64,000 nucleotides of DNA from Setoptus koraiensis (lineage: Eukaryota > Animalia > Arthropoda): contig CM106586.1 in NCBI GenBank assembly GCA_048013815.1, positions 16,988,001 to 17,052,000 on the forward strand, given 5' to 3'. Every line of letters starts with the position of its first letter. Position 1 is the stretch's first letter. Of the stretch, positions 1 to 64,000 are shown piece after piece. The position numbers and the translations under genes are program-made. The notes under the pieces are model-generated. The model saw only the letters and a program-made list of their open reading frames with translations, was not told where the DNA came from and ran no database searches.

Positions 1-3000
1 AATGTTGATTAATTCTTCACTCATGCCATCTCTCTATTTTGTGCATTGCACAATATAAAACATGCCTGCTTGATTAGACTTTAATTGATTTTATTCCGCT
101 CTCATCCAATACAACCCAGTAAGATCCGATACAATCCGATCCGATCCCATCCTAACCAATCTCGTTTAGTCTGGCTCGTCTTGTCTTGTCTTGTCTCGCC
201 TGGTCTGGTCTGGACTGGTCCAGTTGATTCGGTACATCTAATGCTCATAACGATGCTACATGGGCATTACATTTTTGCTACGATTTAGTAAATGACAAGC
301 ACCGAACAACACGGATTTTATCATGTCTAAAAATAGAGAAAGGGTTAGTATTGTATATTAATTATTATGCATAGCAATAACCGGTGCACTAATGCCCAGC
401 TAGCAATTAAAACCTCTTCCCATTATTATATACACAAGAGCACATAGAAACATGGACACACAGACAATTCATAAATGCTAAACACAAGTGATCGTGATGA
501 TGCTGATTGTTGAACGGCCGGATTGTTTTTCATACGGCTAACGGCTTCACGAAGCTCAATCCAATCAATTATATAACGCTTATCGTCTGGCAAAAAGTTT
601 ACTCTATCGCTAATTTGTTCAACTATTAGCTAGGTGATTCTAACTGGCTTGCCATTTGATAGCGAGCCAGTAAGTTGAGGCTCAAGGTAAAACGAGTGTG
701 TATTGTTGTTGTTGTTGTTGTTGCTGTTTTGCAACAACAGGCTAGCGCAATCGTGAAACGCCTCCTCAATTCTTTTTCCTGTTTCTACCTATCACTAGTA
801 ATGCTGTTACGGGTGTCATTATTACATAATATGTATATATATATTAATATGTATACATGTATGTATGAATGAGCCAATGAATGTATGTATGTATGCTTAC
901 GATGATAGAAATAGAACCAATCTACCTGGCAAGCGCGCCGCTGCAATTGACAGAACAGTGACTTGATATTCTATCCAGGATATGAAATAAAATAACTTCA
1001 ATCTATGTGGACACCTTGTCTGTGTCGAATTGCCAAGCAATTCAATTGGTGCAATTTAAACAAATCAGTTGGTTGCGTTGTATGTGGTGCTGACTTATGT
1101 GTAAATTATGGTCGTATCAGTAATTTGTAATATAGATACTGATGTTTCGAAGCAGTGAAAAGAAAAGGAAAACCACTGGAGTGCAATGGTTGAGATTATT
1201 ACCAGAGTACAATTAGTCTAATACGCATCAGTTGTTGAGGTGGGGAGAGAGAGAAAGAGATAGGATTGTTGCTGCTAACTCTACTTGTTGGCATTGATGC
1301 TGAAACAATATAAATTTTTTCTCTTTCTGTTAACAACAATGAGAATTTTTGTATCCACAACTGACTGTATGTCGATCAACAACCAGTTGTTGTCGAGCTA
1401 GCCAATAGGCCAGATAATAATACAACAATAATTTCGGCGTGTGTGCCTGTTGCCCCATCAATTGAGCAGTTACGTTTCATATTATGCCATTGCCATGGCA
1501 CCACCACCAAACAACAAATCCACACATTTAATTATAGTGGTCACCTTATTACGACTACCACAACTACTTGGACTCATTAGGACGCTCACTCTCGCTGCTG
1601 ATTGGCCTGTTAATTCGTATACAATAAAAACAGCTCACACCCACACGAGTGGCTTGATGATAGCATCAGCTTCAGCTAATTGACCCTCTTTATAATCTCG
1701 TTCTCTTTCTCTCTTCATGTCTGACACCTTTGTGTATCTATCTATATTATTAATTGGACGAAGCTTATTGTCGTTGAATCTTTAGCACAATCTTTTTTTT
1801 TCCACCAGACGCAATAGTCGTAGAGTGTGTGTTTTGACTAATAATCTGGATTCTTTCAGCGAGATAGTTGAGCGAAGAAATCCAGTAAAGCCATCGCATG
1901 TTGTTCACATTGACAAAATGGTAGCCGCCTCTGATGGTTTCAAAAAATTAGTGATAGTCACGTTTCTCTAGCGAGACTTTTATAAACGAACATTTCCTCC
2001 TGTTGCTATCAGTTTGTCATCTGCTTCTCTCAAACAAACCAAATCTTCTATCAGTGAGTTAATCAGTGTGTTTGTATATATGGGCCAGTGAATTAATTAG
2101 ATGCATGTTGATCAAGAGGCACAAAAATTGTACCATGTTCTGTTAGCGATGATCTAGCGATAACAGAAGAGCTTCCGACTTCACACAACTTCACACAACT
2201 TCGGGCAACTGCAATAGTCGCTGAGCATAAAGTAGACCTGAAAAGATCTGACGGTGATGGGGAAGGATCTCGTTTGTGGTCGAAACGATCATTCTCCAGA
2301 GATTCATACCCAGCGGATTAATCATGTTCACAATGTTAGTCGATTGGAATATAGTCCTTGGCTATGGTTCGATGATTATAACTGATCTAGCATGAGATGG
2401 AATCGTCATTTGTAAGCGCAACTTTTCTCAAAAATTCTTCCTCTCGCAAGCTAACGGACATCACTGCCGCACCCAAGTTTTGTTCGAAACTATCAAAACG
2501 CTCCTCTCAGCAACCTGAATCAGTTTTTTGCCCGGTTTGGGCCATATTACCGGTTTTTCTCATGTTGTAGAGACACTATGGAAAAATGCACGGCAATAAG
2601 CATCCGTGCACTAGGCCAAAATAGTAATTGGGGAGCAGCAAATATCTTGGTTCTTCATCCCAAGATTTGGCCCCAGTGCAATTTTTCGAAAGTCTTTTCT
2701 GTACACCTGCAAAATCGGTGACGGGGGAGGAAGCTTCTTTTACTGTAAAAGTTTTACGCGAAGGATGGATCTGCCCCGGTCACTGGGCCAAAAAAGTGAT
2801 TTAAACTTGGCGCGTCATAATTCATGAATGAATTGATACATGTGATTTTGAGATCCTTTCAGATAAAAACAAATAATTTTGTAGTAAAAAAATAAAAATA
2901 CGCGAATCGTCGGAGAAACATCTCGCCTTGAATGACCATTTAACAATGTTAGCCAATCCGGGTGGGTACAGGCCGGCCAAAGATTTAAATTTAATCATGT

Positions 3001-3041
3001 GCTAGTTGAAAGCATCCTCTAATAGTATCTAGAATTTTATT

Positions 3042-4132
3042 ATGTTGCTGTCTCATTTTCCCACAGAAGAAAAAGTTGACTCATACTACAAGAAATGTCT
3101 AGTGCAGGATCCCCAGAAAAGTGTTGCTATTGCAACTCTTAAAACTTTGATAGAGGTCTTGGAAAACGACAAGTCCATCACTGCAAGCCAATTAAGAGAG
3201 ACCATCCGAGATACAATTGATCTCCTTAAACAGATCGAGTCATCAATTCAGGTCGAATCTGTTGCCGAAATCTTTCTCAGGTTTATCACCTTGGATGTGT
3301 GCCGATACGACGTAAGTACTTTCGCTATCTCTAGCCAGCGATCCTATTAGGTTCGGATAGTAAATTGATTGAGAGAAATTCTCCTAAATCCCAGATTTTC
3401 ACCGAACTGAAAAGGGCCCTGTTGCTAAGGAGTAAAGAATTTTTGCAAAATAGAGTCATCAAAGCCAAAGCTCGGGTTGCAAAACAAGCAGAAAAGTTTA
3501 TAGCCAACAACACTGTGAGTATCTCTGCCATATAAAACTAATATAAATACTAGTGATAGCACATTCTTTTGATCTTCTAATCACCTTTTGTTTTTTTCGC
3601 AATATAGCGTATATTGATTCACGCTAGATCATTCACAGTATTTTTGTGCCTTAAACACGCCCGAGAATGTAATAAGAAATTCTTTGTTTATGTCACAGAG
3701 TCTAGACCGGATCAATCGGGACTTGAAATGAGTGCTATGTTGAAGGAAGAAAATATAGAGCACGAACTGATCATGGACGCCTCGATAGGAAATTATCTAG
3801 AGAAAGTGGATATGGTCATGGTCGGAGCTGATGGTGTATGCGAAAGCGGTGGCATTATAAACAAAGTTGGAACATTCCCTCTGGCCATATGTGCCACTGC
3901 TCTCAACAAGCCATTTTATGTTGTTGCCGAAAGTTACAAATTCATCAGAATGTTCCCTTTGAATCAGAGCAATATACATCCATTCAGAGCTACTGATGAC
4001 AGGCCCGGGGACACAGATTCCCAGCTCAATATCGATTACACCCCTCCATCTTATATAACATTGTTGCTAACAGATTTGGGCCCATTGACAACGGCGGCAA
4101 TCAGTGATGAGCTTATGAAATTGTACCTGTGA
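3042..4132 (+). CDS. EIF2B1: Translation initiation factor eIF-2B subunit alpha; exons 3042-3311, 3395-3514, 3608-4132
   Basis: Motifs ILIHARS, YVTESRP, VMVGADGV.ESGGIINKVGT, KPFYVVAESYKF and IDYTPPSYITLLLTDLG are typical of eIF2B-alpha; GT-AG junctions join the three exons in frame. Confidence 0.93.
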
Positions 4133-4239
4133 AGCACATATAATTAAACTAGAGTAAATTATTGTTTATGAATATATAACATTCTTATTGATGATATTCT
4201 AATTTGGTCTGGCATTTTGACATTCTCATCATGCGCTGT

Positions 4240-4559
4240 TTACACCTCTGGTGGAAGCAAATCTAAAGTAGCCAATGATTTTGCCGCATAAACGGCGGCA
4301 CCAAAAAATGTTACACACTTGATGAGACTCCTAGATTGCATGAGAATAAAAGATTAAGACCATGAATTAAGAAAGGTGAGTCGTAGGATCAGTATAATCG
4401 TAAAAAGGAGAAGAAGAAAATGATTCGCCATGCTGACCATTTGTAAGGATCCCTATAGACTCTATCTGCCATGGTTCTGATATAAGCAAATCTGGCATTG
4501 CTCGATACGGGCTTGAGCGCAGGTTTTTTTGTCTTCTTGAGCCTGATATTTCCGAACAT
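4240..4559 (-). CDS. TOMM6: Small mitochondrial outer-membrane protein, TOM6-like (70 aa); exons 4559-4438 and 4330-4240
   Basis: Manual translation gives MFGNIRLKKTKKPALKPVSSNARFAYIRTMADRVYRDPYKWSLIKCVTFFGAAVYAAKSLATLDLLPPEV across a 107-nt GT-AG intron that keeps frame. The C-terminal TM segment resembles metazoan TOMM6 (LGLFAAGVWLARNLSDIDLM) as recalled. Confidence 0.62.
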
Positions 4560-7130
4560 GATGAAGAAATTCGACTGATTTATGTATTAATCAAGGTGAT
4601 TCGAAGTTAATAGTTAATCAATTTACGATTGGTTCACGTTCGACATTGGTGAGTGAGTGCCATGTGTGCCATTGTTTTGTTTTTTCCTTTATCACGTTGT
4701 GCTGCACTTGAAGGTGGCGCGCAGTTCGAAACTATTTTATCGAAGTCGGGATTGTGACGGAAGTCTCGTGAACCACGAGTCGTGATGAATTACGTGGTAG
4801 AGCGTGTGGTTTGCTGAGGAGTGGTATCTCAACTATTCTGATTAAATATCTGTGATAATAATGTGTGACAAATCAGTAAGTGATAATGCAATGTACAATA
4901 TAAGTGGTCACTCAAGGTTCTCCCAAAGAGCACTGAGCTCAATGATCTCTACCGAGCACAATACATTAAGACTGGTCATCCTAGTCTCTCACAAGATCAC
5001 ACAATCGAACATTTTCCTCATCACCCGACTGTGGGGGTCATACGAGATGAGATCTTTTGGATCTAACTGGACAAAGGGTATCGATGTGCTCGTTGAAGAA
5101 TCGCAGTCACCATTCCTGATCTAATCTACAAACTAAATAAACAATGTACACACGAGATGCAAATTCTGCACATTTCGTTGAGAGTTAATGTCAGTGCCGG
5201 CTCTCAGGCCACCTCCTCTGGACAGATACTGAACACGATGCATTTGACAAGTTCATGTCATTTCTTTGGTGTTGTGTGACACGATTTGTGTCCGATTAAG
5301 CTAGCTTGGACCGTAGTTTTGCTGCTCACAGCTTCTGCTAAACATAGTCTGGCGAACACTTTTATAGCTAAGCCATGATTAAGTGCGCGCGCGCGCGCTT
5401 CTGTGTCTTCACTGACCGGACTGTCAATTTTGTGTCAACACTTCTGTCAAGTGACAAGATTGAATTCATTTATATTGCTTTCTTTTTTGAATATTGATCA
5501 GAAAGCATTAACAGTGCTCAGGGGGACACATTTAGTTGATATGAGCATGTACACAATGGCGTCTGTAGTAGTGTGATTGACAATAGGCTAGGATTTGCGC
5601 GTTCTTAGTAAGTAATGAAACCCTTGCCGACAGGTTAGCCCTGTTAGTGGGAGACCTTTCGATACGCGAACGTGCGAACCGACACACATCAATAGAGCTC
5701 CCGGGTGACTCATGATAACAGTAGACAGGAAGTGGCGCCGTCTAGAGGCTTGGTGGGCTCCTGTTTTTGTTTCGCCTCTTGAGTGGAAGACAAGCGCGAG
5801 ACGAGAGGAACCAAGGGCCACTAAACTAAAGCAAGCAGCAGTCTCTAAAACTGAAAATGTATACAACAGCGCGCAATATCTGGTTCTATTTGCGCACACT
5901 TCGCCGCTGATCTGTATTGAACAACTTCCCCCCCCCCTCTCCATCCTCCTCGTTCAGAACGTTTGGAGGGGAGCCGTAGGGACCTGGAGCGATAATAGTA
6001 TTTGAGTATATGAGGCCCCGTTTGGTTGAGTCATTTGTGACTGTGGTCACAGTGATGATTCCTATTCTCTCCCTCTTGTGCGCCTGTTGTGTACAAGAGT
6101 GCGCGCACACACACACACACAGTTATGGTGGAGGAACTAGAGGGGGGGGGGGATCAAATCGAATCAAAATCGTTTTTGTCGTTCTTATACAGCTTATCCA
6201 AGCGAACAGTGTCCCGACTTAGCAGTTTCTATACCTTGTTCTTGTCAGTGTGTGTGTGTGTGTGTGTGCAGTTGAGGGCACACAAAATGCCCTCAACTTT
6301 GCACAACACACACACACACAATTTTTGAGAACGAACGGTGGCAATGGGCGCGCAAAAGAGGAGATTAGGACAGCGAACAGAAAACAATTCGGTCGCACAC
6401 AATTGACGATAATAATGGCGGCTATTGTTGTTGCGCAACATGCACGCAGTTTGCGTTGTACGCGCACGTGATGAGGCACTGCAACAAAGTCTCGACTGTC
6501 GAGTGCATTTATGTGCAGCAGCAGCATATTAGTGCGTTGGGTGCCGCTGGAACAGCTGACAATTGCGCAACTCTAGCAGATCCTCATTCCGACAGCCCGT
6601 TCGTGTTATTATGCACAGAGCGTAATATTGTGCTGCACAGTCAGTGGCGAGATTATTATTGCATACTAAGACAGTGCGCCATTGGCGCAATAAGTTCTAT
6701 GACGAGTAGAACCAACCAACACAGGGACTATATGTGAGTCACTGGCATGCTACCAGCCAGAGTTATAACGCTAGTACATACAGTACTGTATTGTGAACAT
6801 TGTGCACAACGACGCTACACTGGTGATAGAACTATAAGAATGTTGGTGTGTGTGCGTGTAACACGGTCACTGCGAGCGAGCTACGTGTGATGGCTGTTGG
6901 GCAGCGAACCAACGACCGGTAGAGGTTGTTCGCCTCTATTATGCATTATAGCCGCGTTAGTTATTCGTTCGCTGACTGCAGGCGAACCAGGCAACCCAGC
7001 AGCCATCCTGCCGACCAATCGAACGAGTGAGCGGGTGAACGAATGAACCAATCTCACACCCCGCATATGCAGCGTATATAGTGCAAACGGGTGATAGAAT
7101 AGAACGGAATGATATATTTTATCGAACAGT

Positions 7131-7131
<1 letters not shown>

Positions 7132-7201
<70 letters not shown>

Positions 7202-7206
7202 CACAC
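7132..7206. repeat. (CA)n microsatellite, ~37 units with one interruption
   Basis: Read directly from the sequence. Confidence 0.97.
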
Positions 7207-7607
7207 TAACACCAATATTCGCTAGCGAACCAATATTGAACAACAAAGAGAAAGATTCATTGGTGCAGATTCATTGGAAATCGTCAACAACACATACACG
7301 CACACTCACTGTGAGCGAGCGAGTGAGCGAGAGTCACAACAGTCAACCTCATACAGTGTAGTGATAGTGGTGTCACATCCAATTCAATATCAAACAATAT
7401 GCAACTATCCAATCTTATTTTTTTGTATTATTATATCTATTTTATATCAAGACACACAGACACAGATTAGTGTTGCATCATCATCATCGATAATACATCA
7501 ACGACTTTATTACTATTATCATTATTATTATTACTACTCCTACCATCAGTACTTATTGTTTATTATCGACATTAGATTATTTATCCAGATTAAAGGAACA
7601 ACGATCC

Positions 7608-10600
7608 ATGGCGTCATACTCGAGCATATTATTTGATGGCAAGCCTGTGAAGAAACAATAATATCAATTTTAATTTCAATAGCGCCAAACAGCCCATCAG
7701 TGTCACCTGCTTGGTGCCGGCGACAGCTTGTCAAAGCAAAATCGCCAACATCTTTACACAAGAGATATTGGTATGCCCACAACAGATAGTCAAAATAAGT
7801 TTTATAGTAGTATCACCGACAAGACATAACGCCATCAATCACCTAAGGGATATTTCAAGCTAGTGAGTGCCAATGGTAATCAGCATCAATGTGTTTCCAG
7901 TTGTTAACCAGTGTTTGCGATTGTGCTCCTGCACGCCTGTCTTCTGCAATTCAAAACAACTGCCAGGAGATGAGTAACAAACCGTTGCCGTAGCAAAATC
8001 TCCAATGCTTTTAATGTTAATTTTGATCAATCCATATTCCACCATATTATTATAAACGGTCAGTCCAAATAATTTTTCATACACACAAGTCAACCAACGT
8101 AGTATGATTATACTAACAACTAGAGCAGCATTATTATCAACATCTAGTAATTTATTTCGCTGCTGCTGCCGCCACTGCTGTAATCAATTGTCATCATTCC
8201 ATTAGTTGCCGCCACCCGAATTATAATTATATTCTAACTCCAACAACGAAATCTACTACTGTTTTATAAGGCATAATCATCGTCAATCATATTATTGTCT
8301 TCCAACAATAAAGTCAACTTATAGAACCAATGATGACTTTCACATTGATGTTCGCCATATTCTCTGCCGTGCTTGGCATGTTCCAATTTGGTTACAATAC
8401 AGGAGTGATAAATGCACCTCAAAAGGTTAGTAGTAACTCTATGCGACATTGTCATGTTTAACACCAGCTAACCATCTTATTGTCTGACAAACTGGTTCAC
8501 TGGCCAGCTTGACAGCAATAGCTTGACACTACACAAATGCACGCATGCACGTCCGCACTTAGAAGTAGGACATGGCTTTGCACTTCACCAAAACATCATA
8601 ACAATACACACACAACACACGCTAGCTTACTTTCATAAACAATTTCAAGCCGCTATATATTGACATTCGTACCTTTTGTGCCGTGTTGACGTCAAGCTAA
8701 CAGTAAACATAGAATTGGGTGTCATAAATGCGTACCTTATCTGGCAGCCGCACGATTGCGTCATCCCTCTTTCTCGCTCAGAGATTATTTGACCGTTTAA
8801 AGGTGTCGTCAGTAACTCACGATTTGCGTGACTAGGTCATCTAATCTAGATGACACCTGCATTCCATGTATCGTGTACAGGGCCCTTTAAAGCTCACATG
8901 GTAGATGGTTCATACTATCTATTATTGATGGTACTTATAGCTATATATATGATATATAGTATATTTGATTTTTTCTAAAACTGGAAGAGAATGAACTAAC
9001 TCTGATGTCACTAAACTATCTGATTTTCTTATAGATCCTAGAAGAATTCATAGCCAATGTATACAAGAATCGCACTGGCGATTGGATTACTGAAGAATTC
9101 AGAGACTTTTTATGGTCGCTAACTGTCAGCATATTCGCAATCGGTGGAATGATCGGAGGCATCTCTGGTGGGGTAATTGCTAACAAATGTGGCCGAAAAT
9201 GGGGACTCTTTTTGAATAATGCGATTGCTCTTTTTGGAGTTCTGTTGATGAGTTCTAGTCACCTCATTCAAAGTATTGAATGTCTCATCATGGGTCGTTT
9301 TTTTATAGGTATAAATTGCGGTATGAGTACAGGTACGTGATCATAATCAATATAGTATTGAGAGAAGTTGTAAAACTTCGAATATATGCTTGTTAGTAAC
9401 ATGGGTTATTATCGTCATCTTTTATCTATCATGCAATTATAGTGCTCGTACCTATGTATCTCACTGAAATCTCCACTCTAAATATGAGAGGTGCACTCGG
9501 TAAGTTTAGTGAAATTTGAGAAACTCTACATATTCTGCTATCCTACGTAGAGAAAATACAATCGACCGTCTTCAATTATTATTATCAGGCACCGTAAGTC
9601 AGTTGGGAACAACCATTGGAATACTCTTATCTCAGATTTTGGGGCTGAAAGAGATACTTGGAACCAAGGATGGATGGCCTTTCTTATTTGGGTTCGCATT
9701 CATACCTGCTGTGCTTCAACTTATGTTTTTGCCTTTCTGTCCAGAGAGTCCTCGTTATCTATTGATAAGTAGGGGTAGAGTTATCGAAGCAAGAAAATGT
9801 AAGTGCGTCAAGTTGTATTGCACCTATGAATATTCTACTTCACCTAAGAGGTCTATCTAATCAAATTATGTTATAACTTACTAAAAGCTTTGCAACGACT
9901 GAGGAAAGATTCTGACATAGAGGAGGATATGGAGGAGATGCGAGCTGAAGATAGAGGCCAGCAAGCAGAGGCGAAGGTAAGACGTAATTTGATTTTTGTG
10001 TTGTTTCGCCACGTAACAGTATATGTGACATCTCATCAATCAAATTTGCTCCCTTTTTTCTTCAATGACAAACTATAGATATCTATGATGCAATTGATCA
10101 GGAGCAAAGTTCACCGGGCACCACTAATCATCGGTATTATGATGCAACTCGCCCAACAGCTTTCGGGTATTAATGCAATATTCTACTATTCAACGGACAT
10201 ATTTTTATCCGCTGAAGTACCTTCAGATTATGCCGTTTACGCTACAATGGGCGTCGGTACAGTAATGGTAGGTTCAGAAGTTATTACTACCCATTACGCT
10301 ACTTCGGCAAAACATTATCGCACACAATAACCAATCTATTTTGCCCATCGAACCAGGTAATCATGACATTAGTATCCATTCCTTTGATGGATCGCTTGGG
10401 GCGAAGAACTTTAACTCTGTATGGTCTAGCTGGGATGTTTTTGGCAAGCATCTTTTTGACAATTTCTCTACTAGTCAAGGTAATCTATAAAATCTAATCT
10501 CGCCCGTAAATAATTACAATTAATAACTTCAACTAACAATACTTAACTTTTAATGGTATTCAAACACAATTTAGTTTTTATACGATTGGATGAAGTATAT

Positions 10601-11270
10601 CAGTGTAATAAGTGTATTGGTATCTGTTTTATTTTTTGCCATTGGTCCTGGATCGATACCATGGATGATAACCTCTGAGCTTTTTTCCCAAGGACCGAGA
10701 CCCGCAGCCATGTCCATCTGTGTATTAGTGAACTGGTTAACCAACTTTGCCGTGGGATTAGCATTTCCCATGATGAAGGTAAAATTCGAGTTACTCGATT
10801 ATACAATTCAATCCAATCCAATCTAAAATATACTACTAACATGTTTTGTCTGATTTATCTCTATTCGTTTAGCGAACTTTGCAAAGTTATCTGTTTCTTC
10901 CATTTACAATATTCTTGGCAATCTTTTGGACATTTACGTATCATAAGGTAAGTGATAAGCTGAAACTACTCAGTAGTTACTACTGACAGGATTAAATTCT
11001 CACTCCATACTTGATCATTTCATTAATTTGTCCATTGGAATCATATTTCAGGTACCAGAAACTAAGAATCGTACATTTGAGGAAATATCCGCCTTGTTTA
11101 GACCGTTGGAAATACCCAGCTCGCCTACAAATTATGGTTCTAACCCAACAAATGGTGGTGACCCCAAAGGCTTCATTCCACCTGCTGTTGGCCAAATCCA
11201 AGTACCCAATAATGCTATGGGCGCTCCACAAATGCACCAATTTATGGTACTGAACACGGGAATGATGTAG
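7608..11270 (+). CDS. Glut1: GLUT1-like facilitated glucose transporter (MFS sugar porter); exons 7608-7638 (tentative), 8325-8425, 9035-9332, 9443-9499, 9589-9798, 9888-9976, 10079-10267, 10357-10479, 10575-10778, 10873-10947, 11052-11270
   Basis: Class I GLUT motifs [45 protein letters not shown] and [12 protein letters not shown]; splice junctions checked for phase. The first exon is tentative because it needs a GC donor. Confidence 0.93.
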
Positions 11271-11594
11271 ATTATCGAGTGATTGTCGACCCTCAGTCCA
11301 CACCACCCAGCCGAACGAACTGTTTATTCCAATACGGCCCAAGTTGCCTTAATTTTCCTTGATCACAAAGCATATGTCTGAATTAATAATGTTTCCACCT
11401 TATACAGTGACTCTCGTCCGTGATTTTTACAGTCGAACAAAAAAACATTGTCCTCATTATTATCAAGAAGTCCACCAATGGCATATCATGTTAGACGGAT
11501 TTATAAAAGATTTAATGATTGAATAAAAGGAAACCAGATCAAATAAAGAGAGCTGCTATAATAGATATGTTACACGGTTAATTTAATTGAAAAT

Positions 11595-12966
11595 TTATTG
11601 GGCTTTCGTTAATCTACGATCACGCTCTTCGGCAACGCTGAGTCTGACACCTTTGCCTTTCGGTAGCGAAATATATGGTTTCACTCCTTTACCGATGATG
11701 AAGATGTAATTGATCCTGCAGAATAGACATCGAATAGTAAGAAGAATGTAAATATTAAAATCATCTATTAGTTATATCTTGATAACAACGTAAAGCCTGT
11801 TGCAACACGTGATACTCAATAGCTTACCTAGTGGCAAATGTGTGTCCCTGTGAATCTTTCACGTGTACAATATCGAAACTACCAGAGTGGCGCTCTCTAT
11901 GTGCGATCACTCCTACACGACCTAAATTGTGACCTCCTGTAACCATACATAGATTACTAGTCTCAAACTTGATAAATTCCAAAATCTTGCCTGTTTTCAC
12001 GTCTACGCGAATAGTATCGTGCACTTTGATCAATGGATCTGGGTACCTTATTGTACGTCCATCGTGCGTAACTAAGTACGGTACTCCTTTGGGTCCCGTA
12101 CCTACCCTCTTAACACGACAAAGCTTGTATGAGGCCTCGTCGGCGGTGATACGGTGGAGAGCAAATCGTCCTTTTACGTCGTACAAAATACGGAAGAATT
12201 CCTTTGTTCTCTCTATTGACACGACATCTGTTCAAAGTAAAGACATGAAAAAAATATGAAAAGATTGTATTAATATAGGTAGCTTTTGACATCATCAATC
12301 AATGTTCCGAATGAAAGCATGTATCTCCGTTGGGTGATGCGCAAAAAGTATAGCTGAACCCGTTTCTAAAGGATCAAGCAACTCAGTGAGCGACCGTTTG
12401 GGGACCTCTTGATTTCGGCCCAGTTTTGAAAGCATTGTCCAAGAGTGTTTTGGACCTAATGCCTCTTCGATATAAGGGCCTTATCTCTCATTTTACGATT
12501 CATTCAGCAATGTAGTTTGTGTAACTAACCCATAAAACCTGTTGGAAAAGTGCTGTCTGTCCTCACTTTTCCATCAACTTTAATTGTACGCTGCATAACA
12601 ATTTTCGATACCTCCTTCCTCGTGAGAGCATACTTCAGTTTGTTTCTCAACATAATTATCAAGGGCAAAGATTCACGTAATTTGTGGGGACCGGGTGATG
12701 GTCTGGGTGCAAACACACCGCCTAATTTGTCCAACATCCATGCTTTTGGGGCGACGAGACGCTTTAGATGTTTCTTGGGTCCACGAGCCTAGGATGAAGT
12801 ACAGTTAATAAGAGGGAAGGGAGGAGTATATGTTGTTAAAAATGGTGGTGATTATGAAAGAGCAAAGTGAGTTTCTCTTAGCTTATTTAGCAACCTGTAT
12901 GACGTCTTCAGGAACGGCAGCTCGATAAATCTTGAACTCCTCTCCTATCACGACTCAACTTACCAT
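11595..12966 (-). CDS. RpS4: 40S ribosomal protein S4 (eS4), copy 1; exons 12966-12964, 12788-12530, 12227-11828, 11715-11595
   Basis: [36 protein letters not shown] and GGHNLGRVG are eS4 motifs; ATG-only first exon followed by GTAAGT. Confidence 0.97.
12317..12480 (-). ncRNA. Candidate intronic H/ACA snoRNA in RpS4 copy 1 intron 2
   Basis: Reverse complement of 45401-45564: hairpin, H box (AAATCA), hairpin, ACA plus 3 nt. Confidence 0.5.
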
Positions 12967-13062
12967 GATTAATATTCCCGGATATTAAGAAATGTTATTC
13001 AAGATGTTCAATAAATTATTATATCAATGTCGATTACACTTGAATATTTTCAATTTGGTGTT

Positions 13063-13071
13063 GGAAGAGAG
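13063..13071 (-). promoter_or_regulatory. TCT-like polypyrimidine initiator upstream of RpS4 copy 1
   Basis: CTCTCTTCC on the minus strand ~100 nt upstream of the ATG; TCT initiators are typical of ribosomal protein genes. Confidence 0.4.
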
Positions 13072-13300
13072 CACACTCATGGATTGCCAGATGGGTAAAT
13101 GGTTGGGGGATCAACAGTAAAGGGAAATGCTTTCAGAGATAGACTGCGCATGTTCAGTCGGCATAATTGAGCGCGAGATATGAAAAAATTTCTATTTTTT
13201 TTTTATTTTATTTAACCGAAGCTCTTGCAAGTTGCAATCAATGGCCTACTAAGGGCGAATAGAATTCTTTGTGTTGACTATAATAATTTATCTAGTCTGA

Positions 13301-13654
13301 CTAGCTCAATATCTCAAATTTTCTACCTGCTTCTAATCTTTGCAATAGATCTGCGCCATAGTGTTGTTTCATGGGCTTCTCAATTGTTTTTCTGAGATAG
13401 TCGTCTGCGAATTCGCGATGTCGCGTACCTTGCGAGGCCAGATATTGGTTTTCCTCTTCTTCGGTTATGTAAGGTTTTTCCAGATATTTGAGTACCTCCT
13501 CTTCGTTGCGCATCTTGAGCCACAGCATGTATCGATTTCCTCGTGTAACTGGCGGCACAAATCTGTGTTTTCCCTTGAGCGAGTTACCACGAAACTTGGG
13601 TTGCTGACCAATCCACATGGGATGATATTTGAGGAGTATCTGGGTTAATTTCAT
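13301..13654 (-). CDS. MRPL57: Mitochondrial ribosomal protein MRP63/mL63-like
   Basis: Intronless ORF from MKLTQILL; G.SLKGKHRFV, YLEKPYITEEEE and HYGADLLQRL resemble MRP63 (WIGKHRRPR, WLSMPYMTREQE, HRFIADQLDHL) as recalled. Confidence 0.78.
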   Translation of the reverse strand: MKLTQILLKYHPMWIGQQPKFRGNSLKGKHRFVPPVTRGNRYMLWLKMRNEEEVLKYLEKPYITEEEENQYLASQGTRHREFADDYLRKTIEKPMKQHYGADLLQRLEAGRKFEILS

Positions 13655-14534
13655 CACTGGTATTAAGGATAGGATTAACGATATAATAATAGATATCAAA
13701 ATAGAATCGGTGATGGTTGATCCCTGCACTGGGCAATATATTGGTCAATGTGTTAGGCAACAATCGAACATTGGCGATTGTTTGTCGAAATGTCAATAGA
13801 ACAGGCAGCGAGACATGCGAACACTGGTGGTGATTTTGGCACATGTGTGCGCGTGTGTGTGTGTGGGTGAACTTTGCACAACAATGAAACAAGTCACTTT
13901 GTGCGCATGCAAGTTTACAGTTCAAAAATGTTTTTGGCGCGCAAAACAGAGAACAAGGTTGGATGTAAGGTATCGATGATATCTCGTGAAAAGTTCGATT
14001 CGATTTTGCCAGATCGATATGCAAGCTTGGCAAGCCCGTTGGTAGTGCATTCGCGATTAATCCACCCGTTTGTCCGTTCGTTCGTCCGCTCGTCTGTCCC
14101 ATTGTCTGTCTGTTCGTCTGGCTAGGTGTGATAGCATTATCAAGACAGATTCCCTGGTGCACATTCTAATTTTACATATAAATACGTTCACATAGGTGAC
14201 AGTATCTATTTGAGATATTTTATTTATCATCAAGGTCTCAGAAATCATAGGCTAGCCTATTAAAATCACATATTCTTGTTTTAACGCCATCATTTCATCT
14301 CTAGCCACCATCAAGTCGCCATCGCCATCAATTTTATTTAATTTCTATTATTTTAAATTTCTTCTGTTTTAAATAAAACCAATTCACACACATACACCCA
14401 ATTAAACAATTGAACAATCAAACAATCAATCACACATCATCACCATCATCGTCATCATCAGTCAACGCCGTCATCATCCGCCTACTTTTAGACTATTTGG
14501 ACTTGAAACTATCACACACTCTAAAACATAGAAA

Positions 14535-15020
14535 ATGTCTAGATTTAAAACAGAATTGTGCAATAATCTCATCGAATTAGGAATTTGTAAATATGGAGAC
14601 AGGTGCCATTATGCACACGGTCCTCATGAACTGCGACAAGTTATCAAGCGTCATCCCAAATTTCGCACTGAAAAGTGTAAAAATTTTGAATTAACTGGAA
14701 AATGTCCATTTGGGCCGCGCTGTTCCTATGTCCACTCAAAGCCAGATTTAGACTCAATGATTGAACAATTAACTAGATACATGAAACATAAGAAAGCACC
14801 GAAACCTGACTCCGATGATGATCCCGACGGCGATCAAGAACAACGTCGTGTTCGTCCTAAATTCTTTAATTACAGTGACAAGGAGAACAATTCCAATCAA
14901 GAGAATTCTCCATCATCTTCAAAACCATCAACCGTTGTTGGTTCCGCACCATGTACGTCGTTACCATCATCGTCATCTTCCTCATCAACTTCTGTGTCAT
15001 ATCATCATTTTCGTCTATGA
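14535..15020 (+). CDS. Tis11: TIS11/ZFP36-family tandem CCCH zinc-finger RNA-binding protein
   Basis: Two CX8CX5CX3H fingers with RFKTEL and KFRTEK lead-ins and RHPK in the linker. Confidence 0.85.
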
Positions 15021-15671
15021 AAGGATCATCGCGTATATGGATGGTTGGTTGGTTTAGAATAAACATCAGCAACAACAACAACTACAACACTTCCACTACT
15101 CCAGTAACACTACTAACAATAACAACTACTACTTAAAACAGCAACATAACAACAACTATTTATCGTGATGTATTTTTTAGCCTAGCTCCGATTTCAAATC
15201 ACATTCGCTAGTAGATGAGTTCATGTATCATGTCTCACTACTAGTTTTCTTATTATTATTATTATTACTATTATTATTATTATAATCATAATTATTACTA
15301 TAATATCATAATACAATTATTATTAATCAATATTCACACATATATTCATAAATGCTCATTCATATCGCCCATCATTGTGTCGCTTCGAACAATTTGATAT
15401 GAGAGAAAATTAACCTATATACATATATAACAATTAACCTTTAGCCAAGCTTAAAAATAAAATTCATGCACACACACCACAATTACAACATCTCTGATTG
15501 GACACCGATCTTATCTAATAAAATACGCTGCCGCCTACTAACATGCAAGCAACATAAATGCGAAAAAGTCATTAACAACTATCTCGCCTCTCATTGTCAG
15601 TTACCTCATCAAGAGTAATGTGATTTAAAAATAGTATTAGATTTTATGAAAAGATCGATATTTTTACTACT

Positions 15672-18057
15672 ATGCATCATGAGCCTAGAGAAAAAAGTTC
15701 AATATTTTTGCATAACATTATATTCAAGACAAATCATACACGTTCAACTAATAAAGTGCCATTAAAAACATCTATAATATTTCTTAAAGCATTTAAACGA
15801 GCTTCCAATGCTCGAACAACCATTGGCGCCTCTATAATGTGCCTTACACTTATATCGGCCACTCAACTCTTAATTATATTAAATAGTCTGGAACCTGTTC
15901 AAGCCAGCAGAGAGAACAGCTTTAAAAAGATCCAGCAATCGCAATCGATATCATCTACAAACTTAAATTCCTTGTCACCCAATCAGTCTATCGTCTCGCC
16001 ATCACCCTCCTCACTGGCAGACAATCAGAGCAACAGCTATTCATCATTCTTGGAGTTACTATTGCTCATGAGCAATCAATCAGCAATGAACGACAATCCC
16101 GCGATCCTCAACTCATCTCAGATATCATGCGAAAACTTTGGGCGCATCTTCAATAGAAAACAACTAGATCTCTGCCTCAGACATGTCGATTTGCTTCATC
16201 TATTATTAACTCAGACTATCAAAAAATCAACGCACCACTGCCAGAGACTCTTTGCTAATCTCAAATGGCATTGTGATTCTTTAGTAGGATTTTTAGATCG
16301 ATCGAATCCTTTGTGTAAGTTTACAAGCAACAAGTAAGTCGACCTCGATATACCCCATATAACAATTGATCCTGATATAATAATTAATTACCACTGTCCC
16401 CTTTTATCTCTCCCTCTCCGTCCTTTCTTAGCGTCAACGAAAGAGGCATCTTTCGTCAGGGCTTTGATAAATGCGGCTGCGGCACACATAGTTACCGAGG
16501 CTTGCTCTTCGGGAGAATATCCATCTTGCGGTTGTTTAAAATCAGCTAGCGATAATGGTCAGCAGCATCAAAAAACTGTGACTAGCAGATCGGCAATTTC
16601 CGCCAAGAATGCTCAAAAAGAGGCTCCATCTTGGATTTCTTCACTGGGCGACCGGGAACTCAACCTCGCCAACAGTTATCATAAATTCGTCAATGTGGCA
16701 TCACTTGATTCTGGAATACCAATCAGTTTGCACAAGAGGACCAACGATTTGCCTGGTTGCAATCACAACATCGCATTTGGAGCCGCATTCGCAAGAATTT
16801 TTCTTGACATTGACGATGTAAAATTGCTAAATAAGGCCAGTAAAATTCTGAATCAAAACTACCCCACAAATGCGGGTTCAAAAAGGTCAGCCAGACTGAA
16901 AGATCATGCCGATATTGACCACATCGAATTGGCCTTTCTCAGATGGACTAAAGCAGCCGTCAATCTGCATAACAACAATCTAGGCAGAAAGGTATGTCAC
17001 ATTTCGTTTATGGCTCCATTCGCTTTGTACTATATCACAACTTTACTACATAAACTTATTGTTATTATTACATTTTCGTCATGTTCTTGTCTAGATCTAC
17101 CAAGATACAACCAAAGAGAAATGTGTCTGCCATGGAATATCTGCTTCTTGTCAATTCAGAACTTGCTGGAAGCATGTGGGCAATTTTGAAACAATTGCCC
17201 ATCGGTTGTACATGAGATATCTTCTTGGTTCTGCCAGGGTCTATGCTCACAATATGGCCACATTTGAGCAACCTGACCTATATTTAGTGAAAAGGGAACC
17301 TTTTGTTCACGCCGGTACCAATGAGGCCAATCCAACTTTCATCGCGGACAATTCTTTGTTCGGTTCCGGCAAAAAAATACTTGAGGACATCCAATCACAA
17401 ACTAGAGAGAACAACAACAATCTATTGCAACAATATGAGTATGAAGAGAATCTCGCGTCGGCAAATGTGAATTTACCGCAAACAAATACAAAAGTTGTAG
17501 ATATAAATGAAAGAGTGCCAAAATCATCAGTTAGCAACATATCAGACGACCAACTAGCTAAAGGGAAAATATCTGTCTACGATCTTATTTATCTTAGCGA
17601 ATCTCCAGATTTTTGTTTGCCAATTAATAGTATCAGTCATCCAGGAACCAAAGGAAGAAGCTGTCTACCAGGCGACTCACATAGAAGTAGTAGTGGAGTG
17701 CAATCAAGTACCCACAAGCGCCATCTTCATGATGAACATCATCTGGACAGAAGTTCGCGAGACATAACGCCGGACGAGAGTTCAGTTGCGGATGCGGTTA
17801 ATGATGCAAATCAGGCTGAAGACGAAATAAGGAGCCGAGATGCAGATTACAATAGTGTTAGTGGCGGACAAGCAATGTTATCAATGTATTTTGAGGGCCA
17901 TGGTCGATTAGGCAAGTGTGAAGATTTATGTTGTGATAGAGGCCACGAAAGAGAGTTGGAATTATACTATGTAAGTTGTAATTGTAAATTTAATTTTTGT
18001 TGTCGCTTAACTTGCGAAAGATGCCTCAAACAAGAGCAACATTACCGCTGTTTATAA
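15672..18057 (+). CDS. Wnt-family ligand (subfamily unassigned); exons 15672-16314, 16432-16991, 17095-18057
   Basis: Wnt motifs CQRLF...WHC, TKEASFVRAL, CGC, GCNHNI, NLHNNNLGR, CVCHGISASCQFRTCW, LIYLSESPDFC, GTKGRSC, CCDRG and CNCKFNFCCRLTCERC. Signal-peptide-like stretch from Met at 15837. Confidence 0.92.
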
Positions 18058-19953
18058 TGAACGAAAAAATATAGAAATTAAAGTGAATATACTGAGCAAC
18101 TTTAGTGCATTCGATCCAGCATTCGATGCATTCTCAAGGAATTCAATATCATCGAAGAGGCTAACGTGGTTATATCATTCCCTAAGGCCCTTTCTCCACA
18201 TCAACAGTGATACAGTGAATCAGTGAACAGCACTGGATATAAGCTCCAATGAGAATTGTATCTTTTGAATCGCGGACAGACAGACAGACCGACTAATAAC
18301 TACTTCAAATACTACCGAAAATACATGTGTTGTTGTACTAGCTTCGGTCAAAATGACCCTCTCTCAAGAGGGTTATGTACATCTCGAAAGCGTCACGCCT
18401 CATGTCCCAACTGATTGACTTGGTCGTCGTCGAGTATGGAACAGACAACATTTAGTTGATGAATGCACAACGACTTTAGGCTTCAATTGTATCTCATCAA
18501 TTTAGGCCTATAAATCTGGACTGCACTTTGGGCTGATGTCATTGTGGCACTGTTCAACATGGACAACCTCCCGGAATAGCCTTAAAATAACGGCTCAGCT
18601 GTATTTATAGGTTGAGACCTCCTGTTGTTCGTTATCTTGAATTAATTAAGTCAAGTGTGGCACTAATATGAAAAACTTGAACAGAACAACAATTTTAGGG
18701 GAAGGTTAAAATGGCTGGCAGCGACATTCTGTTTCTTTGCAGCAAATGACAAGTCAACAAAGAAAAATAAATACATTCGTTTGTCTGTAGATTATGATAA
18801 TAACATCCACTACATAGGCATTGTGAAGGGCCAAGTCTCCCCAATCTTAACGTTGTCGTCTTATTCTAGTAAGATCCAACACGAATAATAGTACAGTACA
18901 CGTACTGCCACATAACGCTATTTAACCATCGCAGTTATCATCGCAGTTACTTGTGATGATCGTAGTCATGTATGAGTATTTTTGCAGGGACTTACATAAA
19001 CATTCATTCAAAATATTTGCGAATCTCAAATTGAGACAGTCATCTCCAGGATAGTTGTAGCTAATAAAAACCACATCACACAATAAACGAACAATTATAC
19101 TCACTCAGTCAACTTTAAATCAACGGATTATTACTCGAGTCTTTATTGAAACTTTCTCATGCTTAGACAATCATCATTCAAGCGACACAGTTGCTGAAGA
19201 AATTATGATTTTCAGATGTTAATGAAAGACAGTTTTGCGTGTCTTGTTGTTTTGTTTCTATTGCAAATCTAGATGTTTTGTCTGTAACATGATCTTACTC
19301 TCTCTCTCCCTCTCCATCTGAATAGATGGTTATTTCCGAGTGTATTAGATTGTTTACAAGACAAAGGCTGCTGTTAACGATCACATTATATAAATATTTC
19401 TGATTTAAAAACACAAATAGTTTAAACTCCTCTTTGACAAGGGGAAGCTGGGTCTTCAAAGTTTTTGCAAATCCATCGGGAAAACCTGGCGTCAAATGTG
19501 TTCTCGCTTTATGGTTCTATAAGCAAGTCATCGGTCTTCAAAACTGTTCAAAGGGTACCTCTCTTTTCAGTGAGACTTGATTTAAAGAAACGGAAACCAG
19601 GGTACCAACATATCTGTGATCTAACTGTTTGGCCAAATCAATATTGCTTAAAGCAACAACTTTTTCTAAATGATGTTCTCAGGATACGCTCGGCCACAAT
19701 ACATGCGCAGCATTATCTCAAGGCTGGGTTCATCCTATCATTCTTCTAGTGTGATCATTAAATGTGACGATAGTACATCAGATGTCGATGATCTAAAATA
19801 GAGGAAAACAAACATCCTCTCTCTCCTTCTCTCCGGGTGGAATGCTGATGACCACGGAATGACTCCGAGTATAAATAGAATCTGTAATAATCAACAATGG
19901 ATTTTCTATTGTAAATAAGTATCGTGGTAGTTTTTTTCTAGTTTGTCTTTATT

Positions 19954-21782
19954 TTATAACAGCATAGCTGATCGCGATCCTTGGTTTGTCAGATTGCGTG
20001 ATACACGTCCGGTTACGAGGTACTTTTGACCTTGTTTTCTAGCTAAGTAGTCCTCTTTAGTCTTGAGATAAAATGAAAGTCGTGTCTGGGCATATTCCTG
20101 TATTAGAGTCAAAGTTTATAGTAGTCAATTGTCAGTTAGGTTAGAAAAATCCAAGACGAAAATATTTGTGTTGTCAGTCGGTTACTCATCAAACTTACCC
20201 AGTAACCAAATTTAATTTGCGAACTATGGGCATTCTTCATAGCCCACAACGTCCACAATAGATGCGAAGCAACAATGAAAGGTTGAATCTCTTGAATCAT
20301 ATCGGTTTCTTCTTCTTTAGTACTTCGAGCGTTACAATTATCGCCAGAGGAGAATTTATCGTTAAGTAGGTCTTCTTTGTCACTAATACACAAAACTCGA
20401 TCATCGTAGCCTTCTTCGTCAACCATATCTAAGACCATTCCACTAGGATCTATGTTAACGAAGTCCCCATTACCCTCTGTGTCGGTGCCCGAGTCATCAC
20501 AGGAATTATCAAAATCTGAGTCACTTTGATGATCGTTACATGCTGATTCTGAGGGAGATGAGATACTGAGTGAGCCGTTGTGGTTTCCGTTAAAGAGACT
20601 GTTAGTTTTAGCATCATCCTCAGTGATCTTTCTCAATTGATTAAAGTAATGCCGAACAAAGTAACGTTGCTCAAGCTCCGATGGAAATCTATCTTGATCA
20701 GCTGTGAAATGAGGATATTCTGGATTGTTATAGTCGAAGCACCATTCACAAAAATGGTTGGCAATATCGAATCCGCGATAATTGTAACTACAGTATTCAA
20801 AATCAATGAAGACAATTCTATCCTCAAGTGTTGGTCTTTTCTTAGAATGATCAGGTAATAGTATGTTGCCTTGTTGCAGGTCGTTGTGTGAGAAGACAAT
20901 AGGTGAGTCACAACTATTGATAATATCTTGAATAGTTTGAATTTCCTTGCGGAAGTCCACATTGAGAAGATCTATTGCTGCTCTTTGTGTCGAAGGCGAA
21001 ATTTTTGCCTGCATGATAGAATCCAAGGTGATATTCGTTTCTATGAAATTGAGCCATTCCTTGTACTTCTTGAACAACCATTGGGAACATTTAACTATTG
21101 GAACCTCAAGACTGTGGACTGTGGCTATCTTCCTGGCTATAATGGCTGATATGGCAGGTTCGATGAGTTCGTTGGAGGTAACAGCTCTGGCCTAATTATA
21201 ATACATATTTATTGGAAGGATTGAAGCATTAAACTACATTAGATACTATTTTCATTTCATGCAAACGTTTGCAATATTTTAGGTAAAAAATTTCTCTTGA
21301 GTACTCACTGATAGAAATTCCTCCAGTCTACCTTCGGTGAATATGCCGTATAGTTTTGGGCCTAATTTTCTCTCGGATAATAGTGTGAATATTACAATTT
21401 CTGTCAGAACATCACCGTGAGACTGGCCATACAAACGGAGCAAAACTTGAGTTGGTTCACCGTTTATGGTTCGGGCAGAATGGGGAAGCGCGCAACAATA
21501 CAAGATGTTGCTAAGCCCGCCACTGTTGTGCGTTGTTATTTATATAAAGCAATTTATAAATCAATTAATATTAATTACATTAAAACTGAAAGTATGTTAA
21601 TTAAGAGTAGGGTAGACTAACCTGACTGATTTGAATACCATCTCGGAGGGTGAGATATTGTTCCAGGTGCCGCCGAGGAACTCGCAGCATATTTGGTAGG
21701 CCTTTAGTCGCATTTCACGTGATGATGTTTCGGCTGATGTCTGATTACAAATGGATCGCTTACGATCGTTTAATACTGACAT
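19954..21782 (-). CDS. Choline/ethanolamine kinase; exons 21782-21622, 21522-21309, 21191-20199, 20097-19954
   Basis: SGGLSN, VLLRLYG, LGPKLYGIF.EGRLEEF, Brenner motif FSHNDLQQGNIL, choline kinase motif IDFEYCSYNYRGFDIANHFCEW and GYWEYAQTRL; junctions in phase. Confidence 0.93.
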
Positions 21783-23525
21783 TGTTGCGTGTAGCAAACT
21801 ATGATATTTTTTTCTGAGTATTGGTGGTGGTGTTTTTTTTTCTTCTTCTTTTTCCAGTGAGATAATTGAATGAGAGAGAGAGTTGAGTGTATTTTTTATC
21901 TATTGCAGCACTACAGACAACACATGTGAATGTGGCTTGATACGGCCGGCCAGATACAATTGCAAATAACTGTAGACAATTGATGGTTAAAAGATTAACG
22001 CGATAGTGGTGTATCAATCTTTTTATGCTTCTTTATCTATTTGTCTATGGTTGGCGATATCTGCAAAATCGTACTTTGAGTGTGTGTAAGTTGTAATTAT
22101 TACTGTATTTAATAATAGTAGTCAAGTGATCTGATCAATAACTGCTACTACCATTTTGCCATGGTTAGCTTATATGTATATGTGACAACTAGTATGTATG
22201 TATATATGTTTTTTATGTATATAATGCATCAAATCACTTGTTAATATAATAAATAGATGATAATCTTGCTGATCAAGAGATGATGATAGGTTGGTGGTGA
22301 ATGCAGCTTAGCGGCGACAGCCAACGACTTTCGACGAATTGTTATCTAAATATACAACACAAAATTTATCTATCTCTGCGTGTGCACCGGTGGCCTAAGA
22401 ATGTGTATTGCATTTGTGTAAGTGGATTATCATCAAGTGACGGGGCGGCCAAAAAATTATGATGGATAAATAGTGGCCAATCTATTATTTTAATAACAAT
22501 AATCAGATGTTAGCGTTAATTGTTGTAACAATACCGACACACAATACACGTTTGATAATCTCCGCGCGACGACGATATGTATAAATATAATAATATGTCT
22601 ATCTATGTGTGTGTGTGTGTGTTTTAACAATGAGATGCAACAATAGTGGATAAATAAGCGACCATAAACAAAGAGATATCAAGCTAGCGAAATTCTTTCG
22701 TTATTATTATTATCCTTTTGTTTGCTTCTGTCTCTTTTGAACATGTATGTGTGTTTGCTCTAATAAAAAATTGAACAGAACAGAAAAATATTTAATCAGC
22801 GAGCAGTCATCACAATGGGTGTCATAGTTGTCGCGCACCGAATATAAGCTGCCAACATGAATATGAATCACGACTCATTTATCCGCTAGATTACCCAATA
22901 CCCACACCGCATAGGCGCATGTCTATCGACATAACAGCGCGCAATTTAATGTTTGCTCGGCCGACAATGCGCATAGCGACTTGCAAACAGGCACCATTTG
23001 CGCACTCTAGCCAAACAAGCAGCTTGGCGCCGTTATGTCACCAACTCAATGATGTTATGTCACCAACTTAACGATGCTATGTCACCCACTGACAGCCTGG
23101 CGATGAGCCCATTGATCCGATCAATCTTATCGAGAAAAACAACAAACAACAAGATCATGACAGCAAATATTGTCGCCAAATATAGCTGTGATACAGCCAG
23201 ATAGGGAGGGAGAGAGCGACGAATCAAGTTACACACATATAGTGGTGTTTACTTTTAATTTAGAGTTCGTTGACTGTTTCGCTGGCATTATATTTTTGTT
23301 AAGCGATGCGTTTTTACCGGTATACAGGCGATATATATATTTCATTTATACAAGTAGAATATAGAGACAGCGCCAGTGGCAGTCATTTGATCGTGTGATT
23401 ATGTACAAAAATGGTGGCTCTATGTCGCTGTCCCGTTCATTATTGCGTCGTTAATTAACTGTTACCGTTATAGACACTGATGGCATGTGATCAATGTTGG
23501 TGTCCGTATCCACTTCGGGTGACTC

Positions 23526-26500
23526 TCAAACTGGCACTGATGTAACGGCCGAACAGTTATTCATTGGTATGTCGTCCTTGATGAATATGTCCTCGATAGA
23601 TGGCCGATTATCGTATAATGACGGAGCAAACATCAACAACATAAATGAACCTGCCGAGCACAAGACAGAGAACAACCACAAAAACAATCTGTCTATTACC
23701 ATGGACATGAAGTTCCAATCCTCCACTGCTCTGTTTTCAACGTCCTCATTCTTGATTGTGTCAGCTATAAACAGTGTGTGCCTTATGGCCGCTCTCAGAT
23801 ACTGCGGCATCTGATCGTAGGGCAACGTCAGCGACATTAAAACGGAATTGGCCGTTGTGTTGTTGTTGACGTCGTCGTCTCGGTTGTTGTTGTTGTTGTT
23901 GCTACCGGTGTTGTTGTTGTTGTTGAGCGTCTCATGGCAATGATCACATCGGTTTATATTGTTGCTGGCAGCAGCGTACAATGTCTTGTCCTCGAAGCCG
24001 CCACAACAATTGTTGCAATCATCGTGATTGTTGGGCGCCGCATAGCGCTTGCTCATCAACATGACATCATTACCATTATTATTGCTAGTTGAATGCTGGC
24101 TGAGCATCGTGGATTGCAACACTGGCGGAGGTGGCGGCATAGTCGCAGCAGTTGACGAGCTATAATTAGATGAAATAACGTTGTTGTTGTTGTTTTGTTG
24201 ATTGATGCTGGATGCCATACTTCTGCATGGCATTTGTTGATTGATATTACTGTTAGATTGATGATAATATGCTGCTGTTGTTGTTGATCCGTACGGCGAT
24301 GACGTCATTTGTTGATTCTTCATACTAGATTGCCCATTAAATTGTTGTTGCTGTTGGATGGAGGACGCAGATTTAAGATTTTCCCAACACGTACAAGAAT
24401 CTGCCCGTCTTGTCAACACAGTCTGATTGCTATCTTGATTGTCCATAGAGGAATCTGGCACAAGGCGCCCATCTAAAGCGGAACTTGCACCGACGCCACC
24501 GTTAATTAGTTGTTGCATAATAATACTGCTCTGGTAAGATTCAGACTTTCCATTGTTGCTACAATCATCATCGCCAGTTACAGAGCTATCCAGATTGTTG
24601 TTTTGTTGTTGCTGCTGTTGTTGCTGTTGCATATAAGAGGCATGCATTTGGAATGGGGCTGTCGTTGGGTCTCTCACAGTGTCTTGATTGATATCGTTAC
24701 TACTAGTGCTTGCTGCATCTAATGAAATCATTTGTTGTTGCATTTGATCATTGATATTATTTTGATTATTGATCTGATCTGAAAATTGTCCAGAGCGAGA
24801 CAGCGACATTGTTTTAAGCAAATGTTCATCAGTACCATTGTTCATGCTTAAACGCGATTGTACCATGTGAGATGATTGTGGCGGCGCTCCCAATGGTGGA
24901 GGCGGTGGCAACGGAAGCGGCGGCGGAGGTGGAGGTGGCGGTGTTGGTAGCTCGTCGTCGTAATCAAAAGTCATATCTAATGTGTCCTCATTGTGCATAT
25001 AAACATGTGGGTGTCTTATGGATGATTGAACACAATTATGATGAGCCGTTGATTGTTGCTGTTGCTTGCAGTTGTTTCGTAAGGAATTGCTATTACTTTC
25101 CAGTTTGGCTTGCTGTTGACCAATGGAATGTCCAGAGTCTAACATGGTTCTCATGAGCTCAGTTGTAGAATCTGAACTGATAAATTGTGATTGGCGATTT
25201 CTCAGATTACTACTCTGGCTACTACTTGTAGTAGTCTGTTGTCTGAATGATCTCTTTTGATTGCCATCTACATCACTTCTACAATTCATGGAACAACGTT
25301 CATTCTTGCTAACGTTATTATTACTGTAATTACAATTATGCGAACAACAACATTCCTGTCTATATTTGTCTATATGACGCCTGAAATATCTACCCTCATC
25401 CTCTTCGCCAGTATTCTCATCTTCGGTCTCTTCAATTAGATCACTCAATTTGGCCTCACTTGAATGGATTGATTGTTGCTTGCTGCGTTGTTGTATACTG
25501 TTCGAAATAGACGAATCATGCACCTGTCTATTGTTCAAGCTTGACAAAATCTTCCTCGCTCGCTTCTTTCTGAATCTAACCAAACTACTGCGTTCTTTTA
25601 TGTCGGGCCTCTTCATTCCTAGCCACCATGGCAATATTCCCAGGAACACTTTTTTCATCCACGGTGACATTGTATGCACCGAAGGTGACCTGTAATGAAT
25701 GTTTAGTACAAACACGGTGACACAAGTTGACGTAGACACTAGAACAAGTGTAAACAGCAGATACTTTCCAAATAATGGCACGGCTAAACTGGAAGCGGGA
25801 ATTATTTCTAACATCATTGTAAAGAACACTATGAGTGCCATTAGTATTGAAATACTTAGAGTGACCTTTTCGTCTGATTTAGAAGGTAAATAAAACACGC
25901 ATATAGTCATGAAAGCCATCATTGCTGTGGGCAGTATTAAATTAACCATGTAGAACAATATCTTGCGTCTAATCACTATCTTGAATGTTATATCGGGATA
26001 GGGTTCAGCGCAACAATCATAATATTCTTCATTGTAAATAGCTGGCACTTCTATTATATCCCATTCAACATTTTTGTGAAATTCCGACAGGTCTATTCCA
26101 ATGTTGACATGGGGAACATGTTTCTGGTCTTGGTGAAAAGCTTTCTGGTCTGCTAATCTTAATTCTAGCTCATCGCCAGCGTACGTCCATGAGCCAAATC
26201 TCAATAGACACATTTGTACATCAAACGGAAAATAGGCCACGTCTATTTCGCATGTACTCTTGAACATTGTTGGTGGCTTCCATATAACAGACCCATTATA
26301 AAACACTTTGGCTTTTGTCATTATGGTTAATTCATAATTACCGTCGGCATTATTGAACAAAACAATATCTGGTATCCATATATTTTCGGCGGGCACATGT
26401 ATCATGTCTATTCCCAGATATTTCGCCGGATCCCATGTTAATTTATAATCGAACCAACTTTGCTCAACCCAAATGTTGGTGGACAATATCTGCTGTTTGA

Positions 26501-26873
26501 GGTTCTGAATATGAAGTAAAGAGAGGATTGCAAAGACGAAGGATAACATATTAGTATCAATAGCATGTATGAGTAGTATGGGCATCAAATTAGCGATTCA
26601 ATCGCATCTCGTTAGCATACTGACCAGGTCCAATATTTGGCCCAATTTAAGGCCCAGCGTGACTGTCACCTTGCTTCTATTGTTGGCCACTGGTAATATT
26701 AGTCGATTGTAATCACTAAATAGATCCTCAAAAAGGCGCTTCATTGCACGACTGCAATTGATTTGTGGCACCACTAGCACACTTAATAGGATGCATGTTA
26801 GTGTCAGATATCGCGATATCCGATTGAAAATATATAAATCTCTACTTGGTCGCATAGCTTTCTCGGAGGACAT
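23526..26873 (-). CDS. Nicotinic acetylcholine receptor alpha subunit; exons 26873-26625 and 26504-23526
   Basis: Signal peptide, KRLFEDLF..YNRLI.P, WIPDIVL.NNADG, Cys-loop CEIDVAYFPFDVQMC, WTY, loop C vicinal cysteines YDCCAEPY, four TM segments, DWNFMSMVIDRLFLW. Confidence 0.95.
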
Positions 26874-27554
26874 GACGATTTGGAATCGATTCAAACGAAC
26901 ATCAATGGTGTACAGTTTTGAGTTTCTCAACTGATTTCCATCATTTGTTTTAATGTGTAGAACACGATTGATTGTGTAGGTGCATTTAATAATTACATTG
27001 TTTATTTCTATTTATTCTGTTTTGTTCTGGGAATCTATCATGATATTAATATGTATAGAAGGAAGAACTTCATGGAAATTGCGATGCCCCGAAATATTTC
27101 CATTGGGTGACATTATTCTGGAATCTTGTTGCCAGAGTATGCATTATTGACTGGTAGGCTAATAATGATCGCTGTGGCACGCATAGAGATGTCTCTCACT
27201 ATCAATCTACATTCTGACAAATGTGTCACTGGGACCCAGTGCAAGGGTATATCTCATATCAATGTTTGGGCCTTTTGTTTCTAACATCACAACACGATAA
27301 TGGCACTTTGGGGGCGCACAACACCAACCAACGCGAGATCGCATGCGCTTCGTTGAATCGCGTGGAAGCGCCCCTTAGTTTTATCACCATGATGCATATG
27401 TTTGCATGATACAATCTCAACTTGTGACATTCTCAAGACATTAAGACCAACCAAGTGAAAAATGAACGACGATGGCTACCAGGTCCATCTTAACAGTCGC
27501 TTATCATATATGATCGTACGATATCTATCACATGCAGCTACTCAAGCTATCTGT

Positions 27555-28772
27555 TTATTTTTTTCTATGATAAAAGCCAACTGCGTCTGACACAGACTTG
27601 AAACCGTCCCGTTCTAGCAATAGGGCTAACTCTTGTTTGATCTTGTTGACCACAGGCGGTCCCTCGTACGTCAAAGCAGTGTAAACCTGGACAAGACTTG
27701 CACCAGATTTTATCTTCTCGTAGGCATCCTCCCCAGTAAACACCCCACCAACACCTATGATTGGTATTTTGCCGTTAGTAAGTTTGTAAAAATCACTTAT
27801 CACCCTGGTCGACATATCTTTTAGTGGCTTGCCACTCATACCACCGCTTTCCTTCAACAAAACATTAGCCGATTCTGAATTGGCGCCTATGATATCTAGA
27901 GGTCTAGTAATAGTTGTGTTGGTCAGTATTAGTCCATCAACCCGATAGCTGCCTTTCTTCTTGTTCATCACCAACCGGGCAATGTCTTTCTTCTGTTCAT
28001 TTGTTACATCTGGAGCTATTTTGAGCAATAAAGGTTTGTTAATAGATAACTTCTCTCTTACGGCCAACAAATCATCCAAGAGTTTTTCCAATTTCTCTTT
28101 CTCCTGAGACTGTCTCAAATTTGGCGTATTTGGACTGGATATATTTATGACTATGTAGTCTACTGCTGATAAATCTTTAGTGTCTTCCAATGCATACACA
28201 TAGTCAGTGGAAATATCAGCAGTCGTTTTATTTTTGCCTAAATTCAGTCCCATTATAAGGGGCCTGATTGTTTCTAGTTTTTGGATATTCTCCGTGACAG
28301 TTCTCAATCCCAGACTGTTGAATCCGCATCTGTTAACTACAGCCTGATGATCCAATGCCCGGAAAATTCTCTTTTTTGGATTTCCTGGCTGAGGGCGATT
28401 GGTGACCGTGCCAACTTCGACAAATCCGAGCCCATAATGGTGGAGGTTCTTTGCCGCTTGGCAGTTCTTGTCAAAGCCGGCGGCGATGCCAATGGGGTTT
28501 AGAAAGTTGAGACCAAACACTTGGGTGGCGAGTAGGGACGATTGTTCTTTCGATAGTTTGTCTTGACATCTAATGAGTCCGTATTTTGTCAACGTAATAC
28601 AAGCATCATGGGCCAGTTCTGGATCGATGAATCGTGTCACAAAGGGCATTAGTATTTCGGAGTAGAAGAACTCATCGCCACGATGAGCACAAATGGCGGC
28701 GAATGAACAAACACCGCCCATTGCAACTCCTAGAAGGGACTTGAATTTGTTGATTTTTGGCTTGCAACTCAT
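27555..28772 (-). CDS. DHODH: Dihydroorotate dehydrogenase (quinone), mitochondrial; intronless
   Basis: NPIGIAAGFDK, GFVEVGTVT.RPQPGNPK.RIFR, NRCGFNS, NISSPNTP, LLKIAPD, TNTT, GGMSGKP, IIGVGG and GASLVQVYT. Confidence 0.97.
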   Translation of the reverse strand: MSCKPKINKFKSLLGVAMGGVCSFAAICAHRGDEFFYSEILMPFVTRFIDPELAHDACITLTKYGLIRCQDKLSKEQSSLLATQVFGLNFLNPIGIAAGFDKNCQAAKNLHHYGLGFVEVGTVTNRPQPGNPKKRIFRALDHQAVVNRCGFNSLGLRTVTENIQKLETIRPLIMGLNLGKNKTTADISTDYVYALEDTKDLSAVDYIVINISSPNTPNLRQSQEKEKLEKLLDDLLAVREKLSINKPLLLKIAPDVTNEQKKDIARLVMNKKKGSYRVDGLILTNTTITRPLDIIGANSESANVLLKESGGMSGKPLKDMSTRVISDFYKLTNGKIPIIGVGGVFTGEDAYEKIKSGASLVQVYTALTYEGPPVVNKIKQELALLLERDGFKSVSDAVGFYHRKK

Positions 28773-29192
28773 CGTGATATATCATTACCCTCGACAGATA
28801 ATTATTTGACAGGCCCCTTGTGAGCTCAATTTGTAGCGAAAAAGAATAATCAAATATTTTATACCAAGATTAAATGAAAACAAAATGTCCGTTAGGTTGT
28901 TTGTTGCTGCCACAATATTATTGTGCGTGCAAGGCAAACGTGGACAACATCTGAACAGAACACATGTTTTCTACTGTCACAAGGAATGAATGGAAACGAC
29001 ATGGGGTGGCCGGCCACATACGTGATTGGCGGCTTCCTCGCAAAATTATTACCATATCTAGGGAAAAAAATCTTTCACTAGAGAACATTACACATAACCA
29101 CACGCTAGCCGGCTAGAATTAGATTGTTTTGTTGCAGTGAGGGAGGGAGCGAATTTTTTTAATTAAAATATAAATGTTGCGATTCACTAGTT

Positions 29193-30224
29193 TCATTTGC
29201 TTGAGCCAGCCGGTTCTTCTGAAGTGGTTGAGACGGGAATTGATGGTTTAGTATCTTCTGTTTTGATTGGCGTTTTTATCTTGTTCGAGAATACATAAGC
29301 GTTACCGTCTGATGCGCCCACCACAAAGTCTCCCGAATCTAGATTGATGCACGACCATAGTGTTGTTATGTCAAGTGGGATCTTTTGAATGCAGCCAGTT
29401 TCCTTGTCCCAGATTCTGACTGATTTGTCCTCGCTGACTGTGACAAATCTGAAAGGTCTTTGTTTAGGTGTTTCTTCACCTGTTTTTATGGGTGGTCTCA
29501 CGATACAAATATCAAAGATGAAATTCTCATGCCCTTCGAATGTCTTAAGTATATTACCATCCATTGACCAAAGTATTACTGAGGCATCGTTTGAACAACT
29601 GAGAAATTGTTGACCGTTTATCACTGCCAGACCCCTGACACATTCTTTGTGGCCCTCGAAGGTGCCAAAGTTTTGTCCGTTGTTTACGTCCCATTTTTTG
29701 ATTAATTTATCCGCTCCGCCAGTCAAAACAAAACTCCTGGCCACAAAGGCAACACTCCAAACAGAATAGGTGTGACCTATCAATGTGAAAGTGGGAATTT
29801 TATCTAACCAAATAATCACTGTACTATCCCAGGAGCCGCTGATAAGTACGTCTTTTTCATTACAAATCCTAAAGGCCAATGAACAAACGGGACCGGTGTG
29901 TTTAATCAAGGTGTCTATTGGTGCTGATTCCATGAGGGTGTAGACATATATGTTCATGTCATGACTTCCTACGTATATCTCTATTTGGCCTGATTTAGTG
30001 CGCCCATAGCACACTTTCGATATGAAATGGGTGCTGCCAACGAATTGTTGCGTCTCTACATGATTGCTAGTCGGATCATTGGGGTCCTCCAATTGAAATA
30101 GACGGGCTAAACGATCCCTTGAACCGGTCACAAAACCTCCGCCTGGATATGCTGCTACTGAGCGGACGTCCTCTTTGTGGCCACCCAACACTTGCTTGAT
30201 AAGGAATTCGTCACTGACACTCAT
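29193..30224 (-). CDS. PLAA: WD40-repeat protein resembling the N-terminal propeller of PLAA/Doa1, without PFU and PUL domains
   Basis: GHKEDVRSV, VTGSRDRLARL, ISGSWDSTV, GHKECVRGL, FLSCSND, GHENFIFDI and VTVSEDKSVRIW follow the PLAA WD40 pattern; ORF stops ~340 aa in. Confidence 0.7.
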   Translation of the reverse strand: MSVSDEFLIKQVLGGHKEDVRSVAAYPGGGFVTGSRDRLARLFQLEDPNDPTSNHVETQQFVGSTHFISKVCYGRTKSGQIEIYVGSHDMNIYVYTLMESAPIDTLIKHTGPVCSLAFRICNEKDVLISGSWDSTVIIWLDKIPTFTLIGHTYSVWSVAFVARSFVLTGGADKLIKKWDVNNGQNFGTFEGHKECVRGLAVINGQQFLSCSNDASVILWSMDGNILKTFEGHENFIFDICIVRPPIKTGEETPKQRPFRFVTVSEDKSVRIWDKETGCIQKIPLDITTLWSCINLDSGDFVVGASDGNAYVFSNKIKTPIKTEDTKPSIPVSTTSEEPAGSSK

Positions 30225-33200
30225 GTTGGAATAGTAACAATGTGTCGACAACGTTGAGTAACTGTTGATTGATTGTTGTGGGTTAGATCAGGAAACGATC
30301 CTCAATAATAAGGGTATACAATGCAATGGGCGGCCGAGATTGACAACTCGTGACAGCTTCGACAAAGATGATTATTTCTCTCAATGTGTAGTACAAAAGT
30401 TACACAACACGCTCTACAATAAAATTTATCACAGAGATCATATGCTATTAGCGCGCCAAAATCAAACTGCCAAAAATCAATTTTTCCACTGTGTCAATTA
30501 GGCCCGACGTCATTAACGGGACCTCAAAAAAAAAGAGAAAAAAAATGACCTGAGAAATGGTTATCATCAACAGATTGGTAGCGTCTTATTACGTAACCGT
30601 CTTGTAACCCGTCTTGTCTGAAGCAAATATTGTCGATGACAAGTGACCTATTTGAGCGAACGTTCTAGTTTTTTCAACCCGAACAGCATCGAGGCGCCTT
30701 TTGAATGACAAGTTACACGACAGACGAGCTTAACGTTGATGTCAAAATTGTTTGCCGAATGAACTCTAATCGAAATTAGAGCACCGATGTTATCACAAGT
30801 TAAAGCACTGTCAAGAGCGGTGCTTATCCATTTGATGGTGACGACTTTCATTGTTGGCAATTCGCGTGCAACTCTAATCTCTACAGCAGCCATTGCCGAG
30901 CGCTATTCACTATTTCTATTGCAACTTACAAACTTTTTTTCAACGTACACTCATGTTTACATACATTTTGCACACTTGATTCAATTTGTAACCGGATACA
31001 GTCTTTGTACACTGGCTAAATGTGTCTGAATCTCGTATCAATTTGTTCTCAGTTTGCAGTCAGAAGTCATGACATATACATTAGCCAAATATGACGTCTA
31101 TGTCATGTTTGCGAACATCATGCAGGCGTACTTCATTTAGAGCTTGTCATGACATGTAGCTCAAAGTGTGATATGAACAATGGAGTGTTTTATAACATAT
31201 GCTTCATGAGATCATTTTAGTTGGCGAGCTGAGTGAAAAATGATGAAAACTTTGGAAGAATCATCGTCACTCTATGATTCACAGAGTGTAATTCTTAGAG
31301 AAAACTGCTAAAGTGTACTGTTTAATTGAGCAGAACTCAGAGTAGTATATAGACTCTCTATATTTCAAAAGAATTCAGAAGAAAATCACGCAATGCAGCG
31401 AGTAGAAAAACTATAATGCGATGTGCTGCAGTCAGGGATGTGATTAATGGACTTTGGCATCAGCTTCTTGAGAACTTATCAGACGACTAGAGGGTGCATT
31501 TTCACGAGCATTGAAGTTTTGATTCGATCAGTTTAACGACAATATTGTATCATCAATGATGAAGTAGCACGAGAAATTTGCATTTTTTTTTTTCATGTGA
31601 TTAGATTGAATTCATTAACTAGCCAACTTGAAGCAGTTAGCGCCCGTTAAATTGTTTAGTTCTCGACTTCATTGAGACGGGCGCTAATAGGCATAGCATC
31701 ACCTGATCAATCTTCATCCTTGGATGGCTCCTGGAGAAACTGCAGCCCATTCAATCTAATGTATGCGCCTTGAATTCTACATTGCCCAATGACTGAAGAG
31801 AATACCTCTCGACTTGTTCGCTCGTTGTTGCAGGAACGTCTAGATTTAACGATTCATGCTAGATCTAATTAATTTGTTTAGTCAATGAGTCTCGCACAAT
31901 ACCACTCGGCTGAGTTTTGTATTATACAATAAACCATTCGAGTTCATACTCTGCTGCTCAGATTATTTTGGCATCGTGTATGAGGATCGCCGCCTAGCTG
32001 GTGCTCGGTATCAAAAACTTTCGAAATGTTTTCTTGTTTTGCACTTACTGCTTTTATTGATGCTTCACCGGCCCCGTCTAGAGAGGTATTTCGTTCGGAG
32101 AGGATCGCACTAGATATCTGATGTAGAATGTCTGATAAATTAGCAGATGAACGTCCATTAGAAGCTGCAATATTTGGTGTTGCTTGATTAGTAATCCTTG
32201 TAAGGCATCAATCATTAAAAGAAAAACACCATGTCTGCCATAAATTGACTTGACATGAAGACATGACTTAGTTGACTCCATCGAATATTCGTCATATCAC
32301 ATCCTTGCTGAGGCACTGACGTGAGCAGACTAACTATTGTGTGGGTTAGTCAACTAGTAACCTCGTATAATTGAGCATTGTAATCAGCTAATTGTATTTA
32401 ATAAACTGATTTCATCCTTAGTCATCACAAACAATGACATGAGTGGATATGACCGGCATAACTTAGTTCTTCAAACTTATCTGACAATATGGCCTATGTG
32501 ACAAACATTGCTCCACAATTACAACACAATTAGAGAGCCCGCTTAAAACGCCTCTGCAATTTAACTCGAGAAAAGGTCAATGTTCTTTCAATGAACAGGT
32601 GCCAATGGTCTTGTTGTTTATAGTTTCGCCATAAAGATAAAGACTATGGAAACTTTTCGGCGATGCTGTTCGGTAGTAGTAATGAGACATACCTATTTTT
32701 AACACAAAAACGAGTTATGTGTTTAACAAGATATGACAACACTGATGCGGCATAGTATTGAACTAGAACTAGTAATATTGGTGACTATCAGTTTACAGAA
32801 TGATAATAAATAAGGCATGACAGAATTAAGAATATGTGTGGTCATGTTGCTTGGAAAAAAAACTTGTTCTTTTGATTTCGTTGTTGCATCCACCTCCAAG
32901 GAGCAACATGCTTCACTTGTGACACTGTTTTTTTCTCTGGTTATTTGTGCGTTTTGCGACACTCTAATCCAGCCAAATAAAGATAAATCTAATATTCGCT
33001 TTCTCTCTGTACCTCTGGAAAGATCTTACTAATGAAACATAAATCTTCAGCTAGCCCATCCAATGTCTGCCCTTGATGTAGAAATAGATTCTATTTTTCA
33101 TGTTTTAATTGTGTTCAAGTGTCATCAACCTTTCTTCGTGACGAGTCACTTGAATTGCTATTACATTATCGGTTGACCATTCAACTCTTGTTCAACAATG

Positions 33201-33983
33201 CTAGCAAATGTAACGGTAACAACTGATACTACCCACTGGCCATAATAATTACATTACTTTCTTTATTGCCACAAACAGTTGTTAATTAAAAGCCGTTCAA
33301 AGAAAACGAAGAAGATGCCAGAAAGTTTAGTCTAGTGGTCAGTGATACCACATGAACATACTGCGTCATGTGGTTAGCTGATTTATGGTGCAATGATGAT
33401 CCCACAGGACAGCCAACACCGGCAACAGCGCTTTCTAGATGGTCAGTGAGCGAGCGCAAGCAATCGCTGAATTAATTTCCATGTTAATGTAATCAATTTA
33501 TCTATGATAGGGTCACTAAAAGTCAATCCGACTGAGATTCAGGGAAAGTTAACACGGTTTATCGCTGGATAGGGTTGAGCCAGGTCTATTTGGAAGCGAG
33601 AAAGAAGAACATCCTCCTCTGACGAGTCTTCAAAACTTTCTCCAAACGAAAATCTCTCTAATCTACCATTGCTAATCCACCAACTTAAGTAAATATAACG
33701 ATCAGTTGAGGTCTGTCCTATTAGAGAGAGAGAGAGTTTAGTGGCGAGTTTGAGATATTTTGTTCGAGTGTAGACGAGTGACAATCTTGGTTTAGTTTCC
33801 CATTGTTTCTTTGGTCTTCGCGCCGAATCATTAGTTAGGTGTGTGTCATGGAGAATCGTCAACAAGAGGTTAAATAAAATGTTAAATCTAATAAAAAAGT
33901 AACACAAAAGTTTCATAAGTGATAATAGAAGAAATAGTAATAATAAAATCGACAAACATCTCCATCAACAATACTCATACATC

Positions 33984-36900
33984 ATGTCCCGCTTACAACG
34001 AATACAATATCTATTATCGGTTGTGATATTTGCAACAAGTTTAGTTGCAATCAAATCAATTTTGGGCGAATTCGCACCCACAACGGTCAAGTTGAGCGGC
34101 GGTGCCAAAACGGCCGAATCATCAAAACAATCAGGCGCAAACAGTGAGATCTCACCTTATCGACCTAAACAACAATATATTGAGCATGGCGCTTATGCTG
34201 ATGCAATACAAAATCAATGGAGCAATAGTCAGATGTTTAAGTATGGACGACATCCTGACATGATTGCCGCCAACTCAAATGCTGGCGAAACAGAGATAGA
34301 GGCCCCGAGAAGAAAGGATTCAGGATCCACAAATGGTGGTGGCCAGGCTCAAGGCGGTAGACAAGCCGGATTGAGGTCGCTGTTTGAGCTTATTTCTAGC
34401 GGTGCAGGCAGAAATAATGACGACAACGATGATCAAATGTCGGACGACGAAGCTTTATATCTCGGTGATAGATCTCAGCTAGAGGAAAATTTGAGAAATT
34501 ATCAGCTACACAGTCCGAAAATGGAAAAGTTTCAGCCAATTAGAAGCGGCTACGACGAACGAGCCTCGTACGAACATCAGCAACGTTATCAAGCGCAGCA
34601 AGAACAAAACAGCCAGCAACAAATCAAGAATGTCGGCCCAGAGGAGCCGGTTGAGCCCAGCAAGCGGTATCCTGTTGCAACTAAAGAAATGAGATCTCCG
34701 TCCAAAGAAAAGATAAGAGACGAAACAGAACAGATCGACGAACAGCATTCCTCGGCCTCTGACACTGGCTATTTGAGAGACAGTGATAGAGGTCGGTTGT
34801 TCGAGCAGCAACAACAATCTCAACGAGAGAGCGCAAAGCAGCCAGAGAGAGCGTTTGTGCAACCCGTTAACGCCAATGTCACATCGTCATTGTCTGACGG
34901 ACCCTTTTCCCCGCAAACAGCAGAGGAAATGAGAGAGGCCCCTCCGAGATTTAGCGGTGGCGATACTTTTGGCAACAGAAAACTCTCTTATGGGCTCACG
35001 AAAACGGATCTGGCCATAGAGTATCTGAGGAGCATTCTCAAAAATAGACAGAGTCTGCTCAGGGCGGCCACCGCAAAGTTTGACAACCAAGGTAACCAAG
35101 TGTCTGGCGCGGAATTGTCGCCAAAGTCAAACTCAACCGATAGCCAGTCGCCAAGAGAGCACAGTTATGCCTCGAACAACTTTACGACGAGCGCCAGGAA
35201 CAAGCACGAAACAGGTAAGACAAACCCGATTGATTCTAGCAGAATAACATCCTTTGAGAGAGCGACATGGTAATTCTTTTTCTTTTGCTGTCTGCATGTC
35301 AGTCAAAGAGGCCCCAGCGGTTTCATCTGGCTACCAGGACAAATTTGAGTTTCCAGTGCTGGAGGCCGGCAAGGAAAAAGCTAAATCCCACACCTATCAA
35401 GAGTCGCAAGCCGACAGCTACGAGAAACATCTGTTGTTGCAACAGAACATCGATGAATACAGACGAAAAGTGGCGGCCAACAATCAATTTGTTCCCATAC
35501 AAACAATGGCTAGCATGGAGGAAAAGTTCAACGAGCAACAAGTGCAAAAATCACAGCAGCACGCCAGTATAGATAGAGAACCAATTTATCAATATCCGCA
35601 GGCGAACAACGCGCCAGCGGAAAACGTCACCGCGCACCCTGTTCGTCCGTCGCCGCCGCCCGTTAATTTTTTGCCCGCTTCCGACAACCAAAGCGAAAGT
35701 CTGAGCAAAGATTCAGTTGAAAAGTTGCACCAGAATTCGGGCTTTCCCCATCTGAGTCACGGCACTCCGCTCGGGGGCGATTATGTTGAGAGTTTGGACG
35801 AGGCACCGCGCGGTCTCAGGTCCATCATGCAACAGACGCAAGAGCTGGCGAAGAGCAACAGAAGCGATTACGGCATCGCAGACATCGGTCACAGTGGCCA
35901 GCAAGCGAACGAAATGAAATCCGCGATACACAGTCTGGGAGACATCTTGTTCACGTCGACAGAGCCTCGAGTAGAGTCCAAAATACCCATTCCGAACGAG
36001 TACAAGAACGAGCTTGTGGCACCGCCGCAAACATTGTTCAGAACAATGAACGATCCTCGGGCTGGCCCGATATCAGATTCCTCGCCGTCGGCTGGTCAGC
36101 GCCCATACGCTGACCAGCCTGACAGTGGCGCAAGTTTGTCAAAACAATCTCAAACTGTGCAACTCGAATCCTCGTCACCGGATTCCGGAAATGTGGCCAA
36201 GGTGGCTGCGAGCGATAAAAACGTTCAGTCATCTAACGTCCAGTCCAATGGCACAACCAAGGCCGCCGAAAATGGCCAATTGGTGGCAGCGTCGCCTAAA
36301 CGACCACAAGACGCTGTTCACTCGGTGCGCTTGAACACTGACGCCCTGATCAAGCAAATTAAGTCAGATCAAAACAACTCTTACCATGCAAATACTGGCT
36401 CATTTGTGGGCCAGGGCGAACCATTGGAGCCCAAGGAGACCAAGGCAAATTTCAACTTTTTCGCCGAGCCCGCTCACGATTCCGAAGCGGACATGTACGG
36501 GCCCGACATAAAACTGTCAAACACCCTGTATGGTTTGCATGGCGCCGAGCAGTCTCTCACCGACCAAGAGGTCGAGGCGATCCGTCAGCAGTTGTTCTTG
36601 CAGCAGCATCAGCAGCAGCAGCAGCCTAAGGGGGCGCTCGGAGCTGGTGCCAATGAATACTTCCAAGATAATCTATCAAATGTTGGTGTGAATGCGCCCG
36701 TCAATCAATACAATCCCTATAGTGTTGATGCAGGCATGCCTATTAGAGACAACGAATATATGGTAACGACTCCTCAAGACGACACTAGTGGCGAAAAAAA
36801 ATACTACTCCATGCCGGACACCGAAATCGGCCATCATTATCAGCAAGCACCCGGGTTACAGTTTGGGCAGGCCGGCAAATACGGCGCTCAGTCAAATGTT

Positions 36901-37977
36901 GCCAACAATCAAGATGGCAACTTCAAAGAGATTATCTACAACAGTAACAACAACAACGCCAGACCAATTAATTTACCTCATGCGAATGTTTTCTCTCACC
37001 AGGAACAACTCGAGCACCAAGACTTCGCGCAGGCATTATCGGGTATAATTAATGATCACAACAAAGCGGCCGGTTACAATTTGGCGCCCATCAAGGCCTC
37101 TCAGCATGAGGTGCCGCTCATTAGAGGCGACTATGGTGGCGCAAACAGACACGAATACGGCGAGCAGCAGCAAAACAACAACGGGCCGCCACAGCAGCAC
37201 TCAAATCAAAAGCCAATTTATTCCGGCCAGCAAGACAGCAGAAATAGTGGCTATAATCAAGACGACATGAGAGTTATGGACAGTTTCATGAGCAATGTCA
37301 GAAGCGAGAATATCATGGATGGCAGCGCGCTGGACATTGGCCAGGCTCAGCCACAAGTGCTCATAGAGAGCCTGGCAAACGGGGCCCAGCGAGAGTTGCT
37401 TACCGGCAAAGAGGCCGGCGTGTCGTTGTTCCAGTCGCCCTCGTCGCTGTCTGCCACAGATTTGCAGAAAGCATTGGAGGAGATTGAGAAGACAACGAAC
37501 ACAAAACAAAAGTATAGCGACAACAACAGTTTTAGTCTAATGAGCTCGCCGTTGATTAAGCCGAAAAAGAACGACACTGTGTCTTCGAAGAAGCACCAAT
37601 TTACGAACGGAGCGGCAGCGACGCCAGCAGCAGAGGACGACAGCAAAAAGAAGAGTCTGATTGTGTATCTGAACCATCCTCGCCTCAACGACATTGTGCC
37701 ACCGTCGTCGGCCGCAAACAAGCAACAATCAACCAATAGCGACGGCTACAGTCTGGCGCAAACAATTGGCGTCGACGACATGCCCGACCTAACCAAACTG
37801 GGCTCTGGCTCGGCTGACAGCTTTTTCGCCGGCGACGCCAGTGCCAACAAAACGGACACTGACGGTTTGTCCGTGGTTGTGGTGGGCGACGCACACAAGT
37901 ACAAAAAAATCGTTCTGCTCATCAGCTCCAAATCGGGCGGCCTCAAATTTTTGCCCATGATCAAAGAGATGTCGTAG
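33984..37977 (+). CDS. Large (~1300 aa) secreted low-complexity Q/S/N-rich protein of unknown function; exons 33984-35214 and 35303-37977
   Basis: Two long overlapping ORFs joined in phase by G|GTAAGA...CAG|TC; N-terminal hydrophobic signal-like segment; no domain recognised. Confidence 0.8.
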
Positions 37978-38858
37978 ATGCGGCCCGAAGCGATGGTGCT
38001 TAGATAAGCGTAATTGTAATTGAGTAATCGCTTTGTGATATATGTATAAATATGTAATAAACACTATGGAAACACCAACGAGATTATCGGATCTAGATTG
38101 TGCGTTATGCAAGCTACGTGCGATAAAATTATGTTTGGGGTGGCGCGAGCCAACTCACGCCAACACTAACTGTTAGTGACTAGCAGCTGGCCGACACGTC
38201 CAGACTAGATGAACCGCTGATAGTGCACGGCTAGGAGTGCTCGAGTGGAGCCCCATTGGGGACCGAGTTGGCCAATGGTTTGTCGCGCTGATGGTTTGTC
38301 GCGCCGAGTTGACGCAACAGAGAAATGGTGCGCGTTGTGTAAAAAACACACAAACAAGATGATGATTAAAATCGCTCGAAACTGGCCACAGTTTGTCAGA
38401 AATGGCGTGATTTTGTGCGCTCGGTGCCACAATCCATTTGTTGTGTCAGTGTTGCACGCCTATAATTGTGGCGAGGTCATGGTGCGGCAACTCGCGGGCA
38501 ACTAAGACAAACAAAGGGCTCGCAATTGGCCCCTTTCACACGGATGATAGAGACACATGCGTTTGCAGTGGACCAAAACCAATAATAACAACATTGGGCG
38601 CTCGTGTTTGCCAAGAGAGGTCAAAGAGTTGTGCCCAGGTACTTGGCTCGGCGTGCGTCGAGTGCCGCGATAGACGGGCAACAAAAGTGAAAGTTTTCCT
38701 CGGACCCGGTTCGTGTTGTGTATTCAACGCTGACACGGCTCGCCCAAAGACGCTCGAGTGCGACTTATGATGCGGTGGAGTTGTTATTATTATTGTTATT
38801 GTAGCCCCGGCGCGTATTGTTTGCCCAAACATTGGGCCGTCGGAATTGACTCGAGCAC

Positions 38859-38902
38859 CGGAGCCCGGCAGCCCGAGCGCCGGAGCCGAGCAGCCCGAGC
38901 GC
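38859..38902. repeat. 22-bp GC-rich tandem dimer
   Basis: cggagcccggcagcccgagcgc followed by cggagccgagcagcccgagcgc. Confidence 0.85.
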
Positions 38903-39882
38903 CAGAGTTTGCCCGCTCGAACCTGTCTCAGGCCGTGCGAACAGCGCGCCCCATCAAAGAATTCGCGATAAATGGCCGCTCGCGCGTCGGCGCTATGATC
39001 TGGCTGACGGGTGGCGCGGCAACAATCTCGCCGATGAGTTTCAATCGTTCCGAGCCATTGATGAATTAGTGCGCCGCAGCATCGCCGCCGGATCGGTCTA
39101 GCCAAGCGCCCCAAACATGGCGCATAGCACACACTGGCATAGCTGGCGGCAATCACATACTGCACACATTTTGCGTATGTATACATGTGAGTGAGCGGGC
39201 TCGCGAAGGCTTCTTGCCTCCACTTGTCATCTGTCGCTTCTCACATTGTTTGACGTGTCTAGCAACTTGCAAATTTATCCGATGCATTATTTTGCAGCTC
39301 CACACATTCACTGTATCACGGCAGTGTGTGTGTGTGTGTGCCGTATTGTTGTCGTGCCATAAAAAGCGCGAGAAAAAACTCTGCTGGCAACTGTGGCAGC
39401 TCGCAAATGCACATGGCTTCGTCGCGCTGGCCAGCAGCAGTTCTTTTTAAGTGGCGCATGTGTTTTCCATTTTACATGACACAACAACGATCATCGTCGC
39501 CATCCAGCAGCAATCGCGGCTCGCACACTCGCTGCCAGTGGCGCTGCTGGTAATGGCTCGTTTGGCAGCCTCTGTCGCTGGCTGTTTGTTGGTTGTTTGT
39601 CGGTTGTTGTCGTTGTTGTCGGTTGTTGTTGTTGTCAGCGTTGGTGTTTGCTGGTGTTGGTGTCGTGGTTGCGAGCGAGCGAGCAAACAGATCGGCTGGT
39701 TGCGAAGTTCCGAACACAACCACACATAGCGCAACTCCACTGTGTGACACACAGTGGAGGCAACAACAGCAGCAACAATTCGTTAGAACTGGCATATACG
39801 CACACTGGTGCTGGGCCAGCGCAGCGAAGGGGCGCATAGCGCATGGGACTTTGGGCGAACAGTGGTGCTTGTGTAGATCTGG

Positions 39883-39944
39883 CCCCAGCGCTCGCTCCGC
39901 AACCCGACGCCCCAGCGCTCGCCCCGCAACCCGACGCCCCAGCG
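39883..39944. repeat. 27-bp GC-rich tandem repeat, ~2.3 copies
   Basis: ccccagcgctcgc(t/c)ccgcaacccgacg repeated. Confidence 0.9.
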
Positions 39945-41858
39945 GCGGGCGACGGGCAGCGGGCCGGCCCCGCCCGCCAACCGGACTGTCGACGCGACCA
40001 GTCCGGCCACACCGGTCGCGACGACACCGCCCCTCGCAAGTTCCGGTTCGCGGGCGGCTCCGCCAGCTTCGACGTGCGAGCGCGCTGCGCTGGCCAGCTT
40101 ACACTCTGTGCCACGCGAACGCCGCGATGACGCACACTGCAACGCCACGACTGGGGCCCGGAGGCACCTCGGGCACAGGAGCACAGCAGACGTGAAACGG
40201 GGCTCGTGTGCGCCGCTTGCCCCCAACTAGGCGGTGGTGTGCAGTGTTCGAACGGACGGGCTTTTGTGCTATGGCGCTCTGTCCATGTTATGCTCAGTGT
40301 CGCAGAGTGCGCAGACCAGCTTGGTCCGCGCACCCCCATCCAGTCCGCTGGCGGCAGGCTCAACTGTGGCCACATCCATGATATAAAATGGCTTCACAAT
40401 TGCTGCGTTCAGTCAGCCACATTTGCGCACAAATGCCCCACGCCAGACACACAACTGCGTGTGCACATCTTGCGTGAGCATGTGCTCTGCTCGTCGTGTG
40501 GCCAATCATGAGCGACGCCCATCGCTCATGGGCAACGTCTTGGGCCAGGGGTGCTGCGGGGCTGGGGCGCGCGCACACAAAAGTTATTACGCTCGCGCTC
40601 GCGCACACACACACACACGCACCCCAAAGCAGTCCCATATCCGAGAGGAAGAACGGCGCGAGGGGAGCGAAATTTGGCGCTTACCAACAGGCACCATTAG
40701 AAGTTACACAAACACACACACACACACACAGTATCGCAAACGGTGACGATATCGGGCCGCTAAAACTCGCTTGCATCCTGGCTCAAGCGAGGCAGCCATA
40801 AAAATACACAGAAACACTCATAACATTGCGCGTTGTGGACACACAAGCGCATAACTGGCACAACGCGGGGCCAACGGGCGCTCGCGGGGAGTGTGTGTGC
40901 GGCGGGGGGGGGGAGGCGCGAAATGTGTAGATTACATTGGACATGGTGTGCACTGTGTACAGGGCGCAAAATCGAATCTTAGATTGCGAATGCGCTAGTT
41001 TGTTTGGGCAAACTATAACGAACTGTAACGAACAGACTATAGTTCAGGCTGTGCACAGCAGATCGGATCGAATCGAATCACTACGACACAAACAAACGCA
41101 CACACACACACACACACACACACTCACGGCCCGAAATCGAACAATTGGTAGCGACCCAATATAAACACGCATGACCCACACGAACAAGAGCCAGCGAACT
41201 AGAGGGGGCCAGCAACAACGATGATGCAAGTAATCAACTGTTCTCTAGCCTGCACATACATTGGCACCAATTGGTCATCGCCTGTCGAATAATTATCAGT
41301 TATTATTATTAGTTGAACAGTTAGTTAGTGGCGTAGTTATTGTTTTAGTCTTGCATCACCAGCTATTAGCGTGTAATTAGCAGCTCAAAGGAAAAACAAT
41401 ACATCAATATATGCCAAAAATCTCACCGCAGCTTCCATAGTTTAGTCATCGCAACAACAGCTTCGCAAACCACAACCGCAAGTTGAGACCAGCACAACAA
41501 TACGACAGTGTAAATTTAATTTTAATTTAAAACAATCAGGCTACACAAATCGGCTTGGCATCAGGTGTGCGACCCGTGAGGAGAATGTGAACAGGAACAA
41601 ATCGACGGACATCATTCAATTTACATGCGCCTATGCGCCTTGTGACCAACTTAATCAACTTGCATCGCACACTGTCTACAAACAACATATCATACGCAGA
41701 AATTGAGACACACAAATCAATCGACTGCTAGCACACAACTATCTCTTCCACCACTGAGCACTTCCAAGAAAAATCTTGCCAAAAAACAAGATTTGCCAGC
41801 AGAACCAAAAGCTCACCACCGTCATCCATTCGCAGCTCGCTTGATCAATACAATCAAA

Positions 41859-43894
41859 ATGTTGGGCTGTATCAAATACCTTGTGATCCTATACAATCTC
41901 ATATTATGGGTAAGTAGATCAAACTCGCCAACTGTGTCACCCCAAATCACACATTATCCGAACCTCGTTCGTAACGATCGGCTCGATCAGTTCGTTGATC
42001 CCTCTGAGCACACACTTATACGATAATAGATAGATCAATGTGGCAACACTGATGGCAGACACACACAGGTCATGTCTCTCGTGTCCATTTCAACCTCAGT
42101 GATGAGGTTGAAATGGACACTGAACCAATACACACTAACACGTGGCCACACACTACATGTCCTATTGATATTATTGGGTCAGTAGAGTTTATTGACAAAT
42201 ATCTACACACTTAAACAGATATTCAGACATATTATTATTAGTCATAATAGTTATATGGTGTAACAGTGGAATCTTTTGAGAGGGCTGTCACGCAACTCGT
42301 GACAGCTATCAGATTGATGTTTGATGTACCACGAGTATTCCGTGATACGGCGCTATCATCATTCAGTTTATTACCCCGTCACACAATCACATTAGGCACA
42401 ATATAGAAGGACAATAGATCAATCAACATTCTTTTTTTATGCCTATATGACAATCTAGCTGCAAAAAGACTACTTAGCCCATTCGGCTATCTATCAAATG
42501 GGTTCATTGATTACACGCAATGCAATGCATATGCTGTAACTGTGTTTTGAGCGTAACATGATGCTGGCTATACCTGTACAACAACTTTACTGTTCTACAA
42601 ATAGGCCATCGCTCTTTTTCCATTGACCACAGTAGTGACCATTGTGCAAGAGGTTATCATCATGAGCCACTCTTGACAATGCCATCCTGACTATATAGTG
42701 AACTCGTTTATAGTGAACTCAAAATCCAAAAAATTCATTGCCGAATTATTAATGCCACTTCCTTTTATATTGCTATCATTCCACGTGCCTGCAGTTACTT
42801 GGTATTCATATTCTAGGACTGGCTATCTATTTCTACGTGGATACATTAAAATATGTTGATATAAGCACGTTGTCATGGCCAATCTATTCGACTCTGTTCA
42901 TAGTTGTAATCGCCATAGGAATTCTTGTTACGATGGGTAAGTGTAGATCAGGGAAACTTTTTACAAGTCTTGATATAAGAGCATATTCACTAATTTGTTT
43001 TTATTATTCTTAACAGTTGGTTTTTTCGGATGTTGCGGAGCCATTAAAGAGTCATCATGTATGCTTGGACTGGTAAGTAAACTTGAACTGTCTGGCAATA
43101 TTCCTTTTATCCATATGTACAAACTGAATTTCTAACCTTTCATCATCTTGTCATCAACATATGCGCATCACCAATAGTATTTCCTCCTATGTGTCATAGT
43201 TTGTGGTTCTTGTGGTGCAGCGCTATTTTGGGTGGAGCAAAACACTTTACCTGTCAAGGGCTATCTGCAAGAGGACATTAAGAAGATTATTCAAAAGAAT
43301 TACAGTAAACAAAATGATAGTATGACAAATTTGATCATTGACAAAATACAAAATGACTTCCAATGTTGTGGATCGACAAACTATACTGATTGGTCTAACT
43401 CTTGGCAAAATAATGGAACTGGAAGACCTGACATAGGTATTAACGGAAATGGGCCAGCATATATTAGTCCAAATTATGCGCCAACTGCGCGACAGTATTC
43501 TAACTCTAATCAACAACAGATACAGTATGCAAGCAGCAACACTGTAAATCAAGGCATCAATCAATCGCAGCAATCACAAATTGTGTCCACATCATTTAGG
43601 GTACCACTGTCATGTTGTTCGACTAGAAACGACAATCAGTATCAACAATGTAAGCAGGCAGTCGAGAAGTATGATGGTTTTTCAAATCAACAACTGCAAC
43701 AAATCCTCCCACGAATTACTGGAGTCAATTCTGAGGGATGTGTGGATAAGGTGCACTCTTATTTAGCCGCCAACTCACTCATATTGATAATAATTGGAGG
43801 CATTTGTATAGGTCTACAATTCTTGGCCATTGTATTTGCTTTTGTTTTATGTTGCGCTATAAATAGAGCCACAATGAGTGACGAAGAAAAGTAA
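41859..43894 (+). CDS. Tetraspanin; exons 41859-41909, 42795-42936, 43017-43072, 43178-43894
   Basis: GCIKYLVILYNLILW, GFFGCCGAIKESSCML, IQNDFQCCG, VPLSCC and GCVDKV, four TM segments; junctions in phase. Confidence 0.93.
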
Positions 43895-44751
43895 CTCAAT
43901 TCATCTATCTAAGCACCGAATCATGTCACACATTATCCTAAGGCAAGAAAGATGCCTTGAATTCAATGGTACTACTGATTCCAAACTATTAATTTCTCAA
44001 ACTCAACTCACATGAGCAAAGACCAAATTTTGTTTGTTCAAGAGAATAAGCAATCATTATTAAGATACAAATATATAGCTAAGAGGGTGAGAAGTAGCAG
44101 GGTATGGTTTCCTCACTAAGCATTCCCACCCAGAGTACTCAGACCATCCTATTCATCTGCCAGTAGAAGGAACCACTTATATTAATCAGCATCGAATAAT
44201 CACTGAGAGTATTGCTCAATAAAAGAAGATTCAAATTAAAGCTGTCGACAAGCGCACAATTTTTCAAAAATAAAATGTACCTCTTCTATCTATTGAAAAT
44301 TTTCTACCATCAAATAGAATAATATCAATATTGAAAGATATTTTACAAGCACAACCTCTCGATGTGGCGTAAAAAAGACGATCCGAACAAGATTGTACTA
44401 ATGTAAATATACTATATATGACAAAGTCAACAATGAGTCAATAACAATGTCTAAAATTTACAATAAAGAAAATAAAAAGATATTTCATCACATATAAGAT
44501 GGAGTGAGAAAGACTTCAGTTATTTCAAATAGTAAAACCCAAATCATCTCATGATAAAGGTGTGTAACAATTGTAAGTCAATGACGACTGAACTAACTGA
44601 ACTCGCTCCAATGAATCTTCTAGGCTATTCTATATGAGTATTGTATAGGCCGCATCAAAGTTCTGGTTCGAAACTTCCCAATCTATATTCCATTTCATCG
44701 ACACTATTTCGACGAAAAATATTTTCAAACATCGCGGTAAATTATGCGCCA

Positions 44752-44763
44752 TGCGCATGCGCA
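44752..44763. promoter_or_regulatory. NRF1/Ewg-type palindrome TGCGCATGCGCA upstream of RpS4 copy 2
   Basis: Exact 12-bp palindrome ~150 nt upstream of the ATG at 44910. Confidence 0.5.
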
Positions 44764-44909
44764 GCTCGTTGGTGGCAGCATTTTTCTGCAGCATTTCCGT
44801 CTGTTGATCCCATGTTCTTACAGATCAATAATTCTATTTACCAAATTGTAAAATCCTTATTATCATAAATTATCAAACAACTTGGATAGGGACTCTCAAT
44901 ATTTGAACT

Positions 44910-46283
44910 ATGGTGAGTTGGAACTAGATATGACAATCAGGACTTTGAATAGTCGTCAGACAATCCAGATGCCGGCATGAATGTCATTTGAATAGAATTT
45001 GAGTGAACCTCCTCTCATTCTTCTAAAACCAGCATTATTTCTAACAATGTATTCTGGTGCATTTTTCTACTATTAACTGTACTTCATCCTAGGCTCGTGG
45101 ACCCAAGAAACATCTAAAGCGTCTCGTCGCCCCAAAAGCATGGATGTTGGACAAATTAGGCGGTGTGTTTGCACCCAGACCATCACCCGGTCCCCACAAA
45201 TTACGTGAATCTTTGCCCTTGATAATTATGTTGAGAAACAAACTGAAGTATGCTCTCACGAGGAAGGAGGTATCGAAAATTGTTATGCAGCGTACAATTA
45301 AAGTTGATGGAAAAGTGAGGACAGACAGCACTTTTCCAACAGGTTTTATGGGTTAGTTACACAAACTACATTGCTGAATGAATCGTAAAATGAGAGATAA
45401 GGCCCTTATATCGAAGAGGCATTAGGTCCAAAACACTCTTGGACAATGCTTTCAAAACTGGGCCGAAATCAAGAGGTCCCCAAACGGTCGCTCACTGAGT
45501 TGCTTGATCCTTTAGAAACGGGTTCAGCTATACTTTTTGCGCATCACCCAACGGAGATACATGCTTTCATTCGGAACATTGATTGATGATGTCAAAAGCT
45601 ACCTATATTAATACAATCTTTTCATATTTTTTTCATGTCTTTACTTTGAACAGATGTCGTGTCAATAGAGAGAACAAAGGAATTCTTCCGTATTTTGTAC
45701 GACGTAAAAGGACGATTTGCTCTCCACCGTATCACCGCCGACGAGGCCTCATACAAGCTTTGTCGTGTTAAGAGGGTAGGTACGGGACCCAAAGGAGTAC
45801 CGTACTTAGTTACGCACGATGGACGTACAATAAGGTACCCAGATCCATTGATCAAAGTGCACGATACTATTCGTGTAGACGTGAAAACAGGCAAGATTTT
45901 GGAATTTATCAAGTTTGAGACTAGTAATCTATGTATGGTTACAGGAGGTCACAATTTAGGTCGTGTAGGAGTGATCGCACATAGAGAGCGCCACTCTGGT
46001 AGTTTCGATATTGTACACGTGAAAGATTCACAGGGACACACATTTGCCACTAGGTAAGCTATTGAGTATCACGTGTTGCAACAGGCTTTACGTTGTTATC
46101 AAGATATAGCTAATAGATGATTTTAATATTTACATTCTTCTTACTATTCGATGTCTATTCTGCAGGATCAATTACATCTTCATCATTGGCAAGGGAGTGA
46201 AACCATACATTTCACTACCGAAAGGCAAAGGTGTCAGACTCAGCGTTGCCGAGGAACGTGACCGACGATTAACTAAAGTTTAA
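44910..46283 (+). CDS. RpS4: 40S ribosomal protein S4 (eS4), copy 2; exons 44910-44912, 45093-45351, 45654-46053, 46166-46283
   Basis: Same protein as copy 1 apart from the last residues (..LTKV vs ..LTKAQ); ATG followed by GTGAGT donor. Confidence 0.97.
45401..45564 (+). ncRNA. Candidate intronic H/ACA snoRNA in RpS4 copy 2 intron 2
   Basis: Hairpin 1: GGCCC/GGGCC, GCATT/AATGC and GTCCAA/TTGGAC stems with an internal loop. Hinge AAATCA (ANANNA) at 45466-45471, a second imperfect hairpin, then ACA at 45559-45561. Confidence 0.5.
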
Positions 46284-46368
46284 ATAAAGTCTGTATGAAC
46301 GGATTCCATAAAGTATTCACATTTCCAAATCTCTAAATTCAACCGCTATTGCCTATATTAATTCAATA

Positions 46369-46674
46369 TCAAATTAACTCATCTGGCTTAGATATATTTA
46401 GCGCGGGCCATAACTGACAGGGTCGCTCTATTGGTTCTTGTGCTTCCTTCATGGGTATACTTATAGACTTCATGATATGTGATTTAAGAGCAGTGCTATA
46501 TTTCGGAATGGTTTCTGTGTCAATGCTGATGGAGTCATTATGATCATAGACAGCTTCGGGCCTTTCAATTCTAGTACATCTATCGGCACAGCAATCACAG
46601 ACGCATCCTAGAAATCGAAAGCATAGCACTATCAATATAGTTATCAAAACAAGAGATAATATTATCCACCACAT
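46369..46674 (-). CDS. Putative small single-pass membrane protein (101 aa) with juxtamembrane Cys cluster
   Basis: ATG-initiated ORF with an N-terminal hydrophobic helix followed by GCVCDCC; no homolog recognised. Confidence 0.4.
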   Translation of the reverse strand: MWWIILSLVLITILIVLCFRFLGCVCDCCADRCTRIERPEAVYDHNDSISIDTETIPKYSTALKSHIMKSISIPMKEAQEPIERPCQLWPALNISKPDELI

Positions 46675-48139
46675 GATATAAAGTGTGTAGGGTTCGCTAG
46701 GTGAATGGTGTTGAAAAAATCTCTCGCAATTACTTTGCTCCGCTCATGGGTCATTAACATCGATATAGCCTATCGATTCCATGCTGTGTCTCACCACTAC
46801 CAGCAACCGCTTGACTAAAAAGATCAATGAAATTATCCTGCAGTGCAGGTTCCAGTCTAATGAAACAGATTACATCGAACCAGATCAGAAGACTATCACT
46901 GTATGATGACATGTTGACGTCTCGAGATTTGAGAATCTTTATGCATATGCACAGGAGTCTACGTCTTCCAAGAATCTCTACAGAGATCTTGACTGTTTGC
47001 CGTTGTAGTTTGTTCACTTGCGTAATAGTGGAAATATGAATCGATCCCTATGACATAAGGAGTATAATGATCGTACATGATCGTGAGCAAGTCAGTAATT
47101 GTTTAGACTTTGGCAAGCTCATATAAATAGTTGAGAGACCAATAGTACTATGCGCGCCTTTCCTCCGCAATTACATACTAATAGTATACTGTTTTACTGT
47201 GTTGGATAGATGATATGCATAGAGATTTAAGATGCTATGTTAGGTGCACGATCATTTGGTTTTTGCAATCCATTTATGATGAAGGCTTCAAGGAATCCTC
47301 CTTGCCACCTAATGCCGCAGCATGCAGAACGTATGTATATAGTTTTCATTATATTCTCATGTTATTATTATCCAAGAAGGATATCATTGCCGTGAATATA
47401 CAGTGATGAAGGCCGCCGAGGTAACACGTAATTGGAGTACATTGATAACAGCACTACACTGTGCTGCACAAATGTATATTTTCTACTCGAGGGATCTATT
47501 GTGCCTGACAATTGTGAGCAGCCAACAATCGACAGTGAGGCGCAAGCTGGGGACTATTGCATAGATTAAACCAAGTAATGCACGATTTGTGCTTGATTAT
47601 GTCTGTGCTATCTCGTATGTGCATCCGCACGACCAGTTACACTGAAATTAGTTGGAGGCGTTGCGTAGAGGGAGCTTCTGTGTTGCAACAGCATTACTTA
47701 AAATACCAGTGTTACTCCTTGAGGGAAATTTTCGAACTAGAGCGATATGTGTCTAAATAAACAGTAGGGGTGCCATGTTTTGCTGGACCACCCAATATCT
47801 GCGAAGAAATCATGGTATAACAACAATTTTGTTGTTGTCTTGTCATTCTACACTTACATAATAACTTGATATTATATGTTCAACATACAGTAGACCGATT
47901 ATTGGTGTAAAGCCAATCAAAATTTCTGTTCTCTATTATATTATACATATTCTTTGAATAGTCATCAACAATATAAAACAATTTGTGACGTTACAGGAGA
48001 CATCACGGGGGACAGAATTTATCAGCGTCATTGCATCAAGAACAAATAAACAAACAATTCAGATAATCAATATTGATGCGATAACGATTACATGTATAAA
48101 TCCCAAACGATTTGAAACAAACAACAAAACTAAACCAAT

Positions 48140-49746
48140 ATGATGCCCCATCAAAGCGTCCCCGAGGCCTCCAAGCCGACCCTCTCAAGCGGCCCATCGA
48201 CACCCACCAGTCATAGCCTATTGGATCCACTAGCTGGAGGTAAAAAGTATTATCGTTCATCTCATCATAGGATATTTGTTAATAGAAGCCTTAGTTTAGA
48301 GAAGATTCAATTTTTCGGTTTTGATATGGATTACACAATTGCTGAATATAAATCACCAGAGTTTGAGGCGTTAGCCTTTAAACTTGCCTTACACAAACTT
48401 GTTGACATGGGTTATCCTACAAAATTGGGCAATATTGAATATGATTCCTCATTCCCTGTTAGAGGTTTATGGCTAGACACCTTATATGGCAACTTTCTCA
48501 AAGTAGATGCTTATGGAAATATTCTTGTTTGTGTCCATGGACTCAAGTTCTTAAAAACGTAAGTAGCAATTCATCGACAACAAACGAACACGAAATTACT
48601 CCAAAAAAATCATTGAGCAACTAATCTTTCCAACATTCGCTCTCTTATCATAGATCGGAAATTTTTCACATATATCCAAACAAATTTGTTCAGATGAGTG
48701 ACTCACGTATTTATGTACTGAATACTTTGTTCAATCAACCCGAAACAGCCGTATTAGCACATGTTATCGATTTCTTCAGCACCTCGAGTGATTTTGATAG
48801 AAGCTCGCCCTATGGAGTTAAAGACAACAAGGCTAACCTATTCATGCCTTACAAAAGTATGTTTCAGGACGTTCGAAGTGCATTCGATACAATACATGCT
48901 GATGGTTCCCTCAAACAGCAGACTGTTGACAATCTAGACAAATATGTCAAAAGAGATGAAAGAATTCCTTTGCTCTTTGACAGAATGCGTGAGAATGGCA
49001 AGAAAACTTTCCTCCTCACGAACAGTGGTTACAAATACACCGATCAAATAATGACATATTTGTTTAGTTTACCAAGTTGCAAAACTCGAAGTTGGACCTC
49101 TTATTTTGATTTCATCATTGTAGATGCTCGAAAGCCATTATTTTTCGGCGAAGGCACTCTCCTGAGGCAAGTCGATGCCAAATCAGGAGCTTTGAGAATA
49201 GGCACTCACGTAGAAGATTTTTGTGGACCCTTGCAACCAGACCAAATATTTTCCGGAGGAAATTGTGACACTTTAACAAAATTAATGGGAGCAAGGGGTC
49301 GAGATGTGCTATACGTCGGAGATCATATCTACGGAGATATACTGAGATCTAAGAAAATAAGAGGGTGGAGAACATTCTTGGTTGTTCCCGAACTTCAGCG
49401 AGAGCTCGAGGTTTGGTCGGATAAGCGTCACTTGTTTCAGAGGCTATCCGACCTAGACATTAAGTTGGGTGATGTATATAAAAATCTCGACAGTAGTTGC
49501 AGACAAAACCCAGACATTAGTCAGCTTAAGAGTAAGATACGAGAGACTATACACGAACTTGACATGTCATATGGTACACTAGGAAGTATTTTTAGGTGTG
49601 GATCAAGGCAAACACATTTCGCTAGCCAGATTGCTCGTTATGCTGACATATATGCTTGTACTTTTTTAAACTTGTTCTACTACCCATTTTCCTACATGTT
49701 CAGAGCTCCAGCTTCTCTGTTGCCACACGAATCGACAGTACTCTGA
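48140..49746 (+). CDS. NT5C2: Cytosolic purine 5'-nucleotidase (cN-II); exons 48140-48558 and 48654-49746
   Basis: [12 protein letters not shown] motif [49 protein letters not shown] and RYADIYA. Confidence 0.96.
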
Positions 49747-49886
49747 CCAACGACTATACCATAATCTTGTAGATTGAACAACTAAAGGAGGCAAAACAAA
49801 CGTCGCTGTATAACTAGCCTAGCATCAATCTTTACTCGATATAAATCTGAAGAAAAAAGAACACTGGTTTCTGTGCAAAATAATCA

Positions 49887-50453
49887 CTATTTGACTCCTC
49901 GACCCTTGGAAGTCTCGGCTGCCTTGGCTTTCTTTTCTTCCTCCTTGGCTTTGATCTCGGCCTCCCGTTTCAATCTCGCAGCTTCCCTCTGTTGTTTAAT
50001 GAGCGCTAGCCTGGCTAGATCAGCTCTGGCTTGTTCGGTTTTGAGAGATACATTGGCGGCTCGGCGTTGTCTTTCTGCTTCCTCCCTCTCCCTACGAGAG
50101 AGTTGGGGTACGGCTTCGGTGGACGGGCCTGCTTTGGCCACGGCTGGGGGTGCTTTTTTAATTACCCTATTTGGATTTTCGACTTCAATAAGACTTTCTA
50201 CACCTTTGGGCCTGCGCTCCTCATCTCCAGTGTCATCGCTATCTCCTGTCTCCTCTTCGCTTTCGTCGTCGCTTTCTTCACTCTCACTTTCTTCATCTTC
50301 AGCGTTCTCTTCATCGTCGTCGTCTCCTCTTTGTTTCCTCCATTCGGCTTGTTTAGCTAATTTTTTTTGCTGCGCCTCTATTTCATCAAAATTTGTGAAT
50401 CGCCTGTGCTGGCCCTTGTGCCCTTTTCCAGGTGGTTTTCCTTTGCCTTTCAT
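49887..50453 (-). CDS. PDAP1: 28 kDa heat- and acid-stable phosphoprotein (PDGFA-associated protein 1)
   Basis: GKGHKG..RRFT, acidic tract, [23 protein letters not shown] and [20 protein letters not shown]. Confidence 0.92.
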
Positions 50454-50892
50454 CCTAATAGAATAGTGAGAACTCTGATATGGTTTTATTAACAATAAAG
50501 TTTATGTAATGGTTAAACTAAGGAATTTATCAATTAGTTTAATAGTATCTAAATATGAGTGAAGGGATTTGATGATTTATCATGAATGTGAGATAAGGGG
50601 GACAGAGAGCGATTCCATCATCATGCTGAATTTGAACGCTTTTAATTTTTTTCTCTAGCAGAAAAGAAATGTAAATATTGCGTGCGCACATACAACTAAG
50701 AATGGCGGAAGATTCAACTGGACAACCATCTTTTGCATGTTCACAGTGTAGTCCCATTCTGCTCCGAAATTGCGTGGTTTGGCTTCGGTTTGGTGAAAAT
50801 ACGGCCAAAACCATATGAAGCGACATTCAACAACACCTCACTCTATTTTATACCACATTTTTGGATGAATTTTACTTCTCGAACTCGGAAAG

Positions 50893-52083
50893 ATGGACGA
50901 ATTTGTTGTTAGAACAGCCTCAGCCTCCACCAAAAAGATGAGCCTCCTTAAATTTCACAAGAATGATAAACTCGTTTGGGGCGATGTCAAGGTTCGCAAG
51001 GAGGGTGATCATCATCCATGGCAATTGAAAATGCGTTCGGGGAATAGTACAAGACGCTTCAAAGCCGTCAGAGAGGGAGGTGTCAGCGATAATGCCAGCT
51101 ATTTTGTTTTCTTCAAAATACCAGACCAAAATACCTATGAGGTTAGTCCAATCAATGACTGGTTCAATGTGTCAGCCACCCAAAGATATAAGGCCCTGAG
51201 CCACGAGGAAGCCGAAAAGAAATTTGAAGAACGACACAAGATGCTCAATCTTTTTTCTGTGATGCGTACGAAAAACAAAGAAACCAACGAAGATGGCGAA
51301 GGTGCAGGATCCTTCAAGGTGTCAGAGAAAGACGAATGGGATGAAGCGGGTATGGACTCTGATGACCACAGTGGCGACGAGAAGGAAAAAAGAAGTAAAA
51401 AAACCATAAAGGATGAAGATAAATTAGACGAAGCGGTAGAGGAGAGCGACGAGGGTGATTTCGAGCGTGAGGTTGACTATATGTCAGATACATCCTCTTC
51501 GGCATCAAGCAACGGGGCAGAGGACATAAAAAGTATTTCTGAAGAAGTCGCTTTGAAAGCTCTCCTCCAATCAGAGAGCGAGGATGAGGATGAAATAAAG
51601 AAAGAAGATGAAGCCGGCCCAAGTGAGAATCAACAGATCAAACAAGAGCCCAACCCCGATTTAGAGATCAACATGTCGGACCCGTCATCTGATAGCGATG
51701 TCTCGGACATAGATGAATCCACAATAAATTCTGTAGTGTTTATGAAAAAGCTTGACGTAGAAGCCCCACCACCTACCACTGCTGCCCCCACCGAGAAACC
51801 AACTTTAAAAAGGAAAGTTAGCGGCACAGACTTAGCCGGTTCATCCAAGCGTCCTTGCACAACTGATTCCGGTCAAGAAATTGAAAATTTGGTTCGTAGA
51901 TATTTAATGAGGAAGCCGATGTCAACCAAGGCCCTCTTGAAGCAATTGAAGGCCAAACTGAAGGGCTCAGGTATTAATCAAAAGGAGCTTGAAGTCGTCA
52001 AAATAGCGGAAATAATACGAAAAATCAATCCAGAGAAGCTCATTGTAAATAATGAATTATTGTTGTTCATAAGAAGTGTCTAG
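50893..52083 (+). CDS. GTF2F1: General transcription factor IIF subunit 1 (RAP74); intronless, head-to-head with PDAP1
   Basis: PWQLK, F.AVREGGVSDNASYFVF, W.NVSA..RYKAL..EEAEKKF, EVDYMSD and C-terminal RRYL.RKPM.TK.LL winged helix. Confidence 0.93.
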   Translation: MDEFVVRTASASTKKMSLLKFHKNDKLVWGDVKVRKEGDHHPWQLKMRSGNSTRRFKAVREGGVSDNASYFVFFKIPDQNTYEVSPINDWFNVSATQRYKALSHEEAEKKFEERHKMLNLFSVMRTKNKETNEDGEGAGSFKVSEKDEWDEAGMDSDDHSGDEKEKRSKKTIKDEDKLDEAVEESDEGDFEREVDYMSDTSSSASSNGAEDIKSISEEVALKALLQSESEDEDEIKKEDEAGPSENQQIKQEPNPDLEINMSDPSSDSDVSDIDESTINSVVFMKKLDVEAPPPTTAAPTEKPTLKRKVSGTDLAGSSKRPCTTDSGQEIENLVRRYLMRKPMSTKALLKQLKAKLKGSGINQKELEVVKIAEIIRKINPEKLIVNNELLLFIRSV

Positions 52084-52111
52084 TTCGAAATAAATTGTCA
52101 TCATGACCGCA

Positions 52112-52375
52112 AATCAATCGTGTCCTACACATTGAAACAAATGATGGAAATCAGTTTAGGAACTCAAAACTGTACATCATTGCTGTTCGTTCGAATCGAT
52201 TCAAAATCGTCATGTACCTCAAGAAAACCATGCGAAAAAGTAGACATTTATATATTTTCAATCGGATATCGCGATATCTGACACTAACAGTGTGCAAGTG
52301 GTGCCACAAGTCAATTGCAGTCGTGCAATGAAGCGCCTTTTTGAGGATCTATTTAGTGATTACAATCGACTAATA
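52112..52375 (+). pseudogene. Inverted copy of the nAChR 5' UTR and exon 1 (source 26973-26697) with a 13-bp deletion
   Basis: Manual alignment; for example gcagtcgtgcaatgaagcgcctttttgaggatctatttagtgattacaatcgactaata is identical to the nAChR sense strand. Confidence 0.92.
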
Positions 52376-52675
52376 CAATGTATTACAATAGAAGCAAGGT
52401 GACAGTCATGCATCTCAGTAATTGCATACAAAATAACCGCAATCTTTTGTGGATTCTTAAGAACTACAAATCGGATTTCCAAGGACAGTTTTGACCAGCA
52501 TGCAATTCGGGAAAATATTCTGCTTTCATAAAATTCTACAGTTGAGGGATAGTTGATCAAATGTTCTGCGAGGCCAAATAGTGTCAGTATTAGATAGAAA
52601 TCTTACTAGTTTCGCATGGATTTTCGATTGGATCACTGACACAAAGAGAGATTGATAAATATATCGTGATGACAC

Positions 52676-54098
52676 TCACATGGTTTTATTTAATGCTTGG
52701 AATGAGACGTTAGGTGAAACCAAATTTGACGACAATCTATTACTCTCCAATTTTCCCATAAAGGCGCTCAACTGATCTATCGAAACTACGGTTACGATAA
52801 CCAATAAATTAAGAGTGATAATATGCTTTATATCCGGTTTTATCCAATATGTTGGTCCAATGCAGCATATGTCCTCGACAAGACGTCTCAGTAGACGTAT
52901 GTCATTCTTTTTCATCGACTCGTTAAATGCATCAGGCATTTGATCCGTGTACGCATCCTTTAATCCAAAATAATAATTGTTCTCCAACAGATCCAACAAT
53001 CGTCGAGAATTCTCATGAATTCTCTGATATCCATCAACTATCATCAAAAAGAAACTTGTTGATCTGGAATAGTTCAACAGCAGACCTATGGAAACACTAT
53101 GTTTTCCTGTCCGGAATGCGTCTAACAAAGTGTAGAAGCGTGGTGGCATGCCTAGTGCTACATACAAACAAGTTATGAGGCAAGTTATGCCAGCCTTTTC
53201 TCTGATCAGTAGCATTACATCACGAACTTGCATAACGGTGTCCAAAATGACTGTCACAGGTAAGACATTCCTTCTGGCTATCAATAGAGCTATGCGATCC
53301 GACATATGCAATGTTATCCTATATATGATGTAATATATCGAGAAGTGATTGCAAACAAACATGTGCCCGTCAACCACTGGTGATAATGATTGGAACAAAG
53401 ATTTTCGTCCAGCAGTATAGCTGATATAAAATCTCCAAACGTTTATGACAACCCATATATGAATAATATAACCATAATTCCTTGCAAATTCTTCTAGACT
53501 TCTCACAAGTTTCTTGGAGATACTTCGACTTGTCCTTTCCGCCGTTTGCTCACTGCGAATTAGAGCTAATACACTGCGGGAAGAAAAAGATCACGATGTG
53601 AGTATCTCGGCTTCTGTTAACTCTAGATGGTTGAAATTTTCATACTTACCTTCTGTGGTGTATATCGCAGCCGTCACTCTTTTTCAAGATCAAATCAAAG
53701 TAATGATAATTCAACACTCCTACCACAAATGTTGCAAAACTGTTCACGAAAAAAAAAATGTGTGGAGCAAGAATCAAGAGGCAAAAACGAAACTTTTCAA
53801 CTCCAGATGAGTTTCTGATTGAGCCTAAAAATATTCCTTTCGGCAATCTAACTTCTTTGGCGACCATATTGCAATAAATGACATATCCGGTCGTGAGTAA
53901 TCGTAGGATTGTGCTGATTGCTAGAAGATTGGTTAATTTTAGTGAACCTGTTAGTTTAAATATCGATTCAATCCAATAAATGCGATCTTTCAGTGTTTTT
54001 CGTGTTTTCTCATTTCTAATTTTCTTCGGATCACCAGCGATAGAAAATTCTGTTCTTCTCTTTGGACATTCGCAATCTCGAGATTCTTTAATTGCCAT
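52676..54098 (-). CDS. Multi-TM gustatory-receptor-like gene, array copy A (448 aa if the 53649-53574 intron is spliced); exons 54098-53650 and 53573-52676
   Basis: Paralog of copies B, C and E; the two ORF-track pieces join in frame across a consensus intron. GR assignment is inferred from the hydrophobic pattern and the C-terminal TM7-like segment. Confidence 0.72.
53572..53660 (-). mobile_element. 89-bp insertion with TA duplication and imperfect CAC...GTG termini, carrying a 76-nt spliceosomal intron (Introner-like)
   Basis: Absent from paralogs B, C and E; TA at 53570-53571 and 53661-53662; donor AG|GTAAGTAT, branch CTCAC, pyrimidine tract, CAG. Confidence 0.7.
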
Positions 54099-54656
54099 TC
54101 TGAATCATCTGTTTCTTCTTTAATTTTTGTGTTCTATGATATAATAGCGATTCGAAAAAAGGCCAAACTCAACAATTGCAAATTCCGATGACAGTGCATT
54201 CACTAGACTCGGTTAGGATTTTCCAAAGAAAAGACTAGAAGTCTCGACTTTCTATCGGAGTGAATCGACATGTCGACTATATTTTATGCACGTCCATTGC
54301 GTGCTTAAAAGTATAAATTGTAGAGCTTCTGGCTCAACAATGAATACCCTTATTGCTCAACTTGTCAAGATTTGGGCCAAGCATACATGCGATGAGAGCA
54401 CTAATGTCTTATTTCTTGCCTGTTTTCTTGTATTCTAACATAGCTTGTCGATATTGAAGATGGCAACAAAAAATAAGTTCATTACGTGACAAGCGACTCC
54501 TACACTGCACGGATATATTTTGAGCGATATTCTTTGGTAGACGGTTGCGCTTAATTAGATAGTCTAGTTGGTAACTATCCTCGAATGTTCGCCGAAATGG
54601 CCATTCCACGGTAATCGCCATTTATAAGGTCGCCACAAATAGCGTGTCCGATACAT

Positions 54657-54754
54657 AGCCGTGTAATATTTGATGAATTGTCGACGGATATCGTGGCCGA
54701 CGGGTCTACTTGGCCAGAGGCCATGGCCAACAATTCATCAAATATTACACGGCT
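54657..54754. repeat. Perfect 25-bp inverted repeat with 48-nt spacer (foldback or MITE-like)
   Basis: agccgtgtaatatttgatgaattgt (54657-54681) and its exact reverse complement (54730-54754). Confidence 0.93.
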
Positions 54755-55165
54755 GAACAGGAAATCATTGATAGTAATTTATACATGATGAATATGTTTG
54801 CTTCAAATGTTGTTTGACTTTGCTTGATGCAGAATATGTGATGATTTTGGAGAAATGTTTAAGATTTTGTGCTTGAATGGACCTTAAATAGTTTTCAAAT
54901 TCGTTTTGATCGATGTCTGACATGTAATATCAACTGATGAGCGCCATTTGTGTGGGGGACGAGACTGGACAGAATGGGCGCGCAACACGTGCTTGAAATT
55001 TTATTTTTCTTATTTAGATCAACCTCAAGCCTACAACCCAGTTGGGCATGCCCAGCTTGGGCGGCCACGTGCCCGCAGCAGTAGTTGTTGGAAATGAAAT
55101 CCGACACGGCCTTGCTAATTGCGAATAAGGGTTTTGTGTCATCGTTAAATATAAGGAAAGGACAT

Positions 55166-56497
55166 TCACATGGTTTTATTTTGTAATGTAAATGAGGCGT
55201 TGTGTGAAAGTAAATTTGTCGACAATGTATTGCCCACTATTTTTTTCGCATGGTCTGATAGCTCATTCATCGAGATAACAATTGTGATAATCAATAAATT
55301 GAGAGTAATGAGTTGCCTAATATTTGTTTGCAACCAATTCGATTGTCCGATGCTGCAGATATCCTTGACCAGACGTCTCAGCAGACTGATGTCATTCTTT
55401 TTCGTCAACTCTTTCAGTGCAAAGCGCATTTGGTCCGAGTTAGCATCGGTTGTTCCAAGATAATAATTGTTCTCTAACAGATCCAACAACAGTCGAGAAT
55501 TCTCATGAATGCTCTGATATCCAACAATAACCATCAACATGCTACTTATCGTGGTGGAATAGTTCAACAATAGACACAAGAAAACACTATATTCCTCCTT
55601 CCAAATTGCTTCGATGATGGTGTAGAAGCGTCTAGCCATGTAAAATACTATATGAAAATAAGTTATGTACCAAACTATGCTGACCTGTTTTCTGATCAGT
55701 AGCATTACATCACGAGTTTGCATAACGGTGTCCAAAATTACTGTCATAGGCAGGACGTTTCTTCTGACTATCAATAGAGCTATGCGATCCGACATAGACA
55801 AATTTATCCTATATATAATGTAATATATTGAGAGGTGATTGCAAATGTTTATATAAGCGTCAGGAATTGTTGATATTGTTCGGAAAAAAGGCTTTTGTCC
55901 AACAATGTAACCGAGATAAAACCTTGGAAACATTGCACCAAACCATGTGAAAACAAAGTAACCATGATCTCTCAGGAGTTCTCTCAAACTTTTAACAATG
56001 TTTCTGAAAATACTTCGATTTGTCCTGCCCGCTGTTTGCTCACTGTGGACAGAAGCTAGCATGTCGCACCCGTCACTCTTGTTCAAAATCAAATCGAAGT
56101 AATGATAATTCAACACCCCTGGCACAAATGTTGCAATACAGTTCATGAGATAAATAATAATTGGAACAATGAGCAGAATGAAATAGCGAATCATGTCAAT
56201 TCCAGCCGAGTTCTTGAACGAGCTAAAATATTTCACTTTCGGCAACCTAGCTTCGTTGGCGTACATATTGCAAAAAACGGCATATCCGTTTATGACTAAT
56301 CGTTGAACAGTGTTGATTGCTAGCGAATTGGTTAATTTGAGTGAACCTGTTAGTCTAAATATCAATTCGATCCAATAAATACGATCCTTCAATGTTCTTC
56401 GTGTTGCTTCATTTTTGATTTTCTTTGAATCGCCAGCAATGGATCTTTCCGACCTTCTCTCTGGGTGTTCGCGATTTCGAGATTCTTCAATCGCCAT
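55166..56497 (-). CDS. Multi-TM gustatory-receptor-like gene, array copy B (443 aa, intronless)
   Basis: Intact ORF; shares TLKDRIYWIE, LNYHYFDLIL, MSDRIALLI, IHENSR.LLDLLENNYY and KNDI.LLRRLV with the other copies. Confidence 0.8.
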   Translation of the reverse strand: MAIEESRNREHPERRSERSIAGDSKKIKNEATRRTLKDRIYWIELIFRLTGSLKLTNSLAINTVQRLVINGYAVFCNMYANEARLPKVKYFSSFKNSAGIDMIRYFILLIVPIIIYLMNCIATFVPGVLNYHYFDLILNKSDGCDMLASVHSEQTAGRTNRSIFRNIVKSLRELLRDHGYFVFTWFGAMFPRFYLGYIVGQKPFFRTISTIPDAYINICNHLSIYYIIYRINLSMSDRIALLIVRRNVLPMTVILDTVMQTRDVMLLIRKQVSIVWYITYFHIVFYMARRFYTIIEAIWKEEYSVFLCLLLNYSTTISSMLMVIVGYQSIHENSRLLLDLLENNYYLGTTDANSDQMRFALKELTKKNDISLLRRLVKDICSIGQSNWLQTNIRQLITLNLLIITIVISMNELSDHAKKIVGNTLSTNLLSHNASFTLQNKTM

Positions 56498-56869
56498 TCC
56501 GAATCATCTAACTCTTTAATTTGTGTTCCACAATTCTAAATATAGTAGAGATTCGAGATCGAAGCCAGTCTCAACGCACAAATTCTTGTAAAAAAGTCCA
56601 GCGAATTCAGCAGTGAATTTACTCAATTTAGTGAGGATTCTACGAAGAACAGATTATAAGACTCGAGCTTTTGCATGCATCGATATTTTGCGTGCATAAA
56701 ATTATAAATTGTCTAGCCCATGGCTCAATATGGAGTGCGCTCCATGATTGTCTTGTCGAGATTTGGGACAAGCATTTATCTGATGAGAGCATTGATGTGT
56801 TATTTCTTCTTTGATTTCTTGTATTTTATCACTGCTTCTCTGGTGTGATTATTTAGCAATAAGAGGAAC

Positions 56870-57010
56870 ACATCTTTTACTATACAAGTGTATAATTTCT
56901 TTCTCGAAGACGTCAATTCCACCAGGATCCTGCACGAAATCGACTGCCTTCGTCAAGCTGACAAGACCTTGTGAGCAGGAATAGGTCGATCAAACACACA
57001 CAAAAGCTAC
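56870..57010 (-). pseudogene. Possible degenerate BTB/POZ fragment
   Basis: RPIPAHKVLSA followed, after a stop and frameshift, by IDVFEKEIIHLYS, resembling BTB motifs AHK.vLsa and Fe.ll.ylY. Confidence 0.3.
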
Positions 57011-57936
57011 ACTTTCTCTGTTCGTCGCAATGAAATAATTTCACAAATCTGCGTGCACCGAATGCATGTTTGCGATCAGGCACTCGCTCGGTATTCGAAA
57101 AATTTCACGAAAATCTCCTAGAGCGCTCGCTTTGCCTTGAATACAGCGGGAAAGACGAAAGATTAAATCAATTTTGAGGTAAGGTATCTCGAAAATTAGG
57201 CATTTTTCGGAACAAAAAACTTTTAGCGCACTCCGGAAGCACTAGAACTGAAAAGACGAGAGTCAGACGCCAATGAGAAATAGATATATTACGGAACTAG
57301 CGATCTAACACTTGAAAGGTATATTTTGTTGGTTTGATTTCTGGTTAGCTCCCTCGTCTCTTGAAATTCTCCAATCCAGATAACAATAACTCGATGTAGA
57401 GAACACTCACTATCTTTGAATTACTGTGAGGACTAAATGAGTGCTTTCCTCTTCAGTCTTTGTCAGTATAGTCACCAGAGACGTGCAGAATCAAATGGGC
57501 AGCGGAAACTGCTCAGAATCGGTTACTAGTATAGAATATAAATGCAGATATTCTGTGCAGAGGTTTATTCTGGCATGTAATTTTCGTTCTGGAATCGAGC
57601 TTATTACCCTACTTATGCCATAGGCGCAAATCAGCTTCACTGTATCAAATTGGGATGCTCTGATGCTTATAGATGCAGCAACATAGACCCATCTTATCAG
57701 CAGTTCGCTCTCTTGGTCAACTTTGCTAACGTACTATGGGCCCCCGAAAATCTCAATCAAGCGGACTATGATTAATCACTATTACTTATTGATACTTAGT
57801 GATAAGTCAATCGCTCAGACCAACAGTGACGCGCAGTTGCACCCAACTAATTTGTATCTGGCCAGACGAACAGGAGAACAAATATTGTTGACATTGACCT
57901 AATTGGTGGGCCCTTCTGTGTCACTGACGAGGTAAA

Positions 57937-58134
57937 TCACTTCAGCATGAAACCGATTCCAACTCGACTCTGGCCTCTTTCAGTTCTCCTGTTTCCGGAG
58001 TGTACGAAAAGTTTTTTGTTTCGAAAAATGCGTAATTTTCGAGTTGACAAAATTGTTTTCATCATTCGCATTATACGCTTGCTTTCAATGCCAACACTGT
58101 TCAATTCCTTAATATTATTATAAGCAGGCGACAA
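57937..58134 (-). mobile_element. Possible remnant of a non-LTR retrotransposon APE endonuclease
   Basis: LFVHSG...RVGIGFMLK resembles the SG...GVG(F/I)(L/M) motif of LINE/RTE endonucleases; no further ORF. Confidence 0.3.
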
Positions 58135-58182
58135 TTAAATGACTCGCATCAGAAGGGACTGATAGATATTTCGTGATGACAT

Positions 58183-59515
58183 TCACATGGTTTTATTTAA
58201 TGCTGGTAATGAGACGTTATGTGAAACCAAATTTGACGGCAATCTATTACTCTCCAATTTTCCCATGAAGGCGCTCAACTCATCTATCGAAACTACGGTT
58301 GCGATAACCAATAAATTAAGAGCGATGACATGCTTGATATTCGGTGTTAGCCAATCTGTAAGTCCGATGCAACATATGTCCTCGACGAGACGTCTCAGTA
58401 GACGTATGTCATTCTTTTTCATCGACTCGTTAAATGCATCAGGCATTTGATCCGTGTACGCACCCTTTAATCCAAAATAATAATTGTTCTCCAACAGATC
58501 CAACAATTGTCGAGAATTCTCATGAATTCTCTGATGTCCATGAACCGTCAGCGAAAAGTACCCTGTTACGCTGGTATAATTCAGCACTAGACAGAGGCCA
58601 ATAATATGTTTTCGTGTCCGGAATGCTTCTAATATGGTGTAGAAGCGTGCTGGCATGTTGATAGCCATCAGCAGATAACTTATTAAGCAGGTTATGCTAA
58701 TCTGTTGTCTGATCAGTAGCATTACATCACGAACTTGCATAACGGTGTCCAAAATGGCTGTCCTAGGCAGGACGTTTCTTCTAACAATCAACAGAGCAAT
58801 GCGATCCGACATATGCAATGTTATCCTATAAATGATGTAATAAATTGCGATGTTTTGGCTCATTATTACATGAGCGTCAGGTAGTGTTGATAATGAGTCG
58901 AATAATGATTTTTTTTCAACAATATAACTGAGATAAAATCTTGGAAACATTATGGAAAACCACATGTAAGCAATATAACCATAATTCCTTGCGAATATTT
59001 GTATACTTCTCACAAACTTTCTGATGATACTTTGACTTGTCTTGCCTTCTGTTTGCTCACTGCGAAGCAGAGCTAATATATCGCAGCCGTCACTCTTTTT
59101 CAATATCAAATCAAAGTAATGATAATTCAACAAGGCGACGACTAATGTTGCAAAACTGTTCACGAAAAAAAAAAGTATGAGGGATAAAGACCGTAAAGAA
59201 ATATCGAATCATGTCAATTCCAGCTAAGGTTTTGAATGTGCCCCAATGTATTGCTTTCGGCAACTTTCCTTCTTTGGCGATCATATTCCAATAAACGACA
59301 TATCCGAGCATGAGTAATCGGTGGACTATGTTGATTGCTTGCAGATTGGTTAATTTGAGAGCACCTGTGAGTCTAAATATCAATTCGATCCAATAAATAC
59401 GATCTTTCAATGTTCTTCGTGTTTCTTCATTTCTGATTTTCTTCGAATTTCCAGCAACAGAAAGTTCTGGTCTCCCCTTTGAATATTCGCAATCTCGAGA
59501 TTCGTCAATTGCCAT
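58183..59515 (-). pseudogene. Gustatory-receptor-like array copy C, +1 frameshift at a T10 run (59165-59174)
   Basis: 1333 nt = 444 codons + 1; removing one T restores a 443-aa paralog. Could be a real frameshift or a homopolymer error. Confidence 0.7.
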
Positions 59516-60238
59516 TGTCAATCATCTATTTCTTCGTCAATTTGTGTTCTATGATATGGTAGAGATTTGAAAAGAAGGCCAAACTCAATTTCCAATCGCG
59601 GTGTGGTCGCAAGAATCGCTGATGATTCTAAAGAGAATAGATTGGATTTCTCGATGTTCTATCGGAGTGCATCGACATATCTTCAATATCTTAACTTATG
59701 GACTTTGATGCACGTCCATTGCGTGCATCAAAGTATAAATTGTACAGCCCTCGCTTTTTATCGTGTGCACTTCGCGATTGGCTTGTCGAGATTCAGGACC
59801 AACATGCAAATGATGATTTATTTCTCGTTTGATTTCTTCTATTCAAACATTGCTTGTCAGCTACTCTGGATATGGATAATGGTAATGAAAAATAAATTCA
59901 TTACATGACAAGCGACTCCACTACACAGGTATATTTGCACGACATTTTCTGGTAGACGGTTACGCTCAATTAAATAGTCTAGTTGATCACTATTCCTTGT
60001 GTTTGATGTGAGATCAATTCCTAACGATAACTACATTTTCACGTGTCTCATCGGTCTAGTTGGTTTCTAGTAAGCTGTCTCGTTTCTTATGATGATTTGT
60101 TATCAATTACTTCAGTGCAGATAGGAGAGGAATAGTCGCTCGAAAATGACATTGTATTTATACCGTTACCCTGTTTAACATTTATAAATAATGGATGTTC
60201 TTTACATCACGGAGATAACACGTGTAAGATACCGTGGT

Positions 60239-60587
60239 AGAGTAGAGATTTTTTTGATTCAAATCATTTGATCTAAATCATGATTTGAATCGTTTGATTT
60301 GAATCAATGGTTTCAATCAATATAAATCTAGTCACAATTGAAAATTTAATTTGAATCATGGTTTAGATGGTTTGATTGAAATCAACGTGGTTTTAATTGT
60401 GTTTAATTCGAGTTTTACATTGCGCAGGCCTATTGAAATCACTGTGGTCAAAATCAATCGCAAAAAAATCTTAAAAACCATGATTTAAATAAAAAATCCA
60501 TCAAATCAACAAAGCCACTTAGACCAAAAATTCAATTTTAGCCATGACTTCACAGCTTACTGATTTAAATCTAAAAATCTGGACTCT
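60239..60587. mobile_element. Degenerate MITE-like element rich in GATTTAAATC-type motifs, ~26-bp imperfect TIRs
   Basis: Left end agagtagagatttttttgattcaaatc vs reverse complement of right end agagtccagatttttagatttaaatc; many internal (T)GATTT(G/A)AATC motifs. No TSD resolved. Confidence 0.6.
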
Positions 60588-60684
60588 TTCCAGTTATCTT
60601 CGTGATGCTAAGAAGACTTTTTATTTATGAATCACTGTGAAGACTAAATGAGCTGTTTTCTCTATAGTCTTTGTCGGTGTTGTC

Positions 60685-60897
60685 ACCGAAGGTGAGGATA
60701 CTGGCCAAGAGGATAAGGGTAGATATTTCATGCCTCATTCAGACAAATATAGACAGCGATGTTTCTGTTCGCATAATTGTAATTATAGCAATAATAACGT
60801 TAGCAAGAGCGAACGTTTTCCCATGAATTGCAGAGGCAATGTTGATTGCAATCAAAACAGATAATTCAGACAACAGACTACTACAATTAGTTGCCAG
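60685..60897 (+). pseudogene. Inverted, ungapped 213-bp copy of nAChR intracellular-loop coding sequence (source 25427-25215)
   Basis: Manual alignment gives 185/213 identities; translates as TEGEDTGQEDKGRYF...CSHNCNYSNNNVSK... with one stop. Confidence 0.93.
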
Positions 60898-60959
60898 ATT
60901 TCACCCCTCGTGGTCAGATGTTTGACTCATTTTCACATTGTTGAGTTATTTGGAACTCA

Positions 60960-61150
60960 GAGGGTAGTAGTCTTTTAGCGAAGGTTGGGATAGATATAAG
61001 CCAATTCATTCAGAAGTAGAGACAATGCTTATTTATAAATTTTATAATATATTGCATAAAAATTACAAGTAATTGTGTAAACATCAGGCACCTCCGACAA
61101 TGATCTGAAAATAGGTTGTTGTCCAATAACATAACGGGACAGGGACAAAC
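60960..61150 (-). pseudogene. Remnant of another receptor-array paralog (copy D)
   Basis: SRYVIGQQPIFRSLSEVPDVYTITCNFYAIYYKIY aligns with copy B GYIVGQKPFFRTISTIPDAYINICNHLSIYYIIY, followed by stops. Confidence 0.6.
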
Positions 61151-61419
61151 AATGCAACAAATCATAGATGAACAAAATAACCGTAATCTTCTGTGGATTT
61201 CTAAGGACTACAAATCGGATTTCCAAGTGCAATTTTGACCAGCATGCAATTCGGGAAAATATTCTGCTTTCATAAAATTCTACAGTTGCGGGATGGTTGA
61301 TCAAATGTTCTGCGAGGCCAAATAGTGTCAGTATTAGATAGAAATTTTACGAGTTTCGCATGGATTTTCGATTGGATCACTGACACAAAGAGAGATTGAT
61401 AAATATATCGGGATGATAT

Positions 61420-62775
61420 TCACATGGTTTTATTTAATGCTGGTAATGAGACGTTATGTGAAACCAAATTTGACGGCAATCTATTACTCTCCAATTTTCC
61501 CATAAAGGCGCTCAACTCATCTATCGAAACTACGGTTGCGATAACCAATAAATTAAGAGCGATGACATGCTTGATATTCGGTGTTAGCCAATCTGTAAGT
61601 CCGATGCAACATATGTCCTCGACGAGACGTCTCAGTAGACGTATGTCATTCTTTTTCATCGACTCGTTAAATGCATCAGGCATTTGATCCGTGTACGCAT
61701 CCTTTAATCCAAAATAATAATTGTTCTCCAACAGATCCAACAATCGTCGAGAATTCTCATGAATTCTCAGATATCCATCAACTGTCATCAAAAGGAAAGT
61801 TGTTGTTCTGGAATAGTCCAACAACCGACTTATGGAAACACTATGTTTTCTTGTCCGGATTGCGTCTAACAAAGTGTAGAAGCGTGATGGCATGCCTAGT
61901 GCTACGTACAGATAAGTTATGAGGCAAGTTATGCCAGCCTTTTCTCTGATCAGTAGCATTACATCACGAACTTGCATAACGGTGTCCAAAATGACTGTCA
62001 CAGGTAAGACATTCCTTCTAGCTATCAATAGAGCTATGCGATCCGACATATGCAATGTTATCCTATATATGATGTAATATATTGAGAAGTGAATGGAAAC
62101 AAATATGTGACCTTCAACCACTGTATATAATGATTGGAAGAAAGATTTCCGTCCAGCAGTATAGCTGATATAAGTTCTCCAAAAGTTTATGACAACCCAT
62201 ATATGAATAATATAACCATAATTCCTTGCAAATTCTTCTAGACTTTTCACAAGCTTCTTGAAGATACTTCGACTTGTCCTTTCCGCCGTTTGCTCACTGC
62301 GAATTAGAGCTGATATATCGCAGCCGTCACTCTTCTTCAAGATCAAATCAAAGTAATGATAATTCAACACTCCTACCACAAATGTTGCAAAACTGTTCAC
62401 GAAAAAAAAAATGTGCGGAGCAAGAATCAAGAAGCAATAACGAAACTTTTTTACTCCAGATGAGTTCTTGATTGAGCCTAAAAATATTCCTTTCGGCGAT
62501 CCAGTTGCTTTGGCGACTGGATCGCCGACCATAGTGATATAAATAGTGACATAAATGAAATATCCGATCACGAGTAGTCGTAGGATTGTGTTGATTGCTA
62601 GCGAATTGGTTAATTTGAGAGCACCTGTTAGTCTAAATATCAATTCGATCCAATAAATACGATCTTTCAATGTTCTTCGTGTTTCTTCATTTCTGATTTT
62701 CTTCAAATTTCCAGCAACAGAAAGTTCTGGTCTCCCCTTTGAATATTCGCAATCTCGAGATTCGTCAATTGCCAT
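61420..62775 (-). CDS. Multi-TM gustatory-receptor-like gene, array copy E (451 aa, intronless)
   Basis: Intact ORF from the ATG at 62775; paralog of A, B and C. Confidence 0.8.
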   Translation of the reverse strand: MAIDESRDCEYSKGRPELSVAGNLKKIRNEETRRTLKDRIYWIELIFRLTGALKLTNSLAINTILRLLVIGYFIYVTIYITMVGDPVAKATGSPKGIFLGSIKNSSGVKKFRYCFLILAPHIFFFVNSFATFVVGVLNYHYFDLILKKSDGCDISALIRSEQTAERTSRSIFKKLVKSLEEFARNYGYIIHIWVVINFWRTYISYTAGRKSFFQSLYTVVEGHIFVSIHFSIYYIIYRITLHMSDRIALLIARRNVLPVTVILDTVMQVRDVMLLIREKAGITCLITYLYVALGMPSRFYTLLDAIRTRKHSVSISRLLDYSRTTTFLLMTVDGYLRIHENSRRLLDLLENNYYFGLKDAYTDQMPDAFNESMKKNDIRLLRRLVEDICCIGLTDWLTPNIKHVIALNLLVIATVVSIDELSAFMGKLESNRLPSNLVSHNVSLPALNKTM

Positions 62776-63486
62776 TGTCAATCATCTATTTCTTCGTCAA
62801 TTTGTGTTCTATGATATGGTAGAGATTTGAAAAGAAGGCCAAACTCAATTTCCAATCGCGGTGTGGTCGCAAGAATCACTGATGATTCTAAGGAGAATAG
62901 ATTGGATTTCTCGATGTTCTATCGGAGTGCATCGACATATCTTCAATATCTTAACTTATGGACTTTGATGCACGTCCATTTCGTGTATCAAAGTATAAAT
63001 TGTACAGCCCTCGCATTTTTATCGTGTGCGCTTCGGGATTGGCTTGTCAAGATTCGGGATCAACATACATATGATCGTTTATTTCTCGTTTGATTTCTTC
63101 TATACAAACATTGCTTGACAGCTACTCTGGATATGGATAATGGTAATGAAAAATAAATTCATTACATGACAAGCGACTCCACTACACAGGTATATTTGCA
63201 CGACATTTTCTGGTAGACGGTTACGCTCAATTAAATAGTCTAGTTGATCACTATTCCTTGTGTTTGATGTGACATCAATTCCTAACGATAACTACATTTT
63301 CACGTGTCTCATCGGTCTAGTTGGTTTCTAGTAAGCTGTCTCGATTCTTATGATGATTTGTTATCAATTACTTCAGTGCAGAAAGGAGAGGAATAGTCGC
63401 TCGAAAATGACATTGTATTTATACCGTTACCCTGTTTAACATTTATAAATAATGGATGTTCTTTACATCACGGAGATAACACGGTT

Positions 63487-63849
63487 GAGTAGAGATTTTC
63501 TTGATTCAAATTATTTGATTTAAATTATGATTGAAATCGTTTGGTTTGAATCAATGGTTTTAATCAATGAGAATCTAGTCACAATTGAAAATGTAATTTA
63601 AATCGTGGTTTTAATGGTCTGTAATGGTTTGATTAAAATCAACATGGTTTCAATTGAGTTTAATTCGATTTTTCCATTGCCCAGGCCTATTGAAATCACT
63701 GCGGTTGATATTAATCGCAAAAAAATCTTAGAAACCAAGATTTAAATAAAAAAAACATAACATCAACAAAGCCATTTAGACAAAAAATTCAATTTTGACC
63801 ATGACTGATTGCTTGAGCTTGCTGATTTAAATCGACAAAATCTCCACTT
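63487..63849. mobile_element. Second copy of the degenerate GATTTAAATC-rich MITE-like element
   Basis: gagtagagattttcttgattcaaatt at the left end vs reverse complement aagtggagattttgtcgatttaaatc at the right end. Confidence 0.55.
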
Positions 63850-63948
63850 TAACTCCGTTATCTTCGTGATGTAAAGAACACTCATTTTTTATGAATCACT
63901 GGGAAGACTAAACGAGTTGTTGTCTCTTTAGTCTTTGTCGGTGTTGCC

Positions 63949-64000
63949 ACCGAAGATGAGGATACTGGCCAATAGGATGAGGGTAGATATTACATGCGTC
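63949..64000 (+). pseudogene. Second copy of the nAChR loop fragment (truncated by window end)
   Basis: acc gaa gat gag gat act ggc caa tag gat gag ggt aga tat tac atg cgt = TEDEDTGQ*DEGRYYMR vs nAChR TEDENTGEEDEGRYFRR. Confidence 0.85.

Follow-up and report, generated by a model that had tools for sequence, protein, structure and literature searches.

Copy A belongs to a tandem gene family in the 64,000-nt stretch of DNA analysed here (hereafter the window), and its coding sequence carries an insertion that its relatives lack. The locus raises the question of whether this insertion is a newly acquired intron and, if so, where it came from. The features at the insertion site were the following:

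52676-54098, minus strand: copy A, a member of the tandem family, with open reading frame (ORF) pieces at 53646-54098 and 52676-53506
53571-53661, minus strand: 91-nt insertion specific to copy A; the TA can be placed at either end
53649-53574, minus strand: predicted 76-nt spliceosomal intron (GTAAGT...CAG) with the donor AAG/GTAAGTAT
53650-53660, minus strand: 11-nt upstream exonic remnant of the insert, left before the donor in the predicted mRNA
53553-53559, minus strand: second CGCAGTG, an in-frame alternative acceptor (CAG at 53553) 21 nt past the first

The insertion and its predicted intron

In a DNA-level alignment of the four copies (MAFFT), B, C, and E had one gap, 91 columns long, that fell exactly at 53571-53661 of copy A. 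An earlier note on this DNA had described the site as uninterrupted in these three paralogs, with an insert flanked by TA in copy A only, and the alignment bore out both statements. On the minus strand, copy A reads GAT ATA CAC CAC AGA AG/GTAAGTAT...CTCAC...TTCCCGCAG/TG TAT TAG CTC, with slashes at the limits of the predicted intron. Because the 3' junction of the insertion was also present in an independent DNA contig (X4 record 24, 53294-53606), the insertion is not an artefact of the reference assembly.

The predicted intron combined its donor with a CTCAC branch candidate (the A lying 26 nt from the 3' end), a tract of 82% pyrimidines and a CAG acceptor. Six candidate native introns of the window (93–263 nt) had signals no better than these. 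Joining the exons 53650-54098 and 52676-53573 gave 1347 nt, i.e., 448 codons with a single terminal stop, and the joined-exon translation likewise agreed with the note in leaving 15 added nt (the 11-nt remnant, TG, and one TA past the acceptor) that code for HHRSV. These five amino acids occupy residues 147–151, in a polar stretch that follows a hydrophobic segment and in which the homologues vary by indels. Left unspliced, the frame of copy A runs into a stop, as had been claimed, at the TAA within GTAAGT; deletion of all 91 nt also kept the frame. The second in-frame CAG was found where the note had placed it, in the repeated CGCAGTG, and if used, this acceptor could give an in-frame product two codons shorter than the paralogs.

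The chance that an arbitrary fragment would behave in this way was estimated with 127,818 91-mers that were drawn from the two strands of the window and set into the insertion site. Under loose splice rules (GTRAGT donor, YAG acceptor, at least 45 nt), 0.17% of them were removable in frame without a stop, and under strict rules (AG/GTAAGT, a branch motif, and a pyrimidine tract) the only 91-mers that passed were those overlapping the insert itself. Since a frame-keeping intron in sense orientation is so unlikely in a random fragment, either selection kept an insert that was spliced or the mechanism of insertion favours introns; retention of the insert looks selected. The points that speak for splicing are the strong signals, the sense orientation, a remainder that is a multiple of three and free of stops, and the position of HHRSV at a stretch tolerant of indels. 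Of 12 sequencing runs found, the four analysed were DNA-like, with depth even across intergenic DNA, and a 4605-nt contig passed unspliced through the native intron at 48559-48653; splicing of 76 of the 91 nt is thus a prediction from sequence.

Relatives of copy A and a second genomic context

A tblastn search of the window with paralog B recovered A, B, C, and E, each as a full copy, together with a fragment near 61017-61133. The three full paralogs of copy A were:

55166-56497, minus strand: paralog B, an uninterrupted 443-codon ORF
58183-59515, minus strand: paralog C, which has no interruption at the site and carries a 1-nt frame shift near 59179
61420-62781, minus strand: paralog E, uninterrupted at the site

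The frame shift of paralog C falls exactly at a T10 run and would reflect either a pseudogene or a homopolymer error of long reads. Among 5.8 billion proteins only two further homologues were found, P0001 and P0002, both from one Logan assembly, 44–48% identical to B and with ORFs that run uninterrupted across the insertion site. This assembly represents a sister species, as its DHODH is 92% identical and its gene order (WD40-DHODH-nAChR) is the same; in L003 (Logan SRR33593474), positions 3554-8817 keep the WD40-DHODH-nAChR order of window positions 23500-30300. For L001 and L002, no synteny with the array could be demonstrated. The insertion was therefore absent from five of the five other family members, and the state of the site in the sister species fits a gain rather than a loss, in keeping with the earlier note. 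A gain in A is far more economical than five precise losses, each of which would have had to remove the 15 exonic nt as well, and these comparisons support an insertion that is derived and young in copy A.

Sliding identity between A and E was 93–99% from approximately 53830 to 52450 and 80–86% upstream, and the insert lies approximately 170 nt inside this young tract rather than at its edge. An initial BLAST impression that the insert sat at an A/E mosaic breakpoint was ruled out on these grounds, the high-identity tract beginning approximately 170 nt upstream. Downstream of the site, A and E differed at 53 of 891 coding nt (dS 0.077). The array is itself an identity mosaic of A, C, and E (53830-52450; 54330-53958 / 53032-52683), in which A and E are 93–99% identical over the 3' two thirds, while identity between C and E reaches 98–100% over the 5' third and again at the 3' end. 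Such a pattern suggests that array members have undergone gene conversion or unequal exchange with one another.

The insert is shared with a second genomic context, which was recognised from contigs that fit the window at this stretch only. The shared stretch is listed below together with contig depths, summed for each of the two bins spanning the insert:

53570-53661, minus strand: 92-nt stretch shared with the second context; loose contig ends fall exactly at both limits
X1: summed depth 216 / 323, single-copy depth approximately 129
X2: summed depth 16 / 32, single-copy depth approximately 17
X4: summed depth 18 / 52, single-copy depth approximately 14

The 92 nt consist of A, 89 nt, and TA, and no variant letters occurred inside 53570-53661 in any run. 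Contigs fitting the window only here extended beyond 53661 by 12 nt in X1 and 66 nt in X2, and beyond 53570 by 255 nt in X2 and by 8 nt, with a different flank, in X5; this 8-nt flank could stem from a third context, from a difference between strains, or from an error tip. Of the second locus, only 30-nt contig ends are available: in gene sense, its upstream flank reads TGAAACAAATTTTTCACCATATCATCAGAG, followed by ACACCACAGAAG and the intron, and its downstream side reads CAGTGTA followed by CAATACGTAATGAGTATAGTATCATCATGC. GA precedes the shared stretch there and TA follows it, so that any duplication is at most 1 nt. The flanks gave no match to the window or to the host gene family, and joined across the intron they were open in two of the three sense frames. 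The other loose contig ends (at 53718, at 53758, and before 53661) were verified as contigs of paralog C or E.

The limits of the shared stretch coincide to within 1 nt with those of the insertion in copy A, as expected if A was the recipient or if both are insertions of one discrete unit. Contig depth sets an upper bound of roughly two to four copies for the insert, too few for a burst. No further copy was found in the 64-kb window or in L001 and L002, and the exact insert pattern gave no match in metagenome contigs or prokaryote genome contigs, as expected for a mite sequence. A search of 53300-53900 against Rfam returned no family match.

One contig each in X1 (depth 62.7 vs. approximately 129) and X2 (depth 4.2) joined 53661 directly to 53569, skipping exactly the 91 nt; the A-specific depth of X2 around it was 2–8. 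No such contig was among those of X4 and X5 (the other sample); Logan contigs, in which bubbles are popped, show presence and not absence. The contig lacking the 91 nt is A-like, as it had no listed mismatch at 53568, a position that distinguishes E, and a contig of C type appeared separately as a loose end. It could be an empty allele of A, and hence a sign of a polymorphic gain, or a paralog beyond the end of the window.

Origin of the insertion

We slightly favour, as the best explanation, an ectopic copy into A of an intron-bearing fragment from another locus, made during repair. The source stretch would have been a complete 76-nt intron with exonic stubs of approximately 12 nt upstream and 4 nt downstream, and its copy would have entered the coding part of copy A later than the last sharing of sequence between A and E. 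Capture or copying would have taken place at a double-strand break, with joins that overlap the target by 1 nt (A) and 2 nt (TA). The fragment would have landed in sense orientation with donor, branch site, pyrimidine tract, and acceptor intact, and the spliceosome should then remove 76 of the 91 nt, leaving the five residues HHRSV in a polar, indel-tolerant loop and the gene open. On this reading, we infer that the copy went from the other locus to A, that repair was the mechanism, and that splicing takes place.

Overlaps of 1 and 2 nt at the joins are the usual signature of end joining or template switching and not of a transposase cut. What would be expected of break repair was found in the absence of the insertion from B, C, E, P0001, and P0002 and in the microhomology at the joins (92 nt shared vs. 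91 nt inserted), and a possible source was seen as the second context in X1 and X2, in contig ends only. The low copy number, the target duplication that does not recur, and the want of real inverted ends argue against a mobile unit, and the stretch has the look of an intron with short exonic stubs, its flanks in the second context being open in two of three sense frames. Weighing on the other side, a discrete unit in at least two contexts would also be expected of a mobile element.

The array holds other pieces that appear to have been captured, the first of them adjacent to copy A:

52112-52411: immediately 3' of copy A, an inverted copy of the 5' region of nAChR, 87% identical to 26657-26973

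Similar captured nAChR pieces lie at 60685-60898 and 63949-64000; these are inverted, with 87–90% identity to an nAChR gene 26 kb away. Their source regions are the 5' region (26657-26973) and an internal coding piece (25214-25427), both now in the repeat unit of the array, and a contig end at 52289 continues into 26766-26795. As the copy at 63949-64000 is cut by the end of the window, the array continues past 64000. The presence of these older captured pieces in the same array favours capture of a fragment over a mobile unit.

Break repair is established as a source of new introns through fragment capture accompanied by short direct repeats (PMC3020277, PMC3296678). The insertion in copy A resembles such cases in being a foreign piece in an exon that occurs in one lineage only, has usable splice signals, and is bounded by a very short direct repeat; it differs in that the source seems to be another nuclear locus and the fragment a whole intron with exon stubs. 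Because the whole intron lay inside the captured fragment, its splice signals need not have arisen by chance. Transfer of introns from paralog to paralog by gene conversion is known from Chironomus and Aspergillus (listed in PMC3296678), and there too an existing intron was copied at the DNA level into an intron-less gene. In contrast to those cases, the flanks of the second context are unrelated to the host family, which excludes homology-driven conversion between paralogs. A third parallel is offered by templated insertions at repaired breaks, in which tens to hundreds of nt from a distant and often transcribed locus are inserted with microhomology at the joins, and which have been described mainly in cultured or tumour cells. 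The case of copy A shares the distant-locus copy and the microhomology, whereas it is germline, lies in a coding exon, and yields an intron.

The most serious rival keeps the same origin and supposes that the insertion broke copy A, leaving a young pseudogene that is silent or retains the insert with its TAA stop. We regard this outcome as unlikely, although several observations would sit well with it. The neighbouring copy C is already frame-shifted, and the host family is weakly constrained (dN/dS 0.54–0.75); the A–E value of 0.75 cannot tell whether the gene works or has recently become a pseudogene. With approximately 27 substitutions on the A branch, the chance of meeting no stop would be roughly 0.3 (a rough estimate), so that an open frame proves little. 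The pseudogene reading has difficulty with the insert itself, as a complete intron in sense orientation that leaves a stop-free multiple of three would be found in 1 in 600 random fragments or fewer, and with splice signals that match or exceed those of native introns in a gene whose 448 codons are all open.

It appeared improbable that the 89–92 nt represent a small mobile element, whether an Introner-like one or a MITE, which carries its own splice sites and inserted in at least two places. This proposal was at the centre of the earlier note, which had read the locus as a recent transposon-mediated gain; a recent gain at the DNA level was supported, while the transposon was not, given weak inverted ends, a depth that allows some two to four copies and a TA that is not repeated. 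Identical unit ends in two contexts, possibly with a third flank in X5, a TA on both sides in A, and a post-splicing residue that is a multiple of three would all suit such an element. The ends are CAC...GTG, with a weak inverted match (p approximately 0.05): the anchored alignment scored 3, a score reached by 4.8% of shuffles, and the inverted ends of the insert were not reported in the repeat search. The inverted match described in the note was accordingly weak and close to chance level, and the ends, CAC/GTG plus scattered matches, are far shorter than those of known MITEs; a Tc1/mariner-derived MITE would have inverted ends of about 20 nt or more related to an element that bears a transposase. 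A TA duplication as a trait of the element, and with it a Tc1/mariner-type MITE, also failed to find support, for the second context has GA and not TA on its 5' side, the TA occurs at A only, and the duplication at the second context does not exceed 1 nt.

Introner families are defined by many similar copies (PMC11282704), whereas contig depth caps the present insert at approximately two to four, with one other context and with none elsewhere in the 64 kb or in L001 and L002; the family that the note had envisaged did not emerge. Such families run to tens to thousands of near-identical copies that make up introns in unrelated genes, and terminal inverted repeats are frequent in them, though not universal. 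Like the Introners of Micromonas, fungi, dinoflagellates, and others (PMC11282704; bioRxiv 10.1101/2022.06.06.494994), the insert in copy A is short, brings its splice sites, and keeps the frame, but it differs from them in having no many-copy family, no convincing inverted ends, and no repeated target duplication. A bolder variant would make the 89–92-nt unit a nascent splicing-ready mobile cassette in an animal, a minimal introner with at least one very recent move behind it and still polymorphic from one mite sample to the next. We hold this to be quite improbable; if it were true, the contig of X1 and X2 lacking the 91 nt would be the empty allele.

Intron transposition, in which an excised intron is reverse-spliced into A mRNA and the cDNA recombines with the gene, is very improbable: an apparently identical donor-like copy and an insertion in sense orientation would suit this route, but reverse splicing moves the intron alone, and what copy A has in common with the second context also includes 12 nt before and 4 nt after the predicted splice sites. 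Least credible of all is an old intron lost from the other paralogs, which can invoke the high rate of intron loss in eriophyoid mites (PMC7738191; bioRxiv 10.64898/2026.08.24.746826) and was rejected on the alignment, on the uninterrupted P0001 and P0002, on the 93–99% identity of E to A on both sides of the site, and on the occurrence of the 92 nt in an unrelated context, as B, C, E, P0001, and P0002 would all have had to lose it precisely and independently, together with the same 15 exonic nt.

Host genome, host family and meaning of the probable gain

The host genome is that of an eriophyoid mite, a lineage known for intron loss; the best named matches of the DHODH in the window were from Fragariocoptes setiger (61%) and Aceria tosichella (60%), both eriophyoid mites. 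The genes of the window are mostly intron-less, in line with the statement of the earlier note that the neighbouring genes have few or no introns. A nicotinic-receptor-type channel gene at 23526-26588, for example, is one 1020-codon ORF with no intron, which fits an intron-stripped genome. The composition of the window is uneven, with a block of 48–54% GC and a strong skew of A over T at 33984-42000 in a background of 38% GC. An ORF at 33984-35273 has a signal-peptide-like start and a disordered body rich in Q, E, and S, and is followed by a 907-codon ORF; no Pfam match was found for either.

The gene that received the insertion belongs to a family of obscure affinity. No sequence match in Pfam or the PDB was found for it, including to 7tm_7 and 7tm_6, and a profile search of 1.8 billion representatives yielded no named family. 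The 35 distant relatives that were found matched only its C-terminal half, and nine of these, searched against Pfam, gave no meaningful family match. The AlphaFold model of the protein was all-helical and poor (pLDDT 44). Its likeness to gustatory-receptor-type clusters in a language model is the sole link by which the family might be regarded as one of receptors.

In Aculops lycopersici approximately 84% of genes are intron-less, with gain described as minimal (PMC7738191). Across the lineage, over three quarters of genes have lost every intron, and reported gains are likewise minimal. The results support a recent intron gain in copy A at the DNA level. Few clear intron births can be traced to a source, and how introns are gained is under debate; the intron of copy A would have come ready-made from another gene, in a lineage that is purging its introns. 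The event adds one more case to a kind of intron gain already known, and its interest lies mainly in the seemingly identifiable donor copy and in the intron-purging lineage in which it occurs. If the donor were located and splicing confirmed, the locus would document an intron gain by copying during repair that needs neither a transposon nor reverse splicing, and if the empty allele is real, this route could be dated and followed in natural populations. Copy A thus probably shows how a new intron is born.
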